From Nitrospirota bacterium (GTDB lineage: Bacteria; Nitrospirota; UBA9217), in NCBI GenBank assembly GCA_963751455.1, contig CAVVUN010000001.1, positions 448,001 through 512,000 of the forward strand: a stretch of 64,000 bases of DNA. Reading direction: 5' to 3'. The notes under the pieces were generated by a model. The model did no database searches, was not told the origin of the DNA, and saw nothing but the letters and a program-made list of their open reading frames with translations. Positions 1 to 64,000 of this stretch are shown in pieces (position 1 is the first letter of the stretch; every line of letters begins with the position of its first letter). The position numbers and the translations under genes were made by a program.

Positions 1-637
1 TGTTTTTCTCGTTGCCCCGCCAATATGCTCCGGCAACGGAAAGAAGCTTGAAGGCCTTTATCTTCGAGGTGGACCCCACATGCGGGCCTCTGCACAAGTC
101 TGCGAAATCGCCCTGCTCGTACACCGTGATCGTATTATCGGGCAGTTCGCTGATGAGTTCGGTTTTATATGGTTCGCCCAGTTTTTGAAAGAACGACAAG
201 GCCTCTGCCTTGGAAATGTTTTTTCTTCTGATCGGCGCAGCAGCCTTTGCAAGCTCCGCCATCTTCTTCTCGATCTTCGCGAGGTCCTCCGGTGTAAACG
301 GACGATCGAGATCGAAATCGTAGTAGAACCCTTCCTCGATCGCGGGACCGATGGCGAGTTTCGCCTGCGGAAAGAGCTGCTTTACCGCGTGGGCCATCAA
401 ATGCGAGGTACTGTGCCAGTACACTTCGCGGCCCTCCGGCGCAGAAAAGGTAACTATCTCTATCGCGGCGTTGTGATCAACGGGGACGTTGAGATCCTGA
501 AGTTGACCGTCTACTTTAATGGCAAGCGCGTCTTTAGCGAGGCGAGAGCCGATTTTCTCGGCAACTTCCTGACCGGTGATGCCGGATGGCATACTTTTGT
601 CCTGACCGTCAGGCAGCCTGAGTTGTATGTCACTCAT
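1..637 (-). CDS. thrS: Threonyl-tRNA synthetase, N-terminal part (runs off window)
   Basis: Manual translation from ATG at 637: MSDIQLRLPDG...REVYWHSTSHLMAHAVKQLFPQAKLAIGPAIEEGFYYDFD (TGS and editing-domain motifs). Confidence 0.95.
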   Translation of the reverse strand, partial: MSDIQLRLPDGQDKSMPSGITGQEVAEKIGSRLAKDALAIKVDGQLQDLNVPVDHNAAIEIVTFSAPEGREVYWHSTSHLMAHAVKQLFPQAKLAIGPAIEEGFYYDFDLDRPFTPEDLAKIEKKMAELAKAAAPIRRKNISKAEALSFFQKLGEPYKTELISELPDNTITVYEQGDFADLCRGPHVGSTSKIKAFKLLSVAGAYWRGNEKN

Positions 638-732
638 AAGATAGATAACATAGAAGATAACTTTACGAAAACGGGATCATGGTTAGATTATAACCGAGCA
701 GCAGAAAGCTACTTGCTTTCACCCGACTTAAC

Positions 733-807
733 TGGTAGGCCCGGGCGGTTTCGAACCGCCGACCTCTTGCGTGTCAAGCAAGCGCTCTCCCCCTGAGCTA
801 CGAGCCT
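733..807 (-). tRNA. tRNA-Val(GAC)
   Basis: Cloverleaf AGGCTCGTAGCTCAG...CTTGC-TTGACAC-GCAAG...GGTTCGAAACC...GGGCCTACCA with encoded CCA. Confidence 0.95.
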
Positions 808-948
808 CTGTTCTGTTTTGTAAAAGCGAATTTTATGAGATTTCAGGTAGTTTGTCAAGAAAAAAGCAAAGCGCCAAAGAGTTCAGCCGCTCTCTGACGC
901 TATTTTTGACTGTATCCGGGTTAGTGTCCGGTTTATGACACTTTGACA

Positions 949-3177
949 CTATTTCTTCGTCATTACAAATACGCCGTCCCAGTCCCGCGGCAGTTCTGTC
1001 TTACGCAGGCTCTCGATCCGGGAAAGGAACGTCTTTGAAGGGCCGTCACCGGGGTTCTTTGCCAGCACTTCATTAAAAAATTTATCAGCCTTTATCCAGT
1101 CCTGCTTCCGATATGCGGCAAGCCCGGCCTCGAACAGGCCGGCGATCTCCAACAGCCTGCCGTCCGCCTTGTGCCCCATCAGTTCGTAGATCCTGATCGG
1201 TATTGTCTTGCCTTTTACCCGTATCAGGTCGAGGTGCCGGAGAACGAATTCGTTTCTTACATCCTCATACGTATATTTCGGAACGATAATATGAGTGCCG
1301 TACTCTTTATTCAACCCCTCAAGGCGGGAGCCCAGGTTAACGGAATCTCCCATGACGGTGTAATCGAACCTGGTCGTAGACCCCATGTTGCCGACGGTGA
1401 GATTGCCGGTCGATAGACCGATGCCGATGTCTATTTTCGGCAGGTTGGCCTTTTCAAACGCGGCCTGGAGCACCTTGAGCTCGTCCATCATGTCGAGTGC
1501 TGCCTTGCAGGCCCTGATCGAGTTGTCCTCCTGCCATACGGGCGCTCCCCAGAATGCCATTATCGCGTCGCCCATATATTTATCTATTGTTCCCCCGTTT
1601 CTCAGAACAATTTCCGTCATGGGGGTCAGATAGTCATTTATCAGTTTTACCAGGGCCTGGGGCGTCAACCCCTCGGAGATCGTGGTAAAACCCCTGATGT
1701 CTGAAAACAGGACCGTCAGGCGGCGCTCTTCGCCGCCGAGAACGAGTTTTGCCGGATCCTTCAGGATCTGGCTGACCAGGGAAGGCGCGACATAACGGGA
1801 AAACGCGTCTTTTATCTCGCGCCTCTTCTTTTCCTCTGTCATGAACCGATAGGTTGTGACTCCGCCGAACACGGAAAGAGTCGTAAATACGGGATACACC
1901 TGGGTTAACCAGGTTTTCCACGCATTGAAAATGAAGTCATTCACGAGTACATAGCTGACGATAATGCCGACCGTAAAGAGCGTGGCATAGAGAGGGCGCG
2001 TCTTTGAAATGATCCAGGACAGAAAAAGTCCGATAAGTATGATTGCCGCCAGATCAAAGAGAACGATCCAGTCGGGCCTGCTTATGGAGTCTTCCCTGAG
2101 AATATTGTCAATTATATTTGCATGGATCTCCACACCCGGGAAAGTCCCGGAAAACGGAACGACCCTCATGTCATAGATACCGATCGCGCTCGCTCCTACA
2201 AGCACGATCTTGTCCTTTAACGCCGAGACCGGGACCGTACCGGCCAGAACGTCCGAAACAGAATAATACGGGAATGTTTTGTCCCCTCCCCTGAAATTGA
2301 TCAGGAGTCTGCCCCGTTCATCGGTCTTAATGGTCTTCTTTCCGATCTGGATCGAATCTATACCGTACTCCGCCGCGTTTATGATCAATGGCGGCGATCC
2401 CATATACTTTCGCACGGCCTCCACCGAGATATGTGAAAACATATCGCTGTTGTACTTAATTGCGAGCGGGACCCATCGAACCGTCCCGTCTTCGTCGGGA
2501 ACGATGTTGAAATAGCCGAAATCGGCTGCAGCGTCCGATATTATGGGAATATTTCTTTCGACCGCGAAGGCTAAAGGAACGCTCAGGTCGCGAGTCCCCT
2601 TGTCCAGGTAACGGATTGATGAGTAGCGTGAAGGAATACGGTATTCCGCGAACTTCTCGCTTTTCGTCTTGAGATGCTTGACTTCGTCATCCGAGGTAAA
2701 GAAAAAATACCCGAGGATGACCGAGGGGCTTCTCTTCAAAACGGAAGAAAGCTTGGCATCATTGTCCGCTTCTTTTTCTGCCTGTTCGAAGGCCGTACGC
2801 AGGCCCCGGTCCCCGAAGCGCTCCTTGAACGTCCTCATGACGCTCACTCCGGAGCTATCGTCCGGCTCAGCGAAGATCACGTCGAAAGCGACCACTTTCG
2901 CTTCATACTTGTTCAGGCTGTCAATAAGCTCCGCTATCCGGTAGCGAGGCCACGGCCACCGTCCAAGCGTATCGACGCTCTTCTGGTCAATCGAAACAAT
3001 GACTACTTCGTCACCGGGGGCTACCTTGCCCCTGGTCAAAAAGTGCAGATCGTATGCCTTGAGCTCCATGGTATTAAAAAATGAAAAACCCATCGCATAC
3101 ACAATGAGCGTGACAAACGTGAGGAACAGTCCGATTTTAAAGGCGGTAGGCTTGAACAACTTTTTAAACTTAGACAT
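949..3177 (-). CDS. CHASE2-domain class III adenylate/guanylate cyclase with C-terminal TPR
   Basis: IDQKS..LGRWPWPR and PGVEIHA (CHASE2), TM helices, FSDIRGFT, DKYMGDAIMAFW, YTVMGDSVNLGSRLEG. Confidence 0.92.
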   Translation of the reverse strand: MSKFKKLFKPTAFKIGLFLTFVTLIVYAMGFSFFNTMELKAYDLHFLTRGKVAPGDEVVIVSIDQKSVDTLGRWPWPRYRIAELIDSLNKYEAKVVAFDVIFAEPDDSSGVSVMRTFKERFGDRGLRTAFEQAEKEADNDAKLSSVLKRSPSVILGYFFFTSDDEVKHLKTKSEKFAEYRIPSRYSSIRYLDKGTRDLSVPLAFAVERNIPIISDAAADFGYFNIVPDEDGTVRWVPLAIKYNSDMFSHISVEAVRKYMGSPPLIINAAEYGIDSIQIGKKTIKTDERGRLLINFRGGDKTFPYYSVSDVLAGTVPVSALKDKIVLVGASAIGIYDMRVVPFSGTFPGVEIHANIIDNILREDSISRPDWIVLFDLAAIILIGLFLSWIISKTRPLYATLFTVGIIVSYVLVNDFIFNAWKTWLTQVYPVFTTLSVFGGVTTYRFMTEEKKRREIKDAFSRYVAPSLVSQILKDPAKLVLGGEERRLTVLFSDIRGFTTISEGLTPQALVKLINDYLTPMTEIVLRNGGTIDKYMGDAIMAFWGAPVWQEDNSIRACKAALDMMDELKVLQAAFEKANLPKIDIGIGLSTGNLTVGNMGSTTRFDYTVMGDSVNLGSRLEGLNKEYGTHIIVPKYTYEDVRNEFVLRHLDLIRVKGKTIPIRIYELMGHKADGRLLEIAGLFEAGLAAYRKQDWIKADKFFNEVLAKNPGDGPSKTFLSRIESLRKTELPRDWDGVFVMTKK

Positions 3178-3222
3178 TCGTGAATGACCTCACATGCAAT
3201 GATCTGAACTTGAAATCTACTC

Positions 3223-4821
3223 TTACTGCTTTTGCCCGGTCGGGTCGAATTCCATAACAAAGCAATCAGAGGTTTCAACTAATGGGTCGTTATCTTTATT
3301 GATATTTTTGTCCAGGTCGCCAACCGTATAACCGGTCACGAGCACGTTGCCGTTGCTGCCTGCCGCGATTGCCATGCCCTCGTCATCACTCGAGGTTCCC
3401 CTCTGACGCGTCCATTGTTTCTCACCGTTAGCGTTGTACTTTACGATAAGCAAATCATACCCGCCGCTGCTGGTATTTCCGTCGAATCCGCCCGCGGTAC
3501 CTCCTGTTGCGTAGATATTTCCTGCAGAGTCAGTGGCAATTCCGTTGGCACTGTCGTTGTCACTGGTCCCTGCCTGCCTCGTCCACTGCCAGGCGCCTGA
3601 AGCACTGTATTTTACGATGAACAGGTCTGACGTAAATCCGGTCGAATCGGGGTTCGCAAATCCATCAAGTCCGTTGTACGTACCGCCGGCTACGAACACA
3701 TTTCCTGATGAATCGACGGCCAAATCCCACGCCTGATCGTCGTCAATGGACCCTCGCTGGCTGATCCACAACTGGGTGACGGATTGATCGTATTTCGCCA
3801 CGAATAGATCATACAAACCGGTATTAGTCGTACCCGCAAGCGTTCCACCTGTATATCCGGCGATTATGATATTGCCGGAAGCGTCCATCGTGATCGCTTC
3901 GCTCGAATCATTTTGGGCTGTCCCGAGCAGGCGTGTCTGCACCGCTGCCCTGGTCCCTGCTGAATCAAACTTGACGATGAAAGCGTCGTACCCGCCTGCA
4001 TTTGTTTGACCGTCTATGGTTCCGTCAGTTGTCCCGGTAACGAAGGCGGTACCGGTGTTATCGACCGCGATGCCGGAGCTGAAATCGCTGCCAGTGGAAC
4101 CGAACTGATGCATCCAGAGCTGATTGCCTGATGAATCATATTTGGCAATAAAGCAGTCCGTTCCGCCCGCGGATGGATCAGCGCCTACAACACCATTGGT
4201 GGAACCTGTAATATACACATTTCCGTCAGTGTCCAAGGCCACGCCGTACCCTTCGTTAAACGTATTGCTCGCACCGAATTGACGCTGCCACTGTTGGCTC
4301 CCCGACGAGTCAAATTTGGTAAGGACTACATCGGATGAGAACATTGTAGTCATGGTCGAATAAACCGTCCCTATAACATAGGCGTTTCCCGCTTTATCGG
4401 TCGCGATACCGTAGGATTCGTCGTTTGTAGCTGCACCGAACTGCCTGGTACTGGGCTGAAGCTCGATATCGATCGACGTCGGCTTGCCATCGAGCGTAAT
4501 CCCCGACTTGCTACCCCTATAAATAACGTCCTGGAGGTCGTCCCGCACAGCAACATCGAAGATCCTGTCCTGCCCGTTAAGTACAAACAACGTCGTTGAA
4601 ACAGGCTGACCTGTAGAAATATTAGTCAACACGGTTTTCATCTCTTCCATGCCAGGCCCGGTAACCGTAAACGTAACGCTGTTGATCGAGGCCGAAGCAG
4701 CGTGGCTCGCTCCTATCAGAATTGTTATAGAAGAATGAGTACTCTGTCCGCTCCCGCTGCATGCAGCGATTGACAGGCATAGAGCAAATATTATCGACAA
4801 TGAGTAGAGAGACCTCTTCAT
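3223..4821 (-). CDS. Lipoprotein with SBBP-type beta-propeller repeats
   Basis: Lipobox IAAC; about seven repeats of GIAxDxxGNxYxTGxT...D.FxxKYDxxGxxxW. Confidence 0.8.
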   Translation of the reverse strand: MKRSLYSLSIIFALCLSIAACSGSGQSTHSSITILIGASHAASASINSVTFTVTGPGMEEMKTVLTNISTGQPVSTTLFVLNGQDRIFDVAVRDDLQDVIYRGSKSGITLDGKPTSIDIELQPSTRQFGAATNDESYGIATDKAGNAYVIGTVYSTMTTMFSSDVVLTKFDSSGSQQWQRQFGASNTFNEGYGVALDTDGNVYITGSTNGVVGADPSAGGTDCFIAKYDSSGNQLWMHQFGSTGSDFSSGIAVDNTGTAFVTGTTDGTIDGQTNAGGYDAFIVKFDSAGTRAAVQTRLLGTAQNDSSEAITMDASGNIIIAGYTGGTLAGTTNTGLYDLFVAKYDQSVTQLWISQRGSIDDDQAWDLAVDSSGNVFVAGGTYNGLDGFANPDSTGFTSDLFIVKYSASGAWQWTRQAGTSDNDSANGIATDSAGNIYATGGTAGGFDGNTSSGGYDLLIVKYNANGEKQWTRQRGTSSDDEGMAIAAGSNGNVLVTGYTVGDLDKNINKDNDPLVETSDCFVMEFDPTGQKQ

Positions 4822-4834
4822 GTACTCCTCCTAG

Positions 4835-5800
4835 CTATTGCGGAATAGTTACTTTCACTGTTACCGGGGTTACAATTAATGAAGGATCTGTCTCCGTAAT
4901 AGGAATAACCGGAGGCTGGTTTGCAAACTGCAGGACAGGAGACACTGCGGCACGAATCGCAGGTACGGGAAGCGGCATATCTGCCGACTGATTAATTAAT
5001 GCCGGAATACTCATGTTCTCAGCCACAACGTTCAGTGCCATTGCGGTCGGCGCCGACTCGGCCTCCGCACCTCCGGACGGTGCCACGCCCGGTGTACCGT
5101 CACTCGATTTTGCAGGTTCTCCATCAGAGGAAGTTTTATCCGCTACGGTTGTGGCTTCTACGTGAACCGCCAGTTGATTGGCTGAAACTGTCCGGGCCGC
5201 TGCAGGGGGCGTATCGCTGCTTAAAACGAACGTTGCCTGTCCACGGTTTACGGGAATGATTCTGTCAGGGATGGCCGGGTTATAGACAAATCCATGACCC
5301 TCGGTGAAAATGACACCCGTCACACCCCTTTCATAAAAGACAATGAGACCGGTCCCCTTTACTCCGGCAATCGCTGTCCTGGTCTTTATACTGAAGTTCG
5401 AATCGGTGCCGCCCTTTGCCTGCATGATGCCTCTTGTCTTCGATACTAATGCCCGAATCTTGCCGCGAAACAGGCTCAATAAGCCCGTCTTCCGGACATT
5501 GTCCTGACCCACGGCATAATCATCTACCTTTATGCGGGATTCAGGAGCAAGCTGAATTACCGAATCGTCATGGAAGCGTATCTCGGCCTTTCCCGACCGT
5601 TTCGTTCGAATGATATCACCGGTGAAAACAGGGTCGCCGGTGTTGGCATTGACGGGGACCGTTTCCGTCAATTTCAGGATATCCACACTTCCTTCCACCC
5701 GTGTCAGGGTGCCCACCGGTTCCGAAAAAGCGGACGCCGGTGCGATAAACATAAGAAACAGCAGTAACGGAAGAAAATATTTTTTATGATAAATGCCCAT
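4835..5800 (-). CDS. FecR-domain periplasmic protein
   Basis: Signal peptide, then VGTLTRVEGSV..GDIIRT..AEIRFHDDS..L..ESRI and IKTRTAIAGVKGT. Start moved to MGIYH. Confidence 0.8.
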   Translation of the reverse strand: MGIYHKKYFLPLLLFLMFIAPASAFSEPVGTLTRVEGSVDILKLTETVPVNANTGDPVFTGDIIRTKRSGKAEIRFHDDSVIQLAPESRIKVDDYAVGQDNVRKTGLLSLFRGKIRALVSKTRGIMQAKGGTDSNFSIKTRTAIAGVKGTGLIVFYERGVTGVIFTEGHGFVYNPAIPDRIIPVNRGQATFVLSSDTPPAAARTVSANQLAVHVEATTVADKTSSDGEPAKSSDGTPGVAPSGGAEAESAPTAMALNVVAENMSIPALINQSADMPLPVPAIRAAVSPVLQFANQPPVIPITETDPSLIVTPVTVKVTIPQ

Positions 5801-5872
5801 TGCAACCTCCGCCTTAATATGCGTATTGGTTAAAGTCTTTTCCGAGAACAAAGCGATTTTTTATTTTCACTA

Positions 5873-7399
5873 TCAGAAAGCCGCTGAAAGCCCGATTCCG
5901 GCGATGTTCTTATCGAAGCTGTATACTGCTATTGTTGAATCGGCCTTTGTGTACGAATACATAAATTGGGCCTCTATATTCTTTGATACAGGATATGTCA
6001 GCTGAAACCCTGTCGTATATGTTGTGTCCTTTCGTTTCTGCTGAAAAGTCGAGTGCACGTTGTCGAAAGCCTGGATATTAATTTCAAGATTTCCGCCTAT
6101 TTTTATCTTTTCCGAGATAGGATATTGAATCCCCCCGCTCAGTTTATTTCCGGCATAGCTCCAGTTCGCGCCGTCCGCATCTTCCAGGTTTATGTCATAC
6201 CGGACAGAGAAACTGCCCCCCGGTCCCATGGGCGCAAACCATGCAACCCCTGCTCCGGTATTTGCGGCATTTCTGTTCTCGTCGGCGGGCAAGCCCTCAA
6301 CAACGGTGTAATCTTTTATCTGATAAAGCAGCGAGAGGAAAAAACGATTATTTTCCATGGGAATCAGGCCCAGTGTCGGCGACAGTGTCACAATGTTCAT
6401 ATATGTCTCATTGCTGACAAGCGTGTAGTTGTAGTTTGCGAGAAAACTCAATGATTTGTCGCCGAAACGATAATCTGCTGTACCGCCCAAAATATGGCTC
6501 TGTACGTCAAAGTCCTTGAGGTCTGTATGCGAGTTCCAGTAAAGCGAATACTGTAATTTTAGATCGACCGGTTCGTTTACGGGAAGGGCATACTCTGACT
6601 GCAGGGTGACTACTGCCGACATATCGGATTCGCCGGAAATGTCGACGGGGACACCATTCGGCTTGAGTACCACGTTGCTGTCATACTGGAGCTGAATCCC
6701 CGCAACGCTCCTGAAACGCTTTTGTTTGCTTTCTTCGCCGGCTGCTATGGTATCGACTTGTTCCTGTGCAAGCGTGCCGATATCAGTGTTGGGTTCCTCA
6801 GCTGCCAGTGCCCTGAAAAGATCCTTAGCATGCGCAACCCTTCCAGTTCGGAGAAAAATCATTCCAATCTGGTAAGTAGCTGTCGGAGCTATTTTCTGAT
6901 CCATTGATTTTGCCGATTCAAATGAAGCAAGGGCATCTTCATATTTTTTCTTCTTCGAGAGGATCAGACCCTTCAGGAAGGCGGTCTGGGCAGGCTGGAT
7001 TCGGATATTTTCGGCCACCTCGACGGCATGCAGGGCTTCATCGGGTTTATCTGTCGCGTAATAGATGTCCGCAATCTCCAGAAACGCTTCCTGGACTGCA
7101 GGCTGAAGCTTCACTGCATCCTTCAGATGATTCAGAGCATCAGCGTAATTCTGCATCTTCTTCATGGTCATGCCGAGATAATACGCGGTAAGGGCAGACG
7201 ACGGTTTTATGGAACGGGCCTTTGTAAGTGTCTGCTCGGCTTCCTCATAACTGCCCTGCTGATACGCTTCGATGCCCTGTTTCAAATAGTCGACCTGGGC
7301 GGTTTCCAATACCTGTGAATCGGCATGCTTGCCTGCAGTCATTCCGAAAACCATGAAAAGCAGTAAAAAACCGGATAATCGCTTCAATATCGCCTCCAT
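5873..7399 (-). CDS. TPR protein with C-terminal outer-membrane beta-barrel (Slam/DUF560-like)
   Basis: Signal peptide, several TPR helix pairs, QYDSNV barrel-start motif, amphipathic strands, terminal Phe. Confidence 0.75.
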   Translation of the reverse strand: MEAILKRLSGFLLLFMVFGMTAGKHADSQVLETAQVDYLKQGIEAYQQGSYEEAEQTLTKARSIKPSSALTAYYLGMTMKKMQNYADALNHLKDAVKLQPAVQEAFLEIADIYYATDKPDEALHAVEVAENIRIQPAQTAFLKGLILSKKKKYEDALASFESAKSMDQKIAPTATYQIGMIFLRTGRVAHAKDLFRALAAEEPNTDIGTLAQEQVDTIAAGEESKQKRFRSVAGIQLQYDSNVVLKPNGVPVDISGESDMSAVVTLQSEYALPVNEPVDLKLQYSLYWNSHTDLKDFDVQSHILGGTADYRFGDKSLSFLANYNYTLVSNETYMNIVTLSPTLGLIPMENNRFFLSLLYQIKDYTVVEGLPADENRNAANTGAGVAWFAPMGPGGSFSVRYDINLEDADGANWSYAGNKLSGGIQYPISEKIKIGGNLEINIQAFDNVHSTFQQKRKDTTYTTGFQLTYPVSKNIEAQFMYSYTKADSTIAVYSFDKNIAGIGLSAAF

Positions 7400-7546
7400 T
7401 ATCGAAAAAAAAGGTCGTTATTCGTCTTGCGGTGACGAGGCCCGTTTCGGGTCACGTATCACGTCGTTCGTCTTTAATACGTTGCCGATTAGATGCTCGA
7501 CGAAACGGGCATCGTTTGCGTTACCGTTACCCTTTGGTTCCGGTTC

Positions 7547-10500
7547 TTACCATGTTTCCCCGTAATGCTGCTGCAGGATCATCATGTCTTTTCCGTCAAC
7601 CATATTGTTTTTATCCAGGTCGCAGACAGGGTTCCAGTAGGTGTCTCCAGGCCTGCTGCCGAACGCATGGAACACCTTCTGAACGTCAGCCTCGTCCACG
7701 CTGTTTAGCGCTCCGCTGTTGTCCACGTTCCAGGGATGGACCGGGTCATACCCGGTTGCATAGTTTACCTTGGCGTTCGAGACACTGGTGGCCGGGTTTG
7801 CAACAAGGTCAGTCGCTGTAAACGATACGGTATAGAACGCTCCATCAACAAGAGTTATGCCCGTGCTTAGCGAATGAGTCCCCTGTGAAAGGTCCGCTGT
7901 CTGCATGGTATAAACCTGCGGAGAAGCAGTGTCCTGGCTTCCAGCTGTTCGGGTAAATGTTATGGTGCCGGACTGGGCGCTCTCGCTCAGGCTGTACGTG
8001 ACCGTAGCGCTGGATATAATGGCCTTGGTTGACGGGCTGGTGACCGTTATCACAACCGACTGGTTATCGAACTCAATATTAGTGCTCAATGCCGTCGCGC
8101 TGGTGTTTCCTGCTGTATCAACCATATTGCCGATCTCGAAGGTATATATCGCGCCGTTTACAAGGGCCTTCCCTGTATCGATCGTATGTCCGCCGGCGGT
8201 CAGTTCGGAACTCGACAACGGATAGGTATACGGTGAGAGCGCGTCTGTGGTGCCGCCTGTCTGGATTATCGTGATCGTCCCACCTGTTACCGTTTCACTC
8301 AGAGTGTAACTTATCCTTGCCGTATTCACTCTGCTGTTCGAAACCGGGCCGGTAATGGCTACGCTCGGGATTGTTTCGTCATAGGTTATGTTCGCGTTCG
8401 GTACACTGGCAGTGTTCCCCTGACTGTCAGTTGCTTGGAAAGTTACTGTATAGATGGCGCCGTTCACGAGCGTCAGGCCGGTATCGGCCGTATGACTGCC
8501 TGCGCTAGTTTCCGTAAATGTGTATGTACGCGCGGAGACCAGGTCCGTCACACCGCCCGTCCAGGTGAATGTCACTGTCCCGCTTGCCACATCCTTATCC
8601 AGCGTGTACCCGACTCTTGCGTTACTGATGACACTGTCCGCGGCCGGAGACGTGGAACTGAAAGAAGGCGGGGCTGTTGTCGCTGCAAATACCGCAGATA
8701 TAGTATGGTTCGCTGCAACCGAGGAGAATGAGTAGGACAAGACGGCGCCCACTGATACTCCATCAGCCAGAACATCGGCAACGTAGTATCCGGCAAGCGG
8801 GGTGATGGTGAAGCTCTGGCTTGATCCGTGATTTACAGATACAGGGCCTGAGGGCGAAACTGTTCCGCCCGTTGTCGCAGATGCAGTGATCGTATACGTA
8901 TTGATCGCGAAAGAAGCATCGATCGTATGGCTTGCAGTAACAGAGGTAAACGTATACGCTGAGATAATCCCTTGTGATATGCCGTCTATGAGAACATCTA
9001 TGATGTGATATCCGGTGTTCGGAGTAATCGTAAATGTCTGATCAGATCCATAGTTAACCGTTATGGATGGTGACGGATTGATTGAACCACCGGTTCCGAT
9101 GTTCGCGGTAATCAGGAATGTATCTATCCCAAACGAAGCATCTATCGTGTGGTTCGCCGTTACCGTGGTAAATGTATACGAAGAAACGATGTTCTGCGAT
9201 ACACCGTCAATAAGAATACCTGTGATATGGTATCCGGCGCCTGGTGTTATGGTGAATGCCTGGTCCGCTCCGTAGTTCACGGAAACCGCGCCCGTCGGCG
9301 AAATGGATCCACCTGCGCCTGTCGTGGCCGTAATTGTCGCTGACGTGACTGTTGTGAAGTTCCAGCTGTAATCGGCAGCAAGCCCATTTCCTGCCAAATC
9401 CTGCGCGCCGGTTGACAGCGTTGCCGTATATGTGGTCCCGGTCGCGAGTGACGACGAGGGGGTGAAGGTCGCTGTTTTCGATAGCCCGTCATACCCGACG
9501 GTTCCTGTCACGCCGGTCACAATAAAGCTCGATGCAATAGTCGTCTGGTCCATGTCTTCGCTGAATGTCGCGGTGATCGCCGTGTCCACCGGAATATTCG
9601 CTGCCCCCGCTGTCGGCGTGACCGAAGAAACCAGTGGAGGTACTGTATCCAGGAGGACCGTGTCGCTGTATGCGGCCGACCAGTTTCCTGCATTGTCCTT
9701 GAACTTGGCATATACCGTCTTGAGGCCGTCTCCCGACGGTAAATTCCATGATCTTGAGGGAGCGCGCGTTTCCGGCGTTGTGTAGGAGATACCATCATCG
9801 GAGAACTGCATTTCGGCACAGCCGCTGCCGATGTCCGTGCAGGTGAGCGTCAGTGAAACAGCGGGGCTGGCGGTCCTGCCTGTGCCGCCGTTGACAAAAA
9901 TTGAAACAGTTCCGCCCGGAGCCATGGACGCTCCAAGAATGGTACCGTAGTTTCCTGCAACAAGCGCGGTGTCACCACCCACAGCGACTGCGTTGAGTCC
10001 ATTCGTTGTTACATCCATTGTTCTTTCATTCCAGTTGGTTCCATCAGTAGACGACAATATCGTGGAAGATCCGGCAGCCAGGAAAGTGTTGTTGCCGAAT
10101 GCAATTCCGCGAAGATCGCTCGATGTCGGAGAGGACGCCGGGGACCAGTCGACTCCGTCAGCTGACGTCAGTATCGTTCCGGAAGCTCCTACTGAGATGA
10201 ACATGTTATTTGCAAACGTGATCCCATACAGGTCTGTGGTAACTCCTGATGGTCCGAGGGTCCAGGTAGTTCCGTTACTCGAGGTCATGATCGTTCCCTG
10301 ATAGCCTACTGCGACGAACAGTCCGTTGCCGAAAGCCACGTCGTAGAGCATGTAGTCGGAATAATGATCGATCATCGCCCAGTTGATACCGTCCGGAGAG
10401 GTAAGTGTCAGGTATCCCATTGCGCCTTCGATTCCGCCTCCGACCGCTACGAACATATTATTTCCGAAAGCAACTCCATAAGGATCATATATTGTGGTTC

Positions 10501-13500
10501 CGGAATCCGCAGCCGACCAATTCATTCCGTCACTGGAAGAGATGACAGCGCCGTTAACACCCACGGATACGAATGTCCCATTGCCGAATGTGACATCTTT
10601 CAGGTTATTCGTGGTGGGTGATGTGGCCGAAGTCCATGTATTTCCGTCAACGGACGACAGTACCGCTCCTCCGCTGCCTACGGCGACAAACGTGTTATTT
10701 CCGTAGGTCATTCCCGCCAGATCACTCTTCGAACCCGTGGTTCGGTTGTTCCATGCGCTCCCATCGGCCGATGTGAGTATGACATTCGGCCAACCAGTCG
10801 CTATATAGAGGTTATTAGCGAAAGAGACGCTGCTGAGATTGTCGGTGATTCCGGAAGATTTCGGCGTCCAGGAAATGCCGTCGGTTGAAGACAGGATGGT
10901 CCCTGAATCGCCGACAGCCATGAACGTTCCGATTCCGTCGAACGCAACTCCATAGATCCAGTTCGCCTGGCCGGTCGAATGGGATGTCCAGATTAAACCG
11001 TCTGATGAGGTGAGAACAGTGCCGTTATAAACAGTGACAACGAACGTATTATTGCCGAAAGCCGCATCTGTCAGCCAGTTCGTGGTGCCCGAAGTACTGT
11101 TTGTCCACGTGACGCCGTTGTCTGAAGACGTAAGGATTGTGCCGTTATAGCCGGAAGCAACAAAAATACCGTTGCCGAAAGCCACACCGAAGATATCATT
11201 CGCGGTATTTGATGTCCTGGCTGTCCATGTTACTCCGTCCGGAGATGTAACGATCGCGCCGGCTGCTCCAACCGCGACAAACTGGTTATTCTGGAAAATG
11301 ACTTTAATAAGCTCACTGGCGGTTCCCGATGTCCTGTTTGTCCATGTGATGCCGTCGGACGATGTCAGGATCGTGCCGGCGCCTCCGACAGCGACAAAGG
11401 TCCCATTGCCGAAAGCAACGCTGTCCAATATATAACTCGTTCCCGACGTCCGCATGGTCCAGGAGATGCCGTCCGCAGAGGTAAGGAGTGTTCCGTTGTA
11501 CCCTGTTAGTACGAACGTGCCGTTTCCGTACGCAGCCTCCTGCAGCTGGTTTCCCTGCGGGAGCGGATTTCTCCACTCCCATATATCGAGAGAGCCGCCC
11601 TCCGACGGTTCGGGCGGGGTCGTGTCGAGCGTGATAGTGGCCGTTACGGCGCTCGACAGACTTCCTGCGCCGTCCTGGAACTTGACAAAAACCGTCTTCG
11701 GCCCGTCACCTGAAGAAAGGTTCCAGGTCGTGGTCGTTGCATACGAGGCCAGACCCGTATAGTTCACGTTGTCATTGCTGATCTGCATCTGGCTGCAGCT
11801 GCTGGCCGCATCAAAGCAGGTGAACGCAAGAGTAACCGCCGGATCGTTCGTGAAGGAAGCGCTGCCGTTGATCGAAAGCGTGCCCGTCGGAGGCGTGATG
11901 TCGACGATACTTAAAACGAGGGATGGTGAATAGGACACGTTCCAGGACAACCCACCGCCGGGCGACGGAATGTTCAAAGTTCCGGTCTGTGAGGCGTACG
12001 TCATGACTGTATACGTCTGGCCGGTTGCAAGTGTATGTCCACCAACCAGGTTCACGATCATGGACCCGCCAAGGGATGCATTCCCGCTGACCGCAAGCTG
12101 GTCGTACTGGCCTGTTCCTGTGCCGCCCAGATCGATATTGATGACGCTCGATGCTGTCTGGGGAAGTGGTCCGGTTACATTCAGTGTGCCCGAAGTTCCT
12201 GGCGCTGCAGGATCGATCGCGCCGTTGTTCGTGAACGTCCCGGACGACACATCAAGCGTCCCAGAGCCCTGGATTAATCCTGTATTAGTCAATGCGCTGA
12301 TCGGCGACACAGTCCCGGTCTGGACATCGAGAATACCGCTGTTGTTAAACGGTATACCGAGCGCGGTCGCGCCTGTCGTGGTGGTCTTCCTGAACGTACC
12401 TGAATTGTTGAATATGCCGCCGGTACTGTTGGCCATATTCACGTCACTCTGGACCTCGAAGATCGATCCCGTCTGGTTATTGATGGTCCCGTTGTTGTAG
12501 AAGTACAGAGGTCCGGAGCCTCCCCAGGTCGCTGTTCCGGCTATATTTAACACCCTTGTATCAAGGTTCTTACTCAATGTACCGCTTATCGAGAGCGTCC
12601 CTCCGGATGGAATAACCGTGCTTCCCGTGCCGGTCATGTATCCGTCGTTCCATGTTGCCGTCTGTGCGGTCACAATACCGCTGCCTGAGAGGTATCCGTC
12701 CGATATGTTCAAACCCGTAGTCGTTGAGTTCGCATTATCGAAGTTAACCGTGGCGCTGCCCGATAAGGTCGTTATGCCGGTTACGTCGTATGTTACCCCT
12801 GTGCCGATCGTCGTAGTGCCGCCGTTGTTAAAGTTGATCCCTCCGGTCCCGCTAAGCGAAGCAGGAGAATTGATGGTGTATGTTGCGCTGCTGAACACAA
12901 GTGTGCCGGGCTTCGTTGCCGTAAATAATCCCGTGCCGGTTCCTCCGCTGTTCAAAGACACAGAACCGCTCTGTATGTCCATAGCACCGTTGTTGTTGAA
13001 CGGTATACCGACCGTTGTCGCACCCGTTGCTGCGGTGGTCTTCCTGAACGTACCGGAATTGTTGAATAGGCCGCCGAAACTGTTGGACATGTTCGTATCA
13101 TTCTGGACATCGAAGAAGGCTCCCGTCTGGTTGTTGATGGTCCCGTTGTTGTAGAAGTACATATACCCGGTGCCTGTCCAGGTGGCTGTGCCGGCTATAT
13201 TCAACAGCCTTGCATCAAGGTGCTTACTCGGTGTCCCGCTTATAGAGAGCGTCCCACCGGACGTAATAACCGTGCTTCCTGTACCGCTCATGTATCCGCC
13301 GCTCCATGTTGCTGTCTGTACGGTCACGATACCACTGCCCGAAAGATACCCCGCCAAAACCACCAACCCGACCGTACTCGCGTTCGTGTTAAAGGCCGCT
13401 GCGGCCGCGCCCCCGGTCACGCTCGTCACACCCGCTACATTGTACGTCACCCCGGATGCGATCGTCGCGGTACCGCCGCTGAAGTCGATCGTGCCTGTCC

Positions 13501-16500
13501 CTCCCATATTTCCCGCATCAATGCTGTGCGTACCACCGCTGAACCGCAGTGTTCCGGGAGATGTTGCAATAAACGAACCTGTCGTATGCGTACCGCCGTT
13601 GTTCAATGAGACGATGCCGCTCTGTATATCCACGCTCCCGCTGTTATTGAACGGGATAGCGATGGTAGTCGTACCCGTTGCAACCGTCTTCCGGAACGTG
13701 CCGTAGTTAGTGAAAATTCCTCCCGATGAGTTCTGCATGGGTACATTGCTCTGGATATCGAAGATCCCGCTCACCAGGTTATTGAATTTCCCGTTGTTGT
13801 AGAAGTACATCCAACCCGTGCCGCTCCACGTTGCCGTACCGTTGTTGTTCAAGGTCCGGGTGTCCACGTTCACGCTGCTCGCACCGCTGATCGAAAGGGT
13901 GCCGTTCACGTCCGTGCTGCCCGAGCCGCCCATGGTACCACCCGTCCAGGTCCCGGTTGTGGCCGAAACAACGCCGCTCCCCGTCAGCGTACCGCTCGAA
14001 ACCAGCAGGCCGACCGTAATGGCATTCGTGTTAAAGGCTGCGGCAGTCGCACCGGTCACGCTCGTCACACCCGTTACAAAGTACGTAACCCCCGATGCGA
14101 TCGTCGTGGTCCCGCCGCTGAAGTCGATCGTGCCCGTCCCGCCCACATTTCCCGCGGCGATGCTGTGCGTACCGCCGCCGAACCGCAGGGTTCCGGGAGA
14201 TGTCGCACTAAGCGAACCCGTCGTATGCGTGCCGCCGTTGTTCAACGATACGGTGCCGCTCTGGATATCAACGCTGCCGCTGTTATTGAACGGGATGGAA
14301 ATCGTGCTCGTAGCTGTCGCAACTGTTTTCCGGAACGTACCATAGTTGTTGAACACACCACCTGATGAATTTTGCATAGTCTGGTCGTTCCGGATATCGA
14401 AAAGTCCGCCCGCCTGGTTATTGATAGCGGCATTGTTGTAGAAGTACATCCAGTTCGTGTTGGTCAACGCTGTCGTGCCGCTGTTGTTCAGAGTTCGGGT
14501 ATCAAGATACACACCGCTCGAGCCGCTGATGGTAAGCGTAGCTCCCGACAGAATATTCGTGCTCCCCGTGCCGCTCATCGTGCCGCTCGTCCACGTCAGC
14601 GAAGTCCCGGATACAGTTAACGCGCTGCTTCCTCCCAGGGTACCGCCGGACAACGTCAGTGGTACAGTAGTCGTTATCGGAGTGTTGATATTGACCGTCC
14701 CGCTGTTGATCGCCATCGCTCCGGTCCCGCCGAGCGATGCCCCGGCATCAAAATTATGAGTACCGCTTACAAATTGAAGAACACCCGGAGATGTCGCTGT
14801 AAACGGGCCCGTATACGTGCCGCTGGTCAACGATACGATGCCGCTCTGTATTTCGACGTTCCCGCTGTTAATGAACGGAATCGCGATCGTGCTCGTAGCT
14901 GTTGCAACTGTTTTCCGGAATGTGCCGTAGTTGTTGAAAACACCACCCGATGAGTTCTGCATGGTCTGGTCGTTTCGGATATCGAAAAGTGCACCCACCT
15001 GGTTATTGATAGCGGCATTGTTATAGAAGTACACCCAGTTCGCGTTGGTCAACGCAGTTGTACCGCTGTTATTCAAGGTTCGGGCGTCCAGGCTGACGCT
15101 GCTGGTGCCGCTGATCGTAAGCGTAGCTCCCGACAGAATATTCGTGCTCCCCGTGCCGCTCATCGTGCCGCTTGTCCATGTCAGCGAACTTCCCGAGACG
15201 CTTAACGTGCCGCTTCCTCCCAAGGTGCCGCCAGACAGCGTCAGTGGCACAGTACTCGTTATCGCAGTGTTTATATTGACTGTGCCGGTGCTGATCACGA
15301 TCGCTCCCGTTCCTCCGAGCGAAACTCCTGTATTAAAATTATGCGTGCCGCCGCCAAACCGCAGTGTTCCGGGCGATGTCGCAGTAAACGGGCTCGTATC
15401 CGTGCCGCCATTGCTCAACGATACGGTGCCGCTCCGGATATCCACGCTACCGCTGTTATTGAATGGAATAGAGATCGTGCTCGTAGCCGTTGCAACCGTC
15501 TTCCGGAACGTCCCATAGTTATTGAACACACCACCCGATGAATTCTGCATGGTCTGATCGTTTTGGATATCGAAAAGTCCGCCCGTGTTGTTATTGATAG
15601 TGGCATTGTTGTAGAAGGACATCCAGTTCGTGTTGGCCCACACAACCGTACCGCTGTTGTTCAAAGTCCGGGTGTCCAGGCTAACGCTGCTCGTGCCGCT
15701 GATTGTTAGCGTCGCGCCCGAAACAATATTCGTGCTCCCTGTGCCGCTCATTGAACCGCCCGACCAATTGTATGCCCCGTTCACCGTGAGGCTGCCGGGC
15801 CCTGTTATTGTCCCACTGGAATGATTCAGGATACCGTTTGTATTAATCGAGCTGGCATTGTTCAACGTCAGCGTGTTCCCGGATATCGAGAGTGTTTGTT
15901 TAGTAGAGGATCCGCCGAGGGAGAGGCTCGCTACTGTCGCATTCGTATCAAGTGTGACTGTACAATTGATACAACCGTCTCCGATTACGACATCATTCAA
16001 GTCAGTTGGAACCCCAGCCGGACTCCAGTTACCCGCTGTGTTCCAGAGACCACCTGCTGAAGAAATCCATGTCTTAACCGATGAAGAAACATTCAGCGTT
16101 AACCCCGAGCTATTATACGCAGGGCTCCACATTTTACCGCTAAGCGCTGGGTAATCGTAAGTCGAGTATTGCCCGATGGCTGCTATGACCATAGAAGAAT
16201 CAAGCACGAAGAATGTATTACCAATGGCCGGCACAAAGCCGCTCAGAAGAAGCACCCTCAGAGTGCCGCCGAGAGTATAAGTATCGGTCTGAGTTCCAAA
16301 TACTATCTGGTCATAATCGACACCAGCGGTCGCCTGCCCCTGCATTTCTATCTCCGTTATGCCGGCAGCGGCGTGCGTAAACGGCCCTGAGAATGTTAAT
16401 TTCCCGATTGCACCAACGCCTCCCGGCCGGATGGTTCCCTCATTGGTAATCAGCACTCCAGTAGACAGGGTACCGTTTCCTTCTATTGACCCTGTGGATG

Positions 16501-17107
16501 TATTCGTGAGCGATCCGCTAGTGTTGAGCGTCGGAGGTGAAGCACCCCCGACGAGCGTGATCAAGCCGCTGTTCGTATGAACGCCCCCGGCCTTATTGAA
16601 AGACATGCCCTTATTAATCGTGATCGTTCCCTGGTTAACAACGTTACCATTAATGTAGTTCTCGGTAATAGATGTACCGGAATCGGTAATCATGCCGATA
16701 GCCGTGTTGGTGATGGTGCCGCTGCTTATAAGAGTTGCACCTCCTGTTGAGACAGAGTTGATCTGAATTGTTCCGTTATTGGTAACTCCATTTACGGCTG
16801 TCAGGCTGATTGCCGACCCGACATTGGCGATTTTCAAGGTCGAGCCGCTTCCGATAAAGAGCGAATTTACGGTTACACTCAAATTTGATGCATCCACCAA
16901 GCCGGACGACGCAGGGATATCGACGTCATCCGTCGAGGTAGGAACGGCATTCGTGGACCAGTTAGCTGCATCCGTCCATGATGTCGTTGTCGCGCCGCCG
17001 TCCCAAGTGACGGCTGCGCTGGCAACTGAAGAGTAAAATGTGAGAAGCAGCAGACTAGACCATAACAGCAAGCGAATATATCGTGGATTATTGGAAGGCA
17101 TAGTCAC
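7547..17107 (-). CDS. Giant (3186 aa) secreted surface protein: beta-helix-like repeats, Asp-box/BNR propeller repeats, Ig-like and divergent InlB-B repeats, C-terminal dockerin-like domain
   Basis: Signal peptide; W..A.NWS..VP...D.V motifs; six NxGTFRK repeats; many TSxDGxTW repeats; ITATFSEDMD Ig-like domain; YGxDQTFTITP..GYHI; DLDKNNMVDGKD Ca-binding loop. Confidence 0.85.
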   Translation of the reverse strand: MTMPSNNPRYIRLLLWSSLLLLTFYSSVASAAVTWDGGATTTSWTDAANWSTNAVPTSTDDVDIPASSGLVDASNLSVTVNSLFIGSGSTLKIANVGSAISLTAVNGVTNNGTIQINSVSTGGATLISSGTITNTAIGMITDSGTSITENYINGNVVNQGTITINKGMSFNKAGGVHTNSGLITLVGGASPPTLNTSGSLTNTSTGSIEGNGTLSTGVLITNEGTIRPGGVGAIGKLTFSGPFTHAAAGITEIEMQGQATAGVDYDQIVFGTQTDTYTLGGTLRVLLLSGFVPAIGNTFFVLDSSMVIAAIGQYSTYDYPALSGKMWSPAYNSSGLTLNVSSSVKTWISSAGGLWNTAGNWSPAGVPTDLNDVVIGDGCINCTVTLDTNATVASLSLGGSSTKQTLSISGNTLTLNNASSINTNGILNHSSGTITGPGSLTVNGAYNWSGGSMSGTGSTNIVSGATLTISGTSSVSLDTRTLNNSGTVVWANTNWMSFYNNATINNNTGGLFDIQNDQTMQNSSGGVFNNYGTFRKTVATATSTISIPFNNSGSVDIRSGTVSLSNGGTDTSPFTATSPGTLRFGGGTHNFNTGVSLGGTGAIVISTGTVNINTAITSTVPLTLSGGTLGGSGTLSVSGSSLTWTSGTMSGTGSTNILSGATLTISGTSSVSLDARTLNNSGTTALTNANWVYFYNNAAINNQVGALFDIRNDQTMQNSSGGVFNNYGTFRKTVATATSTIAIPFINSGNVEIQSGIVSLTSGTYTGPFTATSPGVLQFVSGTHNFDAGASLGGTGAMAINSGTVNINTPITTTVPLTLSGGTLGGSSALTVSGTSLTWTSGTMSGTGSTNILSGATLTISGSSGVYLDTRTLNNSGTTALTNTNWMYFYNNAAINNQAGGLFDIRNDQTMQNSSGGVFNNYGTFRKTVATATSTISIPFNNSGSVDIQSGTVSLNNGGTHTTGSLSATSPGTLRFGGGTHSIAAGNVGGTGTIDFSGGTTTIASGVTYFVTGVTSVTGATAAAFNTNAITVGLLVSSGTLTGSGVVSATTGTWTGGTMGGSGSTDVNGTLSISGASSVNVDTRTLNNNGTATWSGTGWMYFYNNGKFNNLVSGIFDIQSNVPMQNSSGGIFTNYGTFRKTVATGTTTIAIPFNNSGSVDIQSGIVSLNNGGTHTTGSFIATSPGTLRFSGGTHSIDAGNMGGTGTIDFSGGTATIASGVTYNVAGVTSVTGGAAAAAFNTNASTVGLVVLAGYLSGSGIVTVQTATWSGGYMSGTGSTVITSGGTLSISGTPSKHLDARLLNIAGTATWTGTGYMYFYNNGTINNQTGAFFDVQNDTNMSNSFGGLFNNSGTFRKTTAATGATTVGIPFNNNGAMDIQSGSVSLNSGGTGTGLFTATKPGTLVFSSATYTINSPASLSGTGGINFNNGGTTTIGTGVTYDVTGITTLSGSATVNFDNANSTTTGLNISDGYLSGSGIVTAQTATWNDGYMTGTGSTVIPSGGTLSISGTLSKNLDTRVLNIAGTATWGGSGPLYFYNNGTINNQTGSIFEVQSDVNMANSTGGIFNNSGTFRKTTTTGATALGIPFNNSGILDVQTGTVSPISALTNTGLIQGSGTLDVSSGTFTNNGAIDPAAPGTSGTLNVTGPLPQTASSVINIDLGGTGTGQYDQLAVSGNASLGGSMIVNLVGGHTLATGQTYTVMTYASQTGTLNIPSPGGGLSWNVSYSPSLVLSIVDITPPTGTLSINGSASFTNDPAVTLAFTCFDAASSCSQMQISNDNVNYTGLASYATTTTWNLSSGDGPKTVFVKFQDGAGSLSSAVTATITLDTTPPEPSEGGSLDIWEWRNPLPQGNQLQEAAYGNGTFVLTGYNGTLLTSADGISWTMRTSGTSYILDSVAFGNGTFVAVGGAGTILTSSDGITWTNRTSGTASELIKVIFQNNQFVAVGAAGAIVTSPDGVTWTARTSNTANDIFGVAFGNGIFVASGYNGTILTSSDNGVTWTNSTSGTTNWLTDAAFGNNTFVVTVYNGTVLTSSDGLIWTSHSTGQANWIYGVAFDGIGTFMAVGDSGTILSSTDGISWTPKSSGITDNLSSVSFANNLYIATGWPNVILTSADGSAWNNRTTGSKSDLAGMTYGNNTFVAVGSGGAVLSSVDGNTWTSATSPTTNNLKDVTFGNGTFVSVGVNGAVISSSDGMNWSAADSGTTIYDPYGVAFGNNMFVAVGGGIEGAMGYLTLTSPDGINWAMIDHYSDYMLYDVAFGNGLFVAVGYQGTIMTSSNGTTWTLGPSGVTTDLYGITFANNMFISVGASGTILTSADGVDWSPASSPTSSDLRGIAFGNNTFLAAGSSTILSSTDGTNWNERTMDVTTNGLNAVAVGGDTALVAGNYGTILGASMAPGGTVSIFVNGGTGRTASPAVSLTLTCTDIGSGCAEMQFSDDGISYTTPETRAPSRSWNLPSGDGLKTVYAKFKDNAGNWSAAYSDTVLLDTVPPLVSSVTPTAGAANIPVDTAITATFSEDMDQTTIASSFIVTGVTGTVGYDGLSKTATFTPSSSLATGTTYTATLSTGAQDLAGNGLAADYSWNFTTVTSATITATTGAGGSISPTGAVSVNYGADQAFTITPGAGYHITGILIDGVSQNIVSSYTFTTVTANHTIDASFGIDTFLITANIGTGGSINPSPSITVNYGSDQTFTITPNTGYHIIDVLIDGISQGIISAYTFTSVTASHTIDASFAINTYTITASATTGGTVSPSGPVSVNHGSSQSFTITPLAGYYVADVLADGVSVGAVLSYSFSSVAANHTISAVFAATTAPPSFSSTSPAADSVISNARVGYTLDKDVASGTVTFTWTGGVTDLVSARTYTFTETSAGSHTADTGLTLVNGAIYTVTFQATDSQGNTASVPNANITYDETIPSVAITGPVSNSRVNTARISYTLSETVTGGTITIIQTGGTTDALSPYTYPLSSSELTAGGHTIDTGKALVNGAIYTFEIGNMVDTAGNTSATALSTNIEFDNQSVVITVTSPSTKAIISSATVTYSLSESAQSGTITFTRTAGSQDTASPQVYTMQTADLSQGTHSLSTGITLVDGAFYTVSFTATDLVANPATSVSNAKVNYATGYDPVHPWNVDNSGALNSVDEADVQKVFHAFGSRPGDTYWNPVCDLDKNNMVDGKDMMILQQHYGETW
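12360..15760 (-). repeat. Six intragenic tandem repeats of about 585-655 bp
   Basis: The FNNxGTFRK-coding segment recurs near 12407, 13061, 13711, 14351, 14933 and 15521; some blocks are nucleotide-identical over about 50 bp. Confidence 0.85.
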
Positions 17108-17365
17108 CTCGCGACTTACTGAAAAATACTTTAGTAGCAGTTTTTTTTGTATATGAGTTCACTTGCGAATTGTAATTTGAGGTTTTGCAATCTTTTGTAT
17201 CAGGTCGAGTATCGTATTTTTTTAAAAAAATGACAAGTGAATTCTTACATTAAAGCGGGGTATTTTAAGGGTATGGTTATTGTAGATTGATTATCTACAA
17301 AATGTATGGAAGTTAGAAACAAAAAGGGCCGGTCTTGAACTAACCGGACTTTTATATTCATTTTA

Positions 17366-17406
17366 TGGTGCACTGGGGTGACTCGAAACCCGAACGCGGT
17401 TTAGGA
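17366..17406 (-). repeat. Degenerate tRNA-Arg(CCT) 3'-half copy (att site)
   Basis: TGGTGCACTGGGGTGACTCGAAACCCGAACGCGGTTTAGGA aligns to 24300-24343 with a few substitutions and gaps. Confidence 0.85.
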
Positions 17407-17471
17407 CATGTCGGGTCTGCAAATCGTTAGCAGTTATTATTCGGAATACTTCACCTCCCATGATTAGTTGA

Positions 17472-17498
17472 AAGCCGGCCTCCAATGAGGCCGGCTTA
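17472..17498. terminator. GC hairpin downstream of the cytochrome gene
   Basis: AAGCCGGCCTC-CAAT-GAGGCCGGCTT. Confidence 0.6.
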
Positions 17499-17587
17499 TC
17501 TTACCCTGAAGCGCTTTGAGGTATAAACCAAATCCCTCTTTGCGAGATCGCATCACATTCCCCTGAATTAGCTTTGCCTGCCGGGGT

Positions 17588-19045
17588 CTATTCAATGCTT
17601 GATCCATTCGTTGAGAGCGATTTCAGATATTCGATCAGATCGTTCTTTTCCGGATCGCTCAATCCCAATCCAAGTACCCTATTGTAATGGTTGACGACAT
17701 CCAGAAGCGTCGCGAATCTGCCGTCATGATAGAAGCGGCCCTTATTCTCGGGCTTCATGTTGATGCCGAGTTCCCGGACGAATATGCCTGCAAGGTTCAT
17801 CGTCTTGTATGCTTTCCCCGGCGACCGGTCTGATTGGAAGCTGTCAATCCCGATGTCTTCGGGTTTATGAGCATTCCATCCAGGCTCGGTCCAGAGAGGC
17901 TCGATATGGCAAGTCCCGCACAGCGCTTTTCCTCCGAAAAGCTCGTCCCCGCGCGAGGCCGCTGCTGCGTCAAAATCGACACCCGCTGTCGGCTTCGGAC
18001 CAAGAAGCGACAGCTGGTAAAGATGCAGGCCCGGAAGCTTCTTTGTGACCCGGTCGCTGTCCGCATCAACCGTTATATGGCCCTTCTTGAGAGCAACGGC
18101 GATCGGAAACCGGGGCGCGCTGTCCGGGAACTGCTGCGGATCGTCAAGCCGGGGGTCATGAAAATTTCCGATTCCTCCCATTTCGTGAACCGCAACAAGG
18201 GCGTTCCAATAGGGCACGCTCCCCCAGTCTGCAGTCCAGGTATGCATGTTATAACCGGCCATGCCATAGGCATTCGGAATCAGAGTGGCGGCGGGTTTGC
18301 CGTCAGGCCGGAACGCCTTGCCGTCGAAAAGCAGTTGGGCATCAAATTTTCCCGGCCCCCAACTATTCAGCACAGTCCGTACCGTTGCAGCGTCAATTGG
18401 AGCATCAACGACTTTCAGCTGGTTCACGATCGCACTCAAATCGGGCGCGAGGGCGATGATCGCTCCGACGTTTAAATCGCGGTTGGCCCAGCCGTCAAGC
18501 CGGTGACCAATGCCTGGCGCGAACGAATTGTCGACGGTTGAATGACACAGGCTGCACTGAATGCCGATTGATTGAAGCGAACCGTCGTTGTTGAAGAAAC
18601 CCGTAATGCCGAGCACTGCGTTCAGCTTGAACAGCGCAAGAGTCGTGGCCGGATCATCGAGGTCCACCTTTCCCTGTTTAATCTGATCGACAAGACTCGA
18701 GGGAAGAGCGTCCACGTCGACTTTGAGTCCGACATCGGGAGCGGTCTTCGGGCTTACACCCGGCCCGACTCCCCCGAAATTGGATCCCTCGATAGCTCGA
18801 TGAAGTTTGAGCGTATCACCCAAGAACTTTTCGTCACCGAAGGTATCGAACCGAAAGGTCTGCTGCCCTTCCTTCAGGAGATCTTCTGCCGTAGTACCCG
18901 TGGTATTCGAAACAGGATTCGTCTGGGTCGTCAGCGAATTCTGACCGGCAGCGTTATTATCCGCTTTTGCCGAACTGCAGCTGGACACTAGCACCCACAC
19001 AATAACGGGCAGTACCAGCAACTCTATTCCGTGAAATTTTCTCAT
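17588..19045 (-). CDS. Di-heme c-type cytochrome lipoprotein (peroxidase/RoxA-like superfamily)
   Basis: Lipobox VSSC; CSLCH and CGTCH; C-terminal FYHDGRFATLLDVV..Y...DLIEYLKSL. Confidence 0.75.
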   Translation of the reverse strand: MRKFHGIELLVLPVIVWVLVSSCSSAKADNNAAGQNSLTTQTNPVSNTTGTTAEDLLKEGQQTFRFDTFGDEKFLGDTLKLHRAIEGSNFGGVGPGVSPKTAPDVGLKVDVDALPSSLVDQIKQGKVDLDDPATTLALFKLNAVLGITGFFNNDGSLQSIGIQCSLCHSTVDNSFAPGIGHRLDGWANRDLNVGAIIALAPDLSAIVNQLKVVDAPIDAATVRTVLNSWGPGKFDAQLLFDGKAFRPDGKPAATLIPNAYGMAGYNMHTWTADWGSVPYWNALVAVHEMGGIGNFHDPRLDDPQQFPDSAPRFPIAVALKKGHITVDADSDRVTKKLPGLHLYQLSLLGPKPTAGVDFDAAAASRGDELFGGKALCGTCHIEPLWTEPGWNAHKPEDIGIDSFQSDRSPGKAYKTMNLAGIFVRELGINMKPENKGRFYHDGRFATLLDVVNHYNRVLGLGLSDPEKNDLIEYLKSLSTNGSSIE

Positions 19046-19374
19046 GGTGGTTCCTCCTTGGTGTTAATTTACCGGTTTTGAAGAAGAGGCGCTGCCCGTT
19101 TTTCCGGTCGTTGCGTTTTCGCTAATCGGGATCGGATTACTCAGCGCTTACCGAACTACAGTGAGTCTTTTAAGTATTTGCAGTATAAAGAACGGGCAGC
19201 TAAGACGCCGCTTTACGGGAACCATCATTCGTCCGACGGACAAGCGGTTCTTAAAATTCGAGCATTTTTTGGAAGATCAGTAAGAAGGGTTTTAGGGTTA
19301 AAAACGAATGTAAATCAGCAGACCTTTAAAAAGGCCGATACAGTCCTGTATAGGCCTTAAACCATTATTTATTA

Positions 19375-19420
19375 TGGTGCCCCTGGGGTGACTCGAATAC
19401 CCGGCACGCGGTTTAGGAAA
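19375..19420 (-). repeat. tRNA-Arg(CCT) 3'-half copy (att site)
   Basis: 45/46 match to 24300-24345. Confidence 0.92.
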
Positions 19421-19525
19421 TGTTGGGCAACACCATCTTTGTTTGATGATCAATTACATAAGATAATCATGGGGATTCTCGACCGACTCGTTAATGCGGT
19501 GGAAGACTTCGATTGCACAAACAAA

Positions 19526-19555
19526 TGAACAGGCGGGGCGAGCCCCGCCTGTTCA
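19526..19555. terminator. Hairpin terminator
   Basis: TGAACAGGCGGGG-CGAG-CCCCGCCTGTTCA just after the stop at 19564. Confidence 0.65.
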
Positions 19556-19563
19556 ACTCGATC

Positions 19564-21408
19564 TTATTGTTTATCCCTCATATCGTGAGGACAAATCGCT
19601 TCCGTTGAAACAGCAGTCGTATTGCCGGCATTGTCGGTTATGACGGCCATGATGGTATAGTGCCTGCCATCCTTGTCAGTGCCGTCCCTCCACGCTTCCA
19701 GAGGAATCGTCGTGTTGAACCCGCTGATGACGGGCTCTACCGTGCCGTATTCGTCCGTTACCGTAAAGACGACCGACCCGATTCCCGACGTTCCGTCCGA
19801 CGGACCGCCATTCACCGCGACGTTTACCATCTTGTGGTTCGGCGGCCAGAGGATGCCAGGTGTCACGGAGATGTTCCCTGCGGGCGCCGTATTGTCGATT
19901 TTGATCGTCAATGTTGTCCCAGGCTCCTCGACGTTTCCGGCATTGTCCGCTGCTTTGAACGAAACGCTGTGGACTCCGTCGCCACGGACAGCTATTGTTG
20001 CCGAATCGCCTGCGGTACTCGCGGTCGCGGTATCTACAACTGTGCGAATTTCCTTGACGCCGGTACACGCGTCAGCCGAATCGACCGTTATCAGCACGTC
20101 CGACCGGTACCAGCCGTTGTCGCCTGGGATCCCGGCGATGCTTCGGAGGGTCGTGGTCGGCGGCGTGGTGTCGCGGATCGACGCGGTCACCGTATCCTGC
20201 GCTGTCCCGCCCTTGTTGTCGTCGACCGTAAGAGTAATTTCGTGCTCGCCCAGCGGGAGAACAACCGCGAGCGTTTCACCCGTGCCCAGGATCGTGTCGC
20301 CTTCTTTCCAAGTATAGGTAAGGACGTCGTTGTTCACATCTGAAGACCCAGAGCCGTCCAGGTTCACAGACGCTCCCTGGGGACCGGCGCATTCCACGGT
20401 TTGGTCCGGACCGGCATCGGCCACGGGCGGATCGTTGGGTGAAACATACAGGATCTGGACTGCAGTGCCCAACTTCCCGGAAACCGCAACCAAGCTGGTT
20501 CCATCGTACCGGTATATCTTTCCGACGCCGGTTGAACTACGGACATATCCTGCTTCGCCGCCCACTGCGACATAGAGGTTCGAACCGTTCTTGGCCAGCG
20601 AAAGGATCTGGTTACTGTAGTGATCGGACGTGACCGTAGCCTCGGTTATGGCCGTGGAGCCGTCATAGCTGCGAAGCTTCAAAACATCGCCGAAAAAGAG
20701 CTTGTCATTGAAGGTTTTTACCGCCCAGATATTCGACCCGCCGACGTACAGGGACGGCCAGCTCGTGCCATTGGACGTGGAATACATCATGCCGTAATAG
20801 GCGCTGGAAAACAATTTGTCTTTATACGGTTCGAAGTCCCAGATGCAACTCCTGCCGGCACTCAGGACCGTCTGGTTCGTGGTGCCGTTGTATCTCCATA
20901 TCCTGTCTGAGTTCCAATCGCCGAGGTAAAGGGCATCGTCCTTTTCCCATACTTCCATCGCTCGCACGCCGGTCCCCAGAGAGGACAATACCAGGGTCCA
21001 GGCGCCGGTGGCTTCTTCGTAACGATACAAACCCCGGGTGCCGCTGACGGTGCCCGCGTAGAGTTTCCCTCTCCAGACCACAAGCGATGCGACCTGGTAG
21101 TCTATCGTCTTGAGCAGGGTCCATGTCGTTCCGCTGTCGTGCCGATAGATCTGGCCTGTATTGTTACTGGACATCGTGCCTGCATAAAGATGCCCGTTAT
21201 ATTCAACCAGGCTGAGAACGACTTTGCCGAGTGTCGGCGATATGGAAGTCCAGGTGTCGCCGTTTTCCGATTCATAAACCACGCCTGGATTGGCGCTTCC
21301 CGCATACATCTTGGCTTCGGCGAGGTCGGCTCCAGCAACCCCGAGAATGAAACAAAATATAAGCGCCGGGAAAATCCTAACAATCGTATGGGTCAATTTC
21401 TTTAACAT
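19564..21408 (-). CDS. Secreted beta-propeller + PKD + Ig-like domain protein
   Basis: Signal peptide, LxxYNGxLYAG repeats, NDPPVADAGPDQ..LDGSGSSD (PKD), DTTPP..GDNGWY, LWPPNHKM. Confidence 0.75.
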   Translation of the reverse strand: MLKKLTHTIVRIFPALIFCFILGVAGADLAEAKMYAGSANPGVVYESENGDTWTSISPTLGKVVLSLVEYNGHLYAGTMSSNNTGQIYRHDSGTTWTLLKTIDYQVASLVVWRGKLYAGTVSGTRGLYRYEEATGAWTLVLSSLGTGVRAMEVWEKDDALYLGDWNSDRIWRYNGTTNQTVLSAGRSCIWDFEPYKDKLFSSAYYGMMYSTSNGTSWPSLYVGGSNIWAVKTFNDKLFFGDVLKLRSYDGSTAITEATVTSDHYSNQILSLAKNGSNLYVAVGGEAGYVRSSTGVGKIYRYDGTSLVAVSGKLGTAVQILYVSPNDPPVADAGPDQTVECAGPQGASVNLDGSGSSDVNNDVLTYTWKEGDTILGTGETLAVVLPLGEHEITLTVDDNKGGTAQDTVTASIRDTTPPTTTLRSIAGIPGDNGWYRSDVLITVDSADACTGVKEIRTVVDTATASTAGDSATIAVRGDGVHSVSFKAADNAGNVEEPGTTLTIKIDNTAPAGNISVTPGILWPPNHKMVNVAVNGGPSDGTSGIGSVVFTVTDEYGTVEPVISGFNTTIPLEAWRDGTDKDGRHYTIMAVITDNAGNTTAVSTEAICPHDMRDKQ

Positions 21409-21842
21409 ATTTTCCCTCCAATTTATTTATTAGGTAAAAGCTGGTGCTTACACTACCGCATACAAAACATCTTCATTCAATGAATCCGCGAAAATACTGC
21501 GCAATGCACCATCCGTCAGGGGTCATACATAAGTACCTCCTTTTTTCAAGTGTTGTTATCAGGTGGTCTTTGTCCCGCCTCGTTCATTTCGTTCATCTGG
21601 AGATGTAGTGCCCTAGCCACTTTTAAAAAACTTAATACTTTCTCATTACACAAAATTAACTCTATCCCAACTTAACTAGTTTGTCTCGGCTTTTTTTGTG
21701 AACTTTTTCGGCATTTCTTGCGATTTCAACATACTTTGTCACTTTCAAACGGAAAAATACAGAAAAGAGCACTTAGAACGCGGAAAAAATAATTCAGATT
21801 AGACAAAAAATGAAGGGCAAGTCTTGGGGTTAAATCTCACGT

Positions 21843-22090
21843 TATTCTTATCTGAGCTAATTTGAAGAGACTGGCGATTCAGAAGCTCAAGATCGATAAA
21901 ACCTTTGTCGAAGACATCGGAACCAGTTCAATGACCGGGCGATTGTCCGCGCCTTCTCCTCATAGCCTACTCAATGAATTTGCAGGTGGTAGCGGAAGGA
22001 TTGAAAAAGAAAACCAACTCTCATTTTTTTCGCGAGCAGCAGTGCGACGTGGCCCAGGATTTCCTCTTCAGCGAACCGTTAATTAACTTC
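21843..22090 (+). pseudogene. Frameshifted C-terminal fragment of an EAL phosphodiesterase domain
   Basis: LKRLAIQKLKIDKTFVEDI, NLQVVAEG, IEKENQLSF, REQQCDVAQ and GF/FLFSEP are spread over different frames. Confidence 0.75.
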
Positions 22091-22218
22091 GGAGAATTTT
22101 CGGGAGTTGGCGATGATGGGGAAATAACAAATAACAAGAATCGTCAAGAATTGACAATAATCGCTAGCAATTTTATAAAAAAAGGCCGATACAATTCGGC
22201 CTAATCTATTGATTATAT

Positions 22219-22264
22219 TGGTGCCCCTGGGGTGACTCGAACACCCGGCACGCGGTTTAGGAAA
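22219..22264 (-). repeat. tRNA-Arg(CCT) 3'-half copy (att site)
   Basis: Identical 46 bp to 24300-24345. Confidence 0.95.
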
Positions 22265-22396
22265 TGTCGGGCAATCACGCGATTGCTTGATTATCAATTA
22301 CATAACATAACCATATCTGCACGAAAACCAGCATTCTTGATGTAATCGGGTTAGAAAAAGGTTAGGATTTCCACTTCAACTAGCAGACAAAATACT

Positions 22397-23104
22397 TTAC
22401 TTCCTAAGTTGATTTTCTAGCAACTCAATTAAATGCAAGTGGGTTTTAGAATCAGTGGGACTCAAAGTGTAATATATTTTCTCCGTAGGGGCGGTCCCAA
22501 GTCTCGGCTCAATAGTCAATGGTTTAGACAGTATTTGAATGTTATTATCCAAGAGTGATTGATCCAGATCTTTGTAAGTAACATTGAATGAGAGTGATCT
22601 GGGAATTATGTCTATCTTCGCCTTATTATCAACTGCAGAAGCACAGATTTTCTTTGCATCATTCCTTAAAAAGGTCAAAAACACATTAGAGAACAATTTA
22701 TCAAAGTTAAAATCAAAAGCCACGACACACTGTGTTTGTGTTGTTTTTAATTTAAAATTATCTTCTTTGAACTGTTTTTGTAAATCAATCTCAGATAAAA
22801 TCTGAGCTATCTCTTGATAGAACTGATTAGCAATTTCTGTATCCCCATTAATATTAATCAATATCGATGTTCGATCAATTATTAATCGGTCAATGGGATA
22901 TATCTTGTTGCTATACTTGTACTCACCCATTTTCATTGTAACTGACACCAAATTGTGATTTTCATCCTCACCGATTTCTGTCTCTCTAAATAAAAATCGA
23001 TTCGTAAAAGATTGCAGGTTGGTTGCTGTAACCACTTGCCTAAATGGAATTTCATCTACTATGAATAATCTTTTATCAATTACACTGAGCTGAATCAGTT
23101 TCAT
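22397..23104 (-). CDS. Hypothetical protein, third gene of the HicAB operon
   Basis: 235-aa AT-rich ORF with GGAGG RBS overlapping the hicB stop; no motif recognised with certainty. Confidence 0.7.
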   Translation of the reverse strand: MKLIQLSVIDKRLFIVDEIPFRQVVTATNLQSFTNRFLFRETEIGEDENHNLVSVTMKMGEYKYSNKIYPIDRLIIDRTSILININGDTEIANQFYQEIAQILSEIDLQKQFKEDNFKLKTTQTQCVVAFDFNFDKLFSNVFLTFLRNDAKKICASAVDNKAKIDIIPRSLSFNVTYKDLDQSLLDNNIQILSKPLTIEPRLGTAPTEKIYYTLSPTDSKTHLHLIELLENQLRK

Positions 23105-23114
23105 TACATTCCTC

Positions 23115-23717
23115 CTAAACTACATGTCTCTCAGTTTCTTCTTCATCAGAAGTAAAGCGATCTGTCCTTACAGAAGGCGGAGCATTCCACAATTCTCTTT
23201 CTTGAATGTGAGGTGTCCGGCTTTTCATGTAAGAATGTTGCAGCCATACGGGAGCACCAGCCACTATAACAGCATGCGCTTTTTGGCTAACAATTTCTCT
23301 CTCTAAATTGTTAATTTTCTGACTAATTGAAGTCATGGACTCTTCGAGGTGATGCTGAATAGCAGATCGCTCCAATCCTTCAGCCAGATATGTAAGAATC
23401 AATTGATTTAAACTAATTCCCTCCTGTTGAGCGCGATCATTCAATTTTTCATGCAATGATTTGGGGGTTCTAACTGTAATCCGGCCACTCGTCTCAATTG
23501 GTACGATAGGTTCTGGTATAGCCCAACCCGCTTTTATCGCTGTTTCAAGCCATTCATCTTTTACTTTGAGTCCCTTTTTTACAGCTTCTTCTGCGGTATC
23601 TGCATCAGCAATGCAACCGGGTAATTCTGGAAACTTAATAAAATATACTTTATCCTCGGGATAATACTCTAACGTCATACGATATTTTAAATTCTTATAA
23701 TAATTTAAATCTTTCAT
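23115..23717 (-). CDS. hicB: HicB-family antitoxin with RHH domain and long C-terminal extension
   Basis: YFIKFPELPGCIADADTAEEA..IPEP..SGRITVRTPKSLH..A..EGISLNQ. Confidence 0.85.
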   Translation of the reverse strand: MKDLNYYKNLKYRMTLEYYPEDKVYFIKFPELPGCIADADTAEEAVKKGLKVKDEWLETAIKAGWAIPEPIVPIETSGRITVRTPKSLHEKLNDRAQQEGISLNQLILTYLAEGLERSAIQHHLEESMTSISQKINNLEREIVSQKAHAVIVAGAPVWLQHSYMKSRTPHIQERELWNAPPSVRTDRFTSDEEETERHVV

Positions 23718-24004
23718 ATCTTTTCTCCTTTATCTCCTAATTCTGAAACCTTCTGGGATAAGAGAATTTCTATTGCATCAATACACATTGTTATATATGG
23801 TTTTTTGACTTTTTTTTCTCCTCCGTGAGGTATTGCTACTCGAGGCAACATAACACCAATTAGTCGTTCATGATAAAAAATATAGCCATCAGATGTCCGC
23901 CTCTCCTCAAAGCCGAAAGCCCGCATGAGAGCCAAAATTTCATCAATCGTAACATTGCCTGGCCCTTCCTTTACTTTTTGCAATTTTTTTTCAGGCTTTG
24001 ACAT
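23714..24004 (-). CDS. hicA: HicA-like toxin
   Basis: MSKPEKKL..NVT..E...LM..FGF....IPH..K.VKKPYI; ATGA overlap with hicB. Start reassigned to 24004. Confidence 0.7.
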   Translation of the reverse strand: MSKPEKKLQKVKEGPGNVTIDEILALMRAFGFEERRTSDGYIFYHERLIGVMLPRVAIPHGGEKKVKKPYITMCIDAIEILLSQKVSELGDKGEKI

Positions 24005-24010
24005 TATTAT

Positions 24011-24040
24011 AGCATACGATGACATCACATATGATGTCAA
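24011..24040 (-). promoter_or_regulatory. Sigma70-type promoter with overlapping palindromic operator
   Basis: TTGACA-N18-TATGCT-N6-ATG on the minus strand; perfect IR TGACATCA-N4-TGATGTCA at 24020-24039. Confidence 0.7.
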
Positions 24041-24106
24041 GCAAAAAATTGCGATGGCCAGCGACTTGTAATAAGTGCTTTTATTTGTTGATTTTGTAGC
24101 CGAGGT

Positions 24107-24134
24107 TCGAACACCTGGCACGCGGTCTAGACAA
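24107..24134 (-). repeat. Decayed partial tRNA-Arg att copy
   Basis: TCGAACACCTGGCACGCGGTCTAG versus tRNA TCGAACACCCGGCACGCGGTTTAG. Confidence 0.7.
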
Positions 24135-24299
24135 CCCGCATACCATGTGTCTAATTATGTTAATAATTCAATGGGTTCAGTCAATCAATATCAATTTCGA
24201 TCAATTAAGGTTAGAAAAAGGTTAGAAGTAAAAAAAAATAAAAAAAGGCCAATCGAGTCTTGTATTGGCCTTAACATCCCAGTTTTATTAAGTTTTATT

Positions 24300-24376
24300 T
24301 GGTGCCCCTGGGGTGACTCGAACACCCGGCACGCGGTTTAGGAAACCGCTGCTCTATCCACCTGAGCTACAGGGGC
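24300..24376 (-). tRNA. tRNA-Arg(CCT)
   Basis: GCCCCTG acceptor stem, GCGGT-TTCCTAA-ACCGC anticodon arm, TTCGAG T-loop, CCA. Confidence 0.95.
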
Positions 24377-24385
24377 GCTTTAAAA

Positions 24386-24454
24386 AAATTCAAAATTCAA
24401 AAAGGAACATTCAAAATTAAACGACTTGAATCCTGAATATTGAATGTTGAATTT
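24386..24454. repeat. Inverted heptamer-repeat hairpin (AAATTCA / TGAATDT)
   Basis: aaattcaaaattca...cattcaaaatt versus tgaatcc tgaatat tgaatgt tgaattt. Confidence 0.7.
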
Positions 24455-24461
24455 GTCGTTA

Positions 24462-25427
24462 TCAGAGCATTTCTTCCAGCTCTATTTTTTTCCGCCGGGT
24501 AATGACCCTGAGCTTATTCAGGGCCTGTGTCTCGATCTGGCGAACGCGCTCGCGGGTAATGCCGAATTCCTTGCCGATGGAATCCAGGGTCTGCGGTTCA
24601 CCGTCCACCAGGCCGAACCGCATCTCGATAACCTTGCGTTCGCTGACGGAGAGCTGATTGAGCCATTCATCGATATGCTCACGCCTTCGTATATCGTCCG
24701 AGAGGCTAGCGGGAGAGAGAGCGTTGTTGTCCTGCAGAATGTCTTTAAGGGTGTCTTCTTCCTGATCGCCGATGAGCATGTCCAGAGAGTACGTTTCCCG
24801 CACTACCTGGGACACGCTTCTCACCTTCTCGACGGTGACCTTCATTTTCTTTGCGATTTCTTCTATCTGGGGTTCACGCCCGAGTGACTGGGTAAGCTGG
24901 CGTACGGCCCGCATGTAGGAATTGACGATCTCCGCGATATGGACGGGCAAACGGATTGTCCTAGTCTGGTTTACGATCGCGCGTTCTATCGATTGTTTTA
25001 TCCACCAGGATGCGTAAGTGCTGAATTTGAATCCCCGCTCATACTGGAACTTCTCTACGGCCCTTATCAGGCCAAGATTGCCTTCTTCGATAATATCCGA
25101 AAACTGCAAACCCCGGTTGATATACTTCTTGCCGATAGCGACAACGAGCCGAAGATTCGCTTCGATCATCTTGGCGCGGGCTTCCTGGTCGCCCTTGGCA
25201 ATGCGCTTTGCCAATTCCTGTTCCTGGTCGAACGTAAGGAGAGGAGTTCTGCGAATTTCCTTGAGATAATATTTTATTGCATCAAGACCGCGTTGAGCGG
25301 AGGCATCTTCGGCAACTTCAGGACTGCTCTCAGTATTTGTTTTTTCAACTTGTTCTTTTTCCTCAAGCTCCTCACTGTAGGACCCGGCGTCAAGAACATC
25401 ATCGACTGGTCTTTCCCTTTCACTCAT
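24462..25427 (-). CDS. RpoD/RpoS-family sigma factor lacking region 1.1 (RpoS-like)
   Basis: [50 protein letters not shown]. Start taken at MSERE. Confidence 0.9.
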
Positions 25428-25678
25428 GAACACCTCTTCCGCCAAGGCAGACAATAAGACATCGCGGTGTTCCATGCTGCCACTGATAAGCAGGCGCCCC
25501 TGCCACCGTAAACCCAAACGCTGATTGATCCTTATAACACTTAAGGTGGCATAAAGCGGGCAGTAGGTAGGAGCACACTGTAAAAACTCGAACGCGGCGC
25601 TCCGGCATGAACGCCGCTTTTTTTAATAATATAATAAATAGAGAGGAAATGGGTTATCCTCTGCTTTTAAAGGGAAAA

Positions 25679-25756
<78 letters not shown>

Positions 25757-25790
25757 CAAGGCCGTATATTATACTATCCCGTTTCGCATG

Positions 25791-26870
25791 TCAACGAACA
25801 TTCTTCTCCTGCGCGTTGATGAAGTTGTCAAAAGCCTCCTGATAATAATCCCTTTTAGCGCGAATGGACTGCGGCACTCTGTTTTCGTAAAGCTCCCTCC
25901 CCTCGGCCACATCGGCCTTGAGCAAATCGTAAAAAGTTCCGTTTTTCAAGCCGTCGGCCACGGATTCCTGGTTATAAAGCGCTATGTCCGATACAATGAT
26001 GCGTGCAAACCGCCGCGCCTTCTCAACAGCTTCCGGGTCCGCCTCGTCCACCCTGGGGATGTCGCATTCTTCTTTCTGGAAAATGGAGGCTTCCAGGCTG
26101 AAGGATTCGGGTGTGATCGCAGTTCCTGTCTCATTAGCGGCCTCGGATGCCGGTCGTACTGCAGGAGCCGAGGGAGTCGGTGCAGGCGTCACTCTTTCGC
26201 CGCCGGCAGACCGGTCCGCTTTCAAGAGGGACGGCTGAAACTCGCGGGCCGGCGGCCGCGACATCTCCGGGAGCACGCTCTGTGCCGCGCCTCTCGACCC
26301 CGGAGGAGAGTCATCCGATGCGGGACTCAGCAATTTTTGCAGTTTCTCGGGAAGAAAATCCGGTATATGATGTTTTTCGATATAATCGTCGGCGCCGTAC
26401 AGGCTGACCGGCGTTCGTTTATAACGCCTCATGTCGTATACGGAAGAAAGAAGAATTATTTTGATGCCGTTTGTTTCGCTGCTTCCCTTCAATCTCTCGC
26501 ACAGTTCAAACCCGTAAATTCCGGGAAGGCCGACGTCGAGCACCATTGCCTGCGGCCTGTTCTCGACGGCTTTCTTCAATGCTTCATTTCCATCCCCCGC
26601 GCTGTCCACAGCGTACCCCGCTTCATGAAGGACACTCGCGATACTGTCCCTGACTGCGCCGCTGTCATGAGCCACGAGTACCAGCGGGCCTGCGGCCCCG
26701 CGGGAGGACTGCTCGATGTTCAGCGGCGAAGCGGCGGCAGCGGGCATGGCCTCCGGTTTGAAAACCGCCAGAATGTTTCCGCAGCGCGGGCACCGCACTC
26801 TTATTCCCTGCTCGCTGATTTTGGCATCGTCAATCTTCAGTTTTGCTCCGCATTCGCACGGCACAATCAT
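25791..26870 (-). CDS. Zinc-ribbon + receiver-domain response regulator
   Basis: CECG...CPRC zinc ribbon, REC domain ([21 protein letters not shown]), Pro/Ala linker, [17 protein letters not shown]-terminal domain. Confidence 0.85.
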
Positions 26871-27556
26871 AAATAATCGTCTCTCTTCCCGCCTAAAAAA
26901 GGCACGTTTCTTCGCTTGAACAATCCGATCAGGATTATGCCGGCGACGAAACCTCCGACATGCGCATACCACGCAATGCCCGGCGCTCCCCCGGACATAA
27001 GTGCGCTTACGAACTGAAGCACGAACCAGAACCCGAGAATGAACATAGCAGGAACTTCGATTGTCCTGATATAAAAACCCAGAGCAATAAGTGTCAGTAC
27101 CCGGGCGCGGGGATAGAGCACGAGGTACGCGCCCAGGATCCCTGAAACGGCGCCGCTTGCACCGATCATCGGAACCGCCGAGGTCACATTGGTCAAGGCA
27201 TGACTAAACGCTGCAACAGCGCCGCAGAGAAAATAAAATACCGTAAAACGGATGCGGCCCATGGAATCTTCAATATTGTTGCCGAAGATCCAGAGATACA
27301 GCATGTTCCCGCCTACGTGAAGAAAGCCCCCGTGCAAAAACATCGATGTAAAAACTGCCGTTCCGGCCGGGATGCCGCCTGCGTAAACACCGGAAAAAAG
27401 TTTCCGCGGCACCAAGGCAAACGCTTCTATGAACTGTTCTGCGCCTTCCGGGCCCAGCAACAACTGATAGATAAAAATCGCGATATTCAGAGCGATCAGG
27501 ATGAGCGTCACTACGGGAAAACGCAGGGTCGGATTGATATCTTTTATCGGGATCAA
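26867..27556 (-). CDS. Rhomboid intramembrane serine protease
   Basis: SMFLHGG..H..GNM, GASGA, AHVGG; TTG start with GAGG RBS. Confidence 0.92.
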   Translation of the reverse strand: MIPIKDINPTLRFPVVTLILIALNIAIFIYQLLLGPEGAEQFIEAFALVPRKLFSGVYAGGIPAGTAVFTSMFLHGGFLHVGGNMLYLWIFGNNIEDSMGRIRFTVFYFLCGAVAAFSHALTNVTSAVPMIGASGAVSGILGAYLVLYPRARVLTLIALGFYIRTIEVPAMFILGFWFVLQFVSALMSGGAPGIAWYAHVGGFVAGIILIGLFKRRNVPFLGGKRDDYL

Positions 27557-27643
27557 CTCATGACCTCTCTGCACACTCCTGTCTGCCCCGGAGTGGAGCC
27601 CCCTCCGGCGGGAGCCGGAGGCGCCCGGGAACAACGCGGCCTC

Positions 27644-27698
27644 CCGCCTGCACCCAGCGGTTATGAGTGCTACGCCGCGAATGCAGGGTGCGGGTTGC
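27644..27698. repeat. Hairpin repeat element, copy 1 (CCTGCACCCAGCGGTTA...TGCAGGGTG)
   Basis: Aligns with the copies at 35660 and 40617. Confidence 0.8.
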
Positions 27699-27819
27699 GA
27701 CGTGATTCATAGTCGCGGGATTGAACATACTTCAGCGGATGAACGAAGAGACAAAAATCATCGCCAAGATACAAGAAAATAGTTGGTTTGTCAATGGCAT
27801 GGAAGAGTGATGCAAAAAT

Positions 27820-28371
27820 CTAGGCGGGCGGATGAGAGCATAGTTCAGCGCCCCGCTTCAGCGCTTTCTCATTCAACGGGATTAAACTCTGACGACGGGC
27901 GGGCAGGACCTCTTTGAGAGCGGAAAGAACTGATTCGAGAGCCACAATGCCGTTCTTCTTCAGGTATGCTCCCAGCATCACCATATTCGCTATGCGGGTG
28001 TCCCCGAGCTCTTCTGCAATATCGTTTGCTCTGATTTCGACCCGATTGATGTCCGTTCGCACAGCAGGCTGATGAACCAGAGAGGTATTCAGAAAAAGCG
28101 AGCCCCCCGTCCTGATCCGGTTCTCGAATTTTTTAAATGATGCTTCATTGAAAATCAGCATCGCGGAGGGGTGCTGGAGAACAGGAGAGCCGATTTCACT
28201 GCCGGATATGATGACCGTGCAATTGGCCGTCCCTCCCCGTATCTCGGCGCCATAGGACGGAAACCACGTTACATGCTTTCCCTCGAGCATTCCGGCGTAA
28301 GCCAGGAGTTTGCCTGCGAGCAGGATACCCTGTCCGCCGAAGCCGGCTATCATGACATCGTGGTACATCAA
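27820..28371 (-). CDS. 2-oxoacid:ferredoxin oxidoreductase gamma subunit
   Basis: [29 protein letters not shown]. Confidence 0.92.
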
Positions 28372-29186
28372 AAAACCTCCGAAGAACGAGGGACGACCGC
28401 TTCGCTGGGACGATGGACGCCCATGCTTTTTTGTCCCTCGTCCTTCGTCCCTCGTCGGTCTTTAAACACTCCCAGAGGATAATACTTCATCATATGATCC
28501 CGGACCCAGTCCAGCGACTGAAGCGGCGTCATCCCCCAGTCAGTCGGGCACAGGGAAAGCACTTCGACGAGGGAAAAACCGCCCCCGTCTATCTGGATTT
28601 TGAACGCCTTCTGAATGGCTCTTTTCGCCGCAAGAACATTTTTGGGGTTATCGACTGAAACACGCTCAATATAGGAAGGACCGTCGAGCGTTGCGAGCAT
28701 TTCACTGATCCGTATCGGATTCCCGTGTTCCTTTGCGTTTCTGCCTGACGGGGTAGTTGTCGTTTTCTGGCCAGGCAGGGTCGTAGGCGCCATCTGGCCG
28801 CCCGTCATGCCGTAATTGCCGTTGTTCACGAATATAACCGTGATATTCTCGCCGCGTGCGGCCGCGTGGATGATCTCCGCCGTACCGATCGCAGCAAGAT
28901 CACCGTCGCCCTGATAGCTGAACACGAAGAGGTCAGGCCTGGAACGCTTCATCCCTGTCGCTATGGCAGGCGGTCTCCCGTGCGGCACTTCGATCATGTC
29001 TATATCGAAGTAATCATACGCAAATACCGCGCAGCCGACCGGAGCGATACCGATCGTCTTGCCGCGTATGCCGAACGCATCTATGGTTTCCGCGACGATG
29101 CGATGCAGGACGCCGTGACTGCAGCCCGGACAATAGCGGAACTGTTTTTCTTTTAAAGAGACCGGCCGCGAAAAAACCTTTTGCAT
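28368..29186 (-). CDS. 2-oxoacid:ferredoxin oxidoreductase beta (TPP-binding) subunit
   Basis: [20 protein letters not shown]...[13 protein letters not shown]. The C-terminal tail is encoded by a heptamer hairpin. Confidence 0.92.
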
Positions 29187-29455
29187 GTTCCTCCATGGAT
29201 GATACAATCAAGCACGAACAAGCTGGGAGCAAAGATTTGCAACGAAGGCTCTAAAACGCGAACGATAGATAGATTCATTCAATCCTGTTTTTCTTTGAGA
29301 CTTTGTGTCTCTCTTCGCCCCGCGTCCTCATGCATTGAAACGGAGCGGAGACAGCGAATTCTGTTTTCCCCACTGCATACAGGGAAGAAAAATCCCTTGA
29401 CATTCAACCCTGCTCTCTGTTATTTTATCGTCCTGCCCGATCAAGCCATCCAGAT

Positions 29456-29531
29456 GCCGAGGTAGCTCAGTTGGTAGAGCAGAGGCCTGAAAAGCCTCGT
29501 GTCCGCAGTTCGATTCTGCGCCTCGGCACCA
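29456..29531 (+). tRNA. tRNA-Phe(GAA)
   Basis: GCCGAGG acceptor stem, GAGGC-CTGAAAA-GCCTC anticodon arm, TTCGA, CCA. Confidence 0.95.
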
Positions 29532-29550
29532 CTTTCTTTTCACTTCTTTT

Positions 29551-29737
29551 TGTAACCACAGATGAACACGGATTAACATAGATTAAGGAAGTAAGATTCA
29601 TCTTTGTTGATCTGTGGTTAAATGATTTTTTGTTATTTCTTGTCGAAGCCAACCACAGCCACCAAATTAACACAGGTAAAGCAAATTCAAATCAGTTACC
29701 CCTTTGAAGATTCCATCTGTGTTCATCTGTGGTTACA
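29551..29737. repeat. 9-mer-repeat inverted element (ACAGATGAA family)
   Basis: 23-bp IR with one mismatch: TGTAACCACAGATGAACACGGAT / ATCTGTGTTCATCTGTGGTTACA, plus internal partial copies. Confidence 0.8.
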
Positions 29738-29745
29738 AATTATTG

Positions 29746-31143
29746 TCATTCCGTATCGAACAGCCCCAATTGCAGCATTTTTTCGCCCGGGAACGGCACC
29801 GGGTATTCGCCGTCGAAGCACGCGGCGCAGTAGTTTATCGGATGGGCCACCACTTTCTTCAGTCCCTCAATGCTAATGTAGCCGAGAGTATCCGCCGTTA
29901 TATACTTCCTGATTTCTTCTATACTGTGAGTAGAAGCAATAAGCTCCTGACGAGTCGGCATGTCAATGCCGTAGAAACAGGGATAGGACGTGGGCGGTGA
30001 ACTTATCCTCAAATGCACTTCAGCGGCCCCCGCATCCCTGATCATCTTGATGATCTTCTTGCTCGTCGTGCCGCGCACAATCGAATCATCCACCACGATG
30101 ACCCTTTTTCCTTTCAAAGCGTCTTTTACGGGATTCAGTTTGATCTTGACGCCGAAATGCCTGATCGCCTGCTGCGGCTCGATAAAGGTGCGGCCGACAT
30201 AATGGTTTCTGATGAGCCCCGTATCGAACGGGATTCCCGCCTCTTCGGCGTAACCCAATGCTGCGGGAACGCCCGAATCCGGTACGGGTATGACAACATC
30301 AGCCGGAACGCCTGCCTCCCGGGCGAGTTGTCTCCCGAATTCTTTCCGTATCGAGTACACGTTCTGGCCGAAGACCATGCTGTCCGGCCTCGCAAAATAA
30401 ATAAATTCAAAAATGCAATGGGATGGCTCGGCATGTTGGAACGGAAACGAGGAATGTATGCCATTCCTGTTGATTATGACCATTTCACCGGGGGCAATAT
30501 CCCGGATATACGTTGCTTCGATCAAATCGAAAGCGCACGTCTCCGAGGCGACGACATACGCACCGTCGAGTTCCGCGAGTGAGAGCGGCCTGAACCCGTG
30601 CGTGTCGCGAACCGCGATCAATTCGTCTTCCGTCATAATAAGAAGGCTGTAGGACCCCTGGACGTGGCTGAGAGCGTCGACAATACGTTCATGCAGGGTG
30701 GCCATGCGCGACTGCGCAATGAGGTGGACGATGACTTCCGTATCCGTGGTCGTCACGAATATAGAACCGTAGGCTTCCAACTCGTCTTTCAGTATCCCTG
30801 CATTAACCAGATTGCCGTTATGCGCGATTGCGAGACCGCCAAGGGCAAAGTTTACGAGAATGGGCTGGATGTTGAATGCGAAGCTGCCGCCCGCCGTCGA
30901 ATAGCGGTTGTGGCCTATGGCCATCTGTCCGGGGAGTCTCTTGATCCGGTCCGAACTGAAAATGTCGGCCACGAGGCCCATTGCCTTCTCGCCGAAAAGC
31001 TGTTTCCCGTCGGATGATACGATACCCGCCGATTCCTGGCCCCGATGCTGCAAGGCATAGAGCCCCAGGTACGTAAGGTTTGCGGCGTCCGGGTGGCCGT
31101 AGATCCCGAACACTCCGCATTCTTCGTGAAGCTTGTCGTACAT
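29746..31143 (-). CDS. purF: Amidophosphoribosyltransferase
   Basis: [36 protein letters not shown]. Confidence 0.97.
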
Positions 31144-31158
31144 AATACATCCTTAATC

Positions 31159-31226
31159 GATACAGGATGCAGGACGCAAGACGCACGACAAAGATGTCGT
31201 AATCATGCATCGTGAATCATGCATCA
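31159..31226. repeat. Inverted heptamer-repeat hairpin (GATGCAG / ATCATGC)
   Basis: gatacag gatgcag gacgcaa gacgcac versus aatcatg catcgtg aatcatg catca. Confidence 0.75.
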
Positions 31227-32525
31227 CGTTTTTTTCTTAAACACCCTCTTGAAGATAAAATCGACTTTCTTCAAGGTATGTTTCACGTCGAAACAGTTCT
31301 CTATCTCCCTGATGTTGAGATGTTTCCGGATGTCAGCGTCTTTCTTCAGGCGCTCCTTGAAATCCCCGCCCGTCTTCCAGACTTCCATGGCATTCCGTTG
31401 GACATAGGAATAGGCTGTCTCGCGGGTGATTCCCTTTGCCACGAGCGCCAGCATAACGGTCTCTGAGTGGAACAAACCCTTCGAGATCGACATGTTCCGT
31501 TCCATATTCGCGGGATATACGAAGAGCCTGTCTACCAGGCTGTTGAAACGCGCCAGCATGTAATCGATCAGTATCGTGCTGTCGGGAATGATGATTCGCT
31601 CCACGGAGGAGTGGCTTATGTCCCTTTCATGCCAGAGGGCGACATTTTCCATCGCAGCCAGCGCGTTTGCCCGTACGATCCTCGCAAGGCCGGACAGGTT
31701 CTCGGCTGAAATCGGGTTCCTCTTGTGCGGCATGGCGGAAGAGCCCTTTTGCCCCTCCGAGAAATACTCCTCCGCCTCGAGCACTTCCGTCCTTTGAAGG
31801 TGACGAAGCTCTACCGAGAACTTCTCAATAGACGATGCGACGAGCGCAAGCGAGGTCAAAAACTCGGCGTGCCGGTCACGCTGCACCACCTGGGTTGCAA
31901 CCGGCTCCGGGACAAGACCCAGTTTCCGGCACACATAGGATTCGACAAAAGGATCAATATTTGCAAACGTCCCGACCGCGCCCGAAACCTTTCCGACGCT
32001 GATCACGTCGCGTGCGCGCGTCATACGCTCGAGCGTCCTGCCCATTTCCTCGTACCAGAGCGCCATCTTGAGCCCGAAGGTGACCGGCTCCGCATGCACG
32101 CCGTGCGAGCGCCCGATCATGACGGTATTTTTATGCTTGAGGGCTTTCTTTTTGAGCGTCTTGAGGAGCGTTTTGACATCATCGATAATGATGTCCGACG
32201 CCTTTCGCATGAGCGATGCAAGCGAGGTATCAAGAACGTCCGATGAGGTAAGCCCGAGATGTATATAGCGGGATTCAGGGCCGACGTTTTCCCCGACTGC
32301 GGTAAGAAAAGCGATGACATCGTGTTTCACGGTCTTTTCGAGTTCATCGACACGCCGGACGCTGAAGTCCGCATTTTTCTTGATCGCCGCGAGCGCCTTT
32401 GCAGGGATCAATCCTAGTTTCGCGTTCGCCTCGCAGGCCAGGATTTCTACCTCAAGCCATGCGCGATATCTGTTCTCCGGTTCCCAGAGGCCGGCCATTT
32501 GCGGCCTGCTGTAACGAGGGATCAT
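31224..32525 (-). CDS. purB: Adenylosuccinate lyase
   Basis: MIPRYS, HDVIAF, GRSHG, GSSAMPHKRNP, HERDISHSS. Confidence 0.97.
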   Translation of the reverse strand: MIPRYSRPQMAGLWEPENRYRAWLEVEILACEANAKLGLIPAKALAAIKKNADFSVRRVDELEKTVKHDVIAFLTAVGENVGPESRYIHLGLTSSDVLDTSLASLMRKASDIIIDDVKTLLKTLKKKALKHKNTVMIGRSHGVHAEPVTFGLKMALWYEEMGRTLERMTRARDVISVGKVSGAVGTFANIDPFVESYVCRKLGLVPEPVATQVVQRDRHAEFLTSLALVASSIEKFSVELRHLQRTEVLEAEEYFSEGQKGSSAMPHKRNPISAENLSGLARIVRANALAAMENVALWHERDISHSSVERIIIPDSTILIDYMLARFNSLVDRLFVYPANMERNMSISKGLFHSETVMLALVAKGITRETAYSYVQRNAMEVWKTGGDFKERLKKDADIRKHLNIREIENCFDVKHTLKKVDFIFKRVFKKKT

Positions 32526-32608
32526 ATGTTCAGGCCTCCTGCTCTCAATGAAGCTTATTGCGCCCGTATCCGAACATTAATTTTCCTGCCGGCAAAAAAA
32601 GAATCATT

Positions 32609-33100
32609 CTACGTTTGAATCAATTTCAATATCTTTTCATACATTGCCGCATCGGGAGCCAGCAAGCTGATATCTATCCCGCGCCCCCCCGCGCCTTCGC
32701 CAAGGCCTTTGCGTAAAGCGGACACCGCGGTCTCGTACGGCATATCCGGCGAAGGCAAATATTCCAGGGCCGCGTCCGCAACTCCGGCGGATACGGCGGT
32801 TCCAACTGCAGTCCTGGCCGCAGCGGCCACGGTCGAGGGAGAAAGCGCTTCACGCGGTCCCATTCCGACCATGAATATTTTTTGCGCCGGAACCTTTCCG
32901 CCGGAGGTCACCAACGCCACATCACCCGTCGCTCCTGTCAATTTATTTTCCAGGATCAGGCGGGAAAGCGCGCCGCAAAGCAGCCAGTCAAGTTCGCCCG
33001 CAAGTCCTTTGAGCGGTCTGACATTTTCAAAAAATCCGACAATCAATGCCTCGGTATTGATTTTTTTTATGTCCTGCAGAACCACCCTCAAACCGGGCAT
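32609..33100 (-). CDS. Stand-alone peptidase M17 N-terminal-domain protein
   Basis: FFE..RPLKG.AG.LDW.L.G.LSRLI and K....GMG; no catalytic domain; start uncertain. Confidence 0.65.
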   Translation of the reverse strand: MPGLRVVLQDIKKINTEALIVGFFENVRPLKGLAGELDWLLCGALSRLILENKLTGATGDVALVTSGGKVPAQKIFMVGMGPREALSPSTVAAAARTAVGTAVSAGVADAALEYLPSPDMPYETAVSALRKGLGEGAGGRGIDISLLAPDAAMYEKILKLIQT

Positions 33101-33120
33101 CCCTTCAGCGGCTTTTTGCC

Positions 33121-33211
33121 GCAAATGCAAATTGAAAGTTCCAAATTGGAAATTGGAAATTTGTTGTTATGGCGGAGGCCATATATTTATTTGAATTTTG
33201 CACTTTGCAAT
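33121..33211. repeat. Inverted heptamer-repeat hairpin (TGGAAAT family)
   Basis: tgcaaat tgaaagt tccaaat tggaaat tggaaat versus tttgaat tttgcac tttgcaa. Confidence 0.7.
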
Positions 33212-33252
33212 AGGGGGTTTCCCCCCTTTCAGGCTCTCCAGGTTTCCGGAGG

Positions 33253-33684
33253 TTAATCTTCTATCTTTCCCTCTTCAAGCTTGCCGGTGACCCGGGCAAC
33301 TTTATCGAGGATGCCGTTCACAAAGGCGCCGGACTCCTCGGTCCCGTACTTCTTGGCTATTTCTATGGCCTCATTGATGGTGACGCTCGTAGGAATATCG
33401 ATCCGATAAAAAATTTCGTAAACCGCCATTCTCAGCACATTCCGATCTACGACGGCCATGCGGTCGAGGCTCCAGTTTTTGGCATTTGAATGGATCAGAT
33501 CGTTTATCTTGGCGAGGTACTTATACGTCCCCTTGACGATTTCCTCGGCAAAAGCCTTGACTTCATCGTCCGGTTCCTGTTCAGCCCAGAAATGCTTCAG
33601 GACGGTAGCCGAAGGTTTTTCTTTTCTGATATCGAGTTGGAAGAGTATCTGAAGCGCATACTCCCTGGCCTTGCGTCGCTTCAT
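33253..33684 (-). CDS. nusB: Transcription antitermination factor NusB
   Basis: RRKAREYALQILF, DRNVLR, INEAIEIAKKYG..FVNGILD. Start at MKRRK. Confidence 0.96.
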   Translation of the reverse strand: MKRRKAREYALQILFQLDIRKEKPSATVLKHFWAEQEPDDEVKAFAEEIVKGTYKYLAKINDLIHSNAKNWSLDRMAVVDRNVLRMAVYEIFYRIDIPTSVTINEAIEIAKKYGTEESGAFVNGILDKVARVTGKLEEGKIED

Positions 33685-33869
33685 AAAGAGGACCAGACCC
33701 CAAATGACAAGCACCAAGAAAAAATAAGCATCAAATGGTAAGCACTAAATCCGAAATAAGCGCCAATAATCAAGCGCCCGGTTCCAAACGTTCTGAAATC
33801 TGGACATTCGAGTTGGGACTTTATTTGGAATTTGGGATTTTGGAGATTTGTTCTATGGAATTTTTTCAT
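33681..33869 (-). other. Heptamer-repeat hairpin carrying a 62-aa bridging ORF
   Basis: Degenerate CAAAT/ATTTG heptamers; the ORF overlaps the ribH stop and the nusB start, both by ATGA. Confidence 0.6.
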
Positions 33870-34336
33870 TTGCCCAGTTGTTTCATCAGATTTGCCATTT
33901 CGATTGCCGAAACCGCCGCGTCCCAGCCTTTGTTTCCGCTCTTTGTGCCGGCGCGCTCGATCGCCTGCTCGATGGTATCGGTCGTCAGCACGCCGAATAT
34001 GACGGGCAAACCGGTTTCCAGTGAGACCGCTGCAACACCCTTGCTGACTTCAGCGCTTACATATTCAAAATGAGGAGTGGCTCCCCGGATCACTGCTCCA
34101 AGGCAGATGACGGCGTTGTACTTTTTTGAGAGGGCCATGGTCCTCGCCGCCAGCGGAACTTCGTAAGACCCAGGCACCTTGGCGATTTCTATGTCGCCGT
34201 CCGCTACGCCGTGCCGCTGCAATCCGTCGAGGCAGCCGTCCAGCAGCCTGCTCGTAATAAAATCATTAAACCGTGCGGCAACGATGCCGAACTTGAGTCC
34301 CTTCGCTGAAAGATCTCCCTCAATCATTTTAGGCAT
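33866..34336 (-). CDS. ribH: 6,7-dimethyl-8-ribityllumazine synthase
   Basis: [34 protein letters not shown]. Confidence 0.97.
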
Positions 34337-34353
34337 GCGGTTCCTCCGTAAAC

Positions 34354-34430
34354 ATTGGCATAGCGCATAGTGCATGGCGCATAGTTTAAAATTTTAACGC
34401 CTAGCACTATGCTCTTTGCGCTCTGCGCCT
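34354..34430. repeat. Inverted heptamer-repeat hairpin (TAGCGCA family)
   Basis: tagcgca tagtgca tggcgca tag versus cgcctag cactatg ctctttg cgctctg cgc. Confidence 0.75.
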
Positions 34431-34437
34431 CATTGCA

Positions 34438-35643
34438 TCAGACTTTCTCCAGCATATGTCCTAGTTTGTTCTTTTTGACCTTGAGATAATGGATGTTTTT
34501 CGAGTGAGGGTGCATCTCGATCGGCACGCGCGCAACCACGCTCAGTCCGTACCCTTCGAGGCCGATGATCTTCTTCGGGTTATTGGTCAGGAGCTTTATC
34601 TTCCGGACGCCGAGATCGCGAAGTATCTGTGCGCCAACTCCGTAGTCCCTCAGGTCCGCCTTGAACCCGAGCGCAAGATTCGCCTCTACCGTGTCCTTGC
34701 CGTTGTCCTGAAGTTCGTATGCCTTGAGCTTGCCTTCGAGACCGATGCCGCGCCCTTCCTGCCGCATATAGAGAATAACGCCTTTGCCTTCTTCCTCAAT
34801 TATTTTCATCGCGTTATGAAGCTGTTCGCCGCAATCGCAGCGAAGCGAACCGAACACGTCGCCGGTCAGGCACTCGGAATGCACCCGGACAAGCACGTCG
34901 TCTTCTGGCTTGATTTCTCCCTTGACGAGCGCTATGTGGTTCATCCTGTCGATTTCGTTGCTGTAGAGGATGGCCGTAAAGTCCGATCCGTGGCTGGTCG
35001 GCATTTTCGTGACCGCCACCCTGCGGACGAGCGATTCTTTTCTGATACGATACGCAATCAGGTCCTTGACGGTAATGATCTTGAGATCGAATTTTTTTGA
35101 GAACTCGATGAGCTGCGGAACCCGGGACATGGTCCCGTCGTCGTTCATGATTTCGCAGATGACACCGGCCGGATACAGTCCGGCAAGCCGCGCGAGATCG
35201 ACGGAACCCTCGGTCTGGCCTGCACGCTGCAGAACGCCTCCCGGACGCGCCTTGAGCGGGAACACATGGCCCGGCCGCGCCAGGTCCTCGGGTCCGGATT
35301 TGGCATGAATCGCGGTCTTGATCGTCGTTGCCCGGTCTGCCGCTGAAATGCCGGTGGTCACGCCTTTCTTTGCCTCAACCGAGATCGTAAACGCGGTCCC
35401 GAACGAGGACGTATTGTCCGTCGTCATCATGGGCAGCTGCAGGTGCTCCACGCGTTCCGGAGTAAGAGAAAGGCAAATAAGCCCGCGCCCGTGCTTGGCC
35501 ATGAAATTGATCGCTTCCGGCGTTACGGCCTCGGCCGCCATCGTCAGATCTCCCTCGTTTTCCCGGTCCTCGTCATCTACGAGGATCACCATCTTGCCCT
35601 TCCGGATATCTTCGATGGCTTCTTCGATCGTATTGAACTTCAT
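34438..35643 (-). CDS. ribBA: Bifunctional DHBP synthase / GTP cyclohydrolase II
   Basis: [47 protein letters not shown]. Confidence 0.97.
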
Positions 35644-35659
35644 AAAATCACCCCATTCT

Positions 35660-35756
35660 GGACCAAGGCAACCGCCTGCACCCAGCGGTTACGAGTGGTA
35701 TCGCGAGTGCAGGGTGTGTTGCCGTTATCAACGCCGACATGGTCGGCTCGCTCCAT
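35660..35756. repeat. Hairpin repeat element, copy 2
   Basis: Near-identical to 40617-40739 apart from a central indel. Confidence 0.88.
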
Positions 35757-35762
35757 AATTAA

Positions 35763-36401
35763 TTACGCAAATCCCGATTTCGTGAGCGTCTCCAGGCTGA
35801 CGCCTTCTGCGACCCTGCCGGACAGGAGTCGCTCAACGTACTTGCCGATGATGTCCGTCTCGAGGTTGACGCTGTCTCCCGCACCTTTGAAACCGAGCGT
35901 CGTCAGCTTTGCAGTATGGGGAATCATCGCAATCGAGAATACGCCTTTATCGACATCCGCAACCGTGAGACTGATCCCGTCGACTGCTATGGAACCCTTT
36001 TTAATAATTGTCCTGAGTGAGGCGTCGGGAGCTTCAATGAAAATACGCCAGGAATTGCCTTCCTGCCTTTTCTCTTTAACTCGACCGACCGCATCCACAT
36101 GACCCGTTACCAGATGACCGCCGATCCTGGCCGAAAGCCGCAGCGCCCTTTCCAGGTTAACCTGCTTCCCGACGGCAAGCTCTCCAAGGTTCGTCACCTT
36201 GAGCGTTTCGAGCGCAACATCGGCTGAGAAATCCCCTTTGCCCAGTTCCACAACCGTCAGGCAGACGCCGTTCACGCATATGCTCTCGCCGATCCCCGTC
36301 CCTTCAAGCACAAGCGAAGCCGAAACCGTAAGACGGGCTGCGCCGGCCTCACGCCTGAGCATTTTTACGCTTCCCATCTCTTCAATGATGCCGGTGAACA
36401 T
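35763..36401 (-). CDS. ribE: Riboflavin synthase alpha chain
   Basis: MFTGIIEE, NGVCLTV, VNLERAL, GGH.V.GHVD. Confidence 0.97.
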   Translation of the reverse strand: MFTGIIEEMGSVKMLRREAGAARLTVSASLVLEGTGIGESICVNGVCLTVVELGKGDFSADVALETLKVTNLGELAVGKQVNLERALRLSARIGGHLVTGHVDAVGRVKEKRQEGNSWRIFIEAPDASLRTIIKKGSIAVDGISLTVADVDKGVFSIAMIPHTAKLTTLGFKGAGDSVNLETDIIGKYVERLLSGRVAEGVSLETLTKSGFA

Positions 36402-36444
36402 TTATCCTCAAGGTTTCCGTCTATTACGCTACACAGATGACCTG

Positions 36445-37170
36445 CTACTTCCCAAGCGGAAGCAATACGATCTCGATCCTTCGGTTCTTGTGTTTCCCCT
36501 CGTCGGTGTCATTCGGGGCGATAGGCTGATATTCCGAATACCCGGTGGCCGAGAGCAGGCGAGGATCGATTCCCCCCGCTTCCTGGAGATACCGGACCAC
36601 TTCGGTTGAGCGGGCCGTTGAAAGTTCCCAGTTTGTTGGGAACCGTTTCTTTATCTGACTTACGATCTGGACGTTGTCCGTATGGCCTTCGATCTGGATT
36701 CTCTTGTCCTTGACGTCCTTGAGGATGCTGACGACCTTGTCCAGCACTTTCCTGCCCGCTTTACTGATCTCGGCGCTTCCCGAAGGGAAGATAATCTTGT
36801 CGACCATGGTCATGGTCAGACGGTTTTTCATCTCGGTGATCTGCACCTGGCCTTCCTCGATTTCCTTCTCCAGTTTTTTCGTCAGGTCCTGGTATGTCTG
36901 GGTGGCTCTCTCAAGCTGGACCGCTTTTTCGGCCTGCTCGGTCAATTCGTTTATTTTTGCCTGGAGTGCGTCTCTCTCCTGCCGGGCTGCTTCATTGTCC
37001 TTCTTTAGCGCGTTCATCTCCGCAGTCAAGTTAACAACCTGCTCCTGCAGGGAATCAGTCTGCGACGACAGCAATTCGGCTTCCTTGGCTTTCGTATCAT
37101 ACGTACCCTGCGATACGCAGCCAACAAGCAGCAACATGGCAAACAAAGGAAAAACAATGGTTTTTCGCAT
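36445..37170 (-). CDS. Coiled-coil OmpA/MotB-domain lipoprotein
   Basis: Lipobox LVGC, coiled coil, EGHTDN, NWELSTAR, NRRIEI. Confidence 0.88.
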   Translation of the reverse strand: MRKTIVFPLFAMLLLVGCVSQGTYDTKAKEAELLSSQTDSLQEQVVNLTAEMNALKKDNEAARQERDALQAKINELTEQAEKAVQLERATQTYQDLTKKLEKEIEEGQVQITEMKNRLTMTMVDKIIFPSGSAEISKAGRKVLDKVVSILKDVKDKRIQIEGHTDNVQIVSQIKKRFPTNWELSTARSTEVVRYLQEAGGIDPRLLSATGYSEYQPIAPNDTDEGKHKNRRIEIVLLPLGK

Positions 37171-37268
37171 CCGCTCCTCCTATTTACTTCATGATTGTGA
37201 CAGTACCGTAGAGCAGGGTTATAATAACTTCAGTCCCTTTTATTGTCAAGAATATTGTAGAAAAAGAA

Positions 37269-37862
37269 CTACTTATCTTCTTTAAAGCACGGAATGCAAA
37301 CGACCGTTCCGTTTTTCTCGCGTCCGCGCGACTCCATAAGTTTCTCGCCGCAGGAAGCACAGCGGATCGAGCGCCGGATCTTGGCCTCTTGCGGAGGGGG
37401 CGCGTCTGTGCGTGAAATGGTCATAATCTCTTTTTCATCGGCGTTCAGTATCGCAGTCGCCTTTTCCATCATGTACGCCTGCTTATCGCGCGAAACGTCC
37501 TCTCCCGCGTCCTGCCGTTTTTTCAGCTCGGCAAACCTGCTGTCCGCTTCAAACCCCCGGTAGTCCTCGGAAATGCGCACTCCCCGTCCTGTTCGCCGAT
37601 TGAAGAACGAGTAGACGTGCTTTCCATAGTCCCGGAAAATGAAATTTCCCTTTCCGAACGTCGCTCCCGTTATAAATTGTATTGCATCGGCGGCGCAGGA
37701 GTCGTTCTCCACGACTGCCACAAGCTCCTCGTCATGCGGCCGCTCCGCCCCGAGCTCGCGGAGAGCCGCCTTTGCCACCCGATAGCCGAGGGAAAGACCC
37801 GGGCAGAGGTGGCCGTGGAACTGGATGGTCTCTCTTAAATCGGAGTCGTTGATGTTTGCCAT
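37269..37862 (-). CDS. FmdE-family protein with C-terminal zinc finger
   Basis: FHGHLCPG, ENDSC..DAIQ, GKGN, CASCGE..CIPC. Confidence 0.88.
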   Translation of the reverse strand: MANINDSDLRETIQFHGHLCPGLSLGYRVAKAALRELGAERPHDEELVAVVENDSCAADAIQFITGATFGKGNFIFRDYGKHVYSFFNRRTGRGVRISEDYRGFEADSRFAELKKRQDAGEDVSRDKQAYMMEKATAILNADEKEIMTISRTDAPPPQEAKIRRSIRCASCGEKLMESRGREKNGTVVCIPCFKEDK

Positions 37863-37878
37863 TAAATCTCCTTAATTA

Positions 37879-37996
37879 GCCATGGATAAACACGAATTAC
37901 ACGGATTAAACCGAATATTTCAATGTCGTATGTTTTAATAACGGCGAAAATAGACAAAGAAAAGCTTTTTCCGTGGCATCCGTGCAAATCCGTGGC
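37879..37996. repeat. 9-mer-repeat inverted element (CACGGAT family)
   Basis: gccatggataaacacgaattacacggatt versus tccgtggcatccgtgcaaatccgtggc. Confidence 0.75.
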
Positions 37997-38007
37997 AAAA
38001 TACCCGC

Positions 38008-39099
38008 TTATTTCCTCAGGACGAGCTTCGCCGCCAGGATCGCCTTTGCCCGCTTCAAGTGGCTTTTGACCGTGTCGCTGTCTTCTATGGCGAGATGGAT
38101 CTCCTTTGCCACTTCCTCTTCTCCGGCGTGACTCGCCTTGCCGGCCCACATCCGGTAGCTCTCAACGTGGCTGTCCTCATGTTCGATCCAGTGCTCAAGC
38201 ATGGTCTGCAGTTTCCGCAAATCTTCGATACCGTGGCCCGTATGGGCGTGGTCAGCGGGGTGCTTGTGATTTTCGTGCATGGAACCTCCATTTTCATGAT
38301 AGTGGCCGTAGTGCCCATGCCTGTGAACATGAGCGCTGTCTCCGTGGCGGTGCGCGTGCTCATGAATGAGATTGACCTTGAGCAGCAGTTCTTCATTCGA
38401 GATGATGTCGGAAAACCGTCCATCCGCAGCCACGGAATGGTCCTCGGATAAAACAACGGCCCGGTCCGCGATATCTCCGGCAATCGAAAGGTCATGGGTC
38501 GCCGAGATAATGGTTTTTCCCTGTCCGTGCAACTCCTCCAAAAGCTCGATCAGCCAGACCTGGGTCCGGGGATCCAGACCGTTTGTCGGTTCGTCAAGGA
38601 GCAGTACATCGGGATCGACGGCAAGACTTGACGCGATCGCGACTTTTTTTTTCTGCCCGTCGGACAGCGCATGCGGCGCGCGGTCGCGTATATCGACGAT
38701 CCGGAGCAACTCCAGCAATTTTTCCACAGTTGCCTGTATCCGGTCAGGGGGGTATCCCAACTGGAGCGGGCCGAAAGCGATATCGTCCCAGACTGTCGCG
38801 GAGAAAAGCTGAATATCGGGGTTCTGGAACACAAAGGCGACCCTTTTCCGGAAGTCAGCCGAAAAATTTCCGTCTTCCAGCGCATCCTCGGTCAGGGCTT
38901 TTCCGAAGGCGAGAATAGTTCCCGCTTTCGGAAATACGAGCCCGTCGAGCATGGTCAGCAGTGTGGATTTTCCCGTGCCGTTCGAACCGAGAATAACCGT
39001 CCGTTCGCCCGCCCCAAATTCAAGATTAACATCGCTCAGGACGGGCCCTGAATCCGGATAGGAATAAAAAAGGTTTTTCACGCTGAAAACGGCCGTCAT
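38008..39099 (-). CDS. cbiO: ECF Ni/Co transporter ATPase (CbiO/NikO) with His-rich C-terminal fusion
   Basis: GSNGTGKST, FQNPD, LSDGQKK, LLLDEP, THD; poly-His linker plus an extra helical domain. Confidence 0.88.
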   Translation of the reverse strand: MTAVFSVKNLFYSYPDSGPVLSDVNLEFGAGERTVILGSNGTGKSTLLTMLDGLVFPKAGTILAFGKALTEDALEDGNFSADFRKRVAFVFQNPDIQLFSATVWDDIAFGPLQLGYPPDRIQATVEKLLELLRIVDIRDRAPHALSDGQKKKVAIASSLAVDPDVLLLDEPTNGLDPRTQVWLIELLEELHGQGKTIISATHDLSIAGDIADRAVVLSEDHSVAADGRFSDIISNEELLLKVNLIHEHAHRHGDSAHVHRHGHYGHYHENGGSMHENHKHPADHAHTGHGIEDLRKLQTMLEHWIEHEDSHVESYRMWAGKASHAGEEEVAKEIHLAIEDSDTVKSHLKRAKAILAAKLVLRK

Positions 39100-39967
39100 A
39101 CCAGTCCCTTCTCGAACATGATGAGTATACCACCGAACAAAAGCACTGTCACCAGCCAGATATAATCCGCCGGCGCAGGATGAAAGCGGCTGATCGAACG
39201 AAATTCTCCCCGAAAGCCGCGTGACAGCATTGCCCGGTAGATGTCCTCGCTCATGTCCAGCGATTTTCTGAAAGTCACCCCGATGCGGGACGCTGTCCAG
39301 TTTCTCTCCTCGCTCCCCGAAAGCGGCCTGATAGTCCTGCTTTTTCTCGCCCGGTACATGTCCTGCACAAGACGGAGGAACACAAAAAGGTATCGGTACG
39401 TCATACTCAACGTCACGATGAAAACACGGGGAACGAATAAAGAACGGAGACCGGAGAAAACATCACCCCATCTGGTCGTAAGCGTAAAGAGGACCGCGAA
39501 CGAGACGGAAGCGGCCACGCGGGAAACGAAGACAATGCCGCCCCATACACCCTGCCTGGTCACCGTTATTGCTGCCGGGATCGTGTAGGGTCCCCAGGTG
39601 CGCTCATACCCGAGATCTACCAGCCTCCAAGATCGTCGCCGGGCGTGACAATATTCAATGCCGCCGGCAGGACGATCATCGCAGAGAAGAGGGGCACGAA
39701 CAGCCAGACCCGTTTGAGGATCAACCCGATCGGTACTCTGGAAAGCGCTGCAAGCAGGACGCTCAGTCCGTAGAACATCCATAGTATTCCGACAGTGTGA
39801 CTGACGCTGATAAGAACGAGGATAAACACAAAGGTAACCAGCTTGATCCTGACATCAAGCGCCTGCAGAAAACCGCTTTTATAGGCATACGCTTCGGAAA
39901 GAAGCGACTGCTTTGCGACGTTTGCAACGGCCAACAAGGTTTTATCAAGAAATCGCGCTTTAGACAA
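39096..39967 (-). pseudogene. cbiQ: ECF transmembrane component CbiQ/NikQ, frameshifted near 39630
   Basis: N-half (LQALDVRIKL..TPGDD) and C-half (WRLVDLG..YRY..ARKSR..AMLSRGF) are in different frames; could be a sequencing error. Confidence 0.8.
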
Positions 39968-40003
39968 AATAAACTCCGAAAGAAGCCGCCTAGAGCAGAG
40001 CGC

Positions 40004-40209
40004 CTAGTGTAGTGTCTCACAAACGACTGGTGTTATCAGCAAGGCTAAAGCCTTGCCCTACAAGTTTGGCTGCGGCGTACTGCTGCGCTATGCCGGAACA
40101 GCAGCAACCCTAAAGGGTCGCCCTACAAATTCATCAGCAAATATTTATGCGAAGATAAGTTTTCGATGAAATTATCATAACACCGTCCATTTAAGAGACA
40201 CTACACTAG
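40004..40209. mobile_element. MITE with 15-bp perfect IR including a CTAG target (IS630-like), carrying two GTAG-type REP hairpins
   Basis: CTAGTGTAGTGTCTC / GAGACACTACACTAG; internal hairpins at 40039-40062 and 40104-40127 end in CCCTAC. Confidence 0.75.
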
Positions 40210-40277
40210 CGCAAAGCATAAATTTTCTACGCCATGCGCCATGCGCTATGCCGGCTTACCGTGCGTCATGCGTCTTA

Positions 40278-40613
40278 TCATTTACGGTCTTTACGGCCTA
40301 GCACCTTCGCGAGCAAGTAGGCCAGACCCGCAGCGGCCGCAATGCCGAGAAGTGCGGTAAAAACGTAACCGAAGCTTCTGTGGACAAGGCCCTGCCCCTG
40401 CCCCGGAACTTCATAGCCCTGAAGAGGTGACTTCCATGCATCGGCAAGCTTTCTCATGCCCTCCGGAATGTATCCCGTTATCTTTTTTAACTCCTCGGCG
40501 CTCCACTCACCCCATGCTCCGCCTGCATTAAACAGCGCGGGCAGAATCAGGCCGACTGGCGAAAGAATCGCCAGGATAAGGATCCCTATCCAAAGCTTTT
40601 TCGTTATCTTCAT
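40278..40613 (-). CDS. CbiN/NikN-like (PDGLE-type) membrane component
   Basis: L..LSP.GL, AWGEW..EE, GY.P.G, W.SPL..Y and two TM helices. Confidence 0.8.
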   Translation of the reverse strand: MKITKKLWIGILILAILSPVGLILPALFNAGGAWGEWSAEELKKITGYIPEGMRKLADAWKSPLQGYEVPGQGQGLVHRSFGYVFTALLGIAAAAGLAYLLAKVLGRKDRK

Positions 40614-40616
40614 TTT

Positions 40617-40739
40617 GGACCAAGGCAACCGCCTGCACCCAGCGGTTACGAGTGGCATCGCGAGTGCAGGGTGTGTTGCCGTCCCATTGACCATCTGAAA
40701 TTCATAAACTAAAACGCCGACACGGTCGGCTCGCTCCAT
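40617..40739. repeat. Hairpin repeat element, copy 3
   Basis: GGACCAAGGCAACCGCCTGCACCCAGCGG...GTTGCCGT and AACGCCGACA.GGTCGGCTCGCTCCATA are shared with 35660-35757. Confidence 0.88.
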
Positions 40740-40741
40740 AT

Positions 40742-41410
40742 TTATCCCAGCATCCCGGGCTCATTTTTCTGAATATATCTCAATACAAGCATTGTTACCA
40801 CGGCCTCGACCAAACCGAACAGGACCAGGTGCCCTGCAAGAACAGCGGGCACCGTGACCGAGAGAGGATATGGCGCATACAAGGGCTGCCCCGTCGAAGA
40901 CTTTTCGATCAGGGGCTGTATGCCGAGCTGAACAGCGGTCAAAAGAGCCGACATATTGAGGCTTAGATAGGACGCGACTGCGGCTGAAACCAGCCGTCTT
41001 TTACTCCCGGCATCCGATCCGGCGGCAATCAGTCTATAGATGCCGTATCCGGTCAGGCTTCCGGTAACTGCAATATTGAAGCAATTCGCCCCTATTGCGG
41101 TTATTCCTCCGTCGCCGAAAAGCAGCGCCTGAATGACGATTGCAACGGAAACCGAGATTACTGCGGCCCACGGCCCCAGTAGTATGGCGATGAGAGCGGC
41201 ACCCGTCGCGTGACCGGTGGTTCCTCCGAGCATCGGGAAATTGAACATCATGATCACGAAGCTGAAAGCCGCCCCGAGCGCCAGATACGGCGCCTGCCTG
41301 GCCTTCAGTGTTTTCTGCAATTTGCGGGATGCTGTCACCCAGAACGGAACTGTAAGGATGAACATCGACCCGTATGTTGCCGGTCCGAGATAACCGTCAG
41401 GAATGTGCAC
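40742..41410 (-). CDS. cbiM: ECF S-component CbiM/NikM
   Basis: GTG start gives the MHIPDGYL N-terminus; GGTTGH, QALLFGDGGITAIGAN. Confidence 0.93.
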   Translation of the reverse strand: MHIPDGYLGPATYGSMFILTVPFWVTASRKLQKTLKARQAPYLALGAAFSFVIMMFNFPMLGGTTGHATGAALIAILLGPWAAVISVSVAIVIQALLFGDGGITAIGANCFNIAVTGSLTGYGIYRLIAAGSDAGSKRRLVSAAVASYLSLNMSALLTAVQLGIQPLIEKSSTGQPLYAPYPLSVTVPAVLAGHLVLFGLVEAVVTMLVLRYIQKNEPGMLG

Positions 41411-41425
41411 GTTCAACCTCTCTTA

Positions 41426-41674
41426 GAAGTGTCAGAGTATAAGAGTATCAGCGTGTAGACCTGACAGCGTGTCAATTTACTACGCTTTAACTTTGATGCA
41501 TTCGTAAGAAGTCAGAAAACACCCAATTTCGTCATACCGGCGAACGCCGGTATCTAGTCTTTTCAATAAGTTCGATAACCACTGGACCCCGGTTTTCACC
41601 GGGGAGACGACTTTTTACGAGATCATCAACTTTAACTCTATGATACTATGAATCTATGACACTCTGACACTTTA
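41426..41674. repeat. Inverted 8-mer-repeat element (AGTGTCAG family)
   Basis: agtgtcag agtataag agtatcag versus ctatgata ctatgaat ctatgaca ctctgaca ct. Confidence 0.75.
41494..41628. mobile_element. 135-bp MITE with 20-bp imperfect TIR and 4-bp TSD ACTT, carrying a CGTC-type REP pair
   Basis: TGATGCATTCGTAAGAAGTC / GACTTTTTACGAGATCATCA; internal CGTCATACCGGCGAACGCCGGTAT and CCCCGGTTTTCACCGGGGAGACG. Confidence 0.78.
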
Positions 41675-41686
41675 AGACTCACTGTA

Positions 41687-42106
41687 CTACACCAGTTCTT
41701 TCCCCGTTGTCGTCATGGTCAGTTTCCCGTGTTTTACCCCGCGGGTGCCGATTAGCCTGTCTGCGATCTGCCTGATATCCCCGCTCTTCCCTTTTACGAC
41801 CAGAACCTCCAGGCAATTATGCGCGTCGAGATGGACATGCAGCGCAGAAATGATCTGATGGAAAGCCTTGTGCTGCATATCCGTCAGCGCGTGATCAAGT
41901 TCTCTGGTGTGGTGATTATAGACAATGCTGATGGTGCCCACAGTCTCATGTTCGCCCGACTCCCATTCCTGCTCCACCAGGGTCTCCCGGATTATGTCCC
42001 GGATGGCCTCGGAGCGGGTAGTGTACCCTTTACGCGATATAAGAGCGTCGAATTTCCTGATTAATTGATTGTCGATCGATACACCGAAACGGGTCACACC
42101 CGGCAT
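41687..42106 (-). CDS. nikR: Nickel-responsive regulator NikR
   Basis: [30 protein letters not shown]. Confidence 0.96.
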
Positions 42107-42117
42107 ATTGCCTCCTC

Positions 42118-42144
42118 GTGCTACGATTTATAAAAAAGTAACAC
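42118..42144. promoter_or_regulatory. Putative NikR operator
   Basis: GTGCTAC-N13-GTAACAC dyad just upstream of nikR; resembles the deltaproteobacterial NikR box. Confidence 0.75.
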
Positions 42145-42306
42145 AGCACTGCCTGCCCTGTCAATCGCATTTTAAATCACTTTGGAATATCTGCACTATG
42201 CATCTGAATTTATAAACCTTGACAAAGTCACAACCGTTTGGTACGATTTCCCTTGAAACTAAAGGATGATCTCAACTTTCCAACCAAAATTTTAGGGAGG
42301 CTTCAC

Positions 42307-43050
42307 ATGAAAAAGTTTTTATTGGCAGCTCTGTTGGTGCTCGTTATGGCAGTACCCGCAATGGCAAAGACGACTATTGAGTTTCCTGCAGGATTCGGTC
42401 AACAAGAGTTTAAAGAATTCAGCGAAAGCTTTGGCATGGCGATGAGCTACTATCCGGTCTCCCCAGCTGCTCCACTGGGAGACACGCTCCCCGGCTTTGA
42501 TGCCGGAGTAGAAGTTTCCTATGTCAAGCTTGATGAGAATGCCGCCTGGTTCAAAGCCATTGATCAGGGGGCCGGAGAGCTTCCGTCCGCACTCGTGTTG
42601 CCGCGAGTCCATATACAGGTAGGTCTTCCGATCATCCCTATTGATATCGGCGTAAGTTATACAAGCGCAGGCGACATCAAGCTTACTGGTTATGAAATCA
42701 AGTATGCGATCTTCGAAGGCGGCGTGGCCATGCCTGCCGTCGCAATTCGTGGAGCCATCACGCAACTGTCCGGCTTGGAAGAACTGGATCTAACAACTAA
42801 GTCGCTTGATATTTCAATCAGCAAGGGCATCCTTATTTTCACCCCGTATGCTGGTGTAGGCCAGGTCTGGATTACGAGCGAGCCCCATCCCAATCCCGCT
42901 TTGGGCCTGACTCTGAAGACGGAAGACATTACCCAGACCAAGGTCTTCGTCGGTTCAAAAATAAAGATCTTCCCCTTCATCAACCTCGTCCTTGAAGGCT
43001 CTTTTGCGAATGAGAATGTGTATTCAGGCAGATTAAACGTCAATTTCTAG
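42307..43050 (+). CDS. Outer-membrane beta-barrel protein
   Basis: Signal peptide, PYAGVG strand, terminal Phe; GGGAGG RBS. Confidence 0.75.
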   Translation: MKKFLLAALLVLVMAVPAMAKTTIEFPAGFGQQEFKEFSESFGMAMSYYPVSPAAPLGDTLPGFDAGVEVSYVKLDENAAWFKAIDQGAGELPSALVLPRVHIQVGLPIIPIDIGVSYTSAGDIKLTGYEIKYAIFEGGVAMPAVAIRGAITQLSGLEELDLTTKSLDISISKGILIFTPYAGVGQVWITSEPHPNPALGLTLKTEDITQTKVFVGSKIKIFPFINLVLEGSFANENVYSGRLNVNF

Positions 43051-43070
43051 CAACTGATGCTCCGGGAATC

Positions 43071-43100
43071 AAAAGCCTCCGGCTTGGGCCGGAGGCTTTT
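43071..43100 (+). terminator. Rho-independent terminator
   Basis: AAAAGCCTCCGGC-TTGG-GCCGGAGGCTTTT. Confidence 0.75.
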
Positions 43101-43120
43101 AATATCGCCTCAAGAGCGCT

Positions 43121-43942
43121 TTGACAACCTCTGCCCCCCATGATATAGTTCCCCTCGTGGAAACCAAACGCGAAACATTGATCCTCAAGGTCTCTGGCAA
43201 TAAAACGGAAGGCATCATCGATGAAGTCGCGTCCGAACTTCCTGTCAGCCTGGTTTTGAACAACGCGCCGCTGGTAACGCTGCTCTGCACTCCTTCCGAG
43301 CTTCAGGAACTGGCAGTCGGGTTTCTGCTCTCCGAAGGCCTGCTCAGCGCACGATCATCTTTGAAGAAACTGGAAGTCATCGAAGAAAAAGCTCTTGTGC
43401 GGATTGAAATACCGGACCTTCCAGCAGACGCCGGCCGGCTTTTTGAGAAGCGGACCATTTCCTCCGGCTGCGGCAAGGGCATCACCTTTACGAGCTTTCG
43501 CGCAACGCCGGACGCAAGAATCTCCGTCAAGGCCCCTCTCGTTTCTCTCGATCAGATCAGGGACCTGCTGAACCGGTTCCGAAACATATCGAAATTGTAT
43601 CTGGAGACCGGCGGCGTCCACAGCGCCGCGCTTTCTGATGGAAAGGACATCCTGTTCTTTTCAGAGGATATCGGAAGGCATAATGCCGTTGACAAGCTGA
43701 TCGGCAAAGCCTTTCTGAATTCCGTCCCGATCGAAAACAAGATCCTGCTCACGAGCGGCAGGGTGACATCGGAGATAGTCACGAAAGCGGGCAGAAACCG
43801 TTTCCCGATGCTCATCAGCCGGGCCGCTCCTTCCTGTATGGCGATCAGCTATGCAGAAGATATGGGAATCACCCTTGTCGGGTTTGCGCGAGGCGACAGG
43901 ATGAACATCTACTCATGGCCGAACCGAATCGCGATGAATTAG
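43121..43942 (+). CDS. fdhD: Formate dehydrogenase accessory sulfurtransferase FdhD
   Basis: LAVGFL.SEG, SGCG, TGGVH.AA, EDIGRHNAVDK.IG, GFARG. Confidence 0.93.
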   Translation: MTTSAPHDIVPLVETKRETLILKVSGNKTEGIIDEVASELPVSLVLNNAPLVTLLCTPSELQELAVGFLLSEGLLSARSSLKKLEVIEEKALVRIEIPDLPADAGRLFEKRTISSGCGKGITFTSFRATPDARISVKAPLVSLDQIRDLLNRFRNISKLYLETGGVHSAALSDGKDILFFSEDIGRHNAVDKLIGKAFLNSVPIENKILLTSGRVTSEIVTKAGRNRFPMLISRAAPSCMAISYAEDMGITLVGFARGDRMNIYSWPNRIAMN

Positions 43943-44010
43943 GCGAAATTACATGATTAACGATACTTGGCCTCAGACCGATGAATCATGAATTCAAAAT
44001 CAAAAGCGGT

Positions 44011-44104
44011 CTCACGCTAAGCCGCCAAGACGCAAAGGAAATCTTTAAATTCTGAATTAAACCCAACGATCTGCTTTTCTTTGCGAACTTTGCGCCTCAG
44101 CGTG
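44011..44104. repeat. Inverted short-repeat element (CGCAAAG family)
   Basis: cacgctaagccgccaagacgcaaag versus ctttgcgaactttgcgcctcagcgtg; the left arm recurs at 61659-61682. Confidence 0.7.
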
Positions 44105-44196
44105 GCCCTCTTCTTGGCCATTGCGCGAAATTGCCTTAGTTTTTGATTTAATAAACTTTTTACGAATGATAAAATCTTAAGTAGGGAGGATTTTCC

Positions 44197-45075
44197 ATGA
44201 TTATTCTGAGAACAGCAAGTCTTCTTTTCGTTGTCGTCGCATTTTCCGGCTGCGTCATGCAGTCCGAGTATGCTGCCCGGATGGCCGAGATCGGAACGTT
44301 GAAAAAAGACGTCTCGACCTTCGAAGAGAATCTTAAAACATCCGAATCCGAAAAGGCGGCGCTCCAGTCCGAACTGACAAAGCTGAAGAAGGATTACGAA
44401 GAGTTGAAGGAGCAGAATAAGTCGCTTGCCGGAGACAACGCGGAATTGAACAACCTGTTGAAGGCCAAAAAAGGCGAATTGAATACCAAGATTTCCGAGC
44501 TCAGGGACCAGATCGCGGACAAAGAGAAGGAGTTGAGCGCAAAAAGCGCCGAGATCCAGGCCTTGAACCAGGAAAAGGAAAAAGCGATCCAGGAGAAGGA
44601 AAAATCCATAGCCGAACTGAAAAAGACGTATACCAGCCTGGTCGGGGAAATGAGCGAAGAGATCAAAAAGGGCGAAATCACGATCACCCAGCTGAAGGAC
44701 AAAATGTCCATTAACATGGTCGAGAAGATCCTGTTTGATTCAGGAAGCGCCGATATAAAGAAGGACGGCAAAAAGGTGATCGACCGCGTTGCCGAGATAC
44801 TTGCAAAAGTCACGGACAAGCAGATACGTGTCGAAGGCTATACCGACAATGTTCCGATCAGCCCCAGGCTCGCCGTCAAGTTCCCGTCCAACTGGGAACT
44901 GTCGACCGCACGCGCCACAACGGTCGCCCGCCATCTTCAGGATAAGGGCATCGAGCCGAAAATCCTGAGCGCTGCCGGGTATTCCGAATTCCGCCCGGTT
45001 GCTCCGAACGATAATGAGGAAGGCAGGGCAAAGAACCGAAGAATTGAGATCAGCCTGGTGCCGAAAGAACTCTAA
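44197..45075 (+). CDS. Coiled-coil OmpA/MotB-domain lipoprotein (paralog of 36445)
   Basis: Lipobox FSGC, long coiled coil, EGYTDN, NWELSTARA, NRRIEI. Confidence 0.88.
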   Translation: MIILRTASLLFVVVAFSGCVMQSEYAARMAEIGTLKKDVSTFEENLKTSESEKAALQSELTKLKKDYEELKEQNKSLAGDNAELNNLLKAKKGELNTKISELRDQIADKEKELSAKSAEIQALNQEKEKAIQEKEKSIAELKKTYTSLVGEMSEEIKKGEITITQLKDKMSINMVEKILFDSGSADIKKDGKKVIDRVAEILAKVTDKQIRVEGYTDNVPISPRLAVKFPSNWELSTARATTVARHLQDKGIEPKILSAAGYSEFRPVAPNDNEEGRAKNRRIEISLVPKEL

Positions 45076-45418
45076 ATTAGAAACGTGAATAGTGAACCTT
45101 AAGTGCCCAATAAAAGAAGGGGGCAACAGACCCCCTCTTTTTTATGCCCGCGTTGCTGATACAACGGATTTGATCTTTTTTGCACATCCACTTTGCGTCC
45201 TTGAACGATATTTATTGACCCGTCTAAGGCGTTCGCTCGCTCGCGCAAACTCGGTCTGCGGCCTCAGACAGTGCGCGTTCACGTCGGGTCATTTCGAGCA
45301 ACACGAGAAATCTTGTGCTGATCAAATAAGTACGAACCTAAGAGTTCTCCCTCTAGTCGAAATGACAAAAACACACTATGAGTCGAAGCATCTTAATTAT
45401 TTCTATAATCGCAATAGA

Positions 45419-47746
45419 TCACTTTCGGGAAGCATACGGAATAAACCATCTAGGGTAAAAAAAATACAGGCCCACCAGAAGACAGCCCGTCAAACTTATA
45501 AAAAGTCCTATGTTGAGAGAACGGGGCTTGAATTTGAAAACCACCGTATGTTCGCCCTTGGGTAAGGATAGTGCCCTGAAGTTGTAATTAGCCCTCAGTA
45601 CTGGTCGCTCTACACCATCTATCCAGGCGCGCCATCCGGGGTAGTACGTATCGCTCAAGACGAGGAAACCGTCGTTTTGTGAAAACGTCTTCACTACAGC
45701 TTCGGTGCTGGCATACTTCTCAAAGCTTGCTGTCCATTCCCCTGCGTTCATGATCTGATTAGTGATTCCGCTGCCGTTGATAATAACCTTTGAAGAAGGA
45801 TCAAATACCGCCAGCTTTTCAAGTGCTTTATTATCGTCCTCCAAGAATTCGGCGTTCGCTACAACATATGCTCTCGGCAAGTAATTGGGATAATAATCGA
45901 AATGATTTTGTCCTTCCGTGTAAATATACTTAACATTGGTAATCTTATATAAATTGTCTATGTTTTTTGAAGAAAGAAATTTGACAAGTTTTTGATGCCT
46001 GCTCAGTTCAAGCGGATCAAAGCCTGAAACAAGAAAAGTTTTGGCAAGCATTGCTCTATTGGATCCTAATTGCCACAGTCCATCTATTCCGTCAGGTATC
46101 GTGTAAATTCTGAAAAGCCCCTGGTTCAGCTCCGAATCATTCAACGCAAGATCCTCCTGAGCGCTTGAACGGACTCCTGCGTGATTTTTTATCTCTGTGA
46201 TTAAGGCTGTTTCTCCTTGGTATACGGATGGCGGCGACTTGGCGGCAACGGTGATTGCGTCGGATAAGTGCAGATATAAATCTACAAAGGTTACAAAAAG
46301 CAAGATAGCTAAATAGATTTTCTTGTCCCGCGGATGAAACAGGGCTAATGCGACGAGGACAGCGGACAAAATAAACATAGAAATAAAGCCGGCAAAACCA
46401 GTCTGCATGTTACTTTTTGCCAATGACGGAATTGATGAATATCCTGCACTGGAACTTATGTCGCTATGAATTCGATATGCCGCTCCGGCTTCTGGAAAAA
46501 CCGGACTGATAAAATAAAGAAGTATGGAAAGTAATAAAAATATTGTCAAATAAATATAAAAAGAAGATTTTTTGACGTTTCCCAGAAGTACGTTGAACCC
46601 GTATGCGGCCGCAAGGGCAGAAAAAAAGGAAAAAAGAAAAGACAGGTGTTGAGGGGAGCGGAAATAATTGAAACCCGGTACATATTCGAACAGCAGACGA
46701 TAAACCGGACCGTTTTGTCCAAGCGACACCAGAAGAAAAAATATTGCCATCATAATAAAATACACGATGTTTCGTTTTTTTCGATCGAAAATTAGTGCAA
46801 GCCCGATTAAGAACAACGGCAACACTCCGATGTAGAGTATGCTCTGAGAAATATCCGCGCCGCCCCAAAAGGGGTCCGTGAGGGCTCCAAAATAATTCGG
46901 CACGATAATAAGGATGAGATCTCTCAAAGACAGTTGCCCGCTCTTTGCGGCGAAATCAAAGGACAGCGTATTGCCGCGTGTGGCTTGAGTGATGAATTCA
47001 TAGGTAGGCAATATTTGGACTGCCGCAATAATAGATCCAACGGCCAGGAAAAGAATCAATGCGGTCGCATGAGTGCGTAAGATAGTCCATTTCCTCTCCG
47101 TCATATACATGGTTGCGGTCCTGTATGCGGTGTGTATAACAACGGCGAATGCCATGCCATGGCTTGTCTGAGGGTGCCCAGCGAGGATTGACAATCCGAA
47201 GAAAAAACCGGCAAAAACAGCGTTTTTTTGTTTTTGTTCCATCAAAGCCTTTTCATAGAATAAAAAAACGAGCGGCAGCCAGGCAAAGACTTCTATCATA
47301 GTCACATGTTGGAAATGACCAATCGTAAACCCGGACAGCATATAAACCATGGCGGACAAAAAACAGGCCCAGCGATTCTGTAGATACTTAGCGCATAATA
47401 GATACATAAACAGGCCGGCAAGGAAGCAGTGTAAAATCAGGCTTAGATGAACGGCATAAGGGGTAAATGCCGTAAACGGAAGAAAAAGTAAGTTTATCGG
47501 ATAAAATAATTGAGACTCTATATTTGCAATAGTGGGAAAGCCATTGAATAGGAAAGGGTTCCAGAGCGGCATGGTCCACTGCCTTAAGGCGTTGCTCACG
47601 CTAAAGAAAAGAGGATAAAAGAAATTTGCGGAATCGAATATCAGCGTGTGTTTGCCCAGCAAAGCATCTTTGAAGAAAAATAGCACGGCAAATAATAAAA
47701 TTAATAAAAAGAGACCGTCTTTGTATTTTTTATTATTACCGTTCAT
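45419..47746 (-). CDS. YfhO-family (GT-C) membrane glycosyltransferase
   Basis: PLWNP..F.G.P, FYP.N, GHPQ, many TM helices, LVLSDTYYPGW.A.IDG..ANY.FRA; AT-rich. Confidence 0.85.
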   Translation of the reverse strand: MNGNNKKYKDGLFLLILLFAVLFFFKDALLGKHTLIFDSANFFYPLFFSVSNALRQWTMPLWNPFLFNGFPTIANIESQLFYPINLLFLPFTAFTPYAVHLSLILHCFLAGLFMYLLCAKYLQNRWACFLSAMVYMLSGFTIGHFQHVTMIEVFAWLPLVFLFYEKALMEQKQKNAVFAGFFFGLSILAGHPQTSHGMAFAVVIHTAYRTATMYMTERKWTILRTHATALILFLAVGSIIAAVQILPTYEFITQATRGNTLSFDFAAKSGQLSLRDLILIIVPNYFGALTDPFWGGADISQSILYIGVLPLFLIGLALIFDRKKRNIVYFIMMAIFFLLVSLGQNGPVYRLLFEYVPGFNYFRSPQHLSFLFSFFSALAAAYGFNVLLGNVKKSSFYIYLTIFLLLSILLYFISPVFPEAGAAYRIHSDISSSAGYSSIPSLAKSNMQTGFAGFISMFILSAVLVALALFHPRDKKIYLAILLFVTFVDLYLHLSDAITVAAKSPPSVYQGETALITEIKNHAGVRSSAQEDLALNDSELNQGLFRIYTIPDGIDGLWQLGSNRAMLAKTFLVSGFDPLELSRHQKLVKFLSSKNIDNLYKITNVKYIYTEGQNHFDYYPNYLPRAYVVANAEFLEDDNKALEKLAVFDPSSKVIINGSGITNQIMNAGEWTASFEKYASTEAVVKTFSQNDGFLVLSDTYYPGWRAWIDGVERPVLRANYNFRALSLPKGEHTVVFKFKPRSLNIGLFISLTGCLLVGLYFFYPRWFIPYASRK

Positions 47747-47869
47747 ACTTATCTCCCTTCAGGGTGGGATTAAGTGAGTGAGGCGAATGACTTGATAAGC
47801 GAATAAGCGGAGAAAATGTGAAGTAAGGCCTAAAAAACGTATACATCGTGAAAAGTTCTACTGTCAATT

Positions 47870-49552
47870 TTATTTCATGAGTTTGTTCAGCGTTATTTCA
47901 AACGCTGCGCACGGCATGCCGATCTGCTTGAGTTCGAGCACTTGGGGGCGGACCTCGCCGATATGGCCGAGCCGGACGTCGCCCGCCATCACCGCTCCGC
48001 ACCTACCCTGCAGAAACAGGGGATGTTCGGCAGGTTCCAGCCTGTATTCTATCCCGAGATAATAGAGTAAAACGTCAAGGAAGGAATGCATTTCCGAAAA
48101 ATTGGCGGTTGGATGCGACACAAGCGCGCCGAGATCGAGGTCTGTCCGGGACCCCATATTTTCCGAAGGATCGAACACCGCTACTTCACCAAGCTCAAAT
48201 ATCCTGTGCGGATAAAAGGCCTTGGAACTGGCGTTCTCAACGTTCAGAAGAGAAGGTATCACGCGGTTCCTGAGAACAGAATATGCAAGCGACATCACGT
48301 TGTCCACTTCAATAAGCTTCTCGCCTGAAGGCATCGCGTACTCAAGCTCTTCCCTCGAACAGAGAATGTTCGACATGATTTCCTGGAACCCGGAGCCTAT
48401 CATATAATCCCGGACAGTATCGGAAAGCAGTTCGATGCGGGACAGGGACCCCACCGTCGACTGCTCCGGCATCACAGGCTCGAAGGAATCGTACCCCCTG
48501 CTGATCGCATAATCCTCCACAAGATCCATCGGGTGCATGATGTCGTCGCGGTAGGCAGGGACTATTATCGTTACCTTGCCGCCCGCACCGCTCACCGTAT
48601 GTCCGTAGGCAGCCAGGTGCTTCTTCACATCTTCAAACGATACCGCCTCCCCGAGCCCGGCGGAAAAGCTTGCAAGGGGAATCCTGAATTTGCCGGACGT
48701 ATCGTATGGGAACGAGATCTTTTTCCCGGCCTCGGTTTCATACGGATAGCTGACGAGAACAGGCTCTATTTCCGCGCCGCGATCATAGAAGCTCGCGGCC
48801 AGGATGTTCAGGGTAAGGACCGTCATACGCAGGTCCGTACCCGTAACCTCGATGAGCACAGCTCTTGTCGCTGGCTTAACTTCGCCGATTTCCCTGCTGT
48901 TGATTATGGGAGGAAAGGAAAGCGCGCGGCCCATGCCGTCCATAAGAACAGGATATTTGGAAAACGGTTTAACGATTCCGCCGTACTCTATCCCCTTCGG
49001 ATGGCGTTCCAGTATCTCGGCAAGCGTTAGCTTCTGATCCATGCCGAGGGGCGTGAAGGAAACAGAAGAGGGCTCGGCAAGCCGGTACTCGACCGGAAAC
49101 ACGATCCGGTTCAGCTCGTAAATCCCGATCGATACGGTGCTCCGTTTTCTTCCGTATATTTCCGCAAGCTTGTCCTGGCTCTGGATCATCTGCGCCAGCA
49201 CGTCCTCATTCATTCGGATATCCTGGGCAGTGCACGCCGCGATATAGGGCCTGACAGCCTTCATTTCCCTGGACACGCGGATTTCGCGGGTCGCCTTCCT
49301 GCCGTGCTCGAAAAACGGATACTCTTCCGGCTTTCCCGCGAGAGACATCCGGATCTGCCTGGCGATTCCCTCGGACGACCAGAGATCGGGCCTGTTGCTG
49401 TCCGACAGCTCGACCTTCATGTCATCTGTCTCGGCGTTGTACTCCTTGAGCTCTGCCTTGGCCAGCATAAGCTTTTTCTCGAGAACGGCTATCGAGAGCT
49501 TCTTGCCGATGAGGGCGTCGAGATCGCGTTTTTTTATATCAATTGTTGGCAT
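47870..49552 (-). CDS. pheT: Phenylalanyl-tRNA synthetase beta subunit, short archaeal/eukaryotic type
   Basis: MPTI, NRPDLWS.EGIAR, VRPYI, SFPPIINS, R.DIMH..D..ED.AI..GY; 560 aa, lacks B2 and B8. Confidence 0.92.
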   Translation of the reverse strand: MPTIDIKKRDLDALIGKKLSIAVLEKKLMLAKAELKEYNAETDDMKVELSDSNRPDLWSSEGIARQIRMSLAGKPEEYPFFEHGRKATREIRVSREMKAVRPYIAACTAQDIRMNEDVLAQMIQSQDKLAEIYGRKRSTVSIGIYELNRIVFPVEYRLAEPSSVSFTPLGMDQKLTLAEILERHPKGIEYGGIVKPFSKYPVLMDGMGRALSFPPIINSREIGEVKPATRAVLIEVTGTDLRMTVLTLNILAASFYDRGAEIEPVLVSYPYETEAGKKISFPYDTSGKFRIPLASFSAGLGEAVSFEDVKKHLAAYGHTVSGAGGKVTIIVPAYRDDIMHPMDLVEDYAISRGYDSFEPVMPEQSTVGSLSRIELLSDTVRDYMIGSGFQEIMSNILCSREELEYAMPSGEKLIEVDNVMSLAYSVLRNRVIPSLLNVENASSKAFYPHRIFELGEVAVFDPSENMGSRTDLDLGALVSHPTANFSEMHSFLDVLLYYLGIEYRLEPAEHPLFLQGRCGAVMAGDVRLGHIGEVRPQVLELKQIGMPCAAFEITLNKLMK

Positions 49553-49563
49553 GTTTTAATTTT

Positions 49564-49828
49564 TTGCCACGGATGAACACTGATGGCCACGGATGTTTAA
49601 TTTAAAAAATTATTGGTGGTTTCTATACAGTCGTAACAAGTCGAAAACCACCAGTTTTGTCATTTCGAGCGGAGCGAGAAATCTTGCTTTTCCAATCGGA
49701 TGAAAGACCTCTCACTTCGGTTCGAGGTGACACATCCGGGCTTTTACGAAAACATCATACCTAAGACATACAATTTGCGGCTTATTCACTCGCTGTTAAT
49801 CCGTGTTATCCGTGTAGATCCGTGGCAA
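49564..49828. repeat. 9-mer-repeat inverted element containing a decayed MITE with a TGTC-type REP pair
   Basis: ttgccacggatgaacactgat / atccgtgtagatccgtggcaa; internal tcgtaacaagtc...cttttacgaaaacatca; REP at 49658-49732. Confidence 0.75.
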
Positions 49829-49840
49829 GTAATCTTTACT

Positions 49841-51406
49841 TTATCCTAATTGAATCTTCTTAGTGCGAATAAAATCCAGATCCCTCGAGAACAGATCCCT
49901 GATATCCTGTATCCCCAGGGCCACCATTGCCATGCGGTCGAGCCCCAGCCCCCACGCGATGACGGGAACATTCACGCCAAGCGGCACCGTGACCTCCGGC
50001 CGAAACATGCCGGCTCCACCCAACTCCATCCAGCCCAGTTCGGGATGCTTCACATGCAGCTCAACCGAAGGTTCCGTAAAAGGAAAGTAGGCCGGACGGA
50101 ACTGAAACTCCCCTGCTCTGGCAATCTCCTGGCCGAAAAGTTTGAGCAGCCCAAGCAGCGTTTTGAAGTTAATGTCTTCACCGACAACGATTCCTTCAAC
50201 CTGGTAGAAGTCGGGGGCATGCGTTGCATCTACAGCGTCATACCGGAAGCAGCGGGCAATCGAAAAATATTTTCCAGGTATCTTCGGCCCAGCTGCAAGG
50301 GTGCGGGCTGATACCGCAGTGCCCTGGCTGCGCAAGATCAGCCTCTTGGACCTCTCGAAGTCGAAAGGATAGCGCCACCCGGTCGAACCGGTCTTGCCGC
50401 CGTTCTTGTGGGCGGCCGCTACCTGCTTGCCAAAAGGCTCTTCAATCCTGCTGCTATACGCAGGTTCTTTCACGAAATACACGTCATGGATGTTCCTGGC
50501 AGGATGGAACTGCGGCATGTACAGGGCGTCCATGTCCCAGAACTCGTTCTCCACGAGCGGGCCGCGCATTTCCTCAAAGCCCATGCCGATGAACTTGTAC
50601 TTTACAAAATCGAGAAATTCCTTATACGGGTGCTTTTTGCCGATACTCTGCCTCGGCGGCTTGAGTGAGATGTTGTACGCACGGAATTTCTTGTTCTTCC
50701 ACGACCCGGACTTGAGCAAGTCAGGCGTTACTGCCGATTCTTCTTCAGCTACTGCGCCGCGCTCCTTCAGAAGACGAAGCAGCTCTTTTCCATCTGTTGT
50801 CAGGCTGTATAAACGGTTTTTCTTCTCAGTGATGCGGAAGATGCCCTTTGCTTTCCCACGCTTATGGAAGTTCTCCTGAATGACTGCTTGTTTCTCTTTC
50901 GGAAATCCCGATAGAGAGATGGAAGGGCCGGCTGCTGCGTCTTTGATGACTTCTGCCACAAAATCATAGCGGCTCAAATCGGAATCTTTATTCAGCTCAA
51001 GCACACCGCCCTGGATGATTCTTATCACTCCGTTGTTCTTAAGTTCTCCTGTAGCGGAGCTGACCTCCGTGGGCTCCATGCCCCAGGACTGGATTACGTC
51101 CTTGACCGTGAATTGTTTTCCTTCCTTGAGCGCATTGATGATGCGCATCTCAGGCGTGCCTTTTCCGAGGTATTCCGTGCCGGTTTCAGTGAGAGAAACA
51201 GAGGAGGTAACCGACTCATCTTTAACATCGAGCAGCCCTTTCGGCTGGAGCCACCCCGAAGCCATATCCAGTCGGGATTCATCCAGTCCGGATGCCGCCA
51301 ACAGGTCCTGCGAAGATAAAACAGGGGCGCGGTCGAAGCTGAGGATCACTTTGTATTCAAGCGGATGGAGACTTTCGAGCAGTTTTATAAGGTCTTCTGT
51401 AGCCAT
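49841..51406 (-). CDS. pheS: Phenylalanyl-tRNA synthetase alpha subunit, long archaeal/eukaryotic type
   Basis: N-terminal extension, LKSGSWK..FR.YN, FW..DAL..PQ.HPAR, DATH..F.Q.EG, YFPFTEPS, WGLG.DR; 521 aa. Confidence 0.93.
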   Translation of the reverse strand: MATEDLIKLLESLHPLEYKVILSFDRAPVLSSQDLLAASGLDESRLDMASGWLQPKGLLDVKDESVTSSVSLTETGTEYLGKGTPEMRIINALKEGKQFTVKDVIQSWGMEPTEVSSATGELKNNGVIRIIQGGVLELNKDSDLSRYDFVAEVIKDAAAGPSISLSGFPKEKQAVIQENFHKRGKAKGIFRITEKKNRLYSLTTDGKELLRLLKERGAVAEEESAVTPDLLKSGSWKNKKFRAYNISLKPPRQSIGKKHPYKEFLDFVKYKFIGMGFEEMRGPLVENEFWDMDALYMPQFHPARNIHDVYFVKEPAYSSRIEEPFGKQVAAAHKNGGKTGSTGWRYPFDFERSKRLILRSQGTAVSARTLAAGPKIPGKYFSIARCFRYDAVDATHAPDFYQVEGIVVGEDINFKTLLGLLKLFGQEIARAGEFQFRPAYFPFTEPSVELHVKHPELGWMELGGAGMFRPEVTVPLGVNVPVIAWGLGLDRMAMVALGIQDIRDLFSRDLDFIRTKKIQLG

Positions 51407-51494
51407 AAGATGCGGTCAAGATTACGTTGATTGAAAATATTTGTCAAGAAAAAACACATTGACGACGCTCAAGGCAGTGTGTTAAGGTACGCGC

Positions 51495-51905
51495 ATGGGA
51501 AGTATGAAAATCAAACCGAGATTAAGCTACTTGTTGTTATGCGACGACGTGCGGCAGGAACTTGGCGGCAAGTTCAGCCTGATGGGCTTGTTCGAGAATA
51601 TCTACGCGAATTCCTTCCCGGCCGTCCATCCGCGCTTTGCAATAGTGAGCGAATGGACCAGCGGCAAGGGCGAATTCAGTGTGAAGATCCGCCTCCTCTC
51701 GCCGAACAAGCAGGAGGTCCTTTCGGAATCGGAGTCGAAAATAAGCCTCTACAGCGAAACCCAGCGGCATAGGGACATCTCGATCCGGTTCAACACTACC
51801 TTCAGCGTACAGGGTACATACTGGATTGAGACCCTGCTCGATGGTGAACGCGTCAGTCTCGTGGGGCTTCCCCTCCAGACAGTTTCCGATAAGAACGTAC
51901 ACTGA
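51495..51905 (+). CDS. Conserved hypothetical protein (DUF6941-like)
   Basis: LLCDDVRQE.GGK.SL.G.F, G.YWIE..LDGE. Confidence 0.65.
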   Translation: MGSMKIKPRLSYLLLCDDVRQELGGKFSLMGLFENIYANSFPAVHPRFAIVSEWTSGKGEFSVKIRLLSPNKQEVLSESESKISLYSETQRHRDISIRFNTTFSVQGTYWIETLLDGERVSLVGLPLQTVSDKNVH

Positions 51906-52089
51906 TCACAAAACAATCTAATCCAAAAACCTTTTAACCACGGAGAACTGAGAGCACGAAGAAGTTCAGAATCAGATTTATTTGCGCTTTTTGTTTATGC
52001 CCGCGTTTTGGCAACAGCAGGGTATGCATCTTTGCGGCAATGTCTCCTGCATTTTTTAATCTAAACTGCTGATTCTTGTAGCGGGCTTC

Positions 52090-52743
52090 CTACTCGATTG
52101 TAATGAACGGAGAGACGCCTGCCTTCGCCCGGAGTTCTTTCTGAAGTTTTTCCGCTGCCGCCTTGTTCGAAAAACTGCCGACCCTTACCCGGTACCATGT
52201 ACCCTTGCCCTCAAGCTGTGAGGTCACAACAAAAGCGGAATAGCCGCGCTGCTTCATCTTTTTTACGTCCTCTGCGGCCATCTGCTTCTCCTGGTATGAA
52301 GAGATCTGAAGCGTGTACCGAAGCTTGGAATTCGGGCTTTCCGGTTTCTTCGGTTGGGCCGCTGGCTTTGGCGTTCCTGGTTTCGCTGCCTGCGCTATGT
52401 CCTTTTCAGTTTTAACTTCAACTTGTTTAGGTTGGACTTTATCGGGTTTCAGCTCAATCGCCTTTTTTTCCACTGGCTTTTCAGCGGCTGGTTTAGGTTT
52501 AAGTTCTATTGAAACCGTCCTTTCCTGCTTATCGGACAGCGTTTTATAGAATGTAAAGTCTTCCTGCTTCTGCGGATTTTTGGGCTCAATGTCGGGCAGT
52601 GGAATAGCCGTTTCAGCCTGCATCACCGGCTTGCCGTGGTATTTGCCGACATAGTAGCCGAGAGCAAAAAAACCTGCCATAACCGCCAGCGCGACAGGAA
52701 TGAGGAATATACTGGATATGATTCCGCCTCGTTGATTGTTCAT
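52090..52743 (-). CDS. SPOR-domain membrane-anchored protein (FtsN/DedD-like)
   Basis: TM helix, FTFYKTL, Pro/Lys linker, YTLQISSY..WYRVRVGSF. Confidence 0.85.
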   Translation of the reverse strand: MNNQRGGIISSIFLIPVALAVMAGFFALGYYVGKYHGKPVMQAETAIPLPDIEPKNPQKQEDFTFYKTLSDKQERTVSIELKPKPAAEKPVEKKAIELKPDKVQPKQVEVKTEKDIAQAAKPGTPKPAAQPKKPESPNSKLRYTLQISSYQEKQMAAEDVKKMKQRGYSAFVVTSQLEGKGTWYRVRVGSFSNKAAAEKLQKELRAKAGVSPFITIE

Positions 52744-52759
52744 AATTCTCCCAAAGCTC

Positions 52760-52835
52760 CAGGATACACAATGCACGATCCATCATAGCTGCTTTTTACA
52801 TGCATCATGCATCATGAATCCTGCATCCTGCATCT
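52760..52835. repeat. Inverted heptamer-repeat hairpin (TGCATCM family)
   Basis: gatacac aatgcac gatcca versus tgcatca tgcatca tgaatcc tgcatcc tgcatc. Confidence 0.75.
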
Positions 52836-52839
52836 CGAT

Positions 52840-53883
52840 TTAAAGTATCATCATCGCATCGCCATAACTGTAAAAACGGTACTTCTCGGAAACCGCGGTC
52901 CGGTACGCGGATAGAATCTGTTCCCTGCCCGTAAATGCCGCTACCAGCATCAGCAACGTCGACTTCGGCAGATGGAAATTTGTGATGATGGCGTCCGTTA
53001 TCTTGAAGCAATATCCGGGGTAAACGAACAATTCGGAGCTACCCGCCCCCGATTGTACCGTGTTATTCCGTCCCGCGGCGCTTTCTATTGTGCGAACGCT
53101 TGTGGTGCCTATAGCGACAACACGCCTTCCCTCAGCCTTCGCCCGATTTATCGCCGCAGCCGCCTGTTCCGATATTTGATAGCGTTCCGGAAGCATCCGG
53201 TGATCTGCGACCATCTCCGTTTTGACCGGCTGGAACGTACCGGGTCCCACATGAAGCGTGATTTCAGCAGATTCGATTCCTTTCACTTTCAATCTCGAGA
53301 GCAGGTCGGGTGTAAAGTGAAGTCCTGCCGTAGGGGCAGCGACCGCGCCTTCATGCGCGGCATACACCGTTTGATAACGCTCGTGATCTTCACGGGAAGG
53401 TTCGCGTTTGATATAAGGGGGAAGCGGGGTCCTGCCGACCTTCGAGAGCTCCTGCTTGATATCAACAGAGCCGTAAAATCGAACGTCTTTCGTGCCGTCC
53501 CCGTTATCGGCAATGATCTCGCCGGATATCCGGGAATCAATCGTCAGTGTTTTTCCGGTTCTTGTTTCCCCCTTGGTGAGCGCATTCCAGACATTAATTC
53601 CGCGTTCAAACAAAAGAAATATCTCAGCTTTGCCTCCTCCCGGCTTTATTGCAGGAAGTCTGCAAGGAAATACTTTTGTGTTGTTGAGAACAAGAAGATC
53701 GCCGGGAATGAGATAGTTTTCAATACCGGAAAAGTTCCGGTGCTCCATCGTCTCAGTTCCCCGCTTCAGGACCATGAGACGCGATCGGTCACGCACGGAG
53801 CAGGGCTGCTGCGCTATCAGGGATTCAGGGAGGTCAAAATCGAAATCGGAAAGCCTGAGGGATTCCGTAACTGGAGTGATCAT
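52840..53883 (-). CDS. queA: S-adenosylmethionine:tRNA ribosyltransferase-isomerase
   Basis: LIAQ.P, PLPPYI.R, YQTVYA, AAPTAGLHFT, TNFHLP.STL, YRFYSYGDAM. Confidence 0.97.
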   Translation of the reverse strand: MITPVTESLRLSDFDFDLPESLIAQQPCSVRDRSRLMVLKRGTETMEHRNFSGIENYLIPGDLLVLNNTKVFPCRLPAIKPGGGKAEIFLLFERGINVWNALTKGETRTGKTLTIDSRISGEIIADNGDGTKDVRFYGSVDIKQELSKVGRTPLPPYIKREPSREDHERYQTVYAAHEGAVAAPTAGLHFTPDLLSRLKVKGIESAEITLHVGPGTFQPVKTEMVADHRMLPERYQISEQAAAAINRAKAEGRRVVAIGTTSVRTIESAAGRNNTVQSGAGSSELFVYPGYCFKITDAIITNFHLPKSTLLMLVAAFTGREQILSAYRTAVSEKYRFYSYGDAMMIL

Positions 53884-54045
53884 GGAGCGATATTACCACA
53901 ACATGAACGAAATTCCAATTAACAACTGTAGAGAGTACACCTATTACTGTGCAATTCCAGTCAGAGGAGACCAATTGACAAATACTGGTTGTAACTTGCA
54001 CGCGCGTGTGAGGGGCCGGGCGGGTTCTTCGCCCGCGACCCTCTT

Positions 54046-56178
54046 CCGTAGGAGCAGCGGTTGCCCGCCGCTCCCCCCACAGATCCGGACGTGCCTAATT
54101 AGGGCATCCGGTTCTTCAGTCGCTACGAGCCTTAGCCCGTGTCGAACCAAACAGGCGTCCCCGTTTGGCGCATAACTTTTGCTGTCCGTGGCTCGGTCAG
54201 ATGTTGTGGATGAGCCTGGGCTTCGGAAGCGGATACGCTTTCCGAAAGACTTTGTCAAACGTCTCGACGTTCACATAGCTTCTATTGCTGCGCCTGCTAA
54301 GCCAGTATCGCCAGGCACGCTCGATATGCTCGAAAACGACTTCGAGCATTTTGTAATTGCCCCGGATGCCGTAGTACTGGTAATAGCCGCGCAGCTTGGA
54401 GCGGAGCATACCGTGTTGCTCCTTTACAGGGTCATGCCGGTTTTCACGGCACCACTCCCATATGGCTTTCATGAATCTTCGGAGACGCTTGCCGATGGTT
54501 TTACGCTTAATAACCCAGTATCCACTAAGTGCTTTCGCCCAGTAATGGGTGAATCCGAGAAAGTCGAATGTCCCGTTTTCCTTTTCCGTCTCCTCTTTCG
54601 GGGACGGCTGGATAAACCGAACCAGTTTCGTCTTTTCGGGATGAACGGTCAGGTTGTAACGGCCGAACCGTTTCAGCAGGACTTCCAGCACTCGGCGGGC
54701 GTCGGCTTCTTGCTCGAAACCGATGATAAAATCATCGGCATACCGAATCAGAAAGCTCTTTCCCTTGAGGCGTGGCTGCACGTCCTGTACGAACCATTCA
54801 TCCAGCACGTAGTGCAGGAATATATTGGCAAGCATCGGCGATGCTACCCCGCCCTGCGGCGTGCCTTTGTCGGGGTAGATCATTTCACCGGCGTCAAGCA
54901 CTCCGGCATTGAGCCACTTGCCGATGAGCCTTAATATTCCTCCATCCTTCACTTTCTTCTCGATGAAGCTCCTGAGAAGACCGTGATTGATGGTATCGAA
55001 AAATCCGCTTACATCCGCATCCACTATCCAGTTGATGTTCAGCTTTATGCACTGCTCTCGTAGCTCCCGTATCGCCTGATGCTGACTGTGACCTTTTCTG
55101 AAGCCGGGAGAGAACGGGTGGAATAGCGGCTCGAAAATAGTCCCCAGGATCATTACCACCGCTCGTTGGACGATTTTGTCCTCGTAGCAGGGTTTGCCTA
55201 TGGGTCTCTTCTTTCCGCCTTCCTTTTCGATCCATACCCGTTCGACGGGTGGCGCCACGTAACGGTTTGATTTGAGCCGTTCGTGCAGTTCCCGGAGGTT
55301 TGCGTCAAGGTCTTCGGCATATTGCTTTGCCGTGACCTTGTCAATTTCCGGAGCGCTGCTTCTGCTCGTCCGTCGGTAGGCTTCCGATAGAAGGTCGTAG
55401 TCTATCAAATGATACAGGTTGTTGAACACCATCTCCGGATAGTTCCGTGCCTGTTCCGCAATCTTCTGAAGTTTCGGTGATATGATTGGCGATCCCGGAG
55501 TATCTCTCATAGTTCCTTCCAGAAGACGTTATGCCCGGCCTCTCCTTCCCTTGAGTGGGTCCCTTGGACCTCGGTTCCCCACCTTCCCAGCCTCCGGATA
55601 TTTTCGGGGCCATCGGTACTATGATCGGCTAAGATTGCCTGACGCCCGTCTCACAGCGCTTCGCTTGCCGCTGGCGCTGCGATACCATGCTTTGCTCTCT
55701 GGTTTCGCTCGTCGGCAATAGAGAGCGCATTGCCGACGCCGTGGACTTTGTTCCCCCGGTGTCCTTCCGGCCATTCAGCATGGAGACATCCGGCCCTCCC
55801 AAGTCTCCGAGTTATCCCCTTGTGTGCGTGCCACGATCTAAGACCCCGGTGGTGTCCTCTCGGCTCGCCATAGCGCCTTCAAGGACTGTTGCCTTCCGCT
55901 GCGTCGAGTACGTCGGCTTTCCCTCCTATATTTTGGAGGTTATCCTACTGACCACAACCATACCTATTTCGGGATTCAATAACACGGCCCGCATACTTGC
56001 TCCACCCAGCTTTAATACCTTCCCTCACGAGAACGCACCTGGGCTTCGCTACCGACCTGCCGGCTCAGCTTTAGTCGGATGGGACTTGCGTCGCTTCGAC
56101 TCGCACCCACTGGATAACAATGACAGATTTCGTAGGATCGCTCCTATTCCCGCTGCCTCGGATTTATCTTGGCGCTAC
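54046..56178 (-). mobile_element. Group II intron (bacterial class E-like); boundaries approximate
   Basis: Domain V GAACCGGATGC...GCACGTCCGGATC and domain VI GGAGCGGCGG-GCAA-CCGCTGCTCCTAC after the ORF; 5' end GTAGCGCC (variant of GTGCG). Confidence 0.85.
54197..55510 (-). CDS. ltrA: Group II intron reverse transcriptase/maturase without endonuclease domain
   Basis: RPIG.P..EDKIVQ, GTPQGG..SP.LANI.L, RYADD, FDFLGFTHYW, GYYQYY. Confidence 0.95.
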   Translation of the reverse strand: MRDTPGSPIISPKLQKIAEQARNYPEMVFNNLYHLIDYDLLSEAYRRTSRSSAPEIDKVTAKQYAEDLDANLRELHERLKSNRYVAPPVERVWIEKEGGKKRPIGKPCYEDKIVQRAVVMILGTIFEPLFHPFSPGFRKGHSQHQAIRELREQCIKLNINWIVDADVSGFFDTINHGLLRSFIEKKVKDGGILRLIGKWLNAGVLDAGEMIYPDKGTPQGGVASPMLANIFLHYVLDEWFVQDVQPRLKGKSFLIRYADDFIIGFEQEADARRVLEVLLKRFGRYNLTVHPEKTKLVRFIQPSPKEETEKENGTFDFLGFTHYWAKALSGYWVIKRKTIGKRLRRFMKAIWEWCRENRHDPVKEQHGMLRSKLRGYYQYYGIRGNYKMLEVVFEHIERAWRYWLSRRSNRSYVNVETFDKVFRKAYPLPKPRLIHNI

Positions 56179-56198
56179 GACGCGATGGTTGGAATTTA

Positions 56199-56420
56199 TC
56201 AGGCAGGGGCTTTGGTCAGCTTCTTCTGATGTTTTATGACGGTAGACAATGAGCGGAGAGCTTGATTGACGGAATCGTGATCAGGGAAATATTTTGCGAC
56301 ATCGGGTTCAATTACAACCACATTTGTTCCGGCAGCGTATCGCTTCGTATATTTCCCGCGAACTCCCTTGCTGAAGTCATACTCTTCAAGCATGTCTGGA
56401 TCTTTTTGCATTTTCTTCAT
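56199..56420 (-). CDS. BrnA-like antitoxin
   Basis: DMLEEYDFSKGVRGKY..V.IEPDV...F.....VN.ALR. Confidence 0.75.
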   Translation of the reverse strand: MKKMQKDPDMLEEYDFSKGVRGKYTKRYAAGTNVVVIEPDVAKYFPDHDSVNQALRSLSTVIKHQKKLTKAPA

Positions 56421-56682
56421 AGGTTTCTCTTTCATGTTTTGTCGCCTTTCTCGCGCTGATCAGACGTATTTTATCACCCCGCTCCGTATGCGCTACGACC
56501 AGTAGCCGATCCTGATGCGAGTTGCCGATGAGTATCAGGCGGTCTTCATCGGCGGAATGAAGCGGGTCGAAGATCGTCAATGACATAGTATCTTTGAAAG
56601 CTGTGCTGGCCTCATCAAAGGTAATGCCATGAACTCGAACATTTCTTTTTGCCTTTATCGGGTCCCATTCAAAGGAAAGCAT
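56386..56682 (-). CDS. BrnT-family ribonuclease toxin
   Basis: FEWD..K...N...HGI.F.EA, HS..EDR, IRLISARKA..ER..YE. Confidence 0.9.
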   Translation of the reverse strand: MLSFEWDPIKAKRNVRVHGITFDEASTAFKDTMSLTIFDPLHSADEDRLILIGNSHQDRLLVVAHTERGDKIRLISARKATKHERETYEENAKRSRHA

Positions 56683-57640
56683 CGTCCACCGTATCTGGTA
56701 TTCGACTTACTGTAAATATTTTAACATATAAGATGAGGCGATAGGAAGTAATAATTTGATTAGGGTTGTAAAGGGAGGCGCGGCTGTTGGTCGCTCCGGT
56801 CGACGAGAGAACCTTTAGGGTCAAGTCTTTTTCGTTGCATTTTCGTATTCACGAAGCCAGCGGCTGATCGTCGAGTAGTGGACGGCCACATGGCGGGCTA
56901 GTTCACTCTGATGATAACCGTATTTTTCCACGGCCTCGGACACCTTTTTCATCAGTTTGCGATGATTGTTCATGACTGAGTCGGGCAGCAAAACGGCAAG
57001 CGACGGTCGAGTCGAATATCGCTGACTCCGGGGAATTTCGGGAATGTCCTTGTGTTTTTTGAGATAATCTGTAAGCTTATCTACGAAATCGTCCTCACCT
57101 AAAAGCGCTTGGCCTCGCACTTCCGTCCAGATCGTCTTCTTTCCGATACCCCACTGAACGAACTGGCGATACTCTTTTTCCGCTTTATCTCGTTTTCTGC
57201 TGAATTGACCGAGCACCCAGTCCTTTGTGAGGCAGGGATGAGGTTCTGCCTTACCCGCCGTCGCAAGGTAACTGGACCACTTCCAGTCTTCCGGCGCTTC
57301 GACCATCCTTGCTCTTACCGAATTTAGAACCACATATCGGCAGACCTCAAGGAGATGACTGTCTTTCTGGATCAAGATAGCCTTATACCGGCCCTGGAAT
57401 AAATGCCCGGACCTTCCGTGATACTTGTTGAAAAGTTGCGTATACACTCCGTTCAATTGGCGCATACCGAGAGAAAGATTGCCTTCCGGGGTCTCGATAA
57501 GAAGGTGGTAATGATTTGTCATGAGGCAATACGCATGACAGATCCAATTGTACCGCTTGTTGACGTGCTGGACCGTGTTCAGGAAGTTTTCGCGGTCCTG
57601 GTCGTTTTTGAATACGGGCTTCTTCTCATTGCCACGAGAA

Positions 57641-58258
57641 GTTATAACGCTCCCTCAAAGAGGGAGGCTTAACGGTTGTGAGCCGTCTCAAAGACGGCCG
57701 TTGCGTTGGTTGCTAGAACTTCCCTTCATCGCGATCATTGTCAGTCTTTTCTTGTTCAGCGATGTACTTTTTAATACGCTCAAGCTCAAAGCCTACGGTA
57801 GACGCCGCATAGCCTCTTGCCCAAAGATTCTCTCCGCTGAAATTTCGTTGCTTCCCTCCAAATTGTCTCGCCACGGCTATGGCACTCTTTCCTTTCAAAT
57901 AGCCGATCACTTCTGCAACCGCGAGCTTGGGCGGGATCGTGATGCACATGTGCACATGATCTTTTGCTATATGACCTGATTCTATTTCACATCCCTTTTG
58001 CCTGGCCAATTCGTGGAACGCACCTTTCAAATACTGCCGAATCTGGCCAAACAATGCCTTCTTCCTATACTTCGGCACAAACACTACATGATATTTACAA
58101 TCATACCGTGAATGTGCTAAATTCTTGTACTCACTCATATATTCCTCCTCTTTGTCCTTGGCAACCGTCAAGCCTCAGAGGAGGAATACATTACTTAATG
58201 CTGTGAGGTCAAACCTTTTCAAGTCTCACTGGTAAAACCAGTGGCTTACCTATTTTGA
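57641..58258 (-). mobile_element. IS200-type insertion sequence (tnpA only)
   Basis: Subterminal hairpins CACTGGTTTTACCAGTG and CTCCCTCTTTGAGGGAG; TAAC at both junctions. Confidence 0.88.
57713..58138 (-). CDS. tnpA: IS200/IS605 transposase TnpA
   Basis: YHVVF.PKYR, DHVH, KGKS, WARGY, YIAEQ. Confidence 0.95.
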   Translation of the reverse strand: MSEYKNLAHSRYDCKYHVVFVPKYRKKALFGQIRQYLKGAFHELARQKGCEIESGHIAKDHVHMCITIPPKLAVAEVIGYLKGKSAIAVARQFGGKQRNFSGENLWARGYAASTVGFELERIKKYIAEQEKTDNDRDEGKF

Positions 58259-58653
58259 GTTACGTGATAGACCGCACCGGCATATTCTATTCTTAGAGGT
58301 CGGGCCATGGGTCGACTGTAGCAGAAATCAGAATGAAATGCAACGAAAAAGACTTGACCCTAAAGGTTCCCTTGGAAATGAGAAGATGTACGTTTTTTGC
58401 TTTTTCTTATTTTTATTTTTTTAACCATACGAATTAGCCGACCGGCCCGGAGTCTGTCTGGTAGACGACTTCGAACGGGACAAGATGCTTTCCCCTGCCT
58501 TGCTGCTCACAAATTTTAGTGAAGTTCCCGCCCCCCAATGACAAAAGGCGACCGTATAGGAACAGGGTCGCCAGCGAATATTCAATTGCATACCGATAAA
58601 TCAGCGTTTTCTGCTACTAAGATAGGTCGAGTATAGCCACACCATATAGTGCT

Positions 58654-58790
58654 GTCAAGGTAGATACCCACGGGCTTACGCCCGTGGCACTTGAATTCAA
58701 AAGAAGCACCCCCTCCTAACTCCCCCTGAAGGAGGAGGGAAACAAGAGGGACGCATTCAACCACGGGCTAACGCCACGTGGTCTTCTGCT
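58654..58790. mobile_element. Non-autonomous IS200/IS605-like palindromic remnant
   Basis: Two hairpins, CCACGGGCTTACGCCCGTGG and CCACGGGCTAACGCCACGTGG, flank a CCCCCTCCTAACTCCCCCT repeat. Confidence 0.55.
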
Positions 58791-58863
58791 TCGTTTTGGA
58801 TAAAATTGGCACTACATTTAGTACAAAGTCACAAATGATTGTATATATTATATTTTTTCTTGC

Positions 58864-58930
58864 TTGATATGGTATATTATGTGTGTTATATTTCTCATTT
58901 CTTGAGAATTAAATCGCTCGTAATATACCA
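58864..58930 (+). promoter_or_regulatory. abiE promoter with long dyad operator
   Basis: TTGATA-N17-TATATT; 28-bp arms (22/28 complementary) at 58870-58897 and 58903-58930. Confidence 0.75.
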
Positions 58931-58932
58931 AA

Positions 58933-59748
58933 ATGAAAACCATTTCTGGAATAGGAAAAGAATCGCGGGTACGCCTCTCTCAAATCATTCGCCAGACAAA
59001 GGGCACGATCACGGTTGAGCAAGCAGCAAAGATTCTGGGGCTGCCCGCCCCTGCCGCATCCAAGCTCCTTGCCCGCTGGGCGAATCAGGGCTGGCTTTCA
59101 CGCGTGCGTCAAGGCCTGTACGTCCCCGTGCCGCTCGAAGCCCGCACACCCGACATTGCGCTCGAAGATCCCTGGATCATAGCTGAACAGCTTTATTCAC
59201 CCTGCTATCTCGGCGGATGGTCCGCTGCTGAATATTGGGGCATGACGGAGCAGCTCTTTCGCACGATCATTGTGATGACGATCCGGAAGCCGCGCGACAG
59301 AAAGCCGTCGATCAAGGGCACGAATTTCCTCATCAGGACCGTCCCGCAGAAAGCGCTGTTCGGGATGAAACCGATATGGCGGGGGCAGGTAAAGGTCAAT
59401 GTCTCCGATCAGACCCGAACAATCCTGGACATGTTGAACGATCCGTCTCTTGGCGGCGGTCTCCGTCCATTCGTGGACGTGTTCAAAAGCTATCTGAAAT
59501 CAGATCAGAAGGATATCAGTTTGCTCATTTCCTATGCTGACCGGCTCGGAAATGGCGCGGTCTTCAAACGCCTCGGTTTTCTTGCGGAACGGATCGCTAA
59601 AGATGAGAAGAACCTGATTGAAGCCTGTCGGTTGCGTTTGACCGCCGGAAACGCGAAACTCGATCCTTCCTTGCCGTCAGACCGACTCATTACGGCATGG
59701 AAACTGTGGGTGCCTGCGGCATGGACCAGGGAGAAAACCGGTGATTGA
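58933..59748 (+). CDS. Type IV TA antitoxin AbiEi-family regulator
   Basis: wHTH with GWL.RVRQGLY, YLGGWSAAEYWGMTEQ, VSD..RTILD, KRLGFL.E. Confidence 0.85.
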   Translation: MKTISGIGKESRVRLSQIIRQTKGTITVEQAAKILGLPAPAASKLLARWANQGWLSRVRQGLYVPVPLEARTPDIALEDPWIIAEQLYSPCYLGGWSAAEYWGMTEQLFRTIIVMTIRKPRDRKPSIKGTNFLIRTVPQKALFGMKPIWRGQVKVNVSDQTRTILDMLNDPSLGGGLRPFVDVFKSYLKSDQKDISLLISYADRLGNGAVFKRLGFLAERIAKDEKNLIEACRLRLTAGNAKLDPSLPSDRLITAWKLWVPAAWTREKTGD

Positions 59749-61015
59749 CAGACAGGAAATCATGGAGTTTGCGAGAGAGTTCGCGCTCGCACCGAACGTT
59801 GTTGAAAAGGACTATGTCCTCGGCTGGTTCCTGGCTGGAATAGCGAGTCATGCGGAGCTCGGCCCTTCATGGGTATTCAAGGGGGGGACCTGCATCAAGA
59901 AGTGCTTCTTCGAAACCTACCGCTTTTCCGAAGACCTCGATTTTACGCTCACCGCTGCCGCCCATCTTGATCAGGATTTCCTGAAGCGATCATTTGCCGG
60001 CGTGACGCAATGGGTTTACGACAATACGGGTATCGAGATCCCGGAGAACGCAATACGGTTTGAAATATATACTAACTCGCGAGGCAAGGTCTCTGCGCAA
60101 GGCAAGATCGGCTATCGCGGCCCGCTCCAGCCGCGCGGCGATCTGCCAAGAATTAAGTTGGATTTTACCAATGACGAAGTGCTTGTACTTGAACCCGTCT
60201 CCCGCGAAGTCCACCACCCCTACTCGGACAATCCTGATGACGGCATTGATGTACGGTGCTACAGCTTCGAGGAAATCTTTGCTGAAAAGATACGCGCTCT
60301 GGCTGAACGGGAACGGCCTCGCGATCTCTATGATGTGATCCATCTGTTCCGGCACGAGGAGCTTAAAGCCAACCGCGAACAGATCATGAGGGCGCTTGAA
60401 CAGAAATGCGCTTTCAAAGGAATCCCCGTGCCGACCATGCAGTTACTCGAGAACAGACCCGAACGGGCTGAACTGGAGGCAGAATGGGTAAACATGCTTG
60501 GCCATCAGCTCCCGATGCTGCCGGACTTCGCGCAGTTCTGGAATGAACTGCCTGCTGTTTTTGCCTGGCTGCACGGCGAACAACCGCAAGGTGTCGCAGA
60601 ATCGCCTATGCCCTTTGGCGCGGAGGTCGATGCCGCGTGGCAGCCGCCGTCGATGGGTCATGCATGGCATGCACCGGTGCCGCTTGAAGTGGTACGGTTC
60701 GCAGCAGCTAACAGGCTTTGTGTCGTGCTGGGGTACAACGGTACCAGGCGGTTGATCGAGCCGTATTCCCTGAGACGATCCAAGGACGGCAACCTTCTGC
60801 TGGCTGCTGTCAAACACGAAACAGGAGATCCCAGATCGTATCGGGTTGATCGGATCCAGAGCGCGGAAGCGTCAACTGTTTCATTCAAGCCGCGGTATGT
60901 AATCGAGCTCACCCCTGCCGCTCCGATCTTTTCGCCGCCGACCAGGCATAACGCTCCGGCGCGTATAGCACGGACGCCGAGAGCAAACAAGCCGTCAGGG
61001 CGAAGGGGACGCTGA
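59741..61015 (+). CDS. AbiEii nucleotidyltransferase toxin fused to a C-terminal WYL domain
   Basis: EKDY, FKGGTC, RFSEDLDF, EK.RA, RPRDLYD; then Y.G..R.IEPYSL..R.YRVDRI. Confidence 0.85.
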   Translation: MIDRQEIMEFAREFALAPNVVEKDYVLGWFLAGIASHAELGPSWVFKGGTCIKKCFFETYRFSEDLDFTLTAAAHLDQDFLKRSFAGVTQWVYDNTGIEIPENAIRFEIYTNSRGKVSAQGKIGYRGPLQPRGDLPRIKLDFTNDEVLVLEPVSREVHHPYSDNPDDGIDVRCYSFEEIFAEKIRALAERERPRDLYDVIHLFRHEELKANREQIMRALEQKCAFKGIPVPTMQLLENRPERAELEAEWVNMLGHQLPMLPDFAQFWNELPAVFAWLHGEQPQGVAESPMPFGAEVDAAWQPPSMGHAWHAPVPLEVVRFAAANRLCVVLGYNGTRRLIEPYSLRRSKDGNLLLAAVKHETGDPRSYRVDRIQSAEASTVSFKPRYVIELTPAAPIFSPPTRHNAPARIARTPRANKPSGRRGR

Positions 61016-61112
61016 TCTGTTTAGTGCATAACGGAGTTACCCTCAATTGCGACCATTAGGCGGCTTCGCAGCAAATGGTTTCTGTGGCGGGATAATAAGA
61101 GCGGCTAAAGAG

Positions 61113-61631
61113 TCACGGCTTGATCTGTTTTACGAATCTCCCTTTATATTTCGCATGGCCGTCGCATCTTTCGAATATGAACTGGCAGATCCTGGTGCCG
61201 GGATACAGGGCCAGCGGCGCATGGCCCAGGTTAACTATTTCCAGTACCTGGTGATTCGCGATGCCGGGATGCATGAAGCCGGCTGTAACGTGCACGGCGA
61301 GTCCAAATCGCGCGAATCTGCTTCTGCCTTCCAGCCGTCCTGATATGTTGTCCGCAAGAGTAATCTTTTCCTTAGTAATTCCCAAAATCATCTCACCGGC
61401 CTTGATGACTACATAACCGCCGTCTTTGACATGAACACTTTTGGTAATGTCTTCGAAATGGGAATCATTTTTTACGTGATAGAGCTTGGATCTTTTTTTA
61501 AATATCCTGAAATCGTTGCCCAGGGTAAGATCTATCGAGCCTGGTCCGATCTGCGATTTATCGAGTGGTTCGATAGTGATCAATTTATTCTTTAAAGCTT
61601 TCTGCATTTCTTTGCCGATCAATACACTCAT
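61113..61631 (-). CDS. dcd: dCTP deaminase
   Basis: P.SIDLTLG, EGRSRFARFGL.VHVTAGF.HPG, LEIVN, ICQ..F. Confidence 0.9.
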   Translation of the reverse strand: MSVLIGKEMQKALKNKLITIEPLDKSQIGPGSIDLTLGNDFRIFKKRSKLYHVKNDSHFEDITKSVHVKDGGYVVIKAGEMILGITKEKITLADNISGRLEGRSRFARFGLAVHVTAGFMHPGIANHQVLEIVNLGHAPLALYPGTRICQFIFERCDGHAKYKGRFVKQIKP

Positions 61632-61840
61632 TCCCTTAACCCTCTTAAAACAATTTTCGCGCAAAGCCGCCAAGACGCAAAGAAAGGATTTCTGAGCGTT
61701 GCCTCGTTAAGTCTTTTTTATGCCTTTTGCTTGCACCCAGCGTTTATGAGACCCTTGATTCCCGTCTCCCGTCTCTCAGGAAGATGGTACTATAACGGGT
61801 CTATGCTTCACCCTTGATTACCGTCTCGCGGATAATAAAG

Positions 61841-61880
61841 CCCCCTCACCCTACCCTCTCCCCTCTGGGGGCGAGGATAA
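61841..61880. repeat. CCCCTCACCC-type palindromic repeat
   Basis: CCCCCTCACCCTACCCTCTCCCCTCTGGGGGCGAGG; related to 58709-58740. Confidence 0.55.
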
Positions 61881-61889
61881 AAGCGGGGT

Positions 61890-63023
61890 TCACTCCAAGG
61901 ACGCTTTCCAGCCCCGCTCAAACTCTTCATAGGAGAGCGTTACTCCTGAACCAACAGCTTTGCGGATATCGGCGCCAGCACTCAGCTCATCGAGAACGGC
62001 CTTGGCCCGATACATGCCGAAATTATCGATAAGATAGCGGACCGATGAGAGACTGAACAGGTAAGCAAGCCGGGCCTGATCCGCATTCAATCCCGTGAAT
62101 GATCCTTCGAGAGATGAAAGCGGCGGAATTTTTCCTGTCTGAGCTGTCTTCCTGATGTTGTCTTGATGACGCGTCTCAACCTGCAGTCCTTCGAAGTACT
62201 GGGCAAGCCCCTCGTTCAGCCATGCCGGACAGCGGGCGGTTATAGCGCGCACCGCAGCATGGGTATATTCGTGGAAAAGCAATCTCCGAAGCCCGGGGGT
62301 TTCTTTTTCGATGCCTCCGATCGGGAGCCGGATTTTGCCGTCGTAAATACCGCCGCTCCATCCCGGTGCGTCGGTGACTTCGCTGAACTGCCCGCTCGAA
62401 TAAAGGATCACCTGAATTTCCCGGTCAGGGTAATAAGACAGCGCACGGCCGATCTCACCGTATGCGTCCTCCAGTATCCTCAGGATTATTCTTCCTGCTT
62501 CAATCTTTTCCCTGCCCTCGTATTTGACCTGGAAATGACTTGTCATGTCTCGGTTGAAGTCCTTTTCGGTCCGATGCTCTTTCCGTATCCGCTCGAGCCG
62601 GTTCCTAAGCTCCGAGGAAGAAGGGTCCAGTTCTACCGCTTTTTCCCAATAAGAAGCCGCTGCGGACAGATCGTCTCTGCGGTAATATATCTCTCCCAGC
62701 AATTGGTACGGTCCGGACTCCTTCGGGCTTATTGCAGCCGCTCTTGACAATTCCCGCTCTGCAGACCGATCGTCCCCCAATTTAAAATATGTCATACCGA
62801 GCCCCAAAAGAACCGCCCCGTCTTTATCGTTATATCGAAGCGCCTCCTCGAACGACCCGCGCGCTGCGTTATAATCACCGGCCTTCAGTTGCTCCATCCC
62901 TGTCTTCACCAAACGCATATAGGTGTTCTGTTCGGCAGACTGGGCGTAGACAGCGGGGATTTCCGTTAGAAGGATGAGTCCGAAAACAACCAGTAATTTT
63001 TTCCCGAATTTTGTATTGATCAT
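61890..63023 (-). CDS. TPR protein with peptidase MA-like zincin domain
   Basis: Signal peptide, TPRs, WSGGIYDGKIR, HEYTH, P.WLNEGLA.Y.E. Confidence 0.85.
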   Translation of the reverse strand: MINTKFGKKLLVVFGLILLTEIPAVYAQSAEQNTYMRLVKTGMEQLKAGDYNAARGSFEEALRYNDKDGAVLLGLGMTYFKLGDDRSAERELSRAAAISPKESGPYQLLGEIYYRRDDLSAAASYWEKAVELDPSSSELRNRLERIRKEHRTEKDFNRDMTSHFQVKYEGREKIEAGRIILRILEDAYGEIGRALSYYPDREIQVILYSSGQFSEVTDAPGWSGGIYDGKIRLPIGGIEKETPGLRRLLFHEYTHAAVRAITARCPAWLNEGLAQYFEGLQVETRHQDNIRKTAQTGKIPPLSSLEGSFTGLNADQARLAYLFSLSSVRYLIDNFGMYRAKAVLDELSAGADIRKAVGSGVTLSYEEFERGWKASLE

Positions 63024-63057
63024 CTGGATTCCTAATAAAACCTCAAAACTGGAACTT

Positions 63058-63144
63058 TTATCCGCAGATTTCGCAGATTGACGCAGATTGAAAGCAAGAG
63101 TCAGGTTCTATCTAATCGGAGAAATCTGCGTAATCTGTGGATAA
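63058..63144. repeat. 9-mer-repeat inverted element (CGCAGATT family)
   Basis: ttatccgcagatt tcgcagatt gacgcagatt versus aatctgcgt aatctgtggataa. Confidence 0.75.
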
Positions 63145-63154
63145 TAACGGATTT

Positions 63155-63553
63155 TTAATCCTTCATCACCTTTACCATGACGCGCCGTTCCCGGGGGCCG
63201 TCGAACTCGCAGAAAAAGACCGCCTGCCATGTTCCCAGCGCCAAACGGCCGTCTTCTATTATGACGACCCGGGACACTCCGATCACGCTCGACTTTATGT
63301 GGGCAGCCGAATTTCCCTCGGTATGGCCGTAATTATCGTCGAACGGGATTATTTTATTCAGTTCCTTCAGGATGTCCCGTCCCACGTTCGGGTCGGAGTT
63401 TTCGTTAATGGTCACAGCGGAAGTCGTATGCGGCACATAGAGATAGCAGACCCCTGACCTGATACCGCTTTCCGCCACAAGCCTCTGCACTGCCTGTGTA
63501 ATGTCTACCAGTTCCGTCCTCGAATTGGTCTTAACCCGTAACTGCCTGATCAT
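63155..63553 (-). CDS. yjbQ: YjbQ/UPF0047 family protein
   Basis: HTTS..TINEN.DP, H.EGNS.AHIK, LGTWQ..F.EFDGPR.R. Confidence 0.92.
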   Translation of the reverse strand: MIRQLRVKTNSRTELVDITQAVQRLVAESGIRSGVCYLYVPHTTSAVTINENSDPNVGRDILKELNKIIPFDDNYGHTEGNSAAHIKSSVIGVSRVVIIEDGRLALGTWQAVFFCEFDGPRERRVMVKVMKD

Positions 63554-64000
63554 GAAGCACCTCTCTCCTCAACAATAGGATAAATGATGTGTGTGATGAG
63601 CGAGTTAATCCTCGCAAGATTGGCGATGATGTCGAGATGGATATGGCTGGTTTCAATCGACTCGCGAAACCCTTTGCGGAGACGGTCGAGATGCGCCTGT
63701 ACCAGGTCGCGCTCGAGTGTGCCGATTTCCTCCTTGTTTCTGAGGACCCGGTCTGCAAGCTCTCTGTCTCCGGCAGTAAAGGCGGAAACAGCGGTATCGA
63801 AGTTCTCGATTACCCTCTTGTGAAACATGACGATTTCATCCATGCCTTCCTCAGAAAAGGTCATGCCTTTATTGATCCGCTTTATGGCCAACGGCATGAT
63901 ATTACGGTCTATAATGTCCCCGATGCTTTCCAGGTTGCGCGATACTTCAAGGACCGTCATAACGCGTCTCAACTGGGACTCGGTCAGATGGGCCGAGGAT
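63550..64000 (-). CDS. Na+/Pi cotransporter family protein, C-terminal PhoU domains (partial)
   Basis: NLE.IGD, FSEEG..E, H..RL..G..ESIETS..HLD....RINS. Confidence 0.8.
   Translation of the reverse strand, partial: SSAHLTESQLRRVMTVLEVSRNLESIGDIIDRNIMPLAIKRINKGMTFSEEGMDEIVMFHKRVIENFDTAVSAFTAGDRELADRVLRNKEEIGTLERDLVQAHLDRLRKGFRESIETSHIHLDIIANLARINSLITHIIYPIVEERGAS

Follow-up and report, generated by a model that had tools for sequence, protein, structure and literature searches.

A likely ribosome relay frame between ribH and nusB in a bacterial family, and its probable repeat-built form in one genome

In most ribH-nusB junctions of the Nitrospirota family studied, a tiny open reading frame without a conserved peptide bridges the two genes and is likely to hand ribosomes over to nusB. 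As a selected frame this family-wide relay is well supported by the comparison of 132 junctions, and it is likely to be functional. In the source genome (labelled G000) a 7-mer repeat has probably replaced the body of the micro-ORF, the frame remaining open presumably through host selection, and a repeat-built relay in that genome is moderately supported. The window, the whole stretch of DNA analysed, is 64,000 nt of contig CAVVUN010000001.1 (448,001-512,000; GCA_963751455.1), and all positions are given in its coordinates. Its minus strand carries an operon in the order ribE-ribBA-ribH-nusB-(M17 N-domain gene)-purB-purF, in which ribE and ribBA were named from their N-termini and are presumed to be these genes. 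The closest titled relatives of the NusB protein are from Nitrospirota, with 81-85% identity. The lumazine synthase gene ribH (33,866-34,336, minus strand; TIGR00114, 186 bits) ends in a TGA shared with the ATG of the relay, and nusB (33,253-33,684, minus strand; TIGR01951, 154 bits) starts with ATGA.

The frame between ribH and nusB across the family

The junction was compared in 60 family genomes, of which G074 was left out of several counts on account of an atypical nusB start, and in a metagenome scan of 114 loci that gave 73 new distinct junctions once four without a ribH end and 37 duplicates had been removed. The pooled set holds 132 junctions, among which kin are not independent of one another. 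The gap in the 60 genomes is mostly 34-45 nt long and free of repeats. An ATG that is open as far as a TGA overlapping the nusB start occurs in 46 of them, compared with 10.0 expected from shuffled sequence, and an open relay ATG is likewise present in 56 of the 73 metagenome junctions (10.6 expected). Counted by frame, with the relay frame in the middle, the 60 genomes have 6/61/15 ATGs and 27/8/47 stop codons, and the metagenome set has 2/69/11 ATGs. With no frame preselected, 104 of the 111 pooled junctions that contain an ATG have the first one past the ribH stop in the relay frame and seven have it in another frame, 21 junctions having no ATG; at the level of genera the relay frame is found in 12/14 (binomial p=8e-5). 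An open relay ATG is present in 101 of the 132 junctions and GTG or TTG alone in eight, while the 23 with none of these suggest that the relay is dispensable or has been replaced in several lineages, although some may be assembly errors.

The distances from the ATG to nusB peak at 23, 26, 29, 32, 35, 38 and 41 nt, whereas the gap length itself takes all values modulo three (27/21/12 in the 60 genomes), and nusB opens with ATGA in 59/59. Start positions of the micro-ORF turn over among relatives and the relay frame is conserved across 19 genera with this turnover of the start codon. Differences between orthologous micro-ORFs show no third-position bias, unlike those in the nusB control, so it is the frame and not a peptide that is maintained; no peptide-level constraint or coding signature was found in these orthologues. 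A preliminary description of the window had proposed such ORFs as a possible source of de novo peptides, for which the unconstrained micro-ORFs give no evidence.

We consider it fairly probable that an ancestral micro-ORF carries ribosomes on from the end of ribH to nusB, with its weak Shine-Dalgarno site (SD), by two short termination-reinitiation hops, and that in G000 its body was replaced by the repeat with the frame kept open, probably by host selection. Ribosomes ending ribH would start again at an ATG between -4 and +19 nt from the ribH stop, read through 8-15 codons (62 in G000), terminate at the UGA within AUGA and then reinitiate on nusB in a -4 hop, the relay thereby spanning a gap of 34-45 nt that would be excessive for direct coupling. 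Coupling by termination-reinitiation drops over about 20-38 nt, according to the available part of PMC10666635, and this short range would explain the need for a bridge, since a gap of this length ahead of a weak nusB SD would be expected to break coupling if the micro-ORF were absent. An SD with a dG of -7 or below precedes nusB in 4/60 family genomes compared with 59/59 for ribH, although weak as the nusB SD is in the family, computed SD strength alone does not establish that nusB depends on the relay.

More tentatively, the micro-ORF may be a heritable, peptide-free relay, held family-wide by its start, frame and stop alone, that ties NusB synthesis to RibH, filters mobile repeats at the junction and is rebuilt from repeat DNA when overwritten (62 codons in G000, 25-37 in other Nitrospirota). 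Gaps of more than 60 nt occur at 5/58 ribH-nusB junctions, compared with 40/58 at ribBA-ribH and 21/42 at purB-purF (Fisher 1e-11 and 5e-6, with kin not independent), and the directly coupled nusB-M17 junction has expanded with similar rarity (9/56). Outside the family 56 of 88 ribH-nusB pairs lie no more than 15 nt apart (100 loci examined, 12 without the pair), and through-relays cross 7 of 13 long outgroup gaps, several of them from kin, where 2.8 would be expected.

The 62-codon frame of G000 and other expanded junctions

The relay ORF of G000 (33,681-33,869, minus strand) stands in the place of the family's shorter micro-ORF. As the preliminary description had noted, its ATG lies in the ribH TGA (ATGA, -4) and its TGA in the ATG of nusB; it is the only one of the three ORFs claimed there to have ATGA overlaps at both ends. 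A strict double overlap at this junction has P=0.038 when the interior is shuffled. The 62-aa product has no Pfam or NCBIfam match in a profile search, and its sequence occurs in G000 alone among the 132 junctions compared. It is encoded across a degenerate 7-mer inverted-repeat element of CAAAT/TTTGG type (33,697-33,865, ends approximate, minus strand; periodicity score 11.6, period 7), of which related copies with 68-74% identity are present elsewhere in the genome. The insert as a whole does not fold better than shuffles (z=+1.37), although an 80-nt core (about 33,749-33,828) does pair. Alignment with 12 copies of the same type shows the repeat beginning directly behind the ribH stop and ending about 12 nt short of nusB. 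Because it spans nearly the whole gap, the body of the ancestral micro-ORF would be gone, and the single frame left open is the relay frame. The relay ATG, made up from the last RibH codon and the TGA, is only a candidate homologue of the ancestral ATG. Repeat-free relatives have a 34-45-nt gap, and for this reason target-site duplication at a former ATGA overlap was rejected as an origin in the family.

Selection on the 62-codon version across the repeat itself is plausible, with P about 0.04, and can be put no higher than that because expanded family junctions show no excess of through-relays (3/15 compared with 2.6 expected). The same count is in keeping with an explanation that we regard as unlikely, though it is the strongest of those competing, in which the micro-ORF is functional and yet the frame in G000 is the lucky survivor of an insertion, with nusB initiating for itself. 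The GGGGU site ahead of nusB in G000, which is weak (dG -6.4) yet stronger than the family median of -4.05, makes independent initiation possible. The exact -4 overlaps at both ends of the ORF are harder to reconcile with luck, as is the finding of 0/36 open frames in 12 further hairpins of the CAAAT type; the roughly six independent expansions in the family do, on the other hand, amount to several tries at an event of 4-6%. The G000 junction holds no stretch that can be recognised as family micro-ORF sequence, a point in favour of the lucky survivor, whereas the 7-mer-repeat junctions L119, L120 and L125 of the outgroup also carry through-frames, which argues for a frame kept open.

Other expanded junctions bear on how the micro-ORF is fed. 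Four in the family retain the distal micro-ORF only, and a clade with gaps of 73-89 nt has neither through-relay nor micro-ORF in 4/5 sequences. In G009, L203, G031 and G065 an insertion puts more than 100 nt between the ribH stop and a micro-ORF that persists. These last cases, together with an SD-like site (dG -7.2) at the L203 micro-ORF and an AAGGA ahead of the micro-ORF in genus g10, would suit a micro-ORF that is translated but initiates for itself or serves as a regulatory uORF that tunes nusB or shields the RNA from Rho, with no hand-over from ribH. The SD of the micro-ORF ATG has a median dG of only -2.8, however, and in 94 of 101 cases the open ATG is no more than 19 nt from where ribH stops; with the lack of peptide constraint as well, an independent uORF seems improbable. 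That the pattern is an inherited single chance ATG or the orphan tail of a longer RibH, now functionless, is highly improbable, since the ATG occupies at least seven distances in one frame throughout and stops are depleted in that frame only (8 compared with 27 and 47) in sequence that otherwise drifts freely, even though the commonest gaps (41 and 44 nt) set the micro-ORF in the ribH frame and losses are scattered across the tree.

Repeats and open frames at other junctions

Degenerate 7-10-mer inverted repeats occupy many gene junctions of G000, lying as a rule just past the upstream stop, with an intact SD still to follow. The preliminary description had suggested that relay ORFs might be a harm-avoidance trait of the element. 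Relays were counted genome-wide in co-directional junctions of 40-330 nt, with 5,083 genes from our own hexamer gene caller, whose starts are uncertain. The 306 periodic-repeat junctions have two strict double overlaps (0.9-1.1 expected), four with a looser 3' end (2.1-3.1 expected) and 16 loose relays (7.7 expected from full shuffling). The last of these is a mild excess, as are 9/586 in a broader repeat class against 3.1 from mononucleotide shuffling (P=0.005) and 8/303 periodic junctions against 3.9 in a frameshift control (P=0.047), but better controls reduce it, to 16 against 11.9 with interior shuffling (p=0.14) and to 9 against 6.0 in the frameshift control (P=0.16). Plain junctions behave similarly under the frameshift control (25/1045 against 17.3, P=0.048), some of their relays being real small genes missed by the length filter.

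Across 23 orthologous junctions of the family, periodic copies are crossed in 3/141 cases where 4.3 would be expected, and at the ribBA-ribH junction in 0/24, with the SD intact in 58/58. The 7-mer hairpin at this junction in G000 (34,337-34,437, minus strand) has no relay and serves as an internal control, ribH retaining its GGAGG. By these genome- and family-wide counts at least 97% of repeat junctions are without a strict relay, and what excess there may be in repeat junctions is slight and is seen in non-repeat junctions as well. The enrichment that was to have been seen in repeat junctions is thus absent or weak under four nulls. A built-in trait of the repeats, of the kind described for MIRUs (mycobacterial interspersed repetitive units), is largely refuted and can be given very little weight, and the closed frames in the sister hairpins of the ribH-nusB type count against it too. 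Host selection, the other origin that had been suggested, is supported at ribH-nusB alone, where repeat-free junctions family-wide show the relay frame, and not at purB-purF or FmdE.

Between purB (31,224-32,525, minus strand; TIGR00928) and purF (29,746-31,143, minus strand; TIGR01134) a 23-codon ORF (31,153-31,224, minus strand) crosses a 7-mer hairpin of GCATGAT type. The sequence and TGATG start given for it earlier are correct, although it does not overlap purF, with which it is in frame, its stop lying 9 nt upstream. Its chance level is P=0.46 (loose, interior shuffle). The SD-like TAAGGA at 31,150-31,155 is present too in the relatives G015 and G063, whose hairpin has no through-ORF. 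No conserved relay was found at this junction in relatives (6/28 compared with 4.0 expected), and 10/33 purB-purF gaps are of 5-7 nt. The 95-codon ORF (37,862-38,149, minus strand) across a 9/10-mer hairpin of CACGGAT type (37,879-37,999) does end in TAATG on the FmdE-family gene (37,269-37,862, minus strand; PF02663), as described, but is not a stop-to-start bridge: its GTG lies 141 nt inside the upstream gene for a CbiO/ECF-type ABC ATPase (38,008-39,099, minus strand; TIGR01166 and TIGR04521, both matches under the cut-off), and the first canonical start in its frame past the ATPase stop is a TTG at +20. The FmdE gene has its own SD (dG -8.2), and among relatives near-stop relays at cbiO-FmdE number 0/24 with an SD in 23/25. 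The purB-purF and FmdE inserts fold as hairpins (z -3.5 and -3.6), and both ORFs are likely to be chance frames.

The multicopy palindromic repeat in the ribE-ribBA junction is crossed by a 38-codon ORF (35,640-35,756, minus strand) with its ATG at +6 and an ATGA end; a strong SD precedes ribBA, and the ORF is conserved in 0/25 relatives. Five further junctions of G000, which we take to be those upstream of rsmB, topA, hslU, argJ and acpS, were considered as candidates. Near-stop relays occur there in 1/5, 2/23, 1/30, 2/30 and 5/28 loci, respectively, compared with 40/58 at ribH-nusB, so that with no more than 30 loci for each, none of the five shows comparable conservation.

Comparison with known systems

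No publication on the ribH-nusB micro-ORF was found in the literature searched, the scope of which did not extend to subscription papers and supplements. In the available parts of the sources, coupling uORFs are described as delivering ribosomes to a downstream gene (PMC12548453), with iraD as one case (PMC5574718). The ribH-nusB frame resembles them in that the stop of a short ORF overlaps the downstream start at -4 and in its proposed role, which is delivery of ribosomes and not a peptide, but it lies within an operon, is apparently fed by the ribH stop in two hops and is known from sequence alone. Its overlap geometry is identical to that of the ATGA/TGATG junctions at which termination-reinitiation is known (PMC10666635, PMC6728339, each as far as available), although those join two real genes directly whereas here a peptide-free frame would lie between.

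MIRUs carry an ORF and insert at start codons (Supply et al. 1997, as cited in the accessible text of PMC12548453). At the G000 operon junction, too, an ORF runs across a repeat and is coupled at -4 to the gene that follows. Of the two MIRU features looked for, however, neither an open frame in most copies nor insertion at start codons was found: compared with MIRUs as described, the 7-10-mer hairpins are closed by stops in every frame, a relay runs across about 2% of them, and they sit past stop codons, ahead of the SD. The ribH-nusB relay would also be older than the repeat, since the repeat-free junction is a 34-45-nt gap with no overlap, and this would distinguish it from ORF-bearing repeats such as MIRUs. 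The enterobacterial repeats RU-1/2/3 are intergenic, are read as ORFs and were proposed as sources of new peptides (PMC2759123, available portion); the 62-aa product of G000, unlike these, comes without evidence of importance or conservation.

The idea that the abundant hairpins escape harm by carrying ORFs would be corrected, as most have a stop codon on one side and an intact ribosome-binding site on the other. If the relay is as proposed, short operon spacers can be concealed, selected coding relays, and gaps of 30-45 nt ahead of weak-SD genes would be reconciled with the short range of termination-reinitiation. The more than 130 natural variants of the junction (intact, lost, displaced or repeat-replaced) would then form a series for the rules of reinitiation and for host filtering of repeat insertions.

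The degenerate 7-10-mer arrays at G000 junctions are also reminiscent of the TAACTGA arrays, intergenic heptamer repeats close to start codons (PMC4679880, available part). The G000 genome has nine TIGR02436 and ten TIGR04256 matches, several of them with similar inverted arrays on their flanks. Repeat arrays are known to flank genes of both kinds, which code for four-helix-bundle and GxxExxY proteins, respectively. In the ten flanks read, none of the CAAAT type was seen, and arrays of the CACGGAT type are among those that flank these genes in G000.

Small ORFs at other junctions

Between ribE and ribBA on the minus strand lies a fourth ORF, of 38 aa (35640-35756), with an ATG at +6 and ATGA at its end, that crosses a multicopy palindromic repeat of which kindred copies are found in the window at 40611-40682 and 27644-27672. 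No conservation of this ORF was seen among 25 relatives, and ribBA, the gene 3' of it, has a strong Shine-Dalgarno (SD) site in front. At the junction of the M17 N-domain gene and purB (32526-32608 in the window), the ATGs across the family of Nitrospirota relatives are mildly skewed to the frame that ends at the purB start (37 versus 14 and 24), with 23 of 48 cases ending there. Despite this bias, which possibly reflects a weaker or lineage-limited relay, an SD is present for purB in 53 of 54 cases. Elsewhere in the source genome G000, a 59-codon ORF (G000:C15:1252745-1252937) crosses a 9-mer repeat arm 5' of a GxxExxY gene (TIGR04256) and ends with TGATG on the start of that gene.

Hairpins at fixed junctions

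At ribBA-ribH, ribE-ribBA, hslV-hslU and other junctions of the family, 7-10-mer hairpins are positioned 3' of the stop and 5' of the SD, and the hairpin type at the same junction differs by lineage: the sites are fixed, and the hairpins at them either have been inserted repeatedly and independently or turn over. In one lineage (loci L263, L216, L245, L299, L272 and L209) a hairpin of 73-94 nt is found 5' of nusB, where the SD is absent and the relay mostly absent too.

Mobile-element-like features and a large repeat protein

Two minus-strand Y1_Tnp (IS200-like) matches (56821-58138), enclosed by a 37-nt inverted repeat pair of 97% identity (56806-56842 and 58336-58372), form a possible mobiliser of palindromic repeats; a BrnT-family toxin gene is located at 56386-56682. 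A long intergenic sequence with near-identical copies in approximately 54 gaps of G000 is probably an insertion-sequence end or MITE. Repeat families D5 and D14 comprise tRNA-gene-like fragments (19358-19470, 22202-22314, 24283-24395 and 17389-17415), which, judged by their resemblance to a putative tRNA gene near 24300, would fit the expectation for integration-site duplications. The 3,184-aa protein encoded on the minus strand at 7547-17101, with a Big_5 domain and internal repeats of approximately 117 nt and 600 nt, is probably a surface protein.
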